NCBI GenBank assembly: GCA_963779315.1
Contig: CAVZXQ010000003.1
Location: forward strand, 85,482 to 149,481
From: an uncultured Chloroflexia bacterium
Lineage (GTDB): Bacteria > Chloroflexota > Limnocylindria > Limnocylindrales > CSP1-4
Reading direction: 5' to 3'
Length of the DNA: 64,000 nucleotides
Made by a program: the position numbers and the translations under genes. This document shows positions 1 to 64,000 of this stretch, one piece after another (the stretch's first letter is position 1; every line of letters starts with the position of its first letter). The notes under the pieces are model-generated. The model was given only the letters and a program-made list of their open reading frames with translations. It searched no databases and had not been told where the DNA came from.

Positions 1-1598
1 CGAGGTGCTGCTCGTCGCCGGCCCGTCGGGCTGCGGCAAGAGCACCCTCATCCGGGCCATCAACGGCCTGATCCCGCACGCCTATCCAGGTGAGCTCGCC
101 GGCGCGGTCCGGATCGCCGGGCGCTCGACCACCGAGCATGCGCCTGCGCGACATCGCGCGGATCGTCGGCACGGTCCTCCAGGATCCGGCCAAGCAGATC
201 GTGGGCGCGACGGTCGAGGCGGAGCTCGCCTTCGGGCCGGAGAACCTGGGCGATCGAGCGCGCCGAGATCCGCGACCGGATCGGCGACGGTCGTGGATCG
301 CAGGCCGGCATCGAGCCCCTGGCTGGGCGGGAGACCGCGGCACTGTCCGGCGGCGAGCGCCAGCTCCTGGCGATCGGCGGGATCCTGATGCTGCGAGCCG
401 CGGCTGTACGTCGTGGACGAGCCGCTCGCCAACCTCGACCCGGCGACGGCGTCCCGGCTCCTCGCGATGCTGCGCGACCTGGCCGACGAGGGCGACGCGG
501 TGCGTGATCGTCGAGCATCGCGTCGAGGAGGCGCTCGAGCTGCGGCCGGATCGCGTGCTCTACCTGGAGGACGGGCGCGACCCGCTACCTCGGCGCCGCT
601 GGAGGCTTCCTGGCGGTCGCCGATCCGGGCGCGGTCAAGCTGCCGTTCGAGGTCGTCCTCGAGCGGGTCCGCGCCGAGCCGGACCGTCGGACCGGCGCCC
701 GACCGCGCCGGCGCCGCCTCGGAGTCCGCCGCCGGTCGCCGCGCGGAGCCGTGCCGCCGCGCCTCGAGTTCCGCGGCGGTCCACGCCGGCATCGGCGACC
801 ACGAGCGTGCTGCACGGCGATCGACGCGCGGCTTCGGGCGGCGCGAGGTCGTGGCCGTCCTCGGCCCGAACGGCTCGGGCAAGACGACCGCTCTTCCGGA
901 CGGCGATGCGCTGCTGCCGATCGACGGCGGCGACGATCCTGGTCGATGGCGCAGGACCGGCCGACCGACGCACGACCTCGGAGCTGGCGACCGATCTTCG
1001 GCTACGTCTTCCAGAGCCCCAGCCAGATGCTCTTCGCCCGGACGGTCCGCGAGGAGCTCGCTCTTCGGGCCCGCGGAACCTCGGTCGCGATGCCGGGACC
1101 TTCGATGAGCTCGATCGCCGACTGCCTGCGCGCGGACCGCGCTCGATCAGCTCGAGGACATCCTCGAGCGGCCGCCGCTGACCCTCTCGTTCGGCCAGCA
1201 GAAACGGCTCGCCCTGGCCATCGCCCTGGCCCTCCAGCCGCCGACGCTGATCCTGGACGAGCCGTCGGCCGGGCAGGATCACCGCACCGCCGAGGCGTTC
1301 ATGCGCGAGGTCGTGGCGATCCCCGGCCTCGAGAGCATCTACCTCGTCACGCACGACGTGGACCTTGCATTGACGCACGCAGACCGTATCCTGCTGTTCA
1401 GGGACGGTCAGGTCGTCGCCGACGGGCCGCCCGATGGAGGTCATCGAGGACGAATCGATCGCTGGAGCGCATGCAACCTGCGTCCCGACCTCGCTGATGC
1501 GCGGCCAACGCCCGTCATGGCGAGCCGCGGAGGACGGGTTCCTCGATGCCGAAACGCTCGCTGCCCGGGTCGCCCAGGCGCGACTCGCGTCCCGCTGA
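1..1598 (+). pseudogene. Fused double-ATPase (A-A') component of an ECF-type ABC transporter; 5' end outside window; frame broken many times as sequenced
   Basis: Walker [10 protein letters not shown] (ORF 5..388), [24 protein letters not shown] (ORF 90..1181), signature LSGGERQ (~346), Walker B VDEPLANLD (ORF 413..1108), second Walker A GPNGSGKTT (~855), FGYVFQSPSQMLF (ORF 751..1497), second Walker B LILDEPSAGQD (~1245), H-loop IYLVTHDVD (ORF 1301..1684). Pieces occupy all three + frames. Probable stop TGA 1596..1598. Confidence 0.75.
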
Positions 1599-1680
1599 TC
1601 GAGCAGAAGGAGGATCGGGCGTCGACCGACACTGACAGCCGTTCGAGTGAGGGAGCTAGCGCCATGTTGGAGGGTCACGC

Positions 1681-2254
1681 ATGACCTCTATGTCCGTGCT
1701 CGCGATCCGACTCTGGGAGGTCACGTCGCGAACCATCGTCTACGCCGCCATCGGTGCCGCGCTGTACGGGATCCTGCTCGTCATCCAGATCCCGATCCCC
1801 GGGACCAAGGATGTCAGCGTGCGGCCGGCGTTCGCGCTCGTGCCGTTCTTCGGCTATGCCTTCGGCCCGATCGTCGGCTTCTTCACCGGTCTCGTCGGCA
1901 ACGCGATCGGCGACCAGATCTCCGGCTGGGGCGCGCTGACGTCCTGGAACTGGAGCATCGCCAACGGGCTCGTCGGCTTCATCGCCGGCCTGGCGCCGCT
2001 GTACCTCGCCTCGATGATGGACGGCACGCCTCGGCCGGAAGGCCGCGGCGGGTGCGATCGCCGGCGTCGGTCGGTGTCGTCGTCGGGTTCCTGTTCGTCT
2101 TCACCGACATGTTCATCGCGCGGCTACGACTTCAATACGGTCCTCACCACGGAGTACATCCCGGTGATCGTGCCCGAACCTCATCTCCACGATCATCCTG
2201 GTGCCCATCCTCGTCTATGCCTGGGAGCCGGTGAAGGAACGACTGGGCCGCTGA
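1681..2254 (+). pseudogene. ECF transporter substrate-capture (S) component, frame broken at least twice
   Basis: ATG 1681 opens a polytopic hydrophobic protein (IVYAAIGAALYGILLVIQIP, FALVPFFGYAFGPIVGFFTGLVGNAIGD, NWSIANGLVGFIAGLAPLY). Continuation VGVVVGFLFVFTDMFI lies in the ORF 1647..2234 frame. The C-terminus ILVPILVYAWEPVKERLGR-stop (TGA 2252..2254) is in the third frame. Located between the ATPase and T genes. Confidence 0.55.
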
Positions 2255-2279
2255 GTCGGCCGAAGGCGCCGGTTCGCCC

Positions 2280-3138
2280 ATGAACTACGCGCCCCGATAC
2301 CTCGGCCGGGGGTCGTGGCTCGCCCGCCGCGACCCCCGCGTCCTTGTCCTGGCCATCGCCTGCTTCGTCTTCAGCATCATCCAGGTCTGGGACGGGCGAC
2401 TCGTCTTCCTCCTCCTGGTCCTGGCCTTCGTCTACTACGGTTCGGCCGGTATCCCGTTCCAGGACGTCAAGCGGAACTGGATCTTCGTCACGGTCTTCGT
2501 CGTCGATCCTGGTGACGTTCAACACGCTGATCACCGGCGGCCAGGTCCCCGGGATCCCGAGCGACGAGCTGGACGTCATCACGACCGTGCCGCTGCTGGG
2601 GACGCCGATCTCGGCCCAGTCACTCGCGTACGCCGGGACGCAGCTGATGCGCTTCATCGCGATGGCGGCCGTCGGCTTCCCGCTGGCGTTCGCGATGGCC
2701 CCGGCGGATTTCGGGGTCACCTTCCGACGGCTCGGCGTGCCGGACAAGTTCGCCTACGGGCTGGACCTGACGTTCCGGTTCCTGCCGTCGTTCGGGCACG
2801 ACATGCAGATGACCATCGACGCGCAGCGGATCCGCGGCTTCGACTGGGAGGCCGGCAAGGCCGGACCGATCGGACGCCTGCGGCGCACGATCCCGATCAT
2901 GGTCCCGACCGTCATCAACGCGATCGCCGGGGCCGAGGACACGATCGACGCGATGGACCTGCGCGGCTTCGGCACCGGCCCGCGGACCTGGCTCGGCATC
3001 TCCGCTACGACCGCCTTGACCGGCTGATCGTCTTCGGATTCGTGCGTGCTCCTGGTCGCCTGTACCGTCGCCGGCTTCATCTCGACCTCGTCGGAGCTGT
3101 GGACGCCGCCCTTCCTGATCGATCTCGCCGACGGTTGA
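2280..3138 (+). pseudogene. ECF transporter transmembrane (T) component EcfT-like, frame broken
   Basis: Start MNYAPRYLGRGSWLARRDPRVLVLAIACFVF (ORF 2280..). Body in ORF 2344..3027 (FRRLGVPDKFAYGLDLTFRFLPSF, DAQRIRGF Arg-Gly coupling-helix region, IPIMVPTVINAI). C-terminus LLVACTVAGFISTSSELWTPPFLIDLADG-stop (TGA 3136..3138) follows two compensating frame changes near 3000-3045. Confidence 0.7.
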
Positions 3139-3167
3139 AGCCGGCACGCGCGGCCTACGCGCGCTCG

Positions 3168-3907
3168 CTACGCGGACCGTGCTGCGGCGGCTCGACGAAT
3201 GCCGCGAACAGTCGCTCGAAGGTCGCGCGGCGTCGATTCGGTCCGCTCCGGGTGGCACTGGACGCCGATGACGAAGCGGCCGTCGGCGGCCTCGAGGCCC
3301 TCGATCAGCGGGCCGGCCGAGCTGTCCGCCCAGGCGGATGCCACGAGTCCTGGCGCCAGGTCGCGCGGCCGGATGCCCTGGTGGTGGTAGGAGTTGACGA
3401 CGAGCGGGCCGTCCGAACCGACGAAGCCCGCGAGCGTGCTCCCGGCCTCCAGCCGCAGGGGATGGGTGGCCGCCGGTCCGTGGCCCCACCTCGCGCCGTT
3501 GTGGCCCTCGACGTGCTGCAGGAGCGTGCCGCCGCTGAAGACGTTGATCGCCTGGAGGCCGCGGCAGAGCCCCAGTACCGGCACGGAACGGGCGACCGCC
3601 GCGGACCAGGCTTCCGCCTCGAGGGCATCGCGGTCGGGCTCGATGGCCGCCGATCCCGTGAGCGCCCGACCGTACCGGGCCGGATCAAGGTCGGGGCCGC
3701 CGCTGAGCAGCAGGCCGTCCATGGTCGCGAACGCGGCCGCGCGCGACCTCGGCGGACGACGTGGCATCGAGGACGACCGGCATCCGCGCCGTGGCGCGCG
3801 ACCGCCTCCGCATACAGGGCGTTCTTGCGGCCGGCGATCGCCGGATCCGTCTGGGCGGCCGCGACGGCAACGGTCACCACGATCCGAGGGCGCTCGCGCC
3901 GTTTCAT
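3168..3907 (-). CDS. Class I glutamine amidotransferase, peptidase C26 / gamma-glutamyl-GABA hydrolase-like (one frame change near 3770)
   Basis: ORF 3168..3914 carries the nucleophile context VLGLCRGLQAINV and the His/Glu context GVQCHPERT. The N-terminus MKRRERPRIVVTVAVAAAQTDP is in the ORF 3305..3907 frame. Confidence 0.75.
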
Positions 3908-3936
3908 CGATCACGCGAGCGAGGATAGCTCGGCAG

Positions 3937-4363
3937 TCAGGTCACCGGGCGAGGCGCTCGCGACCGGCACGGCGCTGCGGAGCGTGGCGGCAGGTCCTCC
4001 GGATCGACTTCCGCGGACGGGATCAGGACCAGCGTCCAGCCGACCTTGATCGTGTTCGGGTCGTATCGGCTCGACTCCGGATCCAGCGACGGGTACGTCG
4101 CGCGGTTCCAGTAGGCGAGGCTCTGGGCGCTCGTGCCGAAGCCGGCGGCGATGGACGAAAGCGTGTCGCCCGCGGCGACGATGTAGGCCAGGAACGTCGG
4201 CAGCGGGGTCGGCGTCGGGCGGACGAACGAGGGACTCGGCGTCGCCGTCGGCGCCGGAACGGCGGTCGGCGCCGGGGTCGGTTCGAGCGCCGACAGGTCG
4301 CACGCCGGCGATCGACAGGCAGATCGCGAGCAGGAGCGAGGGTGCGGCCGGAGGTCGTGTCAT
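3937..4363 (-). CDS. Secreted LysM-domain protein (frame change near 4300)
   Basis: Signal-like N-terminus MTRPPAAPSLLLAICLSIAG (ORF 3911..4363). My own translation of the minus strand 4190..3937 gives AYIVAAGDTLSSIAAGFGTSAQSLAYWNRATYPSLDPESSRYDPNTIKVGWTLVLIP, a LysM fold signature, ending at TGA (complement 3937..3939). Confidence 0.5.
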
Positions 4364-4408
4364 GCGCGTCGATGGTGACGCATGCCCGGCCGGGACCGTG
4401 ACGGGCGG

Positions 4409-7321
4409 TCAGGCGGGGAGCGTCGTCGTCGGGTCGATCGGCGTCGGCTCCTGCAGCGAGAATGCGTTCGACAGGGCCAGCCCCTCGGCGGCCGTGACGA
4501 CCCGGTCGCGGCCGTTGTGCTTGGCCACGAAGCACGCCCGGTCCGCCGCCAGCAGCACGTCGGTCGCCATCGGTCCATCGGCCGGGAACGTCGCGACGCC
4601 GACCGACGCCGTGATCGACCCGTGGATGGCCCCGACCGCGAGGCGAGCTCGTTCGGCGACCTGGGCGGCACCGGCCGCATCCGTGCCCGGCAGCAGGAAC
4701 GCGAACTCGTCACCGCCGTAGCGGAAGATCAGGTCACTGTCGCGACCGGCCTGACGCAGCCTTGCCGCGATCGATCGCAGGACCTCGTCGCCGGCCTGAT
4801 GGCCGAGCGAGTTGTTGACGTCGCGGAAGTCGTCGAGGTCCAGCATGATCAGGCTGAACGTCGAGCCTTCGCGCACGCTCCGCTCCAGCCACTCCGCGAA
4901 TGTGCCGTGGTTGAGCAGGCCGGTCAGGTCGTCCGTGCTGGCGCGGATCTCGACGGCCTGGAACACCTCGGCGTTCTGGAGGGCGATGGACACCTGGGCC
5001 GCGAAGAGCTGGACCAGGTCGAAGTCATCGCCGGAGAAGGTGTCGCCCAGGCCGAGTCGCTCGATCGTGAGGACGCCGATGGCTCCGTGTCGCCCCCGCA
5101 GCGGGACGACGATCAGGCTGCCGTCAGACGACCCGTCGGCCTCCCGGAAGTGGTTCACCCGAGCGTCGTGCCGCTCGTCCTCGATCAGGGCCGCCTCGTT
5201 GTGCTCGACGACCCAGGTCGCGATGCCCGACTCGCCCGGGAGCCACGGTTCAAGGTAGTAGGCGGCATGGACCCCGCGCGCCGTCAGTGGCGTGAGCAGC
5301 CCGGAGACGGGATCCACGACCTCGATGGCGATGTTGTCGCACGCGATCAGGCTTCCAAGGCGCTCGGTGATCGCCTCGAGGACCGCGCGGGCATCGAAGG
5401 TGGTGAGGATCTCCTCGGTGATCTGCAGCAGTTCGCGCTGGCTGCGCACCTGGCGCCCAGGGCCGCCGTCTGCTCCATGAGCCGCTCGGTGGTCTCGGCG
5501 TTGGCCATCGCCTGGGCCGCGAAGCTCGCGTAGATCACCAGCAGGCGAAGATCGTCATCGCGGAACTGGTGGAGGCCGAGCTTCGAGAGGACGAGGACCC
5601 CGAGGACCTGGTCCTCGAAGGTCATCGGGGCAAGGAGCATCGACTCGTCCAGGTCGTCCTCGGTCCCCGGGATCGTGTTGGCGCGCGGGTCCGTTGGCGG
5701 CGTCGTGCAGGATCGCGGCGACCCGATTGGCGGCCACCCAGCCGGTGATCCCCTCACCCAGCTTCACCCGGAGCTGGTCCGGCGTCTCGTCCTCGTACTC
5801 GCCGATCTGCCCCTGCATCGCGACCGGGATGAGATCGTCGCCGACGAGCCGGTAGACACGGACGTTGTGGTAGTCGATGAGCTCGCGCAGCTCGGTCGCG
5901 ATGGCCAGGCCGATGTCGCCGACGCTGGTCAGCCGGTTCAGGCGGGCACCCAGCTGCTGGATGGACTGCAGCTGGGCGGCCCACGTCTCCATCCGCTCGA
6001 AGTCCTGGGCCGTCCGGATCGCGACGCTCGGCCTGGGCGGCCAGGGCGGCCACGGTCCGGAGTTCGTCCGGGGTCCAGGCGTGCGGCCGATCGTGATGGA
6101 TCTCGATGAACCCCAGGGTCTCGCGGCCGTCGAGGAGCGGGGCCGCGCAGACGGTATCGAACCCCTCCTGGACGACGGCCGCCCGGACGTCCTGTCCGCG
6201 CGGGTCCTCGCGGTAGTCGGTGGCGAAGAGCGGCCGCCCGGCGGCGATGGCGGCGGCCGGCAGCGACCGGTCCGGCAGGTCGCGGACACTGCCCAGATAG
6301 GCTGCCGACAGGCCTCGGCTGATCTCGGCCACCGCGTGCCCATCCGGATGACGCAGGAAGACGGCGGCTCGGTCGCCCTCGAACAGGACCATCGCGTGGT
6401 CCACCAGGCCCGACATGATCCCGTCGAGGTCCAGGTGGTTGCCGATGTCGCTGGCCACGCGGCGCAATGCCTCGGCACGGTGGAGCTGCTGACTGAGCTT
6501 CCTCACGCCGGTCCGCGACGGCGATCAGCGTGCCGAGGCAGACCGCGAGGAGGCTCAGTGCCCCTGGATCGTGTCCGCCCGCGCTCCATCCGCTATCGGG
6601 CACGATGTGGAGGACTCCCCATGGGCCGTCCGCCCCGGGGATCGCCGCGGCGTGCTCCGTTCGCGCCCCGGAGGTCGCTCCAAGCGGACTCGGGCGGGCC
6701 GATGTCGTGGCGACCTCCCGTCCGCCCGCATCGAGGGCCGCTCCGAGGAGGCCATAGCCCATCGGCACGTCCACGAGCCTGGCGGGACCGGCTCCCGGCG
6801 CGTGGGCGTCGACCCGAGGGATGAGCCGGCCATCGCGCAGTCGCCAGACGACCACGAGGCGGTGGTCATAGCCGTCCCGGATGATCGAAACCGCGGACGC
6901 CAGATCGTCGTCGAGATCGTCGCCGCGACCGGCCAGCCGCGTGAGTCGATCCACGACCTCGAGATCGAGCGCGTGGCGCTCGCTCTCGAGCGGGTCGGCC
7001 GGAGCGCGGACCTGACCGACGCGCAGTGCCCCGGCGACGGCGGCCACCGGTCCGGTCCGCGTCGTCGTGGCCGCCGCCGGCCACGCCGATGTCATGCCGT
7101 GCTCGTCCGCCGTCGACGGTGTCGATCTCGGCGGCGGCGAGGAACCGCTGGAGGTCGCCGAGCCGGTATCGTCGATCGCCCCGCGGATTGATCCGGTAGT
7201 AGCGCAGGCGACCGGCGTCACTCCAGGCGCGGACCGTGTTCGGGTGCACGCCAAGCAGGCGTGCCGCCTTGGTGACGGAGAGGGTCGCGTCGGTGGGTCT
7301 TGGCGGAAGGGCGGTCGTCAC
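4409..7321 (-). pseudogene. HTH(excisionase/MerR-type)-4xGAF-GGDEF diguanylate cyclase, about 970 aa, roughly five frame changes as sequenced
   Basis: GTG 7321 followed by LSVTKAARLLGVHPNTVRAWSDAGRLRYYRINPRGDRRYRLGDLQRFL (ORF 6866..7321). GAF-like segments lie in ORFs 5938..7254, 5754..6506, 5555..6478, 5347..5757 and the first half of 4409..5449. GGDEF domain with LTGLLNHGTF, RYGGDEFAFLLPG and an RDSD I-site five residues upstream (ORF 4409..5449). Confidence 0.8.
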
Positions 7322-7355
7322 GGCTCATGGAGGAAATGTGAACTCTGATACCCTG

Positions 7356-7383
7356 AGCCTACCGTTCTCACAGTTCTTGCCAA
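7356..7383 (-). promoter_or_regulatory. Candidate sigma-70-type promoter for the HTH-GAF-GGDEF gene
   Basis: On the minus strand: TTGGCA (7383..7378), 16-nt spacer, TAGGCT (7361..7356). It lies in the only AT-richer stretch upstream of GTG 7321. Motif match only. Confidence 0.25.
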
Positions 7384-7507
7384 TAGTCCGAAGGTCCGGT
7401 GCGACGAGGCGCCGGTCCCGTGCGTGAAGTCTCAGTCCCAGCCCGTACAGCCAACTCCGGGAGCACTCGCCATTCCCACAACGCGACAGCGTTCCCGGAC
7501 CAGACCG

Positions 7508-8706
7508 TCAAGGCGATTTGGCGAGTTGCATCAGAAAGCCGGCGACCGTCCTGGTGTCGACCCCGTCCGTACTTCGATTGGCCAGCACCGCGAAGGCGAC
7601 GCCACTCTCAGGCAGGCACCCCGCCATGGCGTTGCCATCGGTGTCCGAACCGCCATGTCCCACCACGCCGGAGATGTTCCAGTCGTTGCCGATGCCCAGT
7701 CCGTACCAGTCCGTCGTCGGCATCATCTCGGTCACCGACGCCTGAGAGACGATCTCGCCGGCGCAGAAGGCGCGCCACCAGCGCGCCAGCGAAACCGAGT
7801 CCGACGCCATCGCCGCCGCCGCCCCGTCGGACGTCAGGGCGTAGGACGGCAGGAAGCCACCCATCGACTCGAGCACCTCGGTCGACTGTCCTTTCTCGAT
7901 GGCGATCGGCTCGGTGGGGATCTCATCCGGTTGGTAGATGAGGCGCTCCACGCCGTCGATGCCGAGCACGCCGTCGCGCAGCACCTTGGCCACCGACCGC
8001 CCGGTCACCTCCTCGATCACCATGCCGAGCAACAGGTAGTTGGTGTTCGCGTACTCGGACTCCACCCCGACCGGCTTCCGTTGAGCGGGGATCGCCGCCA
8101 GCAGCTCGGCCGGCTTCCAGAACCGCAGGGGATCGGCGGTGAGGTCGACGGCCCCCACATAGTCCGGGATGCCGCTGCGGTGGCCAAGCAGGTGGCGGAT
8201 CGTGGCACCGTTCGTGTCGAACTCGATGTCCGACGGAAGGTGATCCGCGACCGGGTCATCGAGGCCGAGCTTGCCGGCTTCGACCAGCTGCATCACCTGG
8301 GTAGCGGTCACCGCCTTGGTGATGCTCGCGATCGAGAACTGCGTGTCGACCGTGACGTCTCGATCGCCGGCAGCCTTGCCGGTCGCCCCGCTCCACGTGC
8401 CGTGGGGCGAGATGATCGTTGCCGATACCCCGGCTTCGCCGGCCACCGGTCCAGGGTCGCCTGAAGTTCTGCGGCGAGCTCGACTGGGACCGGGTCATCG
8501 GTGAGGGCAGCGAACGCCTCGGTCGGGAACGGTGCGGCCGACGGGCTGGGCAGGTCGGCCGATGGGAGGACTTGCCGTCGCGACGGGAGCCGTCGCTGAT
8601 CGGCGGGTGTGGCAGTCGCTGGTTGCATGGGGGCATCCGAAGGGGCTGCCCCGCCACAGCCGATGACGAGGAGCGCGACGCATATCTGAAGCAGCTTGCG
8701 CATCAC
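7508..8706 (-). CDS. Serine hydrolase / beta-lactamase-family lipoprotein (one frame change near 8445)
   Basis: SxxK motif FSIASITKAVTA, YANTNY (YxN) and HGG in ORF 7508..8446. The lipoprotein signal MMRKLLQICVALLVIGCGG is in ORF 8308..8706. Confidence 0.75.
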
Positions 8707-8755
8707 GAAGCCTCCGACGGGTTCTTGGTACCCACGCCGGGGTGGACCTACGGAC

Positions 8756-9511
8756 CTATGGACCGGTTTCGAACTGCAAGCTCTCGACGATCGGCATCGC
8801 CTCGACGAGGAACGCCTCGTGACCGGCCGAGTGCCTCGAGCCCACGGCGATCGCGATGACGCCGTGATCGGGCGTGTCGAGATAGGTCACCCGATTCCGG
8901 GCGTCCCCGAGGTCAGATGTCGGCGTGCCATCGGGACAGTCCTCCTTCCAGCCGGGATCGAGCCGAACGTCGACCTGCTTGCCGATGAGGCCGCCGATCG
9001 TGACATCGATCGGCTCGGACACCGCAAGGGCATCGCTGGCTACCAGGGATGCGACCCGCTCGGCAGCTGTCCCACGACTCGCCTCCCACGCCTCGCAGAG
9101 GAAATACGGGCTATCGACCGAAACCATGGAGATGCCTTGGGCCGTTTCGCCGGACAGGGAGTACTCGGCCTCGTTGGCGGGCGTGTCCGGGAACAGCTCG
9201 TAGACGATCGAAAGGTCAACGTCATTGACCCACCCCTCCGGGACGGCGAACGTGGAGCCGGGCATGAAGGACCGGGTCGTCTGCCTGCCGGTGGGCAGGA
9301 TCCCCGCTGCGTCACGGTCTCCGGTGTACCACGCGGGGTACGCGGCGCTCGTGGACGGCGACGCCGACGGCGCGGTAGATGCTTCAGCCGAAGCCGACAC
9401 CGACGGCGCGGGCGAGGCAGCGGCCTGCGATGGTGCCGTGCTCGGAGCGGCTGCGCTGCAGCCGGCCAGGATGCTGACGATGATCGAGGTACAGAGGACC
9501 GATCGCTTCAC
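8756..9511 (-). CDS. Lipoprotein of unknown function (shares an ectodomain with the 9574..11305 protein)
   Basis: Lipobox MKRSVLCTSIIVSILAGCS, Ala/Ser/Pro-rich linker, intact 251-aa ORF. C-terminal module has DVTIGG ... C ... IVESLQF. Confidence 0.6.
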   Translation of the reverse strand: MKRSVLCTSIIVSILAGCSAAAPSTAPSQAAASPAPSVSASAEASTAPSASPSTSAAYPAWYTGDRDAAGILPTGRQTTRSFMPGSTFAVPEGWVNDVDLSIVYELFPDTPANEAEYSLSGETAQGISMVSVDSPYFLCEAWEASRGTAAERVASLVASDALAVSEPIDVTIGGLIGKQVDVRLDPGWKEDCPDGTPTSDLGDARNRVTYLDTPDHGVIAIAVGSRHSAGHEAFLVEAMPIVESLQFETGP

Positions 9512-9573
9512 CGAAGTCTCCCCAAGGCAGGACGACGCTGAACGAACACGGAATCGCTACAGCATGTGGCGCA

Positions 9574-11305
9574 TCACGGCGCCTCCTCCGGCCGGAGATC
9601 GATCGTGGCGATCCAGGCGTCGAACCATGCCCTGTCACGGCTTGACTGGCCCGGGCCGATGAAGAGGTAGAGCCGCCCGCCGGCGACGACGGTCGCCTCG
9701 GTGTGGTCGCACTCCGCGATCCTGCCCGGTTGCCCATCGATCGTGATCTCTGCCTGCTGGCCGCGAGGCACACCGCAGCCGCCAGCCACCACAGGCGTGA
9801 CGTAGTCGTCGACCCATCCGTCGATCGAGACTCCGTCAGGGATCTCTGTCGACGCGCCCTCGAAGTAGGCGGCCAAGCCGGTCTCCACGCCATCGAATCT
9901 GGCGTCGAAGTTCCTGTCGTCGAGCGGCTGGTTGCCGGGATCCCAGAGCTCCGTGGCCGGTGCGAGCCCACCCCTGTCGTGATACTTGAAGGAGTAGCCG
10001 TAGCTCGGCGAGACGAAGGTCGTCGTCATGGCCGGGAAGTCGATCGCCGGGGCCGTGGCCGGAACCCCGTCCCCGAACTGCAGCGAAGCGACGATCGCAT
10101 CGAGCTCGGCGATGTTGGCTGCGGTCCCATCCTCGATCGGCGAGATCCTCGTGGCGACGACCACGGGAGCCCCATCGACGTCGACCACGTAGACCACCAT
10201 GTTCGTGTCCGGGTCGATGTTGCTCAGGCCGCGGCCCGAAGGATCACTGGGAGCCAGCGACAGGGTGCCCTCGTCGCACGTTTCCCGATCGAGATCGGCT
10301 GGGAACGAGAACTCGAACCGGCTGGCCGGGTGGCCGCCGATGGTGACATCGGTCGGTCCGATCGTCTCGTGGCCCTTCTGCGCAGCCAATGCTGCGGTCA
10401 CGGCGGCTGGGGTCGTGGCCTCCACGCCCGTGCCCTCCCACTGACATGCGTCGGAATACACCTGGCCAAGCTGCGTGGCTTCGATGCTGAGCGAACCGCC
10501 CAGGATGCACGGCGCCTTCAGCAGATAGAACGTGTCTGAACGGCCGTGCCACCCAGCTGGCACCATCGCCGTGGCCGAGATGGTCCCGGCATTCGCGCTG
10601 TAGGTGCCGCCGTCAGTCGAGAGGTCGACACAGCCAGACGAAGCCCCGCTGGGTCGGCTCGGGGCTCGGAGCCGCCACGCCCTCCCGCAGCCACACGCCA
10701 CCGAAGTTGTCGGTCAGGTCCCCGACCCGGGCATCGCGCACGAAGGTGAGGTTGCGGAGCTGCTCCTGGAGCGGGGGGCCGCTCAGGGCCTGCGGCTCGC
10801 TCCCGTCGTCGCACGTGTAGACGGGCGCCGGGATGACGAGCTTGGTGTCGCCCTCGACGGCGTCCCGGTCCCGGTCATCGTCGAGGGGGTCGATGAGCAG
10901 ACCGTGGCGATCGTGTCGGTCACGACGATCTCGACGCCACCGGCCTGCGTGGCGCGGACGGTCATCGTCTGGGTGCCGCCGTCGGGGTCGCTGGTGCTGA
11001 ACCAGGTGCCAAGGAAGGGGCTTTGGGGATCGTCGGATGGGGGTGGCCCGCCGACGGCCGGCTGATCGCTGTAGGCGTTGAGCGCCAGGGCGGCCACGGC
11101 CACGACGACGGCCGCCCCACCGAGCGACGGCCACGGATCGGGCCACATGCGCCCTCCCCAGCTGCGCGCGCCAGCCGATCTGCTGCCGGCTCACGCGCGT
11201 CCGCTCGAATGTGGCTTCCAGGACGCGGTCGGGAAGCCGTGCCGGAGCCGACTGCTCCAGCCACTCGCTGATCGATTCGTCAAACCGCTCGTTCGTGCTC
11301 ATCAT
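9574..11305 (-). pseudogene. Membrane-anchored ECF-sigma partner (candidate anti-sigma factor) with a large extracytoplasmic region; several frame changes
   Basis: ATG 11305 overlaps the sigma stop (ATGA). N-terminus MMSTNERFDESISEWLEQSAPARLPDRVLEATFERTRVSRQQIGW (ORF 10613..11635). TM helix PSLGGAAVVVAVAALALNAY (ORF 10783..11148). Ectodomain in ORF 9574..10701 (DVTIGG ... IVASLQF; ITIDGQPGRIAEC). Confidence 0.55.
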
Positions 11306-11855
11306 GCTGTCCTCTTCTGGGCGTCCACCGCCTGTCGCGCATCGGCTTCGAGCGCCGCACGCATCGCGTCGGTCGAGTAGTGCAGTCGTGACCTGGCGGT
11401 CCCCTCCGGGATGCCGAGGATCTTCGCGATCTCGGCTGCCGGAGAAGCCGCTGTAGTAGTGCAGGACGATCACGGCCCGCTGGTCGGGCTTAAGTCGGCT
11501 GAATCCCCGCTCCAGCTGGTCCCGATCGGCAACCGAACCCGTGTCGTCGCCGATGGATGGCTCGAGCGGGAGCGGTCGCACCTGCAGCGACCAGCGCCGC
11601 AGCTGCCGACCCTGGTCGGCACAGGCGTTGACCAACAGGCGATGGAGCCAGGCGTCGAACCGATCCGGATCGCGCAGCGAGGGAAGCTGACGCCACGCGC
11701 GAACGAGCGCTTCCTGGACCGCGTCCTCCGCCAGGTCCGCCGACCGAAGGATCAGGCGAGCGACCGCATACAGGCGATCGCCGGCGGATGTCGCAAGGAC
11801 TTCGAATGCCTCGTGATCTCCGCGGGCGTGCCGCTTCGACGAGATCGCGCCTCAT
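11302..11855 (-). pseudogene. ECF (group 4) sigma-70 factor, two frame changes
   Basis: ATG 11855 MRRDLVEAAR then GDHEAFEVLATSAGDRLYAVARLILRSADLAEDAVQEALVRAWRQLPSLRDPDRFDAWLHRLLVNAC (my translation and ORF 10613..11635). Region 4 is LKPDQRAVIVLHYYSGFS .. EIAKILGIPEGTARSRLHY in another frame. Stop at complement 11302..11304. Confidence 0.75.
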
Positions 11856-11970
11856 ACCCGCTCTCCATCTTCAGCACGGCCTGGGTGACCGCGCTGTCCT
11901 CTATGACGGATGTCGGAGTCCGATCTACTCAATCTAGCGGCCAGGAAGGACCGGGAGCGGCCCGGAGCGG

Positions 11971-12983
11971 TCAGGAGCGGCGACCGCCGGTGAGCTTGAC
12001 GTAGGCGAGCGTGCCGAGCATCGCGATGAGCCCGATGGCGACCACCAGGAGGATAGCGACGGCCGGATCCCCCACCAGGCCGGGCCCCTGGCCGGCGCTC
12101 CGCGGGTCCCCGCCGATCGCGCCGCTGGGGCTCGGCGAGGCGGCCGCGACCGCCCCGACGACGGCCATGGCCAGGCCGATCGAAGCGGCGACGGTCGAGC
12201 CCATCCGGCGAGCCCGACGGCGGTCGCGACCGATCATCCGAACGTGTCCACGACCGCCCAGGCCGAGGCCGATGGTCACGAAGACCAGCCCGACCACGAG
12301 CGAGATGGCGACGGCGAGGGGCCGCCGTGGATGGTCACCGGCCAGGATCCGCATCGCCTCGTCCGGTTCGAGCGTGGTCAGGATCAGCGGCCGGTCCATG
12401 CCGGCCGCCGAGCCGCGGGATCCCGTCCGGGTCGAGCGAGGGCACGCCGACGACGACCGCGTGTTCGACCGACGACACCTGCTGGATGAGCAGCCGAACG
12501 GTCGCCGTCGGGTCCGTCCCGGCGGGGACGCGGTCGGGCACATCGGCGGCTGTGCCGATCGACTCGCGCGGCAGGACCACGAGCCCGACGTCGAGGTCCG
12601 GGTGGTGGATGCGCGATGCCCTCGAGCCCTTCGCGGATCTCGAACGGCACGGCCTCGCGCCGGTCGTCGATCGACGCCCAGGCCTTGCCCGCACGAACGT
12701 CGAGGCGGGTGCGACGAAAGACGAGCGGCCGGTGGGCGTCGTCCTCGAACTCGGTTTCCGCATCGATGCGGCCGGTCACGCGGACGTAGCGCTCGGGCCC
12801 GCCCGCCTCGGCGATGGCGATCGCCTCGCCGATGCTCACCGACGGCGTGGCGGACAGCAGCCGACCCACGCGATAGCCGGGGCCGAAGGACCGCAGCATG
12901 AACGCGCCGACCAGGAACGCACCCAGGCCGATCAGGATCGCCAGCACGGGGATCACGGCCGCGATCCTAGCATCGGGCAGCAA
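11971..12983 (-). pseudogene. Membrane protein, N-terminal part resembles a GIDE-type domain; at least two frame changes
   Basis: ORF 12384..12983: TM helix IAAVIPVLAILIGLGAFLVGAFML, then RYVRVTGRIDAETEFEDDAHRPLVFRRTRLDV..EAVPFEIREGLEGI. Middle part in ORF 12335..12763. C-terminal TM-rich part in ORF 11971..12543. Confidence 0.4.
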
Positions 12984-13175
12984 AAGACCCGAAGGAACCT
13001 ACCCGACACGTGGGCGTTGATGCGATCGCCGCCGTTAGTGTCGCTCGGCCCCTCCGGGCTGAGATGAACGGTACGCGCCGGCGACGCCGGCACCACAATG
13101 GGATTCATCCACCAGTTTCAGCCGGATCTGCGCCGGTTATCCACCGTGCGTCCACACTCGCGCATCGAACGACGC

Positions 13176-13746
13176 TCAGGCGGACCGACCGGTCGCCGGA
13201 TCCACCGCGCGGACCTGGCCGTCGAAGCCGGTCAGGACCAGCCGCCCGCCGACCAGTTCCGCCGCCGTCACGACATCGGAATGGGCGATCCGCCAGGCGA
13301 CCGTCCCGTCCCGTTCGATGGCGAACGTCTCGAGCTCCGACTGGACCAGGACATGGGCAAGGCGCGAGGAGCCGAACAGGGCGATGATCGGCGTCGCCGA
13401 CCGATGCTCCCACGCCGCCTCGCCGCTGGCCACGACCAGGCCGAACGTGTGGAACCCGTAGGCGACGACGAGCAGACCCGCATCATCCCAGTGCAGGGCT
13501 CGCGGCTCGTCGTAGATGGCGGACGCGAACCGAGCGGTCCAGGCTCCGCGCGGCCCCTCCAGCCGAAGCTCCGCGCGGCACAGGGGTTCCGGATCGTCGG
13601 CGACCCGCGAGTCCGAGGTCCACCAGGGATCCGCCGGCCTCCGACAGGGCGAACACCGCCGGCCCCTGGCCGCTGCCGGCCCAGCGCCACCGGGCGCGCA
13701 GCGCGCCCGGATAGGTGACGGTGGCGTTGTGGGGCTCGGCGGTCAT
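13176..13746 (-). CDS. Hypothetical protein (frame change near 13560)
   Basis: ATG 13746 overlaps the upstream stop (ATGA). MTAEPHNATVTYPGALRARWRWAG (inside ORF 13483..14085), then ..HWDDAGLLVVAYGFHTFGLVVASGEAAWEH.. and ORF 13176..13433. No recognisable motif. Confidence 0.35.
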
Positions 13747-14357
13747 GCCGGTCCCGCGTCGAGAGCCTCCGCCTCCACGTCCGCGGCGAGTCGCTCCTCG
13801 GCGATCGGGGCGACCATCGCGTCGGCCAGGATCCGCAGCGTCGCCGGGGGGACCGGGAAGACGGCGGTCGGCATGCCGGCGGCGGCCCACACGACCGGGT
13901 ACCGGCCGAGCCCCGGATCCATGATCACCCGCGTCCGCCGGGCATGGCCGATCGGCGGGATGCCGCCGATGACGAAGCCGGTCAGGTCGTTCGCCTCGCG
14001 GGCGGTCGCCCGCCGGATCTCGGGCTCGCCGGCCACCGCGGCAAGTCGCGCGACATCGACCCGGTCGGGACCGGACACGAGGCACAGGATGGGCTCCGGG
14101 CCGTCGTCCTGCGGGGCCACGAACACGAGCGACTTCACGATCTGCCCGAGCTCCGCGCCGAGGGCAGCGGCAGCCTCCACGGCCGTGTGGGTGGACTCCG
14201 AGAAGGTGGTCACTTCGAGCGTGACGCCCTTGCGCAGGGCGGCGTCGATGACGCGTTGGATCGCGGGATGGACCGAGGCGTCGGGCACGGCGAGGAGTCT
14301 AGCATCGGCCGGCCGTGCGGAACGAGGCGCCGGGCGAGATGCGCCGCCCAGCGCCAT
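13743..14357 (-). CDS. YbaK/EbsC-type aminoacyl-tRNA editing (deacylase) domain protein
   Basis: ORF 13743..14543. Domain begins about HPAIQRVIDAALRKGVTLEVTTF .. IVKSLVFV .. TGFVIGGIPPIGH. Start uncertain: ATG 14357 or GTG 14288. Confidence 0.65.
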   Translation of the reverse strand: MALGGASRPAPRSARPADARLLAVPDASVHPAIQRVIDAALRKGVTLEVTTFSESTHTAVEAAAALGAELGQIVKSLVFVAPQDDGPEPILCLVSGPDRVDVARLAAVAGEPEIRRATAREANDLTGFVIGGIPPIGHARRTRVIMDPGLGRYPVVWAAAGMPTAVFPVPPATLRILADAMVAPIAEERLAADVEAEALDAGPA

Positions 14358-14401
14358 GCCGGCCGCCCGTGCCGATCGGTCGCATCCAGTAGCATCCGGG
14401 C

Positions 14402-15090
14402 GATGCAGGCGATCGTGCTGGCCGATGGCGATGTCGGTACCCGAGACGCGCTCGATGCCGCCTGGCCGGGCTGGCTGGAGGACGGCGCGGTCGTGGTCGC
14501 GGCCGATGGCGGCGCGCGCCACGCCGGGCCACTGGGCCTCCATCTGACGTGCTGGGTCGGCGATGGCGATTCGATCGACGGGGGTCAGCTGGCCCGCCTC
14601 CGGGAGTCGGGTGTGCCGATGGAGCTGGTCTCACCGGAGAAGGATGAGACGGACACCGAGCTCGCGATCCGGGCGGCCCTGGGCCTGGGCGCGGACCGGA
14701 TCGTCGTCGTGGGTGCGCTCGGTGGATCGCGGATCGATCACGCCCTGGCAAACGTCGGGCTGCTCGCCCTGCCTGGGCTGGAGGGCCTGCCGACCTGCCT
14801 GCTGCACCCGACGGGCACGGATCAGCCTCATCAGCGCGCCGAACGCCGACGGCTCGCCCGTCCATCGCCGGATCCCCGGACCCGTCGGAGGCATCGTCTC
14901 GCTCCTGCCCCAGGGCGACGGGGTGGTCGGCGTCACGATCCATGGCCTGGCCTATCCGCTGGTCGATGAACCGCTCCCTGCCGGGCCGGCTCGCGGCCTG
15001 TCGAACATCCGGGTGGCACAGGATGCGGCGGTGACCGTGCGGGCCGGCCGACTGCTGGTGGTCGAGGGCCCTGCTACCCTCTCGACGTGA
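14402..15090 (+). CDS. thiN: Thiamine pyrophosphokinase (one frame change near 14820)
   Basis: MQAIVLADGD .. WVGDGDSIDG .. PEKDETDTELAI .. VVVGALGGSRIDHALANV (tail of ORF 13944..14969). C-terminal thiamine-binding part SLLPQGDGVVGVTIHGLAYPL is in ORF 14563..15090. Confidence 0.75.
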
Positions 15091-15569
15091 GCATGCCCGA
15101 CCGCGGCGATCCGGCGCCCGACGTCGTCCTTCTCGACGATTCCGGAACCCTGCACTCGTTGGCCGACCAGCGCGGCCGCTGGACGATCCTGTACTTCTAC
15201 CCGAAGGACGACACGCCCGGGTGCACCGTCGAAGCGTGCGAGTTCCGCGACGCCACCGAGGTCATCACGCAGCGCGGCGCCGATGTCTGGGGGATCAGCC
15301 CACAGGGCGCGCAGAGCAAGAAGTCGTTCCGCGAGAAGTTCGGACTGCCGTTCAGCCTCCTGATCGACGAGGACCACAAGGTCGCCGAGGCCTACGGCTC
15401 GTGGGTCCAGAAGCAGAACTACGGCAAGACCTACTGGGGGACGGCCCGGACCACCTTCCTGGTCGGGCCGGATGGGCTGATCGTGCGTGCCTGGCACAAG
15501 GTCCGCCCGGAGGGCCACGCGGCAGAGGTGCTCGAGGCGCTCGACGCCGCGCAGGCGTCCCTCGGGTGA
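15087..15569 (+). CDS. bcp: Thiol peroxidase Bcp-type peroxiredoxin
   Basis: Intact ORF. YFYPKDDTPGCTVEAC peroxidatic Cys context. GTG 15087 overlaps the thiN stop (GTGA). Confidence 0.9.
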   Translation: MSMPDRGDPAPDVVLLDDSGTLHSLADQRGRWTILYFYPKDDTPGCTVEACEFRDATEVITQRGADVWGISPQGAQSKKSFREKFGLPFSLLIDEDHKVAEAYGSWVQKQNYGKTYWGTARTTFLVGPDGLIVRAWHKVRPEGHAAEVLEALDAAQASLG

Positions 15570-15606
15570 CGTCGTACGCCGATGTCCTGCGCCGGACACG
15601 CAAAGA

Positions 15607-15638
15607 GACTTCGCTCGTGGGGGGAGACGAGCGAAGTC
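15607..15638 (+). terminator. GC-rich hairpin downstream of bcp (no U-tract)
   Basis: Perfect 12-bp stem: gacttcgctcgt (15607..15618) pairs with acgagcgaagtc (15627..15638). 8-nt loop ggggggag. Lies 38 nt after the bcp stop. Confidence 0.45.
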
Positions 15639-15751
15639 CCGGATGGAAGCGTACCGCCCGGTTCGGCGAGGTGCAAGGGTGACGGCCGTCGATCCCGCCG
15701 AGGCCGGAGGTCCGGCCGAGACCGCCCACAGCGTGGCGACCGGAACGATTC

Positions 15752-16456
15752 ATGGTCATCGCAGCGCACCCGGACGACGCCGAGTTCGGGCCGGCCGGGA
15801 CGGCCGCCGCCTGGATCGATGCCGGTTCGGTCGGATGGCTCGTCTGCTGCACGAGCGGCGACCAGGGCAGCGAGGACGCGGACGCGGACCCGCTCGAGCT
15901 TGCGGCGCTGCGCGAGGCAGAACAGCGCGCGGCCGCGGAGATCATCGGATACGAGGGCGTGACGTTCCTCCACCAGCCTGACGGCGCCCTCGTGAACGAC
16001 CTCGTCCTTCGCGAGCTGCTGGTCCGCGAGATCCGGACCTTCCGCCCGGATGCGGTCCTGGCGACCGACCCGGAGACGCTGTTCTACCGCGGTGGCGGCA
16101 TCAACCACACGGACCACCGTGCGGCGGGCCTGGCGGCGGTGGATGCGGTCTACCCGGCGGCCCGCAACCCGATGGCGTTCCCGGCCCTGGCCCGCTCCGG
16201 GCTGGCGCCCCAGGTCGTCCGGCGGCTGTACCTGTTCTGGACCGACAAGCCGGATGCCCACGTGGACATCTCGAGCACGATCGATCGCAAGATCGCGGCC
16301 CTTGCGGCGCACGCCAGCCAGATCCGCGAACCGGATCGGCTGGCGGAGCGGATGCGTGCCTGGGGGGCGGAAGAGGGCGAGCCGATCGCCGCCGTGGCCG
16401 CAGAGGCCCTGCGCTGCATCGTCATCGATGACGACGACGATGAAGGGCCTGGCTGA
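15752..16456 (+). CDS. PIG-L / LmbE-family N-acetylglucosaminyl deacetylase
   Basis: Intact ORF. MVIAAHPDDAEF and INHTDH metal-binding motifs. Confidence 0.8.
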   Translation: MVIAAHPDDAEFGPAGTAAAWIDAGSVGWLVCCTSGDQGSEDADADPLELAALREAEQRAAAEIIGYEGVTFLHQPDGALVNDLVLRELLVREIRTFRPDAVLATDPETLFYRGGGINHTDHRAAGLAAVDAVYPAARNPMAFPALARSGLAPQVVRRLYLFWTDKPDAHVDISSTIDRKIAALAAHASQIREPDRLAERMRAWGAEEGEPIAAVAAEALRCIVIDDDDDEGPG

Positions 16457-16483
16457 GGCCTCCGTTCACACAGACGAGTTCGG

Positions 16484-18249
16484 TCAGGCGACTTCCAGAA
16501 GGAGTGGCCGGACGCGACCCCAATCGTTCCAGAGCCTGGCGAGACCGTCCGCGCGACGGCCCAGCATGGCGACCAGCTCACCCAGCGTGAGGTCGCCCGC
16601 CGCCCCGGCCAGGTGCTCATCGGCGGTGACGGTGACGCCGGCGAAGAGGCTCCGCATCCCCGACTCGTCGGGCCACTGCCGGATCCGCATCGGGTCCAGC
16701 CCGGCATAGCCCATGGCCATCGATACGTCGCGCTGCGTCGGGACCCGTTCGTCCAGCCAGCCGCCCAGGCCGTCGAAGCGGAACCCGAGCGACGAGAGGG
16801 CTGTGACGATGTCGCGATCCTGGTCCCTGGTGAACTGGCCCCAGAACGGGTGATCCGTCGGGAAGTCCAGGGCCGACTGGCTGATGCTGATGGCCACGAT
16901 GGCGTCCACCAACTCGGACAGGCTGATCTGCCACAGCCGCTGCTCGGCAGGATCGTCGGAGAGTCGCGCGACCGTCCGCGTCAGCGCCTGGCCGTCACCT
17001 CGTAGCAGCAGGAAGATGACCGGCGTCTGGCCGGCACCGAGCGCCGCAGACAGCGGCTCACTCTCGGCCTCGAAGGGTCCAGGTCCGGCGGGTCCGGGTC
17101 CGGCGGGCCAGGTCCGGCGGGTCCGGGTCCGGGCGCTCCCTGGCCCAGCGGGTCGGCTGCCGGCTCGCCAGGGCCCGGTCCGACCGCCGCCTGGGCGGCC
17201 AGTGCCCTGGCTTCCTCGGCCTCCACGCACTCCGCGACGGCCGTGCGCGCGGCCACACACGCCTCTTCGGCGATCTCGGCCTTGATCCGGGCCGAGTCGG
17301 CCTCGAGTGCGAGGCGTTCCAGTGTCTGCACCATCGCGATGGCCGCCTGGTGTTCTCGGACCGCCTCGGCGCCCGCCTCCTTCACGACGACGTTGATGCG
17401 ATTGATCGCATTGAGCCAATCGCGCGCGGCCGCTTCCACGGCGTCGGGTGAGCTGGCGTTGTTGCGAGCATCGCGGAACGTGGCCTGGGCGGCCTCTTTC
17501 GCACGCCGGATGGATACCGGATCGGTCGCGGCGGCGGCCGCCTCGGCCTTGGCGACATGGGTGTCGTAGGCGCGCTGGGCGGCGCGAAGCGTCTCGTCTG
17601 CGACGCCCACACCGGTCCGGGCACGAGTGGCCGAGTCGCAGCGCTCCACGGAGATCCGGCGCGCTTCGCCGCACGGTCCGCTCAGGTCAGGCGGAGCGAG
17701 CGGGGCTGTTCCAGGGTCCGAACCGGATGCGTCACCTGATCGAGCTTGGGTCACGAGGTCGTCCTCCGGTTCCAGGACAGCGACGGCAGACCGAGCGATG
17801 ACGGCGGCCGTCGCCGGCGCCCGATCCGCGGCGCGAGCCGCGTCAGGCGAAGCATGCGCCATCGCCTGGAACATCGGGTCGCGGCCCGGCTCCACGCGGA
17901 ACCCCACCATCGTGGTCGGGGCGGCGACGACCGCCACCGCGGCTCCGCCTGCCACCGCGGCTCCGCCGGGTCGAACAGCCGTTCGAGTCTCGAGCCTGGG
18001 AGCGCCGCTCGCGCCGTCGCCGATGCCGTGGTCCGCCGGGCCTCCCCTGGCCGGTTCGGGCACGATCAGCGCGAACGCATCCTGGGCGAGGGTCGATCCA
18101 CGCCGGCGGGGTATCGCATCGGGGGTGACCGTCAAGCGGACCTCGCGAGGGGCAGGAGGCCTGGCCCGGAGGACCTCGATGAGTGCCGCCCCGGTGGCGA
18201 CGCCGAGGATGAGGCCCACGGCCAAGAAGGCGAATTCGCTGCCGTTCAC
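16484..18249 (-). CDS. Membrane-anchored coiled-coil protein of unknown function (frame change inside a Pro-Gly repeat)
   Basis: ORF 16981..18249: TM helix FAFLAVGLILGVATGAALI, long Ala/Glu-rich helical segment, PGPGPAGPGP repeat. C-terminal globular domain in ORF 16484..17674 (..FLLLRGDGQALTRTVARL .. GFRFDGLGGWLDERVP..). Confidence 0.5.
17076..17135. repeat. Tandem 15-nt repeat (ggtccRggtccggcg) encoding the (PAGPG)n linker
   Basis: Units at 17076..17090, 17091..17105, 17106..17119 (14 nt, ggcca instead of ggtcca) and 17120..17135. Confidence 0.8.
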
Positions 18250-18362
18250 GCTGCCCGAGTGTCCAGGACCAGCTCCTCCCGAGTCGGGGCGCTCCCCGGG
18301 GCAGCGTCGCTGCGACTCTGACGAGCGTCAACTCCACCAGACGCCCTCTCACGCTCCCAGTC

Positions 18363-20300
18363 GTGCACGACGGCGGCGGCGGATGGTACATTCCGCACCT
18401 CGACGCCAGCCGTCGATGTCCACTCGCGCCCGAGCCCCGCCACCAGGGAAGGCACGATCTGAACTTGACTGCCGGAACGCCTCAGGAATTCCTCGTCCAG
18501 CCCGTCGACGCCTCCTGGCTCCAGTGCAACATCGAGTGCCAGGAAGCGTGTCCGGTCGGGACGAACTGTCGCGGCTACCTCAACCTTGCCGCTGAAGGGC
18601 GGTTCGAGGAGGGCTACATCCTGTCGCGCGACCCGAACCCGGTCGCGGCGATGTGCTCGTACGTCTGTTCCGCGCCGTGCGAGCGGGCCTGCCGCCGGGG
18701 CGATATCGATCGCCCGCTGGCCATCCGCGCGATGAAGCGGTTCCTGGTGGAGTGGCACGAGGCGTCCGGCATCCCGGACGTCATCCCGCAGATCACGCCG
18801 CGGGCGGAGCGCGTCGCGGTGGTGGGCGCCGGGCCATCCGGGATCGCCGTCGCCCGCGAGCTCGCGACCAAGGGCTACCAGGTCACGGTCTACGACAGCC
18901 TGCCGTACGCCGGCGGCACGATGCTCATCGGCGTCCCGGCGTTCCGCCTCCCGCGCGAAGCCATCGAGATGGACGTTCGTCTCGTCGAGCGTCTCGGTGT
19001 CACCTTCGTGTACGACACGACGATCGGGGTGGACATCGCGTTCGAGGACCTGCAGCGCGACTTCGATGCCATCGCGATCACGGCCGGTGCCATGAACGCG
19101 GTCGGCCTGGACATCCCCGGTGGCGACCTCGACGGCGTGGACTATGGCGTCGACTTCATGAAGAAGGCGAACCTGGGCCAGCCGCTTGAGGTCGGGACCG
19201 ATGTCGTCGTCATCGGCGGCGGCTACACCGCGATGGACTGTTCGCGGACCAGCCTGCGTCACGGGGCGGATCGAGTCTCCATCGTCTACCGGCGGACACG
19301 GTCCGAGCTCGTCGTGGACGAGGAGGAGCTGGGCGAGACCGAACGCGAGGGCGTCCGGATGGAGTTCCTGGCCAGCCCGATCGAGGTCCTCGGCGAAGAC
19401 GGCAAGGTGGTGGGCGTCAAGTTCATCCGCAACCGGCTCGGCGAGCCGGATGCCTCCGGCCGACGGTCCCCGGTCCCGATCGAGGGGTCCGAATTCATCA
19501 TCCCGGCCCAGACCGTCATCCCCGCGGTCTCGCAGGCGGCGGACCTGACGTTCCTGCCGGTCGAGGCCAGGTTCGAGATCAACCGTGGCCGGGTCAAGGT
19601 GGATCCGGCGACCTACGCCACCAACGTCAAGGGCGTCTTCGCCTGCGGCGACTTCGTGACCGGTCCCACCACGCTGATCGAGTCGGCCGGCCATGGCAAG
19701 AAGGCCGCCTACGCGATCGACCGCTACCTCGCCGGGCGGACCGACGTGACGGTCAGCGCCAACGTCAAGGTCACCAGCTCGTGGCGCCACGACATGCCCG
19801 ATTTCTACGACGTCCTGCCGCGACAGCACATCCCGATGGTGCAGCTGTCCGCTCGGATGCCGTCCACGGACCCGATCGTCAACTTCAACACGCCGGTGGA
19901 GCTGGGCTACGACGCCAACGGGGCGGTCGCCGAGTCCACCCGTTGCCTCATGTGCAACTTCAACATCTGGTTCGATCCCTTCCGGTGCGTCCTGTGCGGT
20001 GCCTGCGCGGATGTCTGCCCGGAAGGCGTCATCCACATGGTGGACATCAACACGCTCAAGTCCGAAGGGCTCCTGCCTGAGCTGGAGGAGGCGTACGGCT
20101 GGGAGAACGGCGGGGCGATGATCCTCGACGAAGAGCGCTGCATCCGCTGCGCGCTGTGCGTCAAGCGATGTCCGTTCGACGCCATTACGATGGAGCGGTT
20201 CGAGCTCCAGGAGATCTCGACCGACGGACGGCTCTACAAGGAGTCGTACCGAGACGCGCAACTCGCCGGGACGCCCGGCGTGGCAGGAGGGGCACGGTGA
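18363..20300 (+). CDS. GltD-like NAD(P)H-dependent FAD/FeS oxidoreductase fused to a 2x[4Fe-4S] ferredoxin domain
   Basis: Intact 645-aa ORF. N-terminal Cys clusters CQEACPVGTNC and CSAPCERAC. Dinucleotide folds VAVVGAGPSGIAVA and VVVIGGGYTAMD. GVFACGD. C-terminal CVLCGACADVCP and CIRCALCVKRCP. Exact start uncertain. Confidence 0.85.
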   Translation: MHDGGGGWYIPHLDASRRCPLAPEPRHQGRHDLNLTAGTPQEFLVQPVDASWLQCNIECQEACPVGTNCRGYLNLAAEGRFEEGYILSRDPNPVAAMCSYVCSAPCERACRRGDIDRPLAIRAMKRFLVEWHEASGIPDVIPQITPRAERVAVVGAGPSGIAVARELATKGYQVTVYDSLPYAGGTMLIGVPAFRLPREAIEMDVRLVERLGVTFVYDTTIGVDIAFEDLQRDFDAIAITAGAMNAVGLDIPGGDLDGVDYGVDFMKKANLGQPLEVGTDVVVIGGGYTAMDCSRTSLRHGADRVSIVYRRTRSELVVDEEELGETEREGVRMEFLASPIEVLGEDGKVVGVKFIRNRLGEPDASGRRSPVPIEGSEFIIPAQTVIPAVSQAADLTFLPVEARFEINRGRVKVDPATYATNVKGVFACGDFVTGPTTLIESAGHGKKAAYAIDRYLAGRTDVTVSANVKVTSSWRHDMPDFYDVLPRQHIPMVQLSARMPSTDPIVNFNTPVELGYDANGAVAESTRCLMCNFNIWFDPFRCVLCGACADVCPEGVIHMVDINTLKSEGLLPELEEAYGWENGGAMILDEERCIRCALCVKRCPFDAITMERFELQEISTDGRLYKESYRDAQLAGTPGVAGGAR

Positions 20301-21025
20301 GCTTCTTGGAGCGGGTGGATCAGACCATCCGCCGCAGCCCGGTGTGGCGATCGCTCTTCCGCCAACCCTACCCGCGCGACGAGCGGTCGCGGGCGTACGC
20401 GGTCATGAACAACGTCTTCCTGCACATCCACCCGGTACGGGTGCGTCAGCACGCGGTCAAGTTCGCCTACACGTTCTGCCTGGGCGGCTTGAGCTTCTTC
20501 CTCTTCCTCGTGCTCACCATCACCGGCGTCTACCTGATGTTCTTCTACGTGCCGTCGGCGACGCAGGCCTACACCAACATCCTCGAGATCCAGAGCCAGG
20601 TCACGTTCGGATTGCTGACCCGCAATATCCATCGGTGGGGCGCTCACCTGATGGTCTTCTTCGTGTTCCTGCACATGATGCGGGTCTTCTATCACGGGGC
20701 GTACAAGCCGCCGCGTGAGTTCAACTGGGTCGTGGGCGTCGTCCTGCTGTTCCTGACGATCATGCTCAGCTTCACCGGCTACCTCCTGCCGTGGGACCAG
20801 ATCGCCTTCTGGGCCATCACCATCGGAACCAACATGGGTGGCTACGCACCGATCCTCGGCGTTCCGGGCGGGAAGCTGCTGCTCGGCGGCCTGGAGGTCG
20901 GCCAGAACACGCTGCTGCGCTTCTACGTGCTCCACATCATGTTCCTGCCGCTCGTCATCGCCATCTTCCTGGCAGTCCACTTCTGGCGCATCCGCAAGGA
21001 TGGCGGGATCAGCGGGCCGCTATGA
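20297..21025 (+). CDS. Cytochrome b6-like protein (N-terminal half of a split cytochrome b)
   Basis: GTG 20297 overlaps the upstream TGA. FLHIHPVRV, TFCLGGLSFFLF, RNIHRWGAHLMVFFVFLHMMRVF, LLPWDQIAFWA, RFYVLHIMFLP (four-helix, bis-His pattern). Confidence 0.9.
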   Translation: MSFLERVDQTIRRSPVWRSLFRQPYPRDERSRAYAVMNNVFLHIHPVRVRQHAVKFAYTFCLGGLSFFLFLVLTITGVYLMFFYVPSATQAYTNILEIQSQVTFGLLTRNIHRWGAHLMVFFVFLHMMRVFYHGAYKPPREFNWVVGVVLLFLTIMLSFTGYLLPWDQIAFWAITIGTNMGGYAPILGVPGGKLLLGGLEVGQNTLLRFYVLHIMFLPLVIAIFLAVHFWRIRKDGGISGPL

Positions 21026-21143
21026 CGACTCATCGCGGCGTTGTCGCCTCCGCTCGCTCGCTTACGCACCTTGGGGTGCGCTCGCTCCCGTGCTCGGCTC
21101 CGCCTTGCGCTGAGCCATCCTCGCGGCCCGCGAGGCCACTCCG

Positions 21144-21746
21144 ATGACCGATACCAAGGATCCGCCCGAGACGCGCGTCGTCCTGCCGGTGGACCCGACC
21201 CGCCGGACCGAGATCGACAAGCAGCGCGTCCCGATGTCCGCGCGCCCGTACCGGTTGCTCGCCCTGGTCAAGCAGGACGCGGTCGTGCGGGTCCAGAAGG
21301 AACCCGACGACACGGTCATGACCTGGCCGCACCTGCTCACCATCGAGTTCCTGGCCGCCGGCATGATGAGCATCTTCCTGCTGGCGATGGGCCTGTTCAT
21401 CAACGCTCCGCTGGAGGAGCTGGCGAACGGCAACGTGACGCCGGCCGTCGCCAAGGCCCCCTGGTATTTCCTGGGACTCCAGGAACTGCTGGCCTACTTC
21501 CATCCGACCGTGGCCGGCATGCTCGTGCCTACGTTCGTGCTCGTGGGTGCGGCACTCATCCCGTATGTCGATCGCGGCGATATCCTCGCCACGCGGCCGT
21601 CGCAGCGCAAGACGGCGGTCATGCTGTTCACGATGTTCTGCTGCCTGGGCCTGATCATCACCTTCATCGGGATCTTCTTCCGCGGCCCCGGCTACACCTT
21701 CGTCATCCCGTACGTGACCAGCCCCGGACTCCACTTCGCCCTATGA
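21144..21746 (+). CDS. Cytochrome b6f subunit IV-like protein (C-terminal half of the split cytochrome b)
   Basis: Intact ORF with three TM helices. Qo-loop motif AKAPWYFLGLQELL. Confidence 0.85.
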   Translation: MTDTKDPPETRVVLPVDPTRRTEIDKQRVPMSARPYRLLALVKQDAVVRVQKEPDDTVMTWPHLLTIEFLAAGMMSIFLLAMGLFINAPLEELANGNVTPAVAKAPWYFLGLQELLAYFHPTVAGMLVPTFVLVGAALIPYVDRGDILATRPSQRKTAVMLFTMFCCLGLIITFIGIFFRGPGYTFVIPYVTSPGLHFAL

Positions 21747-21768
21747 CCGGACGAGGAACGACCCGCTC

Positions 21769-22443
21769 ATGAGCAACTACCACGTCGAACCCATCGACAA
21801 GCCCGCCGCGCTCAGCAGCGAGGCGATCAAGGCCCTGCGCAAGGAGCAGGTCCAGGGTCTCTCGAGGCGCCAGCTGCTGCGCAGCGCGATCGGTATCGGG
21901 CTCGGGCTGTGGATCGTCGAGCTCCTCGCCGGGACCCTTGGGTTCCTGTGGCCGAACTTGTCGGGCGGCTTCGGGGCGCCGATCATCATCGGCACGCTCG
22001 ACGACATCAAGGCGCAGAACTCCACGCTGCCGATCGACGAGGGATTCCCGGCCTACTACGCCGAGGCGCGCGCGTTCGTGATGCTCGTCAACGCGGGCCA
22101 GCAGGGGTTCGTCGCCGGCGCCGATACGAGTGGCGATGGCACCGCGCTCAACGTCCGTGCGCTCTACCAGCGCTGCCCGCACCTGGGCTGCAAGCCCAAT
22201 CCGTGCCTGAAGAACTTCTGGCTGGAGTGCCCGTGTCACGGTTCGCGCTACGACCGCCTTGGGATCAAGGCCGCCGGCGAACAGTACGGACCTGCGCCCC
22301 GCAGCATGGACCGGTTCTCGATCGTGGTGGACGGTGAAGGGATCCTTACGGTCAACACCGGCAAGATCACGCTCGGCCCACTGCCGGTGGCGCTCGGCCA
22401 GCCCGGCATCATCCCGCCCCGAACGCCCACCGGGTGCATCTGA
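21769..22443 (+). CDS. Rieske [2Fe-2S] subunit with Tat signal
   Basis: GLSRRQLLRSAIGIGLGLW twin-arginine signal. Cluster boxes CPHLGC and CPCHGS. Confidence 0.9.
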   Translation: MSNYHVEPIDKPAALSSEAIKALRKEQVQGLSRRQLLRSAIGIGLGLWIVELLAGTLGFLWPNLSGGFGAPIIIGTLDDIKAQNSTLPIDEGFPAYYAEARAFVMLVNAGQQGFVAGADTSGDGTALNVRALYQRCPHLGCKPNPCLKNFWLECPCHGSRYDRLGIKAAGEQYGPAPRSMDRFSIVVDGEGILTVNTGKITLGPLPVALGQPGIIPPRTPTGCI

Positions 22444-23540
22444 CGATGACAGAAGAACAGGATCCGCAGCAGCGGCTGCCGGCCACGCGGCCGCAGGATG
22501 AGGCAGCGCCGGTCGAGCAATTCACCGCTGCGCCCCCGGTCCTGAAGGTGGACCTGCCGCCGGAACGCGCCGCGCAGATCGTCCGCCAGTCGTCCAACGC
22601 CCGATGGGTCGCCTTTCTGGCCGTGGTCATCGTGGTGCTGTTCGTTGCCCTGTACTGGTTCTACGAGCTTGGTGGTCCCCTCGGCGTGACCCAGTCGCGC
22701 CTGATCGCTGAGGCCGATGCCCAGCAGGTGACCAAGGTCGAACGTGGCTACAACATCTTCCAGGCCAACTGCGCACGCTGCCACGGTGTCAATGGCGAAG
22801 GTGGCATCGGCCCGATCCTGAACGATCAGGCGAAGCTCTACCAGCACCTCAACGCGGACTACCTGAACACCGTCCTGGTCGCCGGTGGGCGGTATGTCTG
22901 CGGCAACGCCCTGTCGCAGATGCCGGTCTGGTCCAACACCGCGACGCCGCCAGGTCCCCTCAACTACGTCCAGATCGAGGACCTGATCGAGTTCATGCGG
23001 GCGCCCAACACGCAGACGTACACGATCCGCGATCCGGACCTGCTCGAACCCAAGGTGGACCCGATCACGGGCAAGACCAGGACCTTCACGGGTTGGGTGG
23101 ATCCCACCTACAAGCCGGCGCCAGGGGCGACCCCGTTCCCGGCCTGCTGGTCGACTGCCCTTACGACCCCAGCCTCGCCGGCCCCGTCCGGTGGGACCGG
23201 GTCCCCGGCTCCATCCGGCGATGTCACCTCGCCGGCGCCGTCTGACGGGGGCGGAGGGACGGTCACGCTCAACCTTGCGGCCCCGAATGCGGCCGGGTTC
23301 GACCTGACCGAATTGGCGGCCCCGGCCGACGAGATCTTCTACATCCTGTTCTCGAACAACGACCCGGGCGTCCCGCACAACGTGGCCATCAAGGACGCCT
23401 CTGGCTCCGTGATGTTCCAGGGTGAGATCTTCAATGGGGTCGGCACCCGCGAGTACGAAGTGCCCGCACTCCCTGCCGGGACCTACACCTACGTGTGCAG
23501 CGTGCACCTGAACATGACGGGGACCCTGACGGTCAACTAG
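22434..23540 (+). CDS. Membrane-anchored monohaem cytochrome c fused to a C-terminal type-1 copper (cupredoxin) domain
   Basis: TM helix WVAFLAVVIVVLFVALYWF. Haem site ANCARCHG with LSQMPVW. Pro/Ser linker. Cupredoxin ligands PHNVAI and YVCSVHLNMTG. Confidence 0.8.
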   Translation: MHLTMTEEQDPQQRLPATRPQDEAAPVEQFTAAPPVLKVDLPPERAAQIVRQSSNARWVAFLAVVIVVLFVALYWFYELGGPLGVTQSRLIAEADAQQVTKVERGYNIFQANCARCHGVNGEGGIGPILNDQAKLYQHLNADYLNTVLVAGGRYVCGNALSQMPVWSNTATPPGPLNYVQIEDLIEFMRAPNTQTYTIRDPDLLEPKVDPITGKTRTFTGWVDPTYKPAPGATPFPACWSTALTTPASPAPSGGTGSPAPSGDVTSPAPSDGGGGTVTLNLAAPNAAGFDLTELAAPADEIFYILFSNNDPGVPHNVAIKDASGSVMFQGEIFNGVGTREYEVPALPAGTYTYVCSVHLNMTGTLTVN

Positions 23541-23580
23541 CGCTTCACCGGTTCGGCCGGTGCCTGAGGGATGGAGGAAC

Positions 23581-25033
23581 ATGGCGCAGCAGGCGCTCGG
23601 AGCGGGAACAGCCATACCGCGCAAGCGGGTCGTCTTCGGCCTGCTCGACGCGGACGGATGGGCCTGGGCCGGACTCAAGGCGTTCTTCTGGCTGATCGTC
23701 ATCATCTTCATGCTCGGCTACCTCCCGGACCGCGCCTACTACTTCACGGTGGGCCGGACCGTGGACCTTGGCGTCCTCGCTGGGCGCCCGATCAATGCCT
23801 GCCCGCCGACCAATCGAGACACTCCCGTGTCCGCCTCCCACCGGCGCGATCATCCCGTGGCAGCTGGCGCCCGAGGAGCTCAACTTGCCGGCCGCCAGGA
23901 CCGGTGGTTCGATCATCCAGAACGGCACGACCCTGCTCTACATCGGCGGCTCTGATGGGCAGACCGCGGTGGATACGGTCTACGTCTCCACGGTCTCGGG
24001 CACCGGCAACTTCGACAAGTGGACGGACGGGCCCAAGCTCCCGGCGCCGCGGTCCGGGGCCAGCGTCGCGTTCGTGGCCGGCAGCATCTACGTCATCGGT
24101 GGCCGCGATGCCGCGGGCGTCCCGACCGACACCATCTTCGCGCTCAACCCAGACCCCAAGACCGGCGCACTCGGCGAGTGGAAGCCGACGGATCTCGTCC
24201 TGCCTGAGGGTCGAGCCGATGCGGCAGGTGTCGTCTCGACGACCGGTCTCCTGTTGATCGGTGGATCGAACGCGGACGGACCGGTCAACACGACCTGGAA
24301 GTCTGTGCCGACATCCACCGGCGCCCTGGGAGCGTGGCAGGTCGAGGCGCCACTGCTATTCCCGCAGACGAACGCCGCCGCGGCGGTCGTCGGCGACTAC
24401 GTGTGGCTGTACGGCGGCAGTGACGCCAACGGACCGGTCGGCGCCGTCCAGCGAGGCACATTCGGCGCCCCGGCCCCCGAAGGGTTCCCGATCGATCCGA
24501 ACGAAGGCAAGGTCACCGAGTGGGCAGTGAGCGACTCGGCGAACCTGCCGGTGGCACGGACCGAGGCTTCCGGATGGAGCGCCAACGGTGCGATCTACCT
24601 TGCCGGCGGGTCCGACGGGACCGCCCCGCAGAGCCAGGTCTACTGGGCGATCCCGACGACGGACGGCAACATCCCGGAGTGGAAGCACCTTGACGTCAGC
24701 GACCTGCCGGCCGGCGGTCTCGCCGGCGCCGCTCCGGTGCTGCTCGGACCGGAGATCGTGCTGGTCGGCGGCACGACCTCCACGGGCGTCGTGGACTCGA
24801 GTATCCGGGCCAACACGGCTCCGCAGTCGCCGTTCTTCTCGCTCGGGGTCCTTGGCGCGACGGTCCCCGGCCTCAAGCTGGATGGCGAGATCGGTCAGCA
24901 GCTGGGCTACACGGCCGCCGCCACGGTCGGGATGGCCAACTTCGCGATCCTGGTCTTCATCGGCTGGGTGTTCGCGCACAAGACGCAGGCCACCGCGATG
25001 TTCCATCGGCTCCGGCGGCGCGGCAAGCGCTGA
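23581..25033 (+). CDS. Kelch-repeat beta-propeller protein with N- and C-terminal TM helices (one frame change near 23815)
   Basis: SD ggaggaa 23573..23579 and ATG 23581. N-terminal TM helix AFFWLIVIIFMLGYL (ORF 23560..23955). Repeats LLYIGGSDG, IYVIGGRDA, LLLIGGSNADG, VWLYGGSDANG, IYLAGGSDG, VLVGGTTSTG. C-terminal TM helix MANFAILVFIGWVF (ORF 23768..25033). Confidence 0.7.
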
Positions 25034-25034
25034 C

Positions 25035-25406
25035 CTAGTCGGTCGGGAGATCGCCCTCGCCCGGTGAGGGCCGGCCGCGCAGGATCGGCAGGCCCGCACG
25101 TTCCCAGGCGGCCATGCCGCCGGCCACGTTGACCACGTCGGTCCGGCCCGTCCGCATGAGGTAGCTGGTGACGGCCGCGGACCGGCCGCCCGAGTGGCAG
25201 ATGACCAGGATCGGTCGGTCCGTCGGCAGCTCCGCGAGCCGAGCCATGAACTGCGACGTCGGCACGAGGGCGGCACCGGGCGCGCGCACGTCGCTGAACT
25301 CATTCGGTTCGCGGACATCGAGCAGCAGCGGCCGGTCCGTGTCCTCGCGCAGGCGGCGGTCGGCCTCGTGGACATCGACGGTCGGCAGGGCGACGGGTTG
25401 GGTCAT
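25035..25406 (-). CDS. Single-domain rhodanese-like sulfurtransferase
   Basis: Intact ORF. LLDVREPNEF and active-site loop ICHSGGRSA. Confidence 0.85.
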   Translation of the reverse strand: MTQPVALPTVDVHEADRRLREDTDRPLLLDVREPNEFSDVRAPGAALVPTSQFMARLAELPTDRPILVICHSGGRSAAVTSYLMRTGRTDVVNVAGGMAAWERAGLPILRGRPSPGEGDLPTD

Positions 25407-25844
25407 CGGGTCTGCCTCACGCTCAGATCGAGTTCGATCAGTGGCCGGCGGCCACCGAAACCGGAGTCGAGGTCATGCCAGAAGTGGATGGCGTCCTCGT
25501 CCCGCCGCCAGCACAGCCACACCTGGCGACCGTTGACCAGCGCCGGGAAGTCGACCAGCCCGGTCGGGATGTCGCGCAGGGCGATGCCGAGCTCGTCGAT
25601 GCGCGCGACGCCGGCGGCCATCTGGTCGATGAGGCCCTGCATCCGCAGCCGGGTCAGTCGCAGGTCGTCCGCCACGGCCGGCCCTGCCTCCACGCCCTCG
25701 GCGCCGCCCGTCCCAGCGCCGTGGGCCAGGACGCGGTCGCGCAGGCGGACCAGTTCGGCCCGCTGGTCGACGAGCGTGGTCGAGGATCGGCCCGAGCTCC
25801 GCCAGGGTCGCGTTCGCGTCGTCGATGTCGTAGAAGCGGCTCAT
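25403..25844 (-). pseudogene. DUF2203-like protein, two frame changes
   Basis: ATG 25844 MSRFYDIDDANATLAELGPIL (inside ORF 25473..26717). C-terminal LVDFPALVNGRQVWLCWRRDEDAIHFWHDLDSGFGGRRP (ORF 25403..25693). Its stop overlaps the rhodanese start (ATGA). Confidence 0.5.
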
Positions 25845-25916
25845 CGGACCGGATTCTAGCCGGACCAGCGCGTACCATCGTGGCGTGGCCGAATCCGGCC
25901 GATCCATGGAGGTCGA

Positions 25917-26838
25917 GTGATGCGTCGGGTGTTCCTCTGGGCGGCGCGGAATCAGTGGCTGCGGGAGCGCCTGCCGCGGATGCGATTCATGCGGCGGGCC
26001 GTGCGCCGGTTCATGCCCGGCGAGACGCTCGACGACGCGCTCGCCGCCGGCGTTCCCCTCGAACGCCTCGGCATCACCACGATGTACACCCGGCTCGGCG
26101 AGAACCTCACGAGCGTCGCGGAGGCCGATGCGATCGTCGCCCACTACATCGAGGTGATCGACCGGATCAAGGCGTCCGGGATGCAGGGCGAGATCTCGGT
26201 GAAGCCCACCCAGCTCGGCCTGGACCTCGATGCCGACATCTGCCTCGCGCACCTGGTGACCCTGGCGAACCACGCGGCCGCTGCCGGCATCTACCTGTGG
26301 GTCGACATGGAGGCGAGCGCGTACGCCGAGTCCACCATCGTCCTGTACGAGCGTCTGCGGGCGGTCGCCCCCGAGACCGGGATCTGCCTGCAGGCCTACC
26401 TGCGCCGAAGCGCGGCGGATGTCCAGCGACTGCTCCCGCTCGATCCGGCGATCCGCCTGGTCAAGGGCGCCTACGACGAGCCCGAGGCGATCGCGTTCCG
26501 CGACAAGCGGGCGGTGGACGCGAACTTCGCCGGGCTGGCCATCCGGTTCCTGCTGGATGGCCGCGGCCGTCCGATCAAGCTGGGTCTCGGCACCCATGAC
26601 GTGGGGCTCATCGAGCAGATCGCCGAGCAGGTCGGCCAGGCCGGGATCGGTCGTGACGCGTACGAGGTCCAGATGCTCTACGGCATCCGCGAGGACCAGC
26701 AGAAGCGCCTCCGTCAAGGAGGGCTACAAGGTCCGGTCGCTCATCGCCTACGGTGAATACTGGTACCCGTGGTACATGCGGCGACTCGCCGAGCGGCCGG
26801 CCAACGTCTGGTTCGCCCTGCGCCAGATGCTGCCGTAG
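25917..26838 (+). CDS. Monofunctional proline dehydrogenase (one frame change near 26710)
   Basis: ORF 25917..26756: SVKPTQLGLD, LWVDMEAS, CLQAYLRRS, IRLVKGAY, GLGTHD. C-terminus KEGYKVRSLIAYGEYWYPWYMRRLAERPANVWF in ORF 26419..26838. Confidence 0.8.
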
Positions 26839-26869
26839 TCACAACCGCTCCGAAGGGAGGACTGGACCC

Positions 26870-27418
26870 GTGACGGACCCGGATGCCGCGATCCAGAACC
26901 AGATCCGCAACATCGAGACGAGCACCGGCCGATCGATGGACGAGTGGGTCGCGCTCGTCGGAGCGAGCGGGAAGTCGAAGCACGGCGAGATCGTCGCCTG
27001 GCTCAAGACCGAGCACGGGATGAGCCACGGCAACGCGAACCGGGTCGCCCTGATCGCCCTGCGTGGTCCGGACGCTCCGGAAGGCGACGACCTGGTCGGC
27101 GCGATCTACAGCGGCCCCAAGGCCGGCCTTCGAGGATTCCACGACCAGGTCATCGCCACGGCGACGGGCTTCGGTGGCGACGTCCAGCTTGCCCCGAAGC
27201 AGTCGTACGTGAGCCTGCGACGCGCGAAGCAGTTCGCGACCGTCGGGCCGGCGTCCGGCGGACGTCTCGAGGTCGGTCTGAACCTCAAGGACGTTGCGCC
27301 GACGGGTCGGCTCGAGGCTGGCGGCGGCATGTGCACGCATCGCGTCCGGCTGAGCGACCCGGCCGAGTTCGACGACGAGGTCATCGGCTGGTTGCACGAG
27401 GCGTACGACCGGGCCTGA
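26870..27418 (+). CDS. DUF4287/DUF5655 domain protein
   Basis: SD gggagg 26855..26860 and GTG 26870. IRNIETSTGRSMDEWVALVGASGKSKHGEIVAWLKTEHGMSHGNANRV matches my memory of the DUF4287 pattern. Confidence 0.6.
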   Translation: MTDPDAAIQNQIRNIETSTGRSMDEWVALVGASGKSKHGEIVAWLKTEHGMSHGNANRVALIALRGPDAPEGDDLVGAIYSGPKAGLRGFHDQVIATATGFGGDVQLAPKQSYVSLRRAKQFATVGPASGGRLEVGLNLKDVAPTGRLEAGGGMCTHRVRLSDPAEFDDEVIGWLHEAYDRA

Positions 27419-27446
27419 TCGGCGGGCTGTCGGGTACCCTGTCGCT

Positions 27447-27521
27447 GGGCCGGTAGCTCAGCGGCAGAGCACGGGACTTTTAATCCCTTGGTCGTGGGTT
27501 CGAATCCCACCCGGCTCGCCA
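27447..27521 (+). tRNA. tRNA-Lys (anticodon UUU), CCA encoded
   Basis: Acceptor stem gggccgg/ccggctc. D-arm tagctcagcggcagagca. Anticodon loop cTTTTAa. T-arm gtgggttcgaatcccac. 3' gCCA. Confidence 0.9.
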
Positions 27522-27551
27522 AGGCGCCTAGCGTGGCTGGGTGTGGTGCCT

Positions 27552-27776
27552 TCAGGACTCCTGCGAGACCGGCGGGATCAGGTCGTGGATGGTCGCCTCA
27601 AGGTCAGCCAGTTCGCCCCTGGTGCATGAGAGCCAGAGCGCCCAGTCGCCGGCGTCCGTGGCGATATAGAACTGGACGCAGACCACATCTTCGGCGCCCG
27701 GGTCGGCGCTCACCATCTCAAGGCGGAGCGCCTCGCCGATCGGGAGCTCGACGCGCCCCAGGGAGACGACCCTCAT
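27552..27776 (-). CDS. Small hypothetical protein
   Basis: Inner ATG 27776 of ORF 27552..27929: MRVVSLGRVELPIGEALRLEMVSADPGAEDVVCVQFYIATDAGDWALWLSCTRGELADLEATIHDLIPP. No motif recognised. Confidence 0.3.
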   Translation of the reverse strand: MRVVSLGRVELPIGEALRLEMVSADPGAEDVVCVQFYIATDAGDWALWLSCTRGELADLEATIHDLIPPVSQES

Positions 27777-27958
27777 CCCCGCCGCATCCGGGAACACACC
27801 GTATCGCCACTGCCGCGGTAGCGTCGTGGGAGACTCGCTCAAATCCCGTCCTCCTTCAAGTCTGGCTGGATGGCCATCTGGGACACGCCCGGGTCCGCCC
27901 CGGATCCTTGACCGCGACGTCGCTGCCATGATGACGCCTCACCCGGCATACTGCGGAC

Positions 27959-28165
27959 ATGCCCTTCAGGTTGCTCCGGCTGTTCTTTCTCCGGTTCCTG
28001 CCACGACGTCTGTTCGCGGTCGTGACCATCATCGAGTTCGTCATGCTCGCGCGACGGCTGTACCGGGCCGCGGCCATCCCGCCCAGACCCGGCCCTCGAG
28101 TGGTCGGTCGGAGCGGATTCGATGATGATCCGGCGGACGTGATCGAGCCCCGCCGGCACGCCTGA
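27959..28165 (+). CDS. Small hypothetical membrane protein
   Basis: 68-codon ORF with high third-position GC and a hydrophobic core LFAVVTIIEFVML. Lies directly upstream of the 28216 membrane protein gene. Confidence 0.35.
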   Translation: MPFRLLRLFFLRFLPRRLFAVVTIIEFVMLARRLYRAAAIPPRPGPRVVGRSGFDDDPADVIEPRRHA

Positions 28166-28215
28166 GCGGCCGCCGTTCGATCGACTGGCGTTCCGATCGT
28201 GTCCCATTCGCTATC

Positions 28216-28938
28216 GTGGGTCTGATGACCCTCTGGCGCGCCCACCCTCGGCGAGTGGCACTGCTGCTGTCGGGGGCGATGTTCCTGTTGCCTGTGCTCA
28301 CGGCGCTCGTCGTCCCGCGCCCGCTGGAGCAGCCCTTCGGCGTCGACTTCATCCTGTATCGCGACGCCGCCGCGCGCTGGCTGGCCGGGGGTCCGTACTT
28401 CGAGCCGTACCAGCTCGCCGGTCCGTACCCGATCACGGCCGGCGACGTCCTGTACCCGCCGGTCGCGCTGTGGCTGTTCGTGCCGTTCACGGTCCTGCCC
28501 GCGGTCCTGTGGTGGGCGGTCCCGATCGGGGTCACGGCGTGGGCGGTGTGGCGGTTGCGGCCGGGGCCGGCGTGGTGGCCGCTGATCGCGCTATGCGTGG
28601 CGTGGCCCACGACCGTGCTCAAGACCTGGACCGGCAATCCGGTCATCTGGAGCGTGACGGCGCTGTCGTTCGGGGTCATCTACTGGTGGCCTTCGGTGTT
28701 CGTGCTGCTCAAGCCGAGCCTCTTTCCGTTCGCCCTGTTCGGCGCGAACCGTCGCAGCTGGTGGATCGCGCTGGCGGTCTTCGTCGTGATGTGCCTCCCG
28801 TTCGGGGCGATGTGGGGGGAGTGGGTCACCTCGCTGTCGAACTCGACCGGCGGCGGCCTCCTGTACTCGACGCTGGAGATCCCGATGCTGCTGATCCCGC
28901 TGGTGGCCTGGCTCGGGCGCTCCGACAGATCGCGCTGA
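28216..28938 (+). CDS. Polytopic integral membrane protein of unknown function
   Basis: Intact 240-aa ORF with about 7 hydrophobic helices rich in Trp/Pro (VLPAVLWWAVPIGVTAWAVW, WWPLIALCVAWPTTV, VIYWWPSVFVLLKPSLFPFALF). Confidence 0.55.
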   Translation: MGLMTLWRAHPRRVALLLSGAMFLLPVLTALVVPRPLEQPFGVDFILYRDAAARWLAGGPYFEPYQLAGPYPITAGDVLYPPVALWLFVPFTVLPAVLWWAVPIGVTAWAVWRLRPGPAWWPLIALCVAWPTTVLKTWTGNPVIWSVTALSFGVIYWWPSVFVLLKPSLFPFALFGANRRSWWIALAVFVVMCLPFGAMWGEWVTSLSNSTGGGLLYSTLEIPMLLIPLVAWLGRSDRSR

Positions 28939-29116
28939 CGGAGCGCCGCGCCGCCGCCGAGGTGCACCCGAACCGCAATGTCCGGCCGCCGGACGGTCGC
29001 ACCCGGCACCGAACTGCCACCTTTTCGCCCTGACCTGGGGTGCGGACCGGCACCCACTCCGTCCGTAGCGTTGCGCCACGTCCCATGTGCCCTTGGACGG
29101 ACCTGGAGGAGCAGAG

Positions 29117-30338
29117 ATGGATAGTGGCGATACCGCCTGGATGCTGATGTCCACGGCGCTGGTCATGATCATGTTGCCTGGCCTGGCGCTCTTCTACGGC
29201 GGCCTCGTCCGCAGCAAGAACGTGCTGTCCACCGTCATGCACAGCTTCTTCGGCCTGGCCCTTGTCAGCATCGTGTGGGTCGTCGTCGGCTTCTCGCTGG
29301 CGTTCGGCCCGGATGTCAACGGTATGGGCCTCATCGGCAATCTGGACTACGTCTTCTTCAACAACGTCGGGATGGAACCGTCCACGGTCTACGCAGTGAC
29401 CATCCCCTTCGTGCTGTTCGCCTCGTTCCAGCTCATGTTCGCGGCCATCACGCCCGGCCCTGATCACCGGGGCCTTCGCCGAGCGCAAGCGCTTCGGGTC
29501 GTTCGTGCTCTTCACGATCCTGTGGTCCATCGTCGTCTACGCCCCGCTGGCCCACTGGGTCTGGTCCGTGGACGGCTGGCTGTACCAGCTCGGCGCGCTC
29601 GACTTCGCCGGTGGCACCGTCGTCCACATCAGCTCGGGCGTGTCCGCCCTGGTCGTCGCCCTGATGCTCGGTCGCCGCGCGCTCAACGGCACGCACCCGG
29701 AGCCGCACGACATCCCGATGACCGTCCTGGGCGCCGGCCTGCTGTGGTTCGGCTGGTTCGGCTTCAATGCCGGGTCCGCGGTCGCCGCCAACGGCCTGGC
29801 CGCGAGCGCCTTCACGGTCACCAACATCGCGGCCGCCGCGGCCACCGTCACCTGGGTCATGGCGAGCTACATCCACACGCGCAAGGTCAGCGTCGTCGGT
29901 GCCGCCTGCGGCGCCGTCGCCGGCCTCGTGGCGGTCACCCCGGCCTCCGGCTACGTCACCGTGGGCGGGGCCCTGACCATCGGGCTGGTGGCCGGCGGGC
30001 TGTGCTACAGCGCCACGCTCCTGCGAGCGCGGTCCAAGGTGGACGACGCGCTGGACGTCTTCGCGGTGCACGGCGTCGGGGGCATGTTCGGGGCCGTCGC
30101 GACCGGCATCTTCGCCTCGTCCAGCATCCAGGCCGCCTACTCCGGCCTGCTCGAGGGTAACCCGCAGCAGCTGGTCAACCAGCTGATCGCTGTCGGTGCG
30201 ACGGTCGGGTACGCCGTCGTCGCCACCGTCGTCATCGTCAAGGTGGTGGACCTCCTGCTCGGGATCCGGGTCAAGCCGGCCGCCGAGGAGATGGGCCTGG
30301 ACCTCTCGGTGCACGGGGAGGCTGCCTACACCGCCTGA
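29117..30338 (+). CDS. amtB: Ammonium transporter (one frame change at about 29453..29456)
   Basis: SD ggaggag then ATG 29117. MDSGDTAWMLMSTALVMIMLPGLALFYGG (ORF 29087..30160). DFAGGTVVHISSG, LLWFGWFGFNAGS, DVFAVHGVGGMFG (ORF 29505..30338). Confidence 0.9.
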
Positions 30339-30464
30339 CTCGACCCCCTCGTCCTCCGGTCGCGGCCGGTCACCGTCGGCTCCTCCCGGCGGTGGCCGGT
30401 CCGACCTATCTTCGGAGACTGGACCTTGGCCACCAAACGACGCCACGATCGAGCACCCGCCGCG

Positions 30465-33400
30465 ATGGACGCCCCGCTGTACGACGCGCGCTTCGAGCAC
30501 GATGCGTGTGGCGTGGGGTTCGTGGCGGATGCCGGCGGTCGGTCGCGCGACCGGGTCCTGCCTCTGGCGCTCGCTGGACTGGCCTCGCTGGCGCACCGCG
30601 GCGCATTCGGGGCGGACGGCGAATCGAGCGATGGCGCCGGCGTCGCGCTGCCGCTGGATCGGTCGCTCCTCGAGCTGATCGGCGGTCCAGCTGCGGCCGC
30701 GACGGGCTCCCTGGCGTCCTGTTCTGCTTCCTGCCGCGCCACCGTCCAGCGGCGTCCCGTGCCCGGGCACTCGTCGAGCGAGCCGTCGACGAAGCGGGCC
30801 TGCGCGTCCTCGGCTGGCGCGAGGTCCCTGCCGATCCGGGCGCATTGGGCGCGTCGGCGGCTGCGTCCCGGCCGGCCTTCGCCCAGGCGATCGTGGCGCG
30901 ACCGCACCGGTCCCCGGGCGACCCCCGCCCAGCCTCCGACGACGCCTTCGAGCGCCGGCTCGGTCTCGCCCGGCGCCGGGTCGAGACTGCAGCACGGGCG
31001 GCGGGCGGAGTGGTCGCCGAGCTGTCGATCCCGTCGGCATCGTGTCGGACGATCGTCTACAAGGGTCTGGTGACCGGCGGGCGACTGCCGGACCTCTACC
31101 CTGACCTGCGGGCCGCGCTGAGCTTCGACTACGCGGTCTTCCATCAGCGCTACGCGACGAACACGCACCCGGTCTGGCGGCTCGCCCAGCCGTTCCGCTC
31201 GATCGCCCACAACGGCGAGATCAACACGGTCCGCGGCAACCGCGAGCAGGTGCGCGGCCGGACCGCCGATGCCGGCGGCGGACCGTGCCGCGTGGCCGCC
31301 GACCTGCTGGCCGCCGGGCCGCTCCTGTCGCCGGACGGCTCCGACTCGCTGTCGCTGGACGAGGCCCTCGAACTCCTGACGACGACCGGCTGGGCGCTGA
31401 CGCCCGCGCTCCTGGCGGCGATCCCCGAGGCACCCGCCCTGCGCCGCTCGCCACACCCGCAGGTCGCCACGTGGCGGCGCCGGACCGCCGGGTTCATGGC
31501 GCCGTGGGATGGGCCGGCTGCCATCGTGTTCGCGGACGGCGACCGGGTGGGCGCGCTGGTGGACCGCAACGGGCTGCGGCCGGCCGCGTTCGCGGTCACC
31601 TCGGACCGGGTCGATCGGCCTGGCCTCCGAGGCGGGCGCCATCCCGTTCACGGCCGCCGAGACCGTTCGTCGCGGGCGCCTGGGGCCGGGCGAACTGCTG
31701 CTCGTGGAGCCGCGCCGCCACGCGATCCTCGAGGATGCCGAGGCCAAGGCCTGGGTGCTTCGGACGATGCCGATCCACGACGCGCCACGTCCGGTCCACG
31801 ACGACCGGTCCGAGGCGGCAGCCGCGGCCATCGAGACGCGTCCGGCGCGCTCGGCACGGAGCGCGCTATCTCGCCGGCCTGGACGCGGAACGAGCCCGCC
31901 TGGACATCAAGACGATGGCGCTCGAGGCGCACGAGCCGCTCTGGAGCATGGGCGACGACACGCCGACCGCGGGCCGAGGCCGGCTCGACCGCCCGGTGGC
32001 CGATCACCTGCGCCAGGCATTCGCGCAGGTCACGAATCCGGCGATCGACCCGGAGCGCGAGCGCGCCGTCATGGACCTGCGGGTGGAGCTCGGTCGACGG
32101 CCGGCGATGCTTGGCGGGCCGCCGCGCGGGCCACGGACCGTTCGCCTGGCACGCCCGATCGTGGTGGATCTGGACGGCCTGCTCGGTCGCTCCGCGCGGC
32201 GCGGCGTCCGGACGCGAGCGACTCGACCCGCTCTGGCCGGCCGCCGAGGGGACGGCCGGACTGGAGGCGGCGCTGGAGCGGCTGGCGTCGGACGCCGTCG
32301 CGGCCGCGCGGGCCGGTACCGAGGTTCTGTCACCTGACCGACGTCTCGTTCGGCACCGAGCGGCTGCCGATCCCGTCGATCCTCGCCTGCGGCGCGGTCC
32401 ACACGGCGTTGACCGCCGCCGGACTGCGCGGGCCGAACGGATCTGCTCGTCGAGGCGTCGGACATCCTGGACGTCCACTCGATGGCGATGGTCATCGCCG
32501 TCGGGCGCGACGGCCGTGCATCCATGGCTGGCACTGGAGCTCGCGGCCGAACTGGCCGGGACGCGCGGCGCCGAGGACCTGGCGCCCGCCGACACCATCG
32601 AGCGCCTCACGCTCGCCTTCGAAGCCGGGCTGCGCAAGACCCTGGCGCGGATGGGGATCAGCGCCGTCTCGTCGTATGTCGGCGGCGCGCTGGTGGACGT
32701 CGTCGACCTGGACCGCGTCGGTCGTCGCGCGCTGCTTCCCGATGGCTGCCGCCTGGCCGGGCCGGACGACCTTCGCGGACCTGGCCGGGCGCCAGCTTCG
32801 ACGTCGGGATGCGGCCGCCGCCCTGCCCGAGCCGCCGCCCGGCCGCGAGGCGCGCCTCCCGGATCCCGGATTCGCCCGGTTCCGCGCCGATGGCGAGGCG
32901 CACCTGTTCTCGCCGAAGATCGCCGGGGAGATCCAGGCACTGGCGTCGGTCGGCGCGGGCGATGACGTGGAGGCGCGCGCTGGCCCGGTACCGCGCGGCC
33001 CTCGCCCGTCCCGGCGGACGCCACCGTCCGTCCCGCGCGACGAGCTTCGGGTCCGCCATCTCCGTACGGCGATCGCCCTGGATGACGTCGAGGACGCGCG
33101 GTCGCATCGTCCGGCGGTTCGTCGTGTCCGCGATGAGCGTGGGGGCACTCAGCCCGGAGGCCCATCAGGCGCTGACGATCGGGATCCAGCGCGCCGGCGG
33201 AGCGGCGAACACCGGCGAGGGCGGCGAGGACCCGGCCTGGTACGTGCCCGGCGAGGACGGCCGGCGGCGCGATGCCCGGATCAAGCAGGTCGCCTCGGCC
33301 CGGTTCGGCGTCACCGCCACGTACCTGGCGCGAGCCGACCAGCTCGAGATCAAGATCTCGCAGGGTTCGAAGCCGGGCGAGGGCGGCCAGCTCCCGGGCC

Positions 33401-35034
33401 GCAAGGCCACGGCGTACATCGCCGTCGCTCCGTCGTGGCCAGGCCGGCCAGAGCTACATCAGCCCGCCGCCGCACCACGACATCTACTCGATCGAGGACC
33501 TTGCCCAGCTCATCGCGGACCTGCGGGCGATCAACCCGCGCGCCCGGATCGGCGTCAAGCTCGTCGCGAGCCGTGGGGTCGGGACGGTCGCGGCAGGCGT
33601 GGCCAAGGCGGGCGCCTCCTACATCCACCTGTCCGGCCATGCCGGCGGGACGGGAGCCTCGCCGCTGTCGTCGATCAAGCACGTCGGGGCGCCATGGGAA
33701 CTCGGACTCGCCGAGGTCCACCAGACACTCCTGCGCAACGACCTGCGCGATCGCGTCGCTCTCCGCACGGACGGCGGCCTCCAGACCGGCCGAGACCTGC
33801 TGGTCGCGGCGCTGCTCGGAGCTGAGGAGTTCGCGTTCGGGACGGCGGCGCTCGTCGCCATCGGCTGCGACATGGCCCGCCAGTGCCACCTCGACACCTG
33901 CCCGACCGGCATCGCCACCCAGCGCGAGGACCTGCGGGCGAAGTTCACCGGCACGCCCGAGATGATCGAGCGGTTCGTGCTGGCCCTCGCGGAGGATCTC
34001 CGCCGGGAGCTGGCTGCGGTGGGCGCCCGGTCCGTCGGCGAGCTGGTCGGGGAGTCGCGCCGGCTGCTGACCACGCTCCCGGCGGCCCGCGCGGAACTGA
34101 CGCCCGTCGATCGGCGCCCCTTCGTGGACCGCGTCCGCTGCTCGTCGCGCAGACCCGGCCAGCGCGGATCGCGACACGCCCCGCGTTCCCGCGTCCGCCC
34201 TGGAGGCGCGCGTCGCCGCGGCCTTCGCCGACCAGGAGTCCGTGACGGCCGGCGGTCTGCGCCTGACGACCGCGGACCGATCGTTCGGGGCCGCGCTCAC
34301 GGGCGCCATCGAGCGCGGAGACCTGCGCCGGTCCGGTCCACTTGGCCGTGAAGGGCGCCGCCGGCCAATCCTTCGGTGCCTTCGCCGGCGAGGGCGTCAC
34401 GCTGCGGCTCGTCGGCCAGGCCAACGACTACGTCGGCAAGGGCCTGTCGGGCGGCTCGATCACCGTCGTCCCGGAGCCTGAGCTGACCGCGACCGCCTCA
34501 AGCCAGGCCATCGCCGGCAACACCGTTCTCTATGGCGCCACGGCCGGCCGGCTCCACCTCGTCGGACGGGCCGGGATGCGCTTCGCGGTCCGCAATAGTG
34601 GCGCCGAGGCCGTGGTGGAGGGGATCGGCCCGCACGGCTGTGAGTACATGACCGGCGGCACGGTCGTCGTCCTGGGTCCGATCGGCGCCAACTTCGGGGC
34701 CGGCATGACCGGCGGCCGCGCCTACCTGTTCGATCCGGACGGCCGGCATCTGGCCGCGCTCGACGGGGCGAGCGTCTCGGGCACCCGCCTGTCCTCCGTG
34801 GTCGCGGATCGGGTCGACGGTCCGGAGCGAGCCGCCGAATTCGATCGCCTCCTGCGCGCCCACCGCGGCGCCGGGTCCGTGCTGGCGGGGTCGCTTCTCG
34901 AGGAACCGGCACTGGCGTCGTGCGTCTGGATCGTGGAACCGATCCCGCAGGCCGTCGCGCCGCAACCGGACCGCAACGCTGTCGTGCCCGAGCCGGTGCC
35001 GACACAGGAGCGACACGCACCTACCCTGCGATGA
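30465..35034 (+). pseudogene. gltB: Glutamate synthase large subunit (about 1520 aa) with at least a dozen frame changes as sequenced
   Basis: MDAPLYDARFEHDACGVGFVAD (Ntn amidotransferase Cys). HQRYATNTHPVWRLAQPFRSIAHNGEINT. FAQVTNPAIDPERE. FMN/FeS domain [62 protein letters not shown]-terminal GXGXG domain [24 protein letters not shown]. Pieces are spread over ORFs 30426.., 30392.., 31509.., 31285.., 32482.., 33272.., 34242.., 34342..35034. Confidence 0.9.
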
Positions 35035-35078
35035 CGATGGGAGAGACCCACTCCACGACGCTCGGAAGGTAGCCCGCC

Positions 35079-35297
35079 ATGATCCACCCGTCCGATCCCA
35101 CGCTGAACTCCACCGCCGTGCGAGATGGTCGAGACGCGCCGGTGACGTGCGCGGCGTGTGGCTGTCGCCTCAGCGCCAGCGGCGACGCCTGGTTCCATTT
35201 CAACCCGATCGCGGGTCGAGACGCCCGTGGTTGCCGAGTGCCGTGCGCCGATGCCGCACATGACTCCGCCGGTCGGGCGATCGCCGTCGCCGTCTGA
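35079..35297 (+). CDS. Small Cys-rich hypothetical protein
   Basis: 72-codon ORF preceded by ggaagg. Contains CAACGC and CRVPC. No recognised family. Confidence 0.3.
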   Translation: MIHPSDPTLNSTAVRDGRDAPVTCAACGCRLSASGDAWFHFNPIAGRDARGCRVPCADAAHDSAGRAIAVAV

Positions 35298-35336
35298 GTC
35301 GGACCCCGGTCCGCTCGGCCTGACCACGGCCGTCGG

Positions 35337-36062
35337 TCAGTCGGGCGCCGTCTCGTCCACGACCAGGCGGTAGCCCACGCCCCGGACCGCCACGATCGCC
35401 GGTCCATGCGCCTCGTCCACCTTGGCGCGCAACCGTGCGAGGTGCGGCTTCAGCCAGAGCAGGTCCGGGTCCGTCTCGGCCGGCCAGCCGGCGCGCGCCA
35501 GCTGGAGATGGGGGACGATATCGCCGTTCGCCCGGGCCAGCGCCTCGAGCAGCCGGAATTCCGTCGGTGTGAGCGTGAGCGACACGTCACCGCAGCGAGC
35601 CTCGTGCCGTCCCGGCTCCAGGGTCAGGTTGCCGGCCGACAATGGCCCGCCGGACGTGCTGCCCGGCATCCCGGTCCGATCCACCCGGCGCATGACCGCG
35701 GCGATACGCGCCAGCAACTCGGCCTTGCCGAACGGCTTGGTGAGGTAGTCGTCCGCCCCGATCCCGAGGGCCCGTACCTTGGCGGCCTCGCCGCTCTCGC
35801 CCGACACGATGATGATCGGCGCCTGGCCGATCGCCCGCATCTGGCCGGCGACGGAGAACCCGTCCGGGCCAGGCATCGCCAGGTCAAGCAGCACGAGGTC
35901 CGGGTGCTCCTCCCGGAATCGCTTGACGGCGGTCAGTCCGTCGTAGGCGGTCATGACCTGGTGGCCCTCCGTCCCGACGAGCGCGGTGACCGCCCCGACC
36001 ATGGCCGGGTCGTCATCCACGACGAGGATCCTCAACGGGCGGGTAGGCATCGTGCGCATCAT
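35337..36062 (-). CDS. OmpR-family response regulator
   Basis: Intact ORF. Receiver domain ILVVDDDP .. DLVLLDLAMPG .. GADDYLTKPF. Winged-helix domain LTPTEFRLLEAL .. VRGVGYRL. Confidence 0.9.
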   Translation of the reverse strand: MMRTMPTRPLRILVVDDDPAMVGAVTALVGTEGHQVMTAYDGLTAVKRFREEHPDLVLLDLAMPGPDGFSVAGQMRAIGQAPIIIVSGESGEAAKVRALGIGADDYLTKPFGKAELLARIAAVMRRVDRTGMPGSTSGGPLSAGNLTLEPGRHEARCGDVSLTLTPTEFRLLEALARANGDIVPHLQLARAGWPAETDPDLLWLKPHLARLRAKVDEAHGPAIVAVRGVGYRLVVDETAPD

Positions 36063-36071
36063 CCTCTCACG

Positions 36072-37376
36072 TCAGATCGCCACCGCGGCCGGCAGCGCGA
36101 CGACGAATCGCGCCCCGTGCGGCAGGGCGGGCTCGCACCACAGGCGGGCACCCATGGATTCGCCGAGTCGTTTGGCGGCATACAGGCCGATCCCGGATCC
36201 GCGTGCCGTGTGGGTATCGCGCCGCGCGTAGGGCTCGAAGATCCGCTCGCGCCACTCCTCCGGGATACCGGGACCCTCGTCGCTCACCCCGAGGCGCGCC
36301 ACGCCCTCGGCGAGACTCCAGTCGATGGTGATGGCGGTGTCGGGCGGGGCGTACTTCACCGCGTTCTCGATGAGGTGCTCCACGATCTGGCGCAGCCGTG
36401 GTGGGTCGGCGAGGGCCTGCAGCCGGGACCCGGGGAGTATTCGCACGGCGTGGCGCACGAGCAGCGGCCGAAGCGAGATGAGGACCGACGACACGACGGT
36501 CTCGAGGTCCACCGGCACGACCGAGGCCTCGCCCTCCGGTACGACCCGGACGGACGCCAGGATCGAATCGACGAGGCGATCGAGCCGCTCGACCTGCTCG
36601 AGCGTTGCGCGGTGCCATGCGGCGCGGGTCTCACGCCGTGCGATGTCCCGCGACGTCCGGCCGGCCAGGGTCGGTTCCTCGGCCAGCAGGTCCGTGTACG
36701 CCCGGACGACGGCGAGGGGCGTCCGCAGTTCGTGGGTCACGAGGGCGATGAGTTCGCTTCGAGCTTCATCGATCGCCTTGAGCGATTCGACGCGGGCCTC
36801 GGCTTCGGATTGCTGGCGACCCTTCTCCACGATGCCGGCAAGCAGGTCGGCCACGGCCCGCAACTGGTCCACGTCGGCCGCGGAGAAGTCACGGGGCTGC
36901 TCGGTCTGCACGTTGAGGACGCCCACGGTCCCGTCGTGCCAGATGAGCGGCACGGACAGCATGGACGCGACGAAGCGTCGCTGGTCGATGCCTCGAACCC
37001 ACAGGAACCGGGGGTCGGCACGGACATCCTGGATGACCAGTGGCTGGTGCGTCGCGGCGACGCGACCGGTGACGCCCTCCCCGAACGGGACCCGCGCCCG
37101 GCCGATCTGGTAGTGGTCGAGGCCGTTCGTCGCGGCCAGCGTCAGGTACGCTCCGTCGCGATCGACCAGGTACAGCGAGGAGACGTCCGTATGGAGCGCG
37201 TCACGGGTCCCGTCAACGACCGTCTCCAGCAGTTCGTCCCACGTTCGCGCGGTCGTGGCCAGGCGGGCGACCTCGTGCAGGAACCGGAGCTGGGCGAGCT
37301 GGTCCGAACCCGGGGCGGGGGCGGGCTCGTGGGCTGGGATCGGCATCGGTCCGGGGGGCGTCACGGCGAACACCAT
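36072..37376 (-). CDS. Cytoplasmic GAF-domain sensor histidine kinase
   Basis: Intact 434-aa ORF without a TM helix. GAF domain (..YLVDRDGAYLTLAATNG..SMLSVPLIWHDGTVGVLNV). H-box LVTHELRTPLAVV. N-box ENAVKYAP. G-boxes DEGPGIP and GSGIGLY. Confidence 0.9.
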   Translation of the reverse strand: MVFAVTPPGPMPIPAHEPAPAPGSDQLAQLRFLHEVARLATTARTWDELLETVVDGTRDALHTDVSSLYLVDRDGAYLTLAATNGLDHYQIGRARVPFGEGVTGRVAATHQPLVIQDVRADPRFLWVRGIDQRRFVASMLSVPLIWHDGTVGVLNVQTEQPRDFSAADVDQLRAVADLLAGIVEKGRQQSEAEARVESLKAIDEARSELIALVTHELRTPLAVVRAYTDLLAEEPTLAGRTSRDIARRETRAAWHRATLEQVERLDRLVDSILASVRVVPEGEASVVPVDLETVVSSVLISLRPLLVRHAVRILPGSRLQALADPPRLRQIVEHLIENAVKYAPPDTAITIDWSLAEGVARLGVSDEGPGIPEEWRERIFEPYARRDTHTARGSGIGLYAAKRLGESMGARLWCEPALPHGARFVVALPAAVAI

Positions 37377-37471
37377 ACAAGCGTAGGGAAGGGCCGAGGG
37401 GCGAACGGTTGCGGCCGCGTCGCGACTCGGCCGCGGAACGGTGACGACGCCAACGCCCTGGTGTCGCTCAC

Positions 37472-40267
37472 GTGACGGTCCCCATCAGGCCTGAACCAGG
37501 CGGCATCGGCACGGCGGGCGCGCACGATCCGCTGGCGACCGAGGTGCGTCTGCTCGGCGCGCTGCTCGGTCAGGTCATCGCGGAGCAGGCCGGCTCCGAG
37601 CTCTTCGATCTCGTGGAGCGAGTCCGACGACGGACCATCCTGCTGCGCGCGGAGGGCGACCCCGCGGAGCGTGCTCGCCTGGATGACGACCTCGCTGGGC
37701 TCGACCTGGGCTCCATGGAAGCGGTCATCGGCGCCTTCGCGCTGTACTTCCAGCTGGTGAACCTGGCCGAAGCCCGGGGCCGGGTTCGCGCCCTGCGCCG
37801 ACGGGAACGAGCCGCGCGAGACGGCGTGCTGGACGATTCGGTGGCGGAGGCGGTCGGGCGCCTTCGGGCGCTCGGGCGAACCGAAGCCGAGCTGGACGCG
37901 CAACTCACCGTCCTGTCGGTGACGCCGGTCCTCACCGCCCACCCGACCGAGGCTCGCCGCCGGACCATCCTCGTCGCGCTTCGGCGCTGCGGCGACCTGC
38001 TGGCCCGGATGGACGACCCGCGCCTGACCCCTTCGGAGGATGCCGAGATCCGCCGCCGCCTGCGCGAGGAGATCACGCTCCTGTGGCGGACGTCCGACCT
38101 GCGGCCGGCCGCACCGGCCGTGCTCGATGAGGTCCGGACGGCGATGGCGTTCTTTGACTCGACGCTCTTCACCCTCGCCCCTCGCCTCGCGCGCATCGTG
38201 GACGGGGCGCTCGATCCGCTCGCGAGTGGCCGGCGACGCCGGAGCGACGGACCGCCACGGACCGGGGCACGAGCGCCACGCGTCGGAGCATTCCTTCGGT
38301 GGGGGAGCTGGATCGGCGGCGACCGCGATGGCAACCCGGGCGTGACCGCGGACATCACCGAGCGGACGTTGCGCATCCACGCGGACCACGTCCTGCGCGG
38401 CTACGAAGCCGTCGCGAACCGATTGATGCAGACCGTCGCCGCAGCTGCTGACGGGGAGCGGATGGCCCTGGGTGTCGCGACGCGGGCGCTGGCGAATCGG
38501 CTGGCCCGCGACGCGGAGGAACTGCCCGAGACGGACCGTCTGCTTCGGCGGCGCTTCCCGGACGAACCCTACCGGCAGCGATTCGGCTTCATCGCCGAGC
38601 GACTGCGCCGGACGCGGGCAGGTTTGACGGGCGGGGCCGCGGCCCGGACTGGCGGGTATCCGGACGCCGCGGCGCTCGACCACGAGCTCGACGAGATCCA
38701 GGCCGCCCTGATCGCGGACGGTCTCGGGCGGGTCGCCTGGGGTGAGGTGGCTGACCTGCGCTGGCAGCTCGGGACGTTCGGCTTCCACCTGGCGTCGCTG
38801 GAGATCCGACAGCATTCCGCGATCCATCGGGTGGCTCTCGCGGCGATCGACGGGGCGGCCGCCGGCGACGCTGCCGCCGGCGGGACCGAGGTGTCGCCGG
38901 GCGTCACGCTTGACGAAGTCCTCGCCACGTTCCGGGCGATCGCCGCAGTCCAGGGCCGGTTCGGGGAGGCGGCCTGTCATCGCTATGTGGTCAGCTTCAC
39001 GCTGGCGGCGTCCGACGTGACGGACGTCCTGTCGATGGCCCGTCACGCCGCCGGCGACGACGCCGCGGCTGCGCTGGATGTCGTGCCGTTGTTCGAGTCG
39101 TTCGATGCGCTGCGCGACGCCGGCCGGATCCTGCGCGAGCTGCTGGCCGATCCCGACTATCGGGTCCACCTGGCCGGGCGTGGCGATCGACAGGAAGTGA
39201 TGCTCGGCTACTCCGACTCCAACAAGGAGTCGGGCTTCCTGTCGGCCGCCTGGCTGCTCCACGAGGCGCAATCCGAGCTGGTGGCCGCCGCCCGCGACCA
39301 CGATGTCGAGCTGACGCTGTTCCACGGGCGTGGCGGGGCGATCGGTCGAGGTGGCGGCCCGACGAACCGGGCGATCATGGGCCAGGCTCCGGGATCGGTC
39401 ACCGGCCGGCTCAAGCTCACCGAACAGGGCGAGGTCATCGCGGCCAACTACTCCGACGCGACGATCGCGCGTCGCCACCTGGAGCAGATGACCGGAGCCG
39501 TCCTGCTGGCCTCCACCCCGGAGCACGACGCGTTGCTCGAGGCGTCGCTGGTTCGCGGTGCCCCGATCATGGCCGAGCTGGCCGAGGCCTCCCGTCGAGC
39601 GTACCGCGCGCTGGTGCACGACGATCCCGGGTTCGCCGCGTTCTTCCGCTCCATCACCCCGATCGCCGAGCTGTCGGCCCTTCGTCTTGGCTCACGGCCT
39701 GCAGCGCGTGGGCGGACGGAGGTAGCCCCGTCGATCGACTCGCTGCGCGCCATCCCGTGGACGTTCGCCTGGTCGCAGGCGCGGGTGAACCTTCCGGGCT
39801 GGTTCGGCCTGGGTACGGCGCTCGAGGCGTTCGAGGGAGCCCACGGCGCCGATGGGCTGGCGGCGATCTCCCGTCTCGCGCGGGACTGGCCGTTCCTCGC
39901 GAGCGTGTTGGACAACGCCGAGATGAGCCTGGCCAAGGCGGACATGGGTGTCGCGCGGCTGTACGCGGCGCTCGCGCGGGGTGACGGCGACGATCGCCGT
40001 TGGGCGATGATCGAGGCCGAATTCCACCGGACGTCGGCCATGCTCAGGCGGATCACGGGCCGGACCCGGCTGCTGGACCACGCGCCCGTCCTCCAGCGTT
40101 CGATCATGCTGCGCAACCCGTACGTGGACTCCCTGTCCGAGCTCCAGGTGCGGCTGCTGGCACGGCTTCGAAGCCTGCCGGCCGGCGATCCGGAACGCGC
40201 ACACGTCCTCCGGCTGGTCCACCTGACGGTGAACGGCGTCGCCGCCGGTCTCCAGAACACCGGCTGA
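37472..40267 (+). CDS. ppc: Phosphoenolpyruvate carboxylase
   Basis: Intact 931-aa ORF (GTG start). VLTAHPTEARRRT, GYSDSNKESG, FHGRGGAIGRGGGP, C-terminal VNGVAAGLQNTG. Confidence 0.95.
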   Translation: MTVPIRPEPGGIGTAGAHDPLATEVRLLGALLGQVIAEQAGSELFDLVERVRRRTILLRAEGDPAERARLDDDLAGLDLGSMEAVIGAFALYFQLVNLAEARGRVRALRRRERAARDGVLDDSVAEAVGRLRALGRTEAELDAQLTVLSVTPVLTAHPTEARRRTILVALRRCGDLLARMDDPRLTPSEDAEIRRRLREEITLLWRTSDLRPAAPAVLDEVRTAMAFFDSTLFTLAPRLARIVDGALDPLASGRRRRSDGPPRTGARAPRVGAFLRWGSWIGGDRDGNPGVTADITERTLRIHADHVLRGYEAVANRLMQTVAAAADGERMALGVATRALANRLARDAEELPETDRLLRRRFPDEPYRQRFGFIAERLRRTRAGLTGGAAARTGGYPDAAALDHELDEIQAALIADGLGRVAWGEVADLRWQLGTFGFHLASLEIRQHSAIHRVALAAIDGAAAGDAAAGGTEVSPGVTLDEVLATFRAIAAVQGRFGEAACHRYVVSFTLAASDVTDVLSMARHAAGDDAAAALDVVPLFESFDALRDAGRILRELLADPDYRVHLAGRGDRQEVMLGYSDSNKESGFLSAAWLLHEAQSELVAAARDHDVELTLFHGRGGAIGRGGGPTNRAIMGQAPGSVTGRLKLTEQGEVIAANYSDATIARRHLEQMTGAVLLASTPEHDALLEASLVRGAPIMAELAEASRRAYRALVHDDPGFAAFFRSITPIAELSALRLGSRPAARGRTEVAPSIDSLRAIPWTFAWSQARVNLPGWFGLGTALEAFEGAHGADGLAAISRLARDWPFLASVLDNAEMSLAKADMGVARLYAALARGDGDDRRWAMIEAEFHRTSAMLRRITGRTRLLDHAPVLQRSIMLRNPYVDSLSELQVRLLARLRSLPAGDPERAHVLRLVHLTVNGVAAGLQNTG

Positions 40268-40296
40268 GGCGGCGCGTCTGGGCGGCCGACCCTTGG

Positions 40297-41493
40297 CTAT
40301 TCGGCTGCCAGGCGCCTCGGTAGCACGGCGGCCAGCCGTTCGTAGTCGGCCCGTTCGTTGTACAGCTGGGCAGACACGCGGAGCAGGCGCATCGCGGGTG
40401 CGACGCCGGCCGGGCGTGCGGCCGGGACCGGCCACGGTGTGATCGGGACCTGGATCCCGTCCATGTCCGTCAGGGCTCGCTGGAGGGACCGCGCCTTGGC
40501 ATCGTCCGTCGGGCCGTGTAGGGCGAGCACGGCCATGGAGCCGGTCATCGCATCCGGCGCCGGCGGTTCGAGGCCGAGCGCCCCCGCCAGCACGTCGCGC
40601 CCGGCCACTGCGAGAGCGTGGTTCGACGCCATGACAGACGGCCAGCCACCGGGCTGGATCGTCGCCATCCGATCGATCGCGTCGGCCAGCGTCAGCGCAG
40701 CGGTCGGATCGGCGGTACCAGTCCAGTCGAACTCCAGGCGGTATCGCTCGCGACCCTCGAGCGGTTCGTTCGCGCCATGCGAAACGACCAGCGGATGGAT
40801 GCGCTCACGCCGGTCGGCGCGCACCCACAGGACCGCGGAGCCCTTAGGCCCGCAGAGCCACTTGTGGCCGTTCCCGGTCCAGTACGCGGCGCCCAGCGCG
40901 TCCACGTCGACCGGCACCATCCCCGGGGCGTGAGCGGCATCGACCAGCGTGTCCACGCCGCGTGCCTCCAGCGCCCGCACGATCGCCTCGATCGGCAGGA
41001 TGAGCGCCGTCGGGCTGGTGATGTGACTGATCAGCGCCAGTCGGGTCCGGGCCGTGACGGAGCCGACGATCGCCTCGAGGGCCTCACCGGCGCCTGAGAT
41101 CGGAAACGGGATCCGGGCGATGACGACGCGAGCGCCATCGCGCTCCGCCGCCGCCTGCAACGCATTGAGCGTGGCGTTGTACTCGTGATCGGTGGTGAGC
41201 AGCTCGTCGCCGGGCTCGAAGCGGAGCGACCCCAGGATGGTGCTCACGCCAGTCGTCGCATTCGGGACGAAGGCGAGGCCCGCGGGATCCGCGCCCAGGA
41301 ACTGTGCGATCCGTGTGCGGGCGTCTGTCATGGCGTCCGGCAGGACCCGATCCATGAACCGGACGGGCTCCGCCTCCATCCGGTCCCGCCACGCCCGTTG
41401 CGCCGCCAGGACAGGCTCCGGGCAGGCGCCGTACGAGCCGTGGTTCAGGAACGTGACGGCCGGGTCGAGTCGCCAGCCAAGGTCGGTCCGCAT
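40297..41493 (-). CDS. Class V PLP-dependent aminotransferase (isopenicillin-N-epimerase/cysteine desulfurase-like)
   Basis: ORF 40297..41580, likely starting at MRTDLGW (41493). FLNHGSYGACP, ISHITSPTALILP, GNGHKWLCGPKG (PLP-Lys context). Confidence 0.8.
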   Translation of the reverse strand: MRTDLGWRLDPAVTFLNHGSYGACPEPVLAAQRAWRDRMEAEPVRFMDRVLPDAMTDARTRIAQFLGADPAGLAFVPNATTGVSTILGSLRFEPGDELLTTDHEYNATLNALQAAAERDGARVVIARIPFPISGAGEALEAIVGSVTARTRLALISHITSPTALILPIEAIVRALEARGVDTLVDAAHAPGMVPVDVDALGAAYWTGNGHKWLCGPKGSAVLWVRADRRERIHPLVVSHGANEPLEGRERYRLEFDWTGTADPTAALTLADAIDRMATIQPGGWPSVMASNHALAVAGRDVLAGALGLEPPAPDAMTGSMAVLALHGPTDDAKARSLQRALTDMDGIQVPITPWPVPAARPAGVAPAMRLLRVSAQLYNERADYERLAAVLPRRLAAE

Positions 41494-41542
41494 CGCGCCA
41501 TGATGCCGCCGACAGTCATCGGCCGTCGCCCATGGCCCGGGA

Positions 41543-41872
41543 TCACCCGTCCGGCGGCGACTCGTCCTGCGGCCCATCATCGGGCGGGGTCACGTTCTTC
41601 AAGGGTGGCGGATCCAGGCGTCGGCGCGTCAGGACTCGCGCCACGCGCTCGGGCCCTGCCACGAACGGGGCGAGGTAGGCGATCAACAGGATCGGGACCA
41701 TGAAGCGAACGCCGACGGGTCGTATCGCGATGGCCATCCCCATAAGCCACAGGAACGCGGCGTAGGCGCCGGTGAGCCGGCTGGACACACCCGCGAGCTG
41801 CAGTCGACGCGCCGGGATGAGCACGATGAGGCCCAGGACGAAGGCGAGGGCGAGGAGCCAGGGAGGGGGCAT
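41543..41872 (-). CDS. Small membrane protein
   Basis: Inner start MPPPWLLALAFVLGLIVLIPARR of ORF 41543..42025. Three hydrophobic helices. Confidence 0.4.
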   Translation of the reverse strand: MPPPWLLALAFVLGLIVLIPARRLQLAGVSSRLTGAYAAFLWLMGMAIAIRPVGVRFMVPILLIAYLAPFVAGPERVARVLTRRRLDPPPLKNVTPPDDGPQDESPPDG

Positions 41873-41902
41873 GCGCAGCGATGATACGGCCGGCCGCGTC
41901 CT

Positions 41903-43303
41903 GTGCCGTGCATCCGCCGATCGGGCGACCACCTCGGGCCGGTACCCTTGCCGCCCGTCCCCGCCTCGAGGATCCCGTTGACCGACGACCGCGAGTCCAA
42001 CCGAATCCAGGCCTGGATCCAGCAATGGGGTCCGATCCTCCCGCTGCTCGCCGCCGAGTTCATCGTGTGGCTGGGGTTCGGTGCGCTGATCCCGGTCCTG
42101 CCCCTCTACTTCGTGGAGCAGGGCCTGGATCTTGCGACGCTCGGCCTCGTCATCGCCGCGTGGCCCATCGCCAGGCTGGTGACCGAGCCGCTCTTCGGCT
42201 GGCTCGCCGACCGGACGGCCCGTGTCCCGTGGATGGTCGCCGGCCTGCTCTTGACCGGGCTGTTCGAGATGCTCCCGCTCTTCCTGGTCGGGCCGATCGC
42301 ATTCGTCCTGCTCCGCGCTGCGGCCGGTCTCGCGGCCGCCATGTACGACCCCGCGGCCCGCGGGTACCTCACCGACGCCACGCCCCCCGAGCGACGTGGT
42401 GAGGCCTTCGGCCTGTACGGCGCCGCCCAGATGGGCGGCCTGTTGATCGGCCCGGCCATCGGTGCGCTCGGCGCGGGCGCCTTCGGCGGCATCCAGTTCG
42501 TATTCGTCTTCGGCGCGATCTCCTCATTCCTGAGCGCCGCGGCCGTCGCCTGGCGAGTCAAGGAGACCGGCAGCCGGACACACCCGGCACTGTCGCATGA
42601 CGCCACCGAGCTCCCACGGGATACCCCGTCAGTCACGGAGCGAGCCGCCAACGATGCCGACGCGGACCGCGTGCTGAACGTGGACCCGACCGCTCCGCGA
42701 AGATTGCTCAACCGGGGCCTGATCGCCGCGCTCGTGATCAACGTGGGCGGGTACTACGCCGGCGGCACGTACGAGGTCATCTGGAGCCTGTTCTTGCAGC
42801 ACCTCGGCGCCGGGCTGGACCTGATCGGATTCACGTTCGCGATGTTCGGGCTGCCCGTCCTGCTGCTGTCGCCGTTCGCGGGGAGGATCGTGGACCGGCG
42901 TGGGTCGTACCTGTTCATCGTGCTCGGTTGCGTCATCCCGACGGCTGTCGGCATCGGCTACACGCTGATCGTGGATCCGCTGCTGGCGGTCCCGCTGATC
43001 ATGGCCGAGGCGACCGCGTTCGCGTTGCTCAACCCGGCCCTCTACTCCGTGGTCGCGGCCAACAGCCCGGTCGGCCGATCATCGACGGCGCAGGGGCTGT
43101 TCGGGGCGGCGGGGACGATGGGATTCATCGTCGCGTCGCTCGTGACGGGGATCCTCGCGGAGCAGGAGATCATCTACCCGTTCTACGTGTTCAGCGCCGT
43201 CATGCTCATCAGCCTGATCCTGGGTCTCCTGATCGGCGGGCGACGACTGCGCTATCACCCACCCGCGGCAGTGGCGACGGTCGCGCCGGTCGTGGCGCCG
43301 TGA
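41903..43303 (+). CDS. MFS transporter
   Basis: Intact ORF with about 12 helices. FGWLADRTARVPWM loop 2-3 motif (G-x-L-x-D-R). Start uncertain. Confidence 0.8.
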   Translation: MPCIRRSGDHLGPVPLPPVPASRIPLTDDRESNRIQAWIQQWGPILPLLAAEFIVWLGFGALIPVLPLYFVEQGLDLATLGLVIAAWPIARLVTEPLFGWLADRTARVPWMVAGLLLTGLFEMLPLFLVGPIAFVLLRAAAGLAAAMYDPAARGYLTDATPPERRGEAFGLYGAAQMGGLLIGPAIGALGAGAFGGIQFVFVFGAISSFLSAAAVAWRVKETGSRTHPALSHDATELPRDTPSVTERAANDADADRVLNVDPTAPRRLLNRGLIAALVINVGGYYAGGTYEVIWSLFLQHLGAGLDLIGFTFAMFGLPVLLLSPFAGRIVDRRGSYLFIVLGCVIPTAVGIGYTLIVDPLLAVPLIMAEATAFALLNPALYSVVAANSPVGRSSTAQGLFGAAGTMGFIVASLVTGILAEQEIIYPFYVFSAVMLISLILGLLIGGRRLRYHPPAAVATVAPVVAP

Positions 43304-44145
43304 CGACCGTCGGGGCTCCGCCCGCGCCGACCGGCGCGCCGCCAGCGCCCACGGTCCTGGTCATCGGCGGATTCCTGAGTTCGCCGCCGATCTACGGTCC
43401 CTTCCGCCAGCGGCTCCTGGAGCGCGGGGCCCGGCACGTGGAGGTCGCCCAGATCTGGACGCCGGATTGGTTGCTGTCGGTGCGCCGCGGTGGCGGGCCG
43501 ATCGCCACACGGGCGGCAAGAGCGCTGCTCAAGGCGGTCGAGGTCGCCGACGGCGTGCCGCTCCTCGTCGTGGGGCACTCGTCCGGCGGGGTGGCCGCGC
43601 GGGTCTTGACCGCCACAGAACCCTACGAGGGCCGCCGGTTCGCGGGGGCCCGGCGCATCGGGGCGATCGTCTCGCTGGGCTCGCCGCACATCAACGCCAT
43701 GGAGGCCGTCGGGGATCGCTGGAAGGGGAGCGGCACCGCGACGTTCGCGAACCTGCATGTGCCGGGCGCGTTCTGGGCACCGCGAGTCGGCTACCTGTCG
43801 GTGGCGTCACGCTGGCTCGCCGCTCGATCCGATGGCGAACGTGATGGTCGCGAGCAGGCCGCCAGGCGGTTCTACGAGCGGACGTTGCCGCCACCGCACG
43901 CGCCGACCATCGAAGGCGACGGCCTGATCCCGGTCGAGGCCGCCCTGTTGTCGGGCGCCCGCCAGCTCGTCCTGGACGACGCGGCCCATGCGCCGGGAGC
44001 CGGCCACCCCTGGTACGGCTCGGACGATGTCATCGGCGAGTGGTGGCCCGCTGCGCTCGAGACCTGGCATGACGCCCTCGCGGCCCGGGTCGCAGCCGGC
44101 GCTGCCACCGCCCACGAGACGGCCGCCGACGACCCGGCCATTTGA
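43300..44145 (+). CDS. Alpha/beta hydrolase (lipase/esterase-like)
   Basis: GTG 43300 overlaps the MFS stop (GTGA). TVLVIGGFLSSP and nucleophile elbow VVGHSSGG, inside ORF 42928..44145. Confidence 0.65.
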   Translation: MTTVGAPPAPTGAPPAPTVLVIGGFLSSPPIYGPFRQRLLERGARHVEVAQIWTPDWLLSVRRGGGPIATRAARALLKAVEVADGVPLLVVGHSSGGVAARVLTATEPYEGRRFAGARRIGAIVSLGSPHINAMEAVGDRWKGSGTATFANLHVPGAFWAPRVGYLSVASRWLAARSDGERDGREQAARRFYERTLPPPHAPTIEGDGLIPVEAALLSGARQLVLDDAAHAPGAGHPWYGSDDVIGEWWPAALETWHDALAARVAAGAATAHETAADDPAI

Positions 44146-44174
44146 CCGAATGGCCGCCAGGGCCTACCGTACGC

Positions 44175-44249
44175 GAGCGGGGTGGAGCAGCGGCAGCTCG
44201 TCGGGCTCATAACCCGAAGGTCACTGGTTCGAATCCAGTCCCCGCAACC
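44175..44249 (+). tRNA. Initiator tRNA-Met (anticodon CAU), CCA encoded
   Basis: agcggggtggagcagcggcagctcgtcgggctCATaacccgaaggtcactggttcgaatccagtccccgcaACCA. Three G-C pairs closing the anticodon stem, and unpaired positions 1:72. Confidence 0.9.
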
Positions 44250-44263
44250 AACACGCCTTTTCC

Positions 44264-44299
44264 TGAACCCCGGGCCCGACCACCCGGGGTTCTTCCTTG
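44264..44299 (+). terminator. Intrinsic terminator after tRNA-fMet
   Basis: Perfect 10-bp stem: gaaccccggg (44264..44273) pairs with cccggggttc (44282..44291). 8-nt loop, followed by ttccttgt. Confidence 0.65.
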
Positions 44300-44342
44300 T
44301 CGGCGCGGCCCATCGACGACGGGCTTCGCGTAGCATCCGATC

Positions 44343-44828
44343 GTGGAACCAGCGACAGACCAGGCACCCGCCTCGCTCCGGACCGAGCGATCCAGGCCGG
44401 TGCGTGCGGTGTTCGTCATGCTTGGGACCGTCTTCCTGTGCCTCGCGGCGCTGGGCATCGTCATCCCGGTCCTGCCCACGACGCCGTTCGTGCTCCTGGC
44501 CGCGGCATGTTACCTGCGCGCCTCCAAGCGGCTCCACGACCGGCTGCTCGGAAGCCGTACCTTCGGGCCTACCATCGCCGCGTGGCAGGAGCAGGGCGCG
44601 ATCCCGCCACGGGCCAAGGTCGTGGCCATCGTCATGGTGACGGCCACGTTCGTCATCTCGATCGCCTTCGTCGCCGATTCGCCTGTCGTGCGAGCCGGTC
44701 TGGCGATCGCCGGCGCGATCCTGGTCGCGTGGCTCTGGAGCCGGCCGTCGTGGATCCCACCTGCCGGCGCTGGCGCAGCCGCCGGCGCTGGCGCGGGCGC
44801 TGCCGCTGATACCCCGCGCGTCGAGTGA
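44343..44828 (+). CDS. DUF454 / YbaN-family inner membrane protein
   Basis: GIVIPVLPTTPFVLLAAACYLRASKRLHDRLL pattern. Ala/Gly low-complexity tail. Confidence 0.7.
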   Translation: MEPATDQAPASLRTERSRPVRAVFVMLGTVFLCLAALGIVIPVLPTTPFVLLAAACYLRASKRLHDRLLGSRTFGPTIAAWQEQGAIPPRAKVVAIVMVTATFVISIAFVADSPVVRAGLAIAGAILVAWLWSRPSWIPPAGAGAAAGAGAGAAADTPRVE

Positions 44829-44975
44829 CCACAGCTCGCCGTGACACCCGGACCGCGGCTCGATGACCTTCGGCACGAGCCGAGGTTGACCGGGCAGCGG
44901 ATGATGCACTCACGCCCACGCCCCAGGCCGCCGCTTCCTGCCGCCTGGCCCGGGCGACGAATGCGGTAGATCGAC

Positions 44976-45929
44976 ATGCGGATCCGTCGCGGCCTGCTGT
45001 TCGCCGGCCTGTTCCTCATCCCGCTCGGCGGGATGACGCTGCTGGTCCGGGCCGGAACCATCGATCCGGACGCCCTCACCGACATCTGGCGGCTGTGGCC
45101 GCTCATCTTGATCGGCTTCGGGGTCGCACTCCTGCTTGGCCGCAGTCGCGCGGCATCGCTCGGGACGGCGATCGCCGCGCTCGTGCTGGGGGTACTCGTC
45201 GGTGGCGCCATCGCGTCCGGTGGCGCGCTCGTCGGATCGATCTCCGATTGCGGTCCAGCGATCGGCCAGACCGAACGGCTCGACGAGAGCGGCACGTTCG
45301 TCGGGCCGGCGACGGTGACGCTGGACCTGCGCTGCGGGTCCGTGGACGTCACGACCCAGGCCGGGTCCGCCTGGCAGGTCGGGGCGGACTACCAGGGGTC
45401 TGCGCCGATCGTCACGAGCGCCGACGATCGGCTTGACGTCCGTGCTCCCGCGTCCGACGGGCGACATGACGACCTGACCATCGTCGTGCCGGCCGGCTTC
45501 CTCTCGGCGGTCGACCTGGCGTCGAATGCCGGCAGCGGAACGCTCGTCCTCGATGGCGCGGCGCTGAGCCGGGTCAAGGTCGATGCGAACGCCGGCGACG
45601 TGTTCATCGATGCCGGCAAGGCGACGCTCGACCGGCTCGACGTCTCGATGAATGCCGGACGAGCGCGGATCATCCTCGGGCCGGGCACCACGACCGGCTC
45701 GATCTCGGTGAACGCGGGCGCCATCGAGTTGTGCGTCCCGCCCGATGCCGTCCTGCGACTCACCGTGAACGAGCAACTCACCTTCGTGACGAACCTCGCC
45801 GATCGCGGGCTGCAACGCAGCGGGACGAGCTGGAGTCGGGCCGGGTCGGCCCAGGACCGGCTGATCGACCTGGCCATCTCTGGCAATGTGGCGAGCTTCT
45901 CGCTCGACCCGAACGGAGGCTGTCGATGA
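44976..45929 (+). CDS. LiaF-like / toast-rack (DUF2154/DUF4097-type) membrane protein
   Basis: Intact ORF. N-terminal helices LLFAGLFLIPLGGMTLL and WPLILIGFGVALLLG. C-terminal repetitive beta-strand region (VDVTTQ, LDVRAP, VDLASNAGSGTLVL, VKVDANAGDVFI, LDVSMNAGRARI, ISVNAGAIEL). Confidence 0.6.
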   Translation: MRIRRGLLFAGLFLIPLGGMTLLVRAGTIDPDALTDIWRLWPLILIGFGVALLLGRSRAASLGTAIAALVLGVLVGGAIASGGALVGSISDCGPAIGQTERLDESGTFVGPATVTLDLRCGSVDVTTQAGSAWQVGADYQGSAPIVTSADDRLDVRAPASDGRHDDLTIVVPAGFLSAVDLASNAGSGTLVLDGAALSRVKVDANAGDVFIDAGKATLDRLDVSMNAGRARIILGPGTTTGSISVNAGAIELCVPPDAVLRLTVNEQLTFVTNLADRGLQRSGTSWSRAGSAQDRLIDLAISGNVASFSLDPNGGCR

Positions 45930-46435
45930 ACGAGCGCCTGTACCGGTCGCGCGACGACCGGATGCTGGCCGGCGTCGCTGGCGGGCTGGCCGAGATGTGG
46001 GATGCGGATCCGTCCCTGGTCCGCATCGTCTGGGCGCTGCTGGTCTTCCTGACCGGCGGATTCGCCCTCCTCGTCTACATCGTCATGGCGATCGTCGTGC
46101 CGGAGGGTGACGCACCATCACCCGCGAGCCCCGGGGCCGCGGGGACGTCCGAGGCGGCCGGAACGCCCGAGACGCCCGAGGCGGCCGAGTCACGCCGGGC
46201 GGCTCGAGAGGCCCGGCGCGCCGAACGCCGTGCCGCCAGGGGCGAGCGCGGCAACTCGGCCGGGATCCTCGTCGGGGCCTTGCTCATCCTCATCGGCGGT
46301 GCGTTCTTCGTGCGCGAGTGGCTGCCCGCGTTCGACTTCGGCTTCTTCTGGCCCTTGGCCCTCGTCGGCCTCGGGATCGTCGTCCTGGTGATCGGGTTCA
46401 GCCGTGACTCGGGCGGCGGAGGGACGGCGTCGTGA
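45926..46435 (+). CDS. PspC-domain membrane protein
   Basis: ATG 45926 overlaps the upstream stop. MNERLYRSRDDRMLAGVAGGLAEMWDADPSLVRIVWALLVFLTGGFALLVYIVMAIVVP. Confidence 0.8.
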   Translation: MNERLYRSRDDRMLAGVAGGLAEMWDADPSLVRIVWALLVFLTGGFALLVYIVMAIVVPEGDAPSPASPGAAGTSEAAGTPETPEAAESRRAAREARRAERRAARGERGNSAGILVGALLILIGGAFFVREWLPAFDFGFFWPLALVGLGIVVLVIGFSRDSGGGGTAS

Positions 46436-47403
46436 CGGCCTCCCGGCGTGGCGCGATCACCGGCGCGACGTGGCTCATCGGCCTCGGTGTCGTCCTGCTC
46501 ATCCGTGAGCTGCAGGGCTGGTCGTGGGGCGAGGCGTGGCCGCTGTTCATCATCCTCGTCGGGGTGGCGAGCTTCATCTCCACGCTCGTGAGCTGGCGAC
46601 CCGGCTTTGCCGGGATCTGGTCGTTCACCTGGCCGGTGGCCTGGACGATCGGTGGGGTCGTGCTGCTGATGAGCACGACCGGGCAACTCTCCCAGGGCCC
46701 GGGTGAAGTCTTCAGCGAGTACTGGCCGTGGGTCGCGGTCGTCATCGGTGCCTGGTTCGTGCTTGGCGCGTTCTTCCCGGTCGGTCGCGGACCGACCGAG
46801 CAGCTGGCACTCCCGCTCGTAGGCACCACCGACGCATCGGTCGCCATCAAGTTCGGGGCCGGGACACTGACCGCCCACGCGGCGGCTCCGGGCAACCTCG
46901 TCGACGGGAGGTTCGAGGGCGGTGTCCGGCATCGCTCCGGTGGCCCGAACCGCGTCGAGATCGAGCAGGACACGACGTATGGCCTGCCGTGGCTCGACAA
47001 CGCGGCGAACTGGGACGTTGGCCTCACGGGCGAGGTCCCGCTCGACCTGCGTCTCGACACCGGCGCGAACCGCTCGATGCTCGATCTGCGCGAACTTCGA
47101 CTTCGAAGCCTCGCGCTGAAGACCGGCGCGAGCGAGACCCGCGTCCGCCTCCCGAGGGCCGCCGGGGTGACCGCCGTCCGCGCGGAGTCCGGTGTCGCGT
47201 CACTCACATTGGAGGTGCCGGCCGGCGTGGCCGCCCGGATCCGTGGCCGGATGGCGCTCGGCACTAGCCAGGTTGACCAGGCGCTGTTCCCCCGGGTCGG
47301 CGATGACTACGAATCGCCTGGCTTCGCCGCCGCATCCAACCGGATCGAGATCGACATCGCGGGCGGCGTGGGCTCGGTCAGGGTCATCGGCGGTCCGGCG
47401 TAA
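46432..47403 (+). CDS. Second LiaF-like / toast-rack membrane protein
   Basis: GTG 46432 overlaps the PspC stop. Four N-terminal helices, then a repetitive C-terminal region (LDLRLDTGANRSMLDL, LALKTGASETRVRL, VRAESGVASLTLEV, IEIDIAGGVGSVRV). Confidence 0.6.
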   Translation: MTASRRGAITGATWLIGLGVVLLIRELQGWSWGEAWPLFIILVGVASFISTLVSWRPGFAGIWSFTWPVAWTIGGVVLLMSTTGQLSQGPGEVFSEYWPWVAVVIGAWFVLGAFFPVGRGPTEQLALPLVGTTDASVAIKFGAGTLTAHAAAPGNLVDGRFEGGVRHRSGGPNRVEIEQDTTYGLPWLDNAANWDVGLTGEVPLDLRLDTGANRSMLDLRELRLRSLALKTGASETRVRLPRAAGVTAVRAESGVASLTLEVPAGVAARIRGRMALGTSQVDQALFPRVGDDYESPGFAAASNRIEIDIAGGVGSVRVIGGPA

Positions 47404-47420
47404 GGTCGTCGACCACCCCC

Positions 47421-48635
47421 TCAGCGGAGCGTACGAAGCGCCCGGTTGAAGGACAAGCACGACCGCGAGGATGAGCAACACGGCCCCGGCTACCAGCTGG
47501 GTCACTGGGGCGCCGACACGGGCAGCCGCCAGTCCGACCGTGAGGTGGCCGACCGGTCCCCAGCCGACGGCGAACGTCCAGACGCCCATGGCGGCGCCAC
47601 GCTCGGAGTCTTCCGTCGATCGCTGCATGAGCGATTGCGACAGGGAATCGCTGACGGCGGCCGCGCCACCGGCGATGAAGATGGGGATGAACGCGACCGC
47701 CAGTGTCGGCGAGATCGCCAGGGCGACCAGCGCCGCGCCGAACAGCGCACTCGTCGTCAACAGCACGCTGCCGCGCGTCAGTCGCGTGCCGTAGATCGCG
47801 ACGGCGACGAGGGCAGCGGCACCGCCCAGGCGCATCATCGCGGCCATCGCTCCGTAGCCCGACGCATCGGTCCCGAAGACCTGGTCGGCGAAGACCGGCA
47901 GCAGGACCATCGACGAGAAGCCGAAGATCTCGGTCACGACGACCGCCAGGGCGAGCAGCGCCAGCAGGTGGTTCCGGCGGATCAGGAGCAGCGATCCGCG
48001 GACGCTCATCGGGGGAGCCCGCGGCGTCCGGGGCCGCCAGCCGGCGACGTGCCTCCGCGGACGGCGCTCCGGCCAGCAGCAGGGCGGTGCTGATGCCCAG
48101 GGCCACCGCCATGACCAGGAACGCCATGCCCGGGCCGTAGTCAATCCATGATCGGGCCGGCCACCACGTTGCCCAGCGCGCTCATCAACTGCCAGCCGAT
48201 CGCCGCGATGGCGATCCCGCTCGTCGCCAGGAGCGGCCCGACCAGGTCGTAGGTGTACGCCTGGGCGGACGCGATCTTCCCGGCATCCAGCGTCCCGAAC
48301 GCCAGGGCGGCCAGCAGGATCGCCCAGAGCGGCAGTGCGCCGAGTGACGCAGCGCCACTCAGGAGCAACGCCAGCCCGATGGCGGCGAGGTTCGTCAGCA
48401 CGAGCAGCGTCCGCCGGTCCATCCGGTCGGCCAGGAGGCCGGCCGGGATCCCGAACACGAGCAGGGCCCCGGCGCGGAGGGCGAAGATCAGCCCGATGGC
48501 GCCCGGGTCCGTACGGACCAGCCAGACCAGGGCGACCGTGCTGACGCTGACGCCGAACGCCGAGACCGCATTGGAGGCGGCCAGGGCCGGATACCCATGC
48601 CTTCGGAACGGCGCGAGGGCCGATCCCGAGATCAA
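47421..48635 (-). pseudogene. MFS transporter, at least two or three frame changes; 3' end uncertain
   Basis: N-terminal half in ORF 48141..48635 (TTG start; GIPAGLLADRMDRRTLL motif). C-terminal half within ORF 47200..48852 (..FSSMVLLPVFADQVFG .. IPIFIAGGAAAVSDS..). A third-frame stop at complement 47421..47423 would avoid overlap with the convergent gene. Confidence 0.6.
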
Positions 48636-48641
48636 GGCGTG

Positions 48642-49484
48642 TCAGCGACTCATGTTGCGGTAGCGGCGGACGCCGAGCGGGCCGAACACGACGATGAACA
48701 ACACGATCCAGATGACCGTGACGAGGATGGGGTTCTGGGTCGGGAAGTTGTCGCCGATCTGCGGGTTCGGATTGCCCCACAGGTTCCGCAACGAGCGACG
48801 CCAGCGTGGTCACCGGGTTCCAGTCGGCGAAGGGCTGCAGCCAGTCCGGCATCGTCTAGATGGGCACGAACACGCCCGAGATGAACGTGATCGGGAAGAG
48901 CACGGTGAACGAGACCTGCTGCGCCACCTCCACGGTCGGCACGACCACGCCGAGCCAGACGCCGAGCCAGGCCATCGCGAAGGCGAAGGCGAGGAGCAGG
49001 CCCACGCCGGCCAGGAAGCTGACGAGGTCCGTGTTGACGCGACCAGCCGACGGCCAGGCCGGCCAGCATCAGCACGACGAGGATCCCGGCGTTGTAGACG
49101 ACTTCCGAGAACGTCCGGCCGATGAGCACGGCCGAGCGGGCCATCGGCAGCGAGCGGAAGCGGTCGATGATGCCCTTGTTGATGTCGTCGCACATGCCGA
49201 TCGCCACGGTGGCCGCGGCGAAGACGATGGTCTGGACGAAGATGCCTGGCAGCAGGTACTCGCGGTAGGCGTTCGGTCCCGGAGTAGCCCGCGAGCGGGA
49301 TGGCGCCGCCGAACACGAACGCGAACAGCAGCACGAACATGATCGACTGGATGATCGCGAAGATCGCCAGCTCCGGGATCCGCGGGATCCGCCTGAGGTT
49401 GCGGCCGGTGATGACCAGCGAGTCCGAGATGGACTGGCGGATCCCGCCCTGGGGCGCCGGAAGATGCTCGGTGGCGGTGGTCAT
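48642..49484 (-). pseudogene. ABC-2 type exporter permease (DrrB-like), several frame changes
   Basis: MTTATEHLPAPQGGIRQSISDSLVITGRNLRRIPRIPELAIFAIIQSIMFVLLFAFVFGGAIP (ORF 48810..49484). DINKGIIDRFRSLPMARSAVLIGRTFSEVVYN (ORF 48650..49207). MPDWLQPFADWNPVTTLASL (start of ORF 47200..48852). My translation of the C-terminus gives ..VIWIVLFIVVFGPLGVRRYRNMSR-stop at complement 48642..48644. Confidence 0.7.
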
Positions 49485-50455
49485 GCCGCGTCCTCCTCGG
49501 TGGCTTCTGCGGTATGGCCGGTCAGTCCGAGGAAGACCTCGTCGAGCGTCGGTCGACGCAGGGCGATGTCGTCGATGGCGATCCCGGCTTCATCGAGGTC
49601 GCGGACGACCTGCGCGAGGCCTTGGCGCCGCCCTGGGCCGGTACGGTCAGCTTGCGGGTGTGCTCGTCGAGGGTCGCCTCCCCGGCGCCGATCACGGTTC
49701 AGGACCTCGGCCGCCCGGGTGATGTCGTCACGCGAGTGGACGACGACCTCGATGCGAGCGCCGCCGAGGTCGGCCTTGAGCTCGATCCGCGGTGCCCGCG
49801 GGCGATGATCTTGCCGTGGTCAACGACCGCGATCGTGTCGGCCAGCTCGTCCGCCTCCTCGAGGTACTGGGTGGTGAGCAGGAGCGTCGTGCCCTCGCGC
49901 ACGAGGCCGCGGATGACGTCCCACATCCCGAGCCGGCTGCGCGGGTCCAGGCCCGTCGTCGGCTCGTCGAGGAACAGGAGCTTCGGTCGCCCGATGAGGG
50001 CGCTGCCGAGGTCGAGCCGCCGGCGCATGCCGCCCGAGTAGGTCTTGATCGACGCGGTCGCCGGCGTCGGTCAGCTCGAACTGCTCGAGCAGCTCATCGG
50101 CTCGTCGCTTGGCCTCGGACTTCGGCAGCTGGTAGAGCCGGCCGAACATCTCGAGGTTCTCGCGACCGGTCAGGTTCTCGTCGACGGCTGCGTACTGGCC
50201 GGACAGGCCGATGACCGAGCGGAGCTGCTGGGCCTGCTTGACGACGTCGAAGCCGGCCACGGTGGCATGCCCGGCGTCCGGCTTCAGGAGCGTCGCGAGG
50301 ATCCGGACCGTGGTCGTCTTGCCGGCACCGTTGGGCCCGAGCAGGCCCAGGACCGTGCCTTCCGGGACTTCCAGGTCGACGCCGTCGAGGGCGCGCACCT
50401 CGATCTTGCGCGACCGGTAGACCTTGACCAGGCCTTCGGCCGAGATGGCATTCAT
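49481..50455 (-). pseudogene. ABC transporter ATP-binding protein (DrrA-like), about three frame changes
   Basis: ATG 50455 [49 protein letters not shown] (ORF 49820..50623). Walker B and following region [16 protein letters not shown] .. [16 protein letters not shown] (ORF 49699..50028). Its stop overlaps the permease ATG (ATGA at 49481..49484). Confidence 0.85.
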
Positions 50456-50725
50456 GGCAGCGTGTTCGTCCCAGGCTCGAGGGGTTGGGTAGGGGTCGCC
50501 CAGTATAGGGCGGTGCCGGCTGCGGCGGCTGCGGCCGCTGCTTCCGTCGCCTCGACAGGTCACCCGCTGGGTCTCGCCGGAACGGAGTCTCCGCAGAGGC
50601 GATTCCCGGATCTTTCCGATCATGCAGAACGACCTGCTCGGATGAGCGGATGGTTTCGCTTGACTGGAACCATCGCTCGATGGCCTTCCTGCGCGCCGAC
50701 CTCTCCAGCGGGTGCCCCGCCGAGA

Positions 50726-52388
50726 TCAGGCCTTGTGCAGGTCCTTGAGGATCCGCTCCGCGGCCAGCTTGCCAGGCGCGCCCACCACGCAACCACCGGG
50801 GTGCGTGCCGGAGCCGCACTGGTAGTAGCCGTCGATCGGCGTCCGGTACTGGCTCCAGCCCGGGGCCGGCCGGAAGAAGTACATCTGCGGGGCGAGGAAC
50901 TCGCCGGCGAAGATGTTGCCCTCGCTCAGGCCCACGACCCGCTCGATGTCGAGTGGCGTGACCACCTCGCGCTGCAGCACCAGGTCGCCGAAGCCCGGGA
51001 AGAAGGACTCCAACGTGGCCTGGACCGTGTCGCCCAGGTTCTGCCGCTCGGTGTCCCAGTCGCTCTCGCGCAGCTTGTAGGGCGTGTACTGGATGAAGCA
51101 GCTCATGACGTGCTTGCCCGGAGGCGCCATGTCGGGATCGATCGTGGACTGGATCGCCGCATCGATGTACGGGCGCTGGCTGTACCAGCCGTACTTCGCG
51201 TCGTCGAAGGCGTGCTCCAGGTAATCCATCGACGGCCCGATGTTGGTGAAGCCGCGGAACTGGTCGCCGCGGTCGCCCAGGGCCGGGTACTTCGGCAGGC
51301 CATCAAGGGCGAAGTTCACCTTGGACGACGTGCCCTGGAAGCGGAACCGGGTGATGCTCTCGACCAGATCGGTCGGGAGCTCGCGCGGGTTGACCAGCTC
51401 CAGGAACGTCCGCCGCGGGTCCAGCGCGCTGACCACGGTCTTCGCGTGGTATTCCGTGCCGTCCGCGAGGGCGACGCCGGTGGCGCGCCCGTCCTTGGTG
51501 ATGACTTCCTCGACCGGCGACTCCAGCACGATCTCCGCCCCGAACGACCTTGGCCGCCCGGGCGAGGACCTGGGTGAACCCGCCGTTGCCGCCCTTGTGG
51601 AACGCCCAGGCGCCGAACTCCCCGTCGTGCTCGCCCAGCGAGTGGTAGAGCAGGACGAGGCCGGAGCCCTGCGACCGCGGTCCCACCTTGGAGCCGATGA
51701 TCGCGGACGAGGCCAGGTAGCCCTTGAGGATGTCCGACTCGAAGTAGTCGTCGAGGAAGTCGGCGACGCTCCCGGTCAGCAGCCGGACCGCGTTGTGCAG
51801 GGTCCGCTTGTCGAGCTTCCTGAAGCGCGAGCCGAGGTTCGCGAGGGCCAGCAGCTCCTCGGGGTCGTCGCTGAAGATGTCCGGCGGCGCCATGTCCATC
51901 AACGGCTTGAACGCCTGCAGGACCATGTCCATGTCGTGGGCGTACTGGTCGTACGCGTCCGCGTCGTGCTGGCTGTGGCGGGCGATCTCCTTCTGGTTCA
52001 GGCCACGGTCCTGGCCCATGAACAGGTAGTCGCCGTTCTCCATCGGTGCGAACGTGGAGGACATGAGCAGCGGCATGAAGCCGTGCTTGGTCAGCTCCAG
52101 GTCCTGGATGATCTGGGGCCGGATGAGGCTGAGCGCGTACGAGAAGGTCGTGAAGTTGAAGCCGGGACGCAGCTCCTCGGTGATCGCCGCCCCGCCGACG
52201 GTATGCCGCCGCTCGATGATCAGCGTCTTGAGGCCGGCCTTCGCGAGATAGGCCCCGTTGACCAGGCCGTTATGGCCGCCGCCGATGACGATGGCGTCGT
52301 AGGTCCGGTCCGAGGCGCCCGCCTTGGCCTTGGCCCTGGCTTTCGGGGTGGCAGTAGTCTTCTTCGTCGTCTTGGTCGCCATCGTCAT
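50726..52388 (-). CDS. FAD-dependent oxidoreductase of the phytoene-desaturase (CrtI)/amine-oxidase superfamily (one frame change near 51540)
   Basis: ORF 51303..52388: Lys-rich N-terminus, then YDAIVIGGGHNGLVNGAYLAKAGLKTLIIERR dinucleotide fold. C-terminal half in ORF 50726..51529 ending ..YQCGSGTHPGGCVVGAPG. Confidence 0.8.
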
Positions 52389-53588
52389 GCCGTCTTTCGT
52401 GCCGGGAGGTAGAGCGGATTACGCGCGGTCCGGGCACGCACGTACTCGTACTTGTGGTTCACGTCCACCTCCAGGCGGATCTCGGTTCCAGGCGCCGCGA
52501 GCTCGGGCCGCACACGGACCAGGGCGATGTGGCGCTGGAGGATGGGGGAGTACATGTAGCTTGTGGCGTAGCCCACCTGCTGCATGTCGTCGTCGTAGAC
52601 GAAGAACTCCTCTTCGATGGGCGTGTGGTCCTTGGGCGCGATCAGGCCGGCCTCGTTGTAGGTCCGCTCGTAGTCGAGGTAGTCGACGAGCAGGCCGGTC
52701 AGGCGCCAGCGCGACGTCTTGTCGGCCAGTTCACGCTCGAGCGCACGGCGCCCGATGAATGCCCGGTCGCTCGTCGCCAGGTCGCGGAACATCCAGCCGA
52801 ATCCGAGCTCGATCGGGGTGGATCGATCCTCGTCGGTCCAGGCGAAGCGGCTGGACGAGAAGTCCACGTCCAGGAGCAGCAGGCCGGCTTCGATGCGCAG
52901 CATGGACAGGGCATCAAGGCCGAACGGCAGGACGCCGTAGCCCTGGACCGACTCCCACAGCGTGTCCCAGACCTTCAGCGCGTCCGCGCTGTCGATCCAC
53001 AGTTCGTAGCCCAGATCGCCGCTGTAGCCGGTCCGCGAGACGGTCACCGGGGAGCCGGCGATCTTGCCGTGGGCCAGGCCGAAGTAGGGGATGGTGGCCG
53101 CGTCGGGGATGAGCCGCGAGACCAGGTCGCGTGACCGCGGACCCTGGATCGCGAGGGTGCCCAGGTCGTGGCTGATCTCCTCGATCGCGACCTGCTCGTG
53201 GCGCCCGACCAGGTCCTGGAAGTAGGCGAGGTTGGGTTCGGCGCAGGTGAGCAGGAACTCGTCCTTTCCGGGCCGCAGGATCGACGCCATCCTCGACGAC
53301 GAAGCCGCGATCGTCCAGCCAGACCGTGTACTGGGCGTTGCCGGGCGCACATGTCCGGATGTCGCGGGCCAGGACGCCGGCCAGGAACGACTCCGCGTCG
53401 CGGCCGTGGATGCGGTACTTGAACAGGGGCGAGGAGTCGAAGATCCCGGCCGAATTGCGGACGGCGAAGTACTCGAACTTGTCGGAGATCTGGTAGCGCT
53501 GGGCGGCGAGGTGGCCGGACCAGTGGCTCCACAGGCCGGTCTCGTTCAAGGCGCTCGTTCGCTCGTGGAATGGTGATGTGCGGATCAT
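52385..53588 (-). CDS. GcvT-family aminomethyltransferase-like (folate-binding) protein (one frame change near 53290)
   Basis: ATG 53588 MIRTSPFHERTSALNETGLW .. AVRNSAGIFDSSPLFKYRIHGRDA (ORF 52914..53621). ..TLAIQGPRSRD .. VSRTGYSGDLGYELW (ORF 52385..53350). Its stop overlaps the ATG of the flavoprotein gene (ATGA 52385..52388). Confidence 0.8.
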
Positions 53589-53676
53589 GCGGCCCCTCGT
53601 GTGCGACCAGGACCGCGCCACGGTAGCGGACGGTCCGACTCTCGTGCAACGGCGGCGTACCCCGTGGGACAGGACC

Positions 53677-53720
53677 CTCAGCCGCGACGACCTCCAGGTC
53701 GGACGACCGCCGCGGCTGAG
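53677..53720 (-). terminator. GC-rich hairpin downstream of the TolB-like gene (no U-tract)
   Basis: ctcagccgcg (53677..53686) pairs perfectly with cgcggctgag (53711..53720). An inner cgacct/aggtcg stem is also present. Confidence 0.3.
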
Positions 53721-53771
53721 TGCGATCGGGGTTGGCGCCGGGACGGGATGCCGGGCCGCGGACGCGACGGC

Positions 53772-55061
53772 CTACGGTTCAGTGGCGGTTCGCTGCCAGC
53801 TGAGTCCGCCTTTGATGGGCAGGACCGCTCCGGCATCGCCGGCCGGGTCAAACTGCTGGATCGCCCCAGTAGCCCAGTCGTATCGAAGCACCGATGTGGC
53901 ATCCGGCGCCCAATCGAATCCGAGCCCGCCATCCACATCCGGCACGCTCGGACCGATCGGCGTGAACGACCCGTCGCCATCCACGGACGCGATGACCGCA
54001 TCGACACGTTCGTCGACGACATGCTTGAACATGATCCGCTGACCGTCAGGCGACCAAACGGCCCAACACTCACAGGCTGATGTCGGATCGAACTCGAGTT
54101 CGCGGTCCTTCGTCACGGCACCTTCCGGTGTGACATCCGCGACGTGGAGTCGGAGGTTGAAGTCGCGGTCGGGCCGATCCACCTGCGCGTTGTAGGCGAT
54201 CCTGGTGCCATCCGGCGACCAGGCCGCTCCTGTGAAGTCGTACTCGCGCCCAGGGTTCGGGAGCCCAGGGCCCTCGAGTCTTGTCACGCGCGAGTCGGCG
54301 AGGTCGAGCACGTACAGGTCGGCCGTGTTCAGGGGCCCCCAGCCGCGGAAGGTCAGCTGCGTCCCGTCCGGCGGGCGGAACTCCGGCCACTCGGCGGGCA
54401 TGCCGAGGTCGAGCGTCTTGCTCGGGGAACCGTCGGTCGAGGCGATGGTGATCCCCGGGGCGCCGTTGATGGCCGATTCGATCGCGATCGTGCGCCCGTC
54501 CGGCGACCACACCCAGCGTGTGATGCCCTGCGGGAAGGGACCCGCGGCCTGCACGATGTGCGATCCGTCTGCTCGGGCAACCATGACGAGGACGCCGTCC
54601 GGGCCCTGCCGCAGGAACGAGATCAGGTCACCACGGAACGAGTAATACGGCTCCGAATCCCGCTCGGGACCGCCGATGATCGCGCGGGTCTCGTTCGTGA
54701 TCGGGTCGATCGTGAAGATGTCACTTCCGTCCCCAAAGAGCATGAGTCCGTTTCTCGCGGGGCCGAACGGTGGCGGCAACTTGGTCTGCCGGGAGCCGAC
54801 GAACGCGGCGACCGCGACGGCGAGCAACGCGATGATGATGAGCGCCACCCCGATCGCCCGCAGCGGCATGCGCGGAGCGAACGCGGGACGGCTGGCGATA
54901 TCAGCCATGGGGAACCACCTTTCGGGGAAGGTCCAGGCGGGCCGCTGGCTCGTGGCCGCGGTCACGCCCAGGATGTCGGTCAGGTAGTCGGGCGTGTGCG
55001 GCCCGGCGAGGTTCTCGAGGTCCATCGGGAGATCCCGTTCGAAGCGGTCGGCGGCGGTCAT
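53772..55061 (-). CDS. Membrane-anchored ECF-sigma partner with a TolB-like PD40 beta-propeller ectodomain (candidate anti-sigma factor)
   Basis: Intact ORF. ATG overlaps the sigma stop (ATGA). Cytoplasmic MTAADRFERDLPMDLENLAGPHTPDYLTDILGVTAATSQRPAW. TM helix AIGVALIIIALLAVAVAAFV. PD40 repeats WSPDGRTIA, WSPDGTRIAY, WSPDGQRIMF. Confidence 0.7.
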   Translation of the reverse strand: MTAADRFERDLPMDLENLAGPHTPDYLTDILGVTAATSQRPAWTFPERWFPMADIASRPAFAPRMPLRAIGVALIIIALLAVAVAAFVGSRQTKLPPPFGPARNGLMLFGDGSDIFTIDPITNETRAIIGGPERDSEPYYSFRGDLISFLRQGPDGVLVMVARADGSHIVQAAGPFPQGITRWVWSPDGRTIAIESAINGAPGITIASTDGSPSKTLDLGMPAEWPEFRPPDGTQLTFRGWGPLNTADLYVLDLADSRVTRLEGPGLPNPGREYDFTGAAWSPDGTRIAYNAQVDRPDRDFNLRLHVADVTPEGAVTKDRELEFDPTSACECWAVWSPDGQRIMFKHVVDERVDAVIASVDGDGSFTPIGPSVPDVDGGLGFDWAPDATSVLRYDWATGAIQQFDPAGDAGAVLPIKGGLSWQRTATEP

Positions 55062-55627
55062 GCGAACTGCCCTCCGGCGACCGGCGTCGAGACGGTCGTG
55101 TCATCGATGGTCATCGCGATCCGCATGGCGGACAGCGAACGGTGGAGCCGGGACTTGGCGGTCCCGAGCGGGATACCGAGGACGCTCGCCGCCTCGGGCA
55201 GCGGCATCCCCAGGTAGTAGTGCAGGACGACGAGCGCTCGCCATTCTGGATCGAGGCGCTTGAGCGCTCCGTCCAGTAGGTCGCGATCGGCGATGAGCGA
55301 CGCGATGTCGCCGGTGACCGGGCCGTCGATCGGGGAGATCTCCACCTCGATCGCCCGTCGTCGCCGACGTCGCGTGATGTCAAGGCATGCGTTCACGGTG
55401 AGTCGATGGACCCACGCGTCGAACCTATCTGGATCCCGCAGCGAGCGGAGGTCCCGCCAGGCTCTGACCAATCCATCCTGGACCGCGTCGCGCGCGAGCT
55501 CCGGGTCCCGGAGGATCAGCCGGGCCGCCGCGTCCAGCCGCGCGATGGCAGCGCCGGCCAGCACGGCAAAGGCGTCATGATCGCCCTGCCTTGCCTGCTC
55601 GACGAGCATCCGCTGGTCCACGGTCAC
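55058..55627 (-). CDS. ECF (group 4) sigma-70 factor
   Basis: Intact ORF. Region 2 ELARDAVQDGLVRAWRDLRSLRDPDRFDAWVHRLTVNAC. Region 4 LDPEWRALVVLHYYLGMPLPEAASVLGIPLGTAKSRLHR. Confidence 0.9.
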   Translation of the reverse strand: MTVDQRMLVEQARQGDHDAFAVLAGAAIARLDAAARLILRDPELARDAVQDGLVRAWRDLRSLRDPDRFDAWVHRLTVNACLDITRRRRRRAIEVEISPIDGPVTGDIASLIADRDLLDGALKRLDPEWRALVVLHYYLGMPLPEAASVLGIPLGTAKSRLHRSLSAMRIAMTIDDTTVSTPVAGGQFA

Positions 55628-55805
55628 CCTCTGTCACGGCACGGCCATGGTGGTCGTGCTCGGATGGTATGGCGTCGTCGCGTCGCAATTCGTTCCCGGC
55701 CGGGCGTTCGGCGCCTGTCGCTTGCCAGGGCCTTCACTCACTCGGGTCCGTGCCAGATCGCAACCAGGGGCGTTAGGCCCGCCGAGCTCTCCATCCCCGG
55801 GCGTG

Positions 55806-55842
55806 CCGAGGCGGCGGCTCACCATGGAGACCGCCGCCTCGG
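55806..55842 (-). terminator. GC-rich hairpin between the two ECF modules (no U-tract)
   Basis: Perfect 12-bp stem: ccgaggcggcgg (55806..55817) pairs with ccgccgcctcgg (55831..55842). A second bulged hairpin lies at 55857..55888, immediately after the stop of the 55891..57165 gene. Confidence 0.4.
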
Positions 55843-55890
55843 ACTGGGAGTGGGATCGACTCGGAGGCGAGGAGGCCGCCTCGAGTCGCC

Positions 55891-57165
55891 TCAGGGGGCG
55901 GTCGGCAGGGCGTCGAGGATCTGGACGGTGTCGACCAACGACTGGTCGATCACCTCCTTGCCGTTCTTGATGGCCCACCCCTCGAAGACGAGCGTCGCAC
56001 CGTTCGCCTCCGTCACGAACAGGGTGTCGTCGCTGCCGATCGGGGCATTCCAGAAGAAGTCTGGGTTGGTCTCGGCCTTCGGGACCCAGGTCAGGACCCC
56101 GGTCCGGTCATCCGGGTTGCCATCGAAGTTCCAGCACGGCGCCTTGATTGTGTCGCCGATCTTGAATTCGACCTTGACCGCTGGGCGGCCGTCGATCGTC
56201 ATGTCCTCCTGGCTGAGGACGGTGAACCGCGGATCCTCGTTCAGATAGGCCAGGAAGCCGTCAATGCCGGGCGCGAGCGCGAGGCGGCCCTTGGTGAGGT
56301 CGCACGGGTCGGCGAAGCCCTCGAGGTCCTTCCAGATCTTGAGCCCGATGTCGTCGCTCTCGATCGACACGGTGTCGATCAACGAGTACTCGCTACCGGG
56401 GAACGCCTTCGCCGGAAGGTCGAGCGCGAGGTACGGGGTGAAGGCCGTCGCGACACCCTTGCCGCCGTTGTTGCGGAACCCGATGTTCCGCTGCCAGGTC
56501 CCCGCGAGGATGACGCCACGGACCTGGCACGCGTCCTCGATGAGATCAAGAGTCAGCCACTGCCCGTCCGCCGACACCGACCAGCGGTACGTTCCCTCGT
56601 CGCGGACCTGGCAACCCGATCCGCCGCCTGGCGTGTTGAGCGAGAACTGGAGGACGCCGGGTTCCGCCTCGGACAGGTTGGATCCCAGCGCACCCAGTTC
56701 ACGCGGGTTGCCCGGACGGTCGATCGAGAAGGCCGGGGCAGAGTCGTCCACGGACGATCCACCAAGGACGATCGTCGTGATGGTCGGGTCTTCGACCGGC
56801 GTGCCTCGCGACGGCGCCACCCAGCCGCCGACCACCTCGGGCGGAGGCGGGACGGAGCCCACGGACGCGCTGGGGCTCGGTGTCGGGCTGGGCGATGCGC
56901 TGGGCGCACTGACGCCCGGGTCGGTCCCTCTAGAGAGCATGAACCCGCCACCGATCACGATGACGAGGGTCGCCACGGCCGTGGCAAGGATGGGGAGACG
57001 AGTCATCTGGATATCCCTTCCTGGGAGCCAGCGCGACCACGGCCAGACCTGCGGCGTGATCTCGACGGCCTGCAGGACGGCGGCGACCGAACGCTCCGGC
57101 GCGCGATCGGGTCCCAGCTCGAGCCAGGCCCGAGCGAGTCGATCGAAGTCCCGTTCGTCGGTCAT
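55891..57165 (-). CDS. Membrane-anchored ECF-sigma partner with an uncharacterised Cys-containing ectodomain (candidate anti-sigma factor)
   Basis: Intact ORF. ATG overlaps the sigma stop. Cytoplasmic MTDERDFDRLARAWLELGPDRAPERSVAAVLQAVEITPQVWPW. TM helix ILATAVATLVIVIGGGFML. PSPTPSPS linker. Ectodomain with MTIDGRPAVKVEF. Confidence 0.6.
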   Translation of the reverse strand: MTDERDFDRLARAWLELGPDRAPERSVAAVLQAVEITPQVWPWSRWLPGRDIQMTRLPILATAVATLVIVIGGGFMLSRGTDPGVSAPSASPSPTPSPSASVGSVPPPPEVVGGWVAPSRGTPVEDPTITTIVLGGSSVDDSAPAFSIDRPGNPRELGALGSNLSEAEPGVLQFSLNTPGGGSGCQVRDEGTYRWSVSADGQWLTLDLIEDACQVRGVILAGTWQRNIGFRNNGGKGVATAFTPYLALDLPAKAFPGSEYSLIDTVSIESDDIGLKIWKDLEGFADPCDLTKGRLALAPGIDGFLAYLNEDPRFTVLSQEDMTIDGRPAVKVEFKIGDTIKAPCWNFDGNPDDRTGVLTWVPKAETNPDFFWNAPIGSDDTLFVTEANGATLVFEGWAIKNGKEVIDQSLVDTVQILDALPTAP

Positions 57166-57752
57166 GCCATCCGCCCTTCGGACGCGACCGGCGCCGCGTC
57201 GGCCTCGACGGCCGCGCGCAACGCCCGGGTCGCGTAATGGAGTCGTGAACGGGCCGTGCCGTCCGGGATGCCGAGGGTCTCGGCGATCTCGGTGAGCGGC
57301 AGGCCGATGTGGTGATGCAGGACGAAGACGGCCCGCTGCTCCACCGGCAGGCGCCGGAAGACGCGCTCGAGCTCGTCGCGATCAACGATAGACAGGAGGT
57401 CATCCGGTCCGGCCGGTCCGTCGACCGGCAGGACTCGAATGTTGGCCGCCCACGTCCGGCGACGCCTGGCCTCGGCGTAGCAGGCATGGACCACCAGCTT
57501 GCGGACCCAGGCTTCGAAGCGATCCGGGTCCCTCAGTGTCGGAAGACGGCGCCAGACCGAGACCAACGCCGCTTGCATGGCGTCCTCGGCCAGATCGCTG
57601 TCGCGCAGGATCCGGGCGGCCAGCGCATAGGACCGGTCACTGATCGCCTGGACCAGTGCTCCGAACGCTTCGCGATCGCCGTCCCTCGCCCGTTCGACGA
57701 GATCTCGCACCGACTCTCCCTCCGTGGCCGCACCATCCGGTGGTGCGGTCAC
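57162..57752 (-). CDS. ECF (group 4) sigma-70 factor
   Basis: Intact ORF. DLAEDAMQAALVSVWRRLPTLRDPDRFEAWVRKLVVHAC. Region 4 LPVEQRAVFVLHHHIGLPLTEIAETLGIPDGTARSRLHY. Confidence 0.9.
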   Translation of the reverse strand: MTAPPDGAATEGESVRDLVERARDGDREAFGALVQAISDRSYALAARILRDSDLAEDAMQAALVSVWRRLPTLRDPDRFEAWVRKLVVHACYAEARRRRTWAANIRVLPVDGPAGPDDLLSIVDRDELERVFRRLPVEQRAVFVLHHHIGLPLTEIAETLGIPDGTARSRLHYATRALRAAVEADAAPVASEGRMA

Positions 57753-57890
57753 TACCTATGAGTGGTCGCTGTGTCCCGAACGTTCATGCCGTTTGTCAGA
57801 TTGACGGCGGTGTGGTCGTGACCATACGCTCAGTCTACCGACCGCGGGACCGTATGCCCTCTTCGGCAAGGTGGTCGGGCAGGAGGGTTC

Positions 57891-58124
57891 GATGCTTCAG
57901 CACATCATCGGCAGCGTCGTCGGCGCAGCCGTCGCGTGGTTCGTCCTCGTCCTCACCAACGCCGCGAACTCGATGCCCAGTACATGACGGCGGTCGTCAT
58001 CGGGGCGATCGCGACCATCCTGTGGCCGCTGGTCATCGGCTTCTTCCTGGCCCGCCGCGTCAAGAACAAGCGCGACGAGCAGATCCAGAAGGAAGTCGAC
58101 AAGCAGATCGCGGCGCAGAAGTAG
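57891..58124 (+). CDS. Small two-helix membrane protein (frame change near 57960)
   Basis: ATG 57891 MLQHIIGSVVGAAVAWFVLVLTNAA (my translation) joins ORF 57936..58124 (..YMTAVVIGAIATILWPLVIGFFLARRVKNKRDEQIQKEVDKQIAAQK). Confidence 0.4.
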   Translation, partial: DASAHHRQRRRRSRRVVRPRPHQRRELDAQYMTAVVIGAIATILWPLVIGFFLARRVKNKRDEQIQKEVDKQIAAQK

Positions 58125-58161
58125 CGAGTCGGCGGCCGCGGCCGCCGTCGTTCGCCGCGGT

Positions 58162-58938
58162 CTACTCCCAGCGGAAGGTCCGGGCGGTCAGCGCGACCGC
58201 CCCGGCCGCCCACGACAGCCAGGATCGCGAACGGCCGCCGGACCTCGCCCCGGAACCGAGCGCGGACCGGAACGCCTCCGACAGGGCGGCCGCCGGCAGG
58301 AACCCGGCCACGGTCGCCAGCGGGCCGGGCAGGTGATCCACCGGCACGACGATCCCGCCCAGCAGCAGGCAGGCGATGAAGGCCGCGTTCGCCAGCGCCA
58401 GGGTCGCCTCCGCTCGCAGCGTGCCGGCCATGAGCAGGCCCAGGCCCGCGAACGCGAGCGTCCCGAGCAGTAGCGCCGCCACGAACCACGCCAGCGATGC
58501 ATCCGGTCCGATCACCCAGCCCAGCCAGACCGCGATCGCCCCGAGCAGGACCACCTGCAGCAGTTCGATCACGAGCACGGTCGCGACCTTGGCGGTCATC
58601 AGGCCGGATCGCGTGAGCGGCGAGCCGCCCAGCCGCTTGAGGACGCCGTAGTTGCGCTCGTAGGCGGTCGCGATCCCCAGGTTGACCAGGCTCGTGGCGA
58701 TGACCGCCAGCGTCAGCGCCCCGGGAAAGAGGAACGCGATCGGGTCGCCGGCCACGCTCGGCACCAGGTTCATCGAGGCGAAGAAGACCAGCACGACCGC
58801 CGGGATGATGACCGTCACCAGGACGTTCTCGCCGCGCCGGGACGTCAGCCGCAACTCCATGCCGATCTGGGCCAGGGTGGCCGCCGAGGCGCTCGCTGGA
58901 CCGCTCGCGGGGCGCTCGCCTGCCGCGATCGCGCTCAC
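58162..58938 (-). CDS. ABC-2 type transporter permease
   Basis: GTG 58938 within ORF 58162..59097. ..LAQIGMELRLTSRRGENVLVTVIIPAVVLVFF .. ERNYGVLKRLGGSPLTRSGLM .. six hydrophobic helices. Confidence 0.7.
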   Translation of the reverse strand: MSAIAAGERPASGPASASAATLAQIGMELRLTSRRGENVLVTVIIPAVVLVFFASMNLVPSVAGDPIAFLFPGALTLAVIATSLVNLGIATAYERNYGVLKRLGGSPLTRSGLMTAKVATVLVIELLQVVLLGAIAVWLGWVIGPDASLAWFVAALLLGTLAFAGLGLLMAGTLRAEATLALANAAFIACLLLGGIVVPVDHLPGPLATVAGFLPAAALSEAFRSALGSGARSGGRSRSWLSWAAGAVALTARTFRWE

Positions 58939-59894
58939 GGCTCGACCTCTCGGCCGGCGCTCGACGAGCTCCAGGTACGCCTCCTCGAGCGAGCCGCCGG
59001 TCGTCCGCGCCTCCACGATGAGTCGACCGGCTGCGGCGCACCAGCTCGCGAGTGTCGCCAGCAGCGCCGGGTCCGGCCGCGACGCCATCCACGGCATAGC
59101 GACCCTCGTCCCGCCTCCGCGACCAGCCGGGCGCCCGGATGCGTCCGGCCAGGGCCGACCCCAGCCCAGCGACCTCGTCCTGGGCGAGTGGCCGGTCCAG
59201 GCGGAACCGAAGGCGGGGTCGCGTGCCGGCGGTCAGTTCCGCGGGCGTCCCGGAGGCGACCAGCCGGCCGCCGTCGAGGATGCAGATGCGGTCGGCCAGG
59301 CGCTCCACGTCCGTCAGGTCGTGGCTCGTCAGCAGGATCGCGACGCCGCTCGAGCGGAGGTCCGTGATGATCTCGCGCGTCACGGCCCGGGCTTCCGGAT
59401 CCATCCCCGCGGTGGGTTCGTCGAGGATCGCCACCTCCGGGCGGCCGACGAGGGCCACCGCCAGGCCCATCCGCTGCTTCTCGCCACCCGAGAGCCGCTT
59501 GAACGGCGTGCGTGCCACGGCCGACAGGCCGACGAGCTCCAGCAACTCATCCGGGATCGCGCGGCGACCGGTGGAACGCCCCGTACTGGACGAGCGTCTC
59601 GCGCGGCCGCGAGCGCGGGTCGAAGCCGCCGCCCTGGAGCATCAGGCCGACCCTGGCCTTGAGCGCGCGCCCGCCGGTCGCCGGATCCTCGCCGAGGACC
59701 CGGACCGATCCACCGTCGCCCGACCGGTAGCCTTCGATGATCTCGACGGTCGTCGTCTTGCCCGCGCCGTTGGGCCCCAGCAGGGCCACCAGCTCACCCG
59801 GGCGCGACGGTCAGCGACAGGCCATCGACCACGGTCCGATCGCCGTACCGCTTCGAGAGCTCCGACACGACGATCGCCGGAGCCGATCGGTCAT
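58935..59894 (-). pseudogene. ABC transporter ATP-binding protein, about four frame changes
   Basis: ATG 59894 MTDR.. then [23 protein letters not shown] (my translation). [15 protein letters not shown] (ORF 59547..59789). LSGGEKQRMGLAVALVGRPEVAILDEPTAGMDP .. LLTSHDL (ORF 57953..59545). C-terminus ..GGSLEEAYLELV (ORF 58162..59097). Confidence 0.8.
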
Positions 59895-60374
59895 CCGACG
59901 GTCATCGGGGCGATCTTGGCGTACTGCCGGTCGAAGTCCGCATCGGTCAGCTCGCCGACCTGGATGGACCGGATGATCCCGGCCGGATCCACGAAGTAGG
60001 TCTGCGGCCGGCCGATCACCCGATAGGCGGTCTTGGCGGCCTTGTCCGGGTCCACGACCGTGGGCCAGGTGGCACCGTACTCGGTCACGAAGTCCTTCGC
60101 CGGACGCCGGCGGATCGTCGGTCAGGACGCCCACGATCGCCAGCCCGTCTGCCGCGTACTGGGTCTGCTTGGCGCCCAGGAGCGGGAACTCCTCGCGGCA
60201 TGGCACGCACGACGGCCCCCAGAAGTTGAGCACGACGGGCTGGCCCTTCAGGTCGGACAGGCGGAACGGCGTGCCGTCCAGGGTGGTGCCGACGATCTCC
60301 GGGGCCGGGTCGCCGATCCCGGCACGCGCGCCGCCGCCGCTCCGGGTCGCGTTCACGAGCAGGACGACGCCCAC
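59891..60374 (-). CDS. TlpA/ResA-like membrane-anchored thiol-disulfide oxidoreductase (frame change near 60115; true start unclear)
   Basis: ORF 59811..60374: PAPEIVGTTLDGTPFRLSDLKGQPVVLNFWGPSCVPCREEFP (CxxC). C-terminus DFVTEYGATWPTVVDPD .. YFVDPAGIIR in ORF 59891..60088. The TM-like ARSWLALSIAVVLTV lies upstream of GTG 60374 in the same frame, without a start codon. Confidence 0.75.
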
Positions 60375-60437
60375 GGTCAGGACGACGGCGATGGAGAGAG
60401 CGAGCCAGGATCGGGCGACGTGGCGTGGTGGGCCTGC

Positions 60438-61561
60438 CTACTTGAGCGTCGCCGTCCCCGTCATGTCGGGTATCGGGTGCAGCGAACAGATGTAGGTGTA
60501 GGTTCCCGCCGGAAGGGCCCCGATGTCGTACACCACGGACGAGACGCCGACGATGGGCTTCGTTGTCGGCCACCTTCGCCCCGGATGCGTCGATCAGGTC
60601 GACGTCGTGCGCGATGCCGGCGGCCTGGTTGTCGAAGACGATCGTGAACGGCTTGTCGGCGGGTGCCGTGAACGCCTTCTCGACGAAGGCGATGCCCTGC
60701 GCCGTCACCGTCACGTCACCCGTCGGCAGTGGTGCGGCGCTGCCGACCGCTGCCGACGGGCGGCAGCCGGCCGGCGGACCAGCGGACCCGACTGGCGGCC
60801 CGCCCGACGCGCCTGGCGTCCCCGTATCGCCACTGGCCTCGCGTGGCGGAAGGACCCCGGTCTGGATCAGGATGCCGCCCACGAGCAGGACGGCCAGCGT
60901 GCCGAGCAGCAGGGCCGGCGTTCGCGGCGGCGGGGATGTTCTCCAGGTGGCCGGTCTGGTCCGCCTCGACCGTCTTGCGGTACTCCTTCACGGCGTCCAC
61001 CAGCCAGCCGATCAACGTGACGATCAGGGCGATGACGCCGATCCCCAGGAGCAACCCGCCGAAGACCAGGCCCAGCATCAGCATCGTGGCGCCGATGGCG
61101 CCAAGCAGCGGGCGGTAGGACGGGCCGGGCATGTGGACGCCTTCCGGCGGGCCGTCGTGGACCACGACCGGCAGCGGTGGCGCCGAGGCCGAGATCTCGT
61201 GATCGTAGACGCGCATCGCCTCGGCCAGCCAGTACAGCAGCGTCAGCGCGAACGCGATCGCGCCGAGGTACAGGATCACGCCACCGAAGACCAGCCCGAG
61301 GAACATCAGGAAGGCGCCCACGGCCGCGAAGATCGGCGAGAAGGACGGTCCGGGCATGTGGATCCCGGCGGGGGTCGCCGGCTCGATGCGCTCGAAGCCG
61401 CGCCGCGCCTTGGGGGCCGTCAGCAGCCGGCGGAACAGGATCGCGAAGACCACGAGGACCAGCAGCAGGATGCCGATCGGGATGAGCGCGATCAGCGCTC
61501 CCCAGTCCGGGATGACGAACTGGGAGAGTTCGTTCAGCAGCGCGCTCCAGACCTCGAACAT
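60438..61561 (-). pseudogene. Internally duplicated CtaF/oxidase-subunit-IV-like membrane module, apparently fused (after two frame changes) to a TM helix and a type-1 copper cupredoxin domain
   Basis: ORF 60716..61561 contains two copies of G(I/V)HMPGPS(F/Y).P...A.GA....LGLVFGG......I(A).....TL..WL..A...Y. Then ..LLLGTLAVLLVGGILIQTG and ORF 60085..60882 (VTVTAQGIAFVEKAFTAPADKPFTIVFDNQAAGIAHDVDL). My translation of 60560..60438 gives VYDIGALPAGTYTYICSLHPIPDMTGTATLK-stop. Confidence 0.55.
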
Positions 61562-61611
61562 CGGACGGTCAGGTCAGGCTGCGGCGGTCGCTGGGCCGGC
61601 GGACGGGTGCG

Positions 61612-61819
61612 TCATTCGCCGCGCGTTCCCACCGCCAGCACGTAGGCCATGATCGCCATCGCGATCCCGAGGCCGAAGAGCATCGTGACGCCCGCGTAGA
61701 TGTCCATGGTTGACCATGTTCTGGCCCGCGACGTACGGCACCACCAGGTAGATGATCGCGATGACGACGAAGATGATCCCGAGGAGCGCCGCATTGCGCG
61801 GGTGCCTGAGGAGATGCAC
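61612..61819 (-). CDS. Small two-helix membrane protein in the oxidase operon (possible small oxidase subunit; frame change near 61700)
   Basis: AGGAGG (complement 61828..61833) lies 8 nt before GTG 61819. HLLRHPRNAALLGIIFVVIAIIYLVVPYVAGQNMVN (ORF 61574..61819) joins MDIYAGVTMLFGLGIAMAIMAYVLAVGTRGE (end of ORF 61612..61923). Confidence 0.45.
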
Positions 61820-61831
61820 GGAGCGGACCTC

Positions 61832-62476
61832 CTACTTGCCCGGGACGAGGTAGAGGAGCGTGAACAGCAGGATCCAGACGACGTCCACGAAGTGCCAGTA
61901 CAGCGAGGCCGCCTCGACGGCATCGTGATGGCGGGCCGAGAACTGGCCGGCCATGCCGCGGTACAGGACGACGGCCAGCATGATCACGCCACCGAAGACG
62001 TGGGCTCCGTGGAAGCCGGTCAGCGTGTAGTACGTGGTGCCGAACACGCCGGACGACAGGGTCAACCCTTCATGCCCGAGCATGAAGTAGTCCGCCCCCT
62101 GCATCAGCAGGAAGGTGATGCCCAGCCCGAGCGTGACGGCCATGGCTCGCAGGAACTTCGTCCGGTCGCCCTTGCGGATGGACCAGACCGCGATCTGGCA
62201 GGTGAACGAGCTGATGATCAGGAGGATCGTGGCAGGACCCACGAACGGCAGGATCTGGAGCGTGTCGGCGAACTCCTCGGGAGGCCAGAACTCGGCCGAC
62301 GCACGCGAGTTGAAGTAGGCCGCGAACAGGCCGGCGAAGAACATCACCTCGGAGGTGATGAACAGCATCATCCCCAGGATCGGGTTGCTGATCCCTCCAC
62401 GGCGGTCGTGCCCGTAGTTCTCCAGCGGGTCGTGCTGGACCGGGGCGGTGGTCAGATGCCTGGCTGTCGGTCGTCA
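61832..62476 (-). CDS. ctaE: Cytochrome c oxidase subunit III (frame change near 62440)
   Basis: ORF 61832..62371: [54 protein letters not shown]. The N-terminal extension ..[22 protein letters not shown] is in the same frame. The likely ATG at 62476 is in another frame. Confidence 0.85.
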
Positions 62477-62488
62477 TCGTCGGCTCGC

Positions 62489-64000
62489 TCAGTGGTCCGT
62501 CGCCGGGCCGTGCCGGAGATCGAACAGCGGCCGCTCGGAGCGGATCTCCGGCAGGCGGTCGAAGTTGTACGGCGGCGGTGGCGAGCTCGTCGCCCACTCC
62601 AGCGTGTTCGCCTCCCACGGATCGTCCCCGGCCGGCGTTCCGCTGCGCAGCGAGACGAAGATGTTCCAGAGGAGCGGCAGCATGCTCGCGGCGATCAGGA
62701 ACCCGCCGGACCGTGGCCACGAGGTTCAGGTCGTTCCAGCCGGCCGTGCTGGAGTAGTCGGCGATCCGCCGGGGCATCCCGGCCAGTCCTAGCTCGTGCA
62801 TCGGGAAGAACGTCAGGTTGAACCCGATGAACATCAGGACGAACTGCACCTTGCCCAGCGTCTCGTTGAGCATCCGCCCGGTCATCTTGGGGAACCAGTA
62901 GTAGAACCCGGCCATGATCCCGAAGACGGATCCACCGAACAGCACGTAGTGGATATGGGCGACCACGAAGTAGGTGTCGTGGAGCGCGAAGTCCACCGGG
63001 ACCGACGCGCTGAAGGCTCCGTTGATCCCGCCAAGGAGGAACATCGAGAGGAACCCGATCGCGAAGATCATCGGCGTCGAGAACGTGAGCTTGCCTCGCC
63101 ACATGGTGAAGATCCAGTTGAACATCTTCACGCCCGGTCGGGATGGCGATCAGGAACGTCATCAGGCTGAAGAACGGCAGGTAGACCGAGCCGGTCGTGA
63201 ACATGTGGTGGGCCCACACGGAGAAGCCCGAGGGCGCCGATGCCGGCGGTCGCGAACACGAACGCCTTGTAGCCGAACAGCGGCTTGCGGCTGAAGACCG
63301 GCAGGATCTCGCTGATCATGCCCATCGCCGGCAGGATCATCACGTAGACGGCCGGGTGCGAGTAGAACCAGAAGACGTTCTGGTAGAGGACCGGGTCACC
63401 CCCGACACTCGGGTCGAAGAAGCTGCCGCCGTAGTTCCGGTCGATGAACAGCATGATCAGCGCGCTGGTGATGACGGGCGTGGCCATCAGCACCAGGACG
63501 GACGTCACCAGGACCGTCCAGACCATGATCGGCATCCGGAACAGGGTCATCCCGGGCGCGCGCATCTTGAAGATGGTGACCAGGAAGTTGATGGCGCCCA
63601 GGATGGAACTCGTGCCGATCAGGACGAGCGCCACGATCCACAGGTCCTGGCCGGTGCCCGGCGATGCCAGCGGCGCATCCGTCGAGAGCGGCGCGTAGCT
63701 GGTCCAGCCGGCAGCGGCCGTGCCGCCCGTGACGAACCCGGCCAGCAGCAGGACGCCGGCGAGCGGAAGCATCCAAAGCGACAGGGCGTTGATCCGCGGG
63801 AACGCCATGTCCGGCGCGCCGAGCATGAGCGGGACGACGTAGTTGCCGAAGCCCGCCAGCATCGGGATCACGAACAGGAAGATCATGAACGTGGCGTGCA
63901 TCGTGAACAGTTCGTTGTAGGTCTGCGCCGTGACGAACTGCAGTCCGGGCACGGCCAGCTCGCTGCGCACGGCCAGGGCGAGGATGCCGCCGACGAAGAA
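62489..64000 (-). pseudogene. ctaD: Cytochrome c oxidase subunit I, N-terminus beyond the window end; about three frame changes in the window
   Basis: ORF 63128..63970 (FTMHATFMIFLFVIPMLAGFGNYVVPLMLGAPDMAFPRINALS, GWTSYAPLS, FWFYSHPAVYVMILPAMG). WAHHMFTTG (ORF 62695..63219). [27 protein letters not shown] (ORF 62070..63131). C-terminus in ORF 62489..62683. The frame stays open to position 64000. Confidence 0.9.

Follow-up and report, generated by a model that had tools for sequence, protein, structure and literature searches.

The locus described here raises the question of whether an iron-sulfur flavoprotein whose gene overlaps that of a cytochrome b is a working part of a Rieske/cytochrome b complex and, if so, in which direction electrons would pass between the two. 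The window, that is the whole 64,000-nt stretch of DNA analysed, comes from a Limnocylindria (Chloroflexota) genome and carries five intact, closely spaced open reading frames on the plus strand, spanning positions 18465–23540. The preliminary description had recognised all five as frame-intact, and the Pfam matches agree with the families to which it had assigned them; a 1.2 Mb relative, moreover, has genes of the same lengths (611, 242, 200, 224 and 358 aa). Comparison with four relatives revealed purifying selection on all five genes (dN/dS 0.08–0.41), with the lowest values for the flavoprotein and cytochrome b. Many genes elsewhere in the window are frame-broken, as had been noted: GltB lies in at least four frame pieces, COX1 is split, as is the ammonium transporter, and a plus-strand gene encoding a Kelch beta-propeller protein with a membrane anchor (23581..25033; Pfam Kelch), conserved downstream of the operon, breaks frame at about 23816–23835. 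This Kelch gene follows the cytochrome c gene in nine Limnocylindrales loci, and the orthologue at locus L001 matches it in two frames. A PDB search with its product returned generic Kelch matches only, and its membership of the operon is uncertain.

The first gene had been described as an open reading frame of 18363–20300, in which Pfam finds Fer4_20, Pyr_redox_2 (1.7e-25) and two Fer4 domains. The GTG at 18363 is an alternative, upstream start; translation probably begins at the TTG at 18465, because about 100 homologues are 611 aa long and begin MAIDPNQEF, and the gene is given here as 18465..20300 (plus strand) on the strength of these homologues. Its product, a predicted cytoplasmic (N-side) subunit, begins with a Fer4_20 cysteine domain, continues with Rossmann folds for FAD and NAD(P) and ends in a ferredoxin domain of the 2x[4Fe-4S] type, and the motifs previously quoted for it are found in the translations. 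Fifteen cysteines are invariant in an alignment of 33 sequences and can be read as 3x4 + 3, suggesting four Fe-S sites, one of them with three cysteines only. A ‘VYRRT’ motif of the NADPH type is present, and the protein is probably specific for NADPH. The flavoprotein had been called GltD-type. The FAD/NAD(P) type and the 2x[4Fe-4S] domain stand, but the closest family is that of NfnB and the Bfu-type NfnA/StnC (E-values of 5e-108 to 2e-84; NfnA 9n5u and 9bov, 5e-108 each; StnC 8oh5, 1e-92; NfnB 4ylf_B, 2.4e-84) rather than GltD (2vdc, 3e-64). An ordinary GOGAT small subunit would pass the NCBIfam gltD cut-offs, measure about 450–490 aa without an added ferredoxin domain and adjoin gltB, whereas this protein scores 200 against a cut-off of 448 (TIGR01317) and 261 against 483 (TIGR01318), and its 611 aa include the additional C-terminal domain. 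No gltD-like gene lies beside gltB (30.4–35.0 kb), whose next neighbour is a response regulator gene in the opposite orientation. We thus reject the reading as an ordinary GOGAT small subunit, in keeping with the preliminary description.

The flavoprotein might nevertheless be co-transcribed with the cytochrome genes without being a subunit of their complex, acting instead as a soluble NfnB/GltD-like oxidoreductase, for example as the partner of GltB or of ferredoxin. We consider this improbable. The GltB of the window does lack an adjoining small subunit, and in 30 of 80 related genome loci the same flavoprotein architecture, on its own or joined to further modules, is found where there is no cytochrome b; but in 48 of the 80, from about ten phyla and in two gene orders, the flavoprotein gene lies beside that of cytochrome b, as it does in every Limnocylindria locus examined. 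The synteny check that the preliminary description had proposed therefore came out in its favour. The start/stop overlap points the same way: at the translational-coupling junction (20285..20300, plus strand, read off the sequence) an AGGAGG at 20285–20290 stands 6 nt before the cytochrome b GTG (20297–20299), which overlaps the flavoprotein TGA (20298–20300). The overlap had been noted before and is borne out, and the same 4-nt overlap is present in loci L001–L005 and L017. In addition, the flavoprotein scores below every gltD cut-off and evolves as slowly as cytochrome b, and the homologous subunits of Kuenenia co-migrate with the complex (de Almeida 2016, as cited in PMC5600118 and PMC12954380). 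These data support the view that the flavoprotein belongs genomically to the Rieske/cytochrome b operon, an arrangement that is widespread in other bacteria and common rather than exceptional. We take the operon, with a probability of about 0.85, to encode an NAD(P)-linked Rieske/cytochrome b complex of this family.

The cytochrome b6-type subunit (20297..21025, plus strand, 242 aa; Pfam Cytochrome_B, 1.2e-47; NCBIfam ExtP) has four haem-ligand histidines and a CLGG motif whose Cys61 marks the haem ci/cN site. Its closest PDB match is cytochrome b6 (6rqf_I, 2.7e-52), in an alignment that begins only at residue 59. An N-terminal extension of 26 residues bears the motif ‘NNVFLHIHP’, kept in all 49 linked cytochrome b sequences, and His43 within it is predicted to bind an extra haem b at the interface. 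This motif may belong to the APWY clade at large, because the ExtP model, which derives from the flavoprotein-free Geobacter ext cluster, covers the region. The subunit IV-like protein (21144..21746, plus strand, 200 aa; Pfam Cytochrom_B_C) has three hydrophobic helices and carries APWY as its Qo motif (KAPWYFLGLQEL). APWY recurs in 48 of 50 aligned subunit IV sequences, the two single-residue variants being AAWY in L037 and an R instead of the K preceding APWY in L061. A conserved ‘TWPHLLTIEF’ segment provides a Glu that is a candidate axial ligand of haem ci.

Since the Qi side keeps the features of an ordinary Q cycle (Cys61, the subunit IV Glu and the Arg of RIRKDG), ordinary quinone reduction at this site is still conceivable, and with it a reversed use of the same complex, in which NADPH would be the donor and electrons would run through the FAD/Fe-S chain to haem bH/ci and on to quinone at the Qi site. 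The complex would then be an NADPH:quinone or, overall, an NADPH:cytochrome c oxidoreductase, a permanently wired form of the FNR/ferredoxin-assisted Q cycle that has been discussed for the chloroplast b6f complex. Besides the conserved residues, with which a Qi pocket may be functional, it can be said for this scheme that the reaction is strongly exergonic, that FNR co-purifies with the cyanobacterial and plant b6f complexes (according to PMC5600118), that the authors of PMC12954380 weighed the option explicitly, and that an aerobe's need to oxidise NAD(P)H is more obvious than a need to make NADPH. We nonetheless regard it as unlikely, if worth serious attention: about 250 mV per electron would be wasted, neither the APWY Qo motif nor the clade-specific features would serve a purpose, and it would leave unexplained why a high-potential Rieske signature occurs in 43 of 44 linked loci from taxa that generally use menaquinone.

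That signature is seen in the Rieske [2Fe-2S] protein (21769..22443, plus strand, 224 aa; Pfam Rieske), which has a twin-arginine motif (SRRQLLR), one TM helix and the boxes CPHLGC and CPCHGSRY, the Ser/Tyr pair of the latter constituting the ‘high-potential’ signature (S-Y or S-F in the linked loci, S-Y in the window). Its top PDB matches are the two Kuenenia proteins 9rk4 (Kuste4569, 3e-11) and 9rk3 (Kustd1480, 1.4e-9). The CPCHGSxY signature is identical to that of Kuste4569 (+303 mV), and the potential in this operon may be likewise high for a menaquinol oxidase. The fifth gene (22434..23540, plus strand; Pfam Cytochrom_C, 1e-8, and Cupredoxin_1, 3e-7) had been described as a cytochrome c fusion. 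The fusion is confirmed, and its partner can now be specified as a cupredoxin: a monohaem cytochrome c (one CxxCH, CARCH), with a single TM segment as membrane anchor, is joined to a type-1-copper-like domain with a His in PHNV and a C-x2-H-x2-M arrangement in YVCSVHLNM. The PDB matches of this protein are weak (QcrC, auracyanin A, plastocyanin); it is predicted to be the electron exit on the P side. Genes for an aa3-type oxidase (COX1, COX3, Cyt_c_ox_IV) lie at 60.7–64 kb. The oxidase genes that had led to the proposal of a variant complex in an aerobe are thus present, although the case for an aerobic lifestyle depends on oxidase genes whose frames are broken. Electrons might also enter where we place their exit: in the confurcation proposed by Kao and Hunte for APWY-type complexes, those from cytochrome c/Cu would join a low-potential electron from NADPH in reducing quinone at Qo, and APWY, with Pro replacing an H-bonding Glu/Asp, has been read as the mark of such reverse operation (PMC4122944). 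The proposal is based on a single gene-context argument in Geobacter, the aa3 oxidase would consume the reduced cytochrome c, and no lithotrophic donor system is seen within the window, and we therefore rate it as very improbable here.

Our best explanation is that the five genes specify the subunits of a b6f-type Rieske/cytochrome b complex belonging to the ‘APWY’ clade, with an NfnB-like flavoprotein of the NADPH type on its cytoplasmic face. Menaquinol would be oxidised at the Qo site; the first electron would pass through the high-potential Rieske cluster to haem c and the blue-copper domain, finally reaching the aa3 oxidase, and the second via haems bL and bH (with haem ci and perhaps an interface haem held by His43) and the four Fe-S clusters to FAD, which would reduce NADP+. 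If this is true, respiration pays for the formation of NADPH. What the sequences show directly is which genes are present, their motifs for cofactor binding, the conservation of their synteny, their homology to the anammox-type locus and the purifying selection on them. We infer that the flavoprotein binds to the membrane complex, that it is specific for NADPH, what the redox potentials are and, most of all, which way the electrons flow. Quinol-driven NADP+ reduction is the likeliest main direction, though at somewhat under even odds. Against it, as estimated from quoted potentials, the energy balance becomes tight once the membrane potential is counted, and a heterotrophic aerobe has other sources of NADPH.

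How does this complex compare with known systems? The canonical b6f and Firmicute b6c types (PEWY/PDWY; cytochrome f or dihaem c; no gene for an N-side flavoprotein) were rejected in view of APWY, the cytochrome c-cupredoxin fusion and the flavoprotein gene overlapping the petB-like gene. The b6f complex with bound FNR of chloroplast and cyanobacterial cyclic electron flow does share a b6-type cytochrome b, a subunit IV, haem ci, blue copper as electron acceptor and an N-side NADP(H) flavoenzyme; however, FNR and the NfnB-like protein are unrelated, the FNR gene does not accompany petB, b6f has no Fe-S wire, and the window operon has no cytochrome f, APWY in place of PEWY and no chlorophyll-related context. 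Identity with the Geobacter Ext selenite/tellurite cluster was also rejected. Akin to ExtOPQ (Rieske, cytochrome b and membrane protein of extHIJKLMNOPQS), cytochrome b passes the ExtP model, if marginally (295 bits against a cut-off of 290), but ExtQ scores only 52 against 150, and the multihaem cytochromes and porin of the ext cluster, which has a rhodanese and no flavoprotein, have no counterparts at the window operon. The NfnB/Bfu-type NfnA/StnC subunits of bifurcating transhydrogenases match the flavoprotein best, including its Fe-S domain and its FAD and NADPH sites (VYRRT...EMP). No NfnA (FNR-like) or HydABC-/HydB-like partner gene lies alongside, the neighbours being cytochrome b, subunit IV, Rieske and cytochrome c; a membrane cytochrome b takes the partner's place, and any bifurcation would take place at the quinol Qo site and not at a flavin.

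Closer are the APWY clade of Kao and Hunte 2014 (PMC4122944), which crosses phyla and includes Chloroflexi, and subfamily G of Dibrova (2013, 2017; PMC5600118). The window operon resembles the groups of these phylogenomic surveys, by described features, in APWY, split cytochrome b, a Mid+/high-potential Rieske signature, spread over phyla and co-occurrence with NAD(P)-binding Fe-S oxidoreductases; the two hallmarks of the APWY clade, the motif itself in subunit IV and S-F or S-Y in the Rieske protein (here S-Y), are both present. Dibrova et al. (cited in PMC5600118) report short cytochromes b with such oxidoreductases ‘in many other cases’ beyond anammox, and, together with PMC4122944, this makes the earlier statement that NAD(P)-oxidoreductase subunits had been discussed only for anammox complexes out of date. 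Neither survey, in its available text, describes Limnocylindria, the cytochrome c-cupredoxin fusion or the two types of NAD(P) site (YRR versus [CS]LE plus insertion).

In anammox bacteria, Rieske/cytochrome b complexes that include an NAD(P) oxidoreductase (Kuenenia Kuste4569–4574 and Kustd1480–1485; Kartal 2013, de Almeida 2016, Hauser 2025, PMC12954380) have been proposed to make NAD(P)H. The likeness to them that had been pointed out is, on sequence grounds, one of real homology: identity to our anammox-type reference locus (L083) is 38% for the flavoprotein (582 aa), 51% for cytochrome b and 41% for subunit IV. Both have a cytochrome b of the b6 type that carries the haem-cN Cys (CxGG) and a conserved C-terminal Arg, a separate subunit IV with APWY, the Rieske Ser/Tyr signature and, in the same operon, a flavoprotein with FAD, NAD(P), four Fe-S sites (one three-Cys) and VYRRT, whose PDB neighbours are those of Kuste4570; in the alignment, His43 falls on the L083 His that matches His43 of Kuste4571. 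On the other hand, L083 is ordered Rieske, flavoprotein, cytochrome b, subunit IV, hexahaem c and octahaem c, whereas the flavoprotein comes first in the window. Subunit IV has five TM helices there against three here, the P side of the anammox complexes is occupied by hexa- or octahaem cytochromes, with or without an HAO-like octahaem protein (6-haem and 8-haem proteins in L083), instead of a one-CxxCH cytochrome c and a cupredoxin, and the window host carries aa3 oxidase genes. Besides the retained Qi-side features and the possible generality of the His43 motif, two sequence comparisons count against our best explanation: neighbour-joining (NJ) trees of the flavoprotein core domain did not group the Limnocylindria, anammox-type and main cross-phylum lineages (0/100 bootstraps), and Arg511 of Kuste4570, if the L083 numbering applies, aligns with an Ala in the window. 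Yet the APWY Qo motif, the high-potential Rieske signature, the YRR motif and the extra-haem His are common to the window and L083, and the complex is therefore not unique but one variant within a known, biochemically uncharacterised type.

The five plus-strand genes at 18.3-23.6 kb lie in a window of ~70% G+C and have a third-position G+C of 0.82-0.91, as expected for real genes. The first (18363-20300) encodes a flavoprotein with Pfam Fer4_20 and Pyr_redox_2 domains and two 4Fe-4S ferredoxin motifs, and it is followed by genes for cytochrome b (20297-21025; Pfam Cytochrome_B, 1.2e-47), subunit IV (21144-21746; Pfam Cytochrom_B_C), a Rieske protein (21769-22443; Pfam Rieske) and a cytochrome c-cupredoxin protein (22434-23540; Pfam Cytochrom_C and Cupredoxin_1). 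The overlap of the first two genes claimed in the preliminary description can be read directly in the sequence (...GCAGGAGGGGCACGGTGAGC...), in which an AGGAGG occupies 20285-20290, the cytochrome b GTG 20297-20299 and the flavoprotein TGA 20298-20300. Because the flavoprotein homologues are overwhelmingly 611 aa long and begin with MAIDPNQEF..., which aligns to ...LTAGTPQEF... in the window, the true flavoprotein start is probably the TTG at 18465; the 34 codons upstream of it show no conservation. All five genes are indeed frame-intact: their lengths are those found in a 1.2 Mb relative, and comparison with four relatives indicates purifying selection, with dN/dS values of 0.08-0.19 (flavoprotein), 0.09-0.21 (cytochrome b), 0.15-0.31 (subunit IV), 0.23-0.37 (Rieske) and 0.34-0.41 (cytochrome c-cupredoxin). 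A promoter and terminator scan gave no signal above chance. The operon first described is thus real, and needs only minor corrections, namely the flavoprotein start and the fifth gene product, which joins a cytochrome c to a cupredoxin.

The MAGs with the closest proteins (84-94% identical) bear the names Candidatus Limnocylindrales/Limnocylindria or Chloroflexi. As had been noted, many other genes of the window are split between frames: GltB (30392-35034, plus strand) is in at least four frame pieces and adjoins the ammonium transporter gene (29505-30338, plus strand), itself split and without the first ~115 profile positions; the Kelch gene directly 3' of the operon (23581-25033, plus strand) changes frame at ~23816-23835; and COX1 (62070-63970, minus strand), in two frame pieces, belongs with COX3 and an actinobacterial-type subunit IV to the aa3-type oxidase genes at 60.7-64 kb, which lie in frame pieces. 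Since the nearest relatives are long-read MAGs, in two of which the flavoprotein gene itself is broken, the frame breaks are at least as likely to be assembly indels as signs of pseudogenes.

In nine Limnocylindrales loci the gene after the cytochrome c-cupredoxin gene encodes a membrane-anchored Kelch beta-propeller protein (13062-14492 in L001, the locus of a relative), which could be a sixth operon member or a P-side partner; searches of the Kelch protein against Pfam and the PDB gave generic Kelch/propeller matches only. A second cupredoxin-like stretch (60441-60819, minus strand), matched in two frames, adjoins the oxidase genes and resembles the C-terminal domain of the cytochrome c-cupredoxin orthologue encoded in L001. 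Downstream of the operon a rhodanese gene is kept on the opposite strand (25035-25406 in the window, 14497-14880 in L001, both minus); the Geobacter ext cluster, whose cytochrome b model matches the window protein, also has a rhodanese-like gene, probably by coincidence. The divergent upstream ORF (16981-18249, minus strand) encodes 422 Ala/Pro-rich residues with one N-terminal hydrophobic segment and no Pfam match, and the same position in L001 is taken by a 617-aa gene without Pfam matches.

The solved structures nearest to the flavoprotein are those of Bfu-type NfnA (9n5u and 9bov/9bp5, 5e-108), with further matches to StnC (8oh5, 1e-92) and NfnB (4ylf_B, 2e-84), while GltD (3e-64) and dihydropyrimidine dehydrogenase rank below these NfnB-like modules. 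An assignment as GOGAT small subunit was rejected: the protein scores under every NCBIfam gltD cut-off, and gltB has no adjoining gltD-like gene. Its second Rossmann strand is followed by VYRRT...EL, aligned with IVYRRTEREMP of NfnB, and the YRR site of the NfnB-type enzyme family binds NADPH. Fifteen Cys are invariant in an alignment of 33 full-length relatives. Eight of them lie in the C-terminal 2x[4Fe-4S] domain, and C25, C29, C494 and C497 plausibly ligate a third cluster; C68, C72 and C76 form a fourth site of three Cys only, which fits the description of the Kuenenia subunits, whose FAD-nearest cluster is without a fourth Cys. The C-terminal ferredoxin domain does not set the cytochrome b-linked flavoproteins apart, since the alignments of several unlinked homologues likewise extend to residue 570-610.

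The best PDB match of cytochrome b is cytochrome b6 (2.7e-52, aligned from residue 59 only). The protein has the four haem-ligand His and a CLGG motif, whose Cys61 corresponds to Cys35 of b6, where haem ci is bound, and its 26-residue N-terminal extension carries NNVFLHIHP. Subunit IV has three hydrophobic helices, the APWY Qo motif and a conserved Glu in TWPHLLTIEF, and the Rieske protein, which has a single helix, carries a twin-arginine motif (SRRQLLR) and has CPHLGC and CPCHGSRY as its boxes. The cytochrome c-cupredoxin protein has a single helix, a single haem site (CARCH) and, in its cupredoxin domain, a His (PHNV) and C-x2-H-x2-M in amicyanin-like spacing; its PDB matches (QcrC, auracyanin A and plastocyanin) are weak.

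Scanning one genome per GTDB species with an eight-sequence flavoprotein alignment yielded 80 loci, which were then searched by tblastn with the window proteins. Every Limnocylindria locus contains the flavoprotein, cytochrome b, subunit IV, Rieske and cytochrome c genes, usually with the Kelch gene next, and this order also occurs in one Ardenticatenales and one Actinomycetes locus. Flavoprotein and Rieske genes together with a cytochrome b gene (split, or fused with subunit IV) were also found in Acidobacteriota (Terracidiphilus, Bryobacteraceae, Chloracidobacterium), Verrucomicrobiota, Victivallales, Planctomycetales, Zixibacteria, Abyssobacteria, Eisenbacteria, Calditrichaceae, Nitrospirae and Waddliaceae. 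The adjacency of GltD-like and petB-like genes therefore recurs in relatives, in all Limnocylindria loci and in 48 of the 80 overall; two loci stop directly after the flavoprotein gene, and the remaining 30 have other architectures (short NfnB-like proteins or fusions of 860-1390 aa). A profile search counted 6842 relatives of the linked flavoprotein type at E<=1e-30 among 8000 candidates scored.

The motifs of the window proteins are widely shared: APWY is found in 48 of 50 aligned subunit IV sequences (the variants, AAWY in L037 and R for K before APWY in L061, being single-residue), CPCHGS-x-Y/F in 43 of 44 Rieske proteins of linked loci, and all 49 linked cytochromes b have a His at the position of window His43. 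The motif around this His may belong to the APWY clade at large, because it is also covered by the NCBIfam ExtP model, which derives from the Geobacter ext cluster, where there is no flavoprotein. Among the scanned linked loci the haem ci Cys (CxGG) is confined to Limnocylindria and one Nitrospirae locus, L061; anammox-type L083, a locus fetched apart from the scan, has CMGG. Cytochrome b and subunit IV are fused (415-522 aa) in L029, L035, L038, L044, L048, L049, L058 and L077, and these loci are without the haem ci Cys (GLG[GVIL]/YLG). In L082, a locus of the linked type found by the profile search, a flavoprotein, a Rieske protein, a 524-aa fused cytochrome b and a 940-aa multihaem cytochrome c are encoded at 6001-13908, followed by a molybdopterin oxidoreductase; the periplasmic (P-side) partner of such complexes therefore appears modular and interchangeable.

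In NJ trees of the core domain, the Limnocylindria and the main cross-phylum flavoprotein lineages were each monophyletic (100/100), a clade joining them scored 0/100, and the anammox-type flavoprotein fell among unlinked NfnB-like proteins, a Limnocylindria plus anammox clade again scoring 0/100. NJ trees on this sampling are weak evidence for separate lineages, and repeated recruitment, module replacement or rate artefacts are possible causes of the split. YRR is kept in Limnocylindria and anammox-type (L083) flavoproteins, whereas cytochrome b-linked flavoproteins outside Limnocylindria (L018-L080) have [C/S/A]LE instead and an insertion of 20-60 aa in the second Rossmann fold. This difference, at flavoprotein residues ~250-290 (the 19300-19360 region of the window), suggests that nucleotide specificity differs between the lineages.

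The genomic features thus comprise a b6f-type core, a high-potential-type Rieske protein, the APWY motif, a haem ci site, a cytochrome c/blue-copper exit and an NADPH-type flavoprotein with a four-cluster wire. From these sequences we infer an N-side docking of the flavoprotein and electron exchange between it and haems bH/ci, for which an interface haem ligated by His43 may serve as the route; that the flavoprotein is co-transcribed with the complex yet not bound to it is less likely. Transferring the anammox proposal to an aerobe, we favour quinol-driven NADP+ reduction as the direction of flow, with a probability of about 0.45. Menaquinol would be oxidised at the Qo site, the first electron passing through the Rieske protein, haem c and Cu to the aa3 oxidase, while the b haems and the Fe-S wire would carry the second to FAD and NADP+. 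The lineages of linked loci are generally menaquinone users, and we prefer this direction because the near-universal high-potential Rieske signature would otherwise be unexplained in them. The main rival, in which NADPH oxidation feeds the Qi site, would make the complex a natural hard-wired analogue of the long-debated FNR-b6f cyclic electron flow; we give it a lower probability. The haem ci Cys, the subunit IV Glu and the RIRKDG Arg are all retained, which leaves room for this direction; Hauser et al. (PMC12954380), who discuss it, argue against it from the energetics. The reverse mode of operation that has been put forward for APWY complexes (PMC4122944) is less likely still.

The combination of Rieske/cytochrome b and an NAD(P) oxidoreductase underlies the proposal that Qo bifurcation could yield NAD(P)H instead of serving the Q cycle, a case made until now almost exclusively for anammox bacteria in slow-growing enrichment cultures. 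Here four core subunits with the same diagnostic motifs and a simple cytochrome c/blue-copper exit occur in an aa3-oxidase-bearing Chloroflexota lineage, and since the same gene set is present in Acidobacteriota, Verrucomicrobiota, Planctomycetota and others, the hypothesis could be tested in more tractable aerobes. Its value lies in this extension to common aerobic bacteria rather than in a new architecture, and what is annotated as "complex III" in abundant soil and freshwater bacteria may in fact be another enzyme. A far bolder and improbable version would have a bifurcating menaquinol:(cytochrome c/Cu + NADP+) oxidoreductase as the main or only complex III of Limnocylindria and of the aerobic soil phyla with the same gene set, with repeated recruitment of NfnB-like modules to APWY-type cytochrome b. 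What speaks for several recruitments is the separate placement of the Limnocylindria, anammox-type and main cross-phylum flavoproteins and the difference in their NAD(P) sites (YRR versus [CS]LE plus insertion). If this version were true, complex III itself would be a direct source of NADPH in a sizeable part of the aerobic respiration of soils and lakes.

Among known systems, membership of the window cytochrome b and subunit IV in the ExtP/ExtQ families of Geobacter was rejected, ExtQ scoring far below cut-off and ext-type multihaem and porin genes being absent. The two best PDB matches of the window Rieske protein are 9rk4 (3e-11) and 9rk3 (1.4e-9), which are Kuste4569 and Kustd1480 (PMC12954380). 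L083, reached by a search with the 9rk4 fragment, to which its Rieske protein is 85% identical, has the kuste4569-4574 organisation of Kuenenia, with genes for the Rieske protein, a 585-aa flavoprotein, cytochrome b, a subunit IV-like protein (five hydrophobic segments), a six-CxxCH cytochrome and an eight-CxxCH multihaem protein. Its flavoprotein is 38% identical to that of the window over 582 aa (2e-128), with IVYRRTREEMP and both ferredoxin motifs, its cytochrome b 51% over 248 aa (5e-94), with NVWLHLHP and CMGG, and its subunit IV 41% over 152 aa, with TWP...EFLAA and AKAPWYFLGLQE. For anammox complexes, Kartal et al. proposed that the low-potential electron of Qo-site bifurcation is diverted to NAD(P)+; Hauser et al. 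(2025, PMC12954380) report Rieske potentials of +303 and +335 mV for two Kuenenia proteins and argue that, with menaquinone at ~-70 mV, haem bP could be near -475 mV. The APWY clade of Kao & Hunte (PMC4122944), which spans several phyla including Chloroflexi, has Mid+/high-potential Rieske signatures only and had no characterised member, and Dibrova et al. (PMC5600118) describe the co-occurrence of short cytochromes b with NAD(P)-binding Fe-S oxidoreductases in many cases outside anammox too. The statement that such subunits had been discussed only for anammox was therefore too narrow. Nothing specific came out of literature searches on Limnocylindria respiratory chains, on operons that combine gltD with Rieske genes, or on complexome studies. 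In view of these papers the kind of complex is known, though biochemically uncharacterised, and the interpretation in the preliminary description was largely right except that the arrangement, linked in 48 of 80 loci, is not unique to this organism. The architecture itself is not new; what is new, and unlike the anammox type, is the cytochrome c-cupredoxin exit, the three-helix subunit IV, the flavoprotein-first gene order and the aa3-bearing host.
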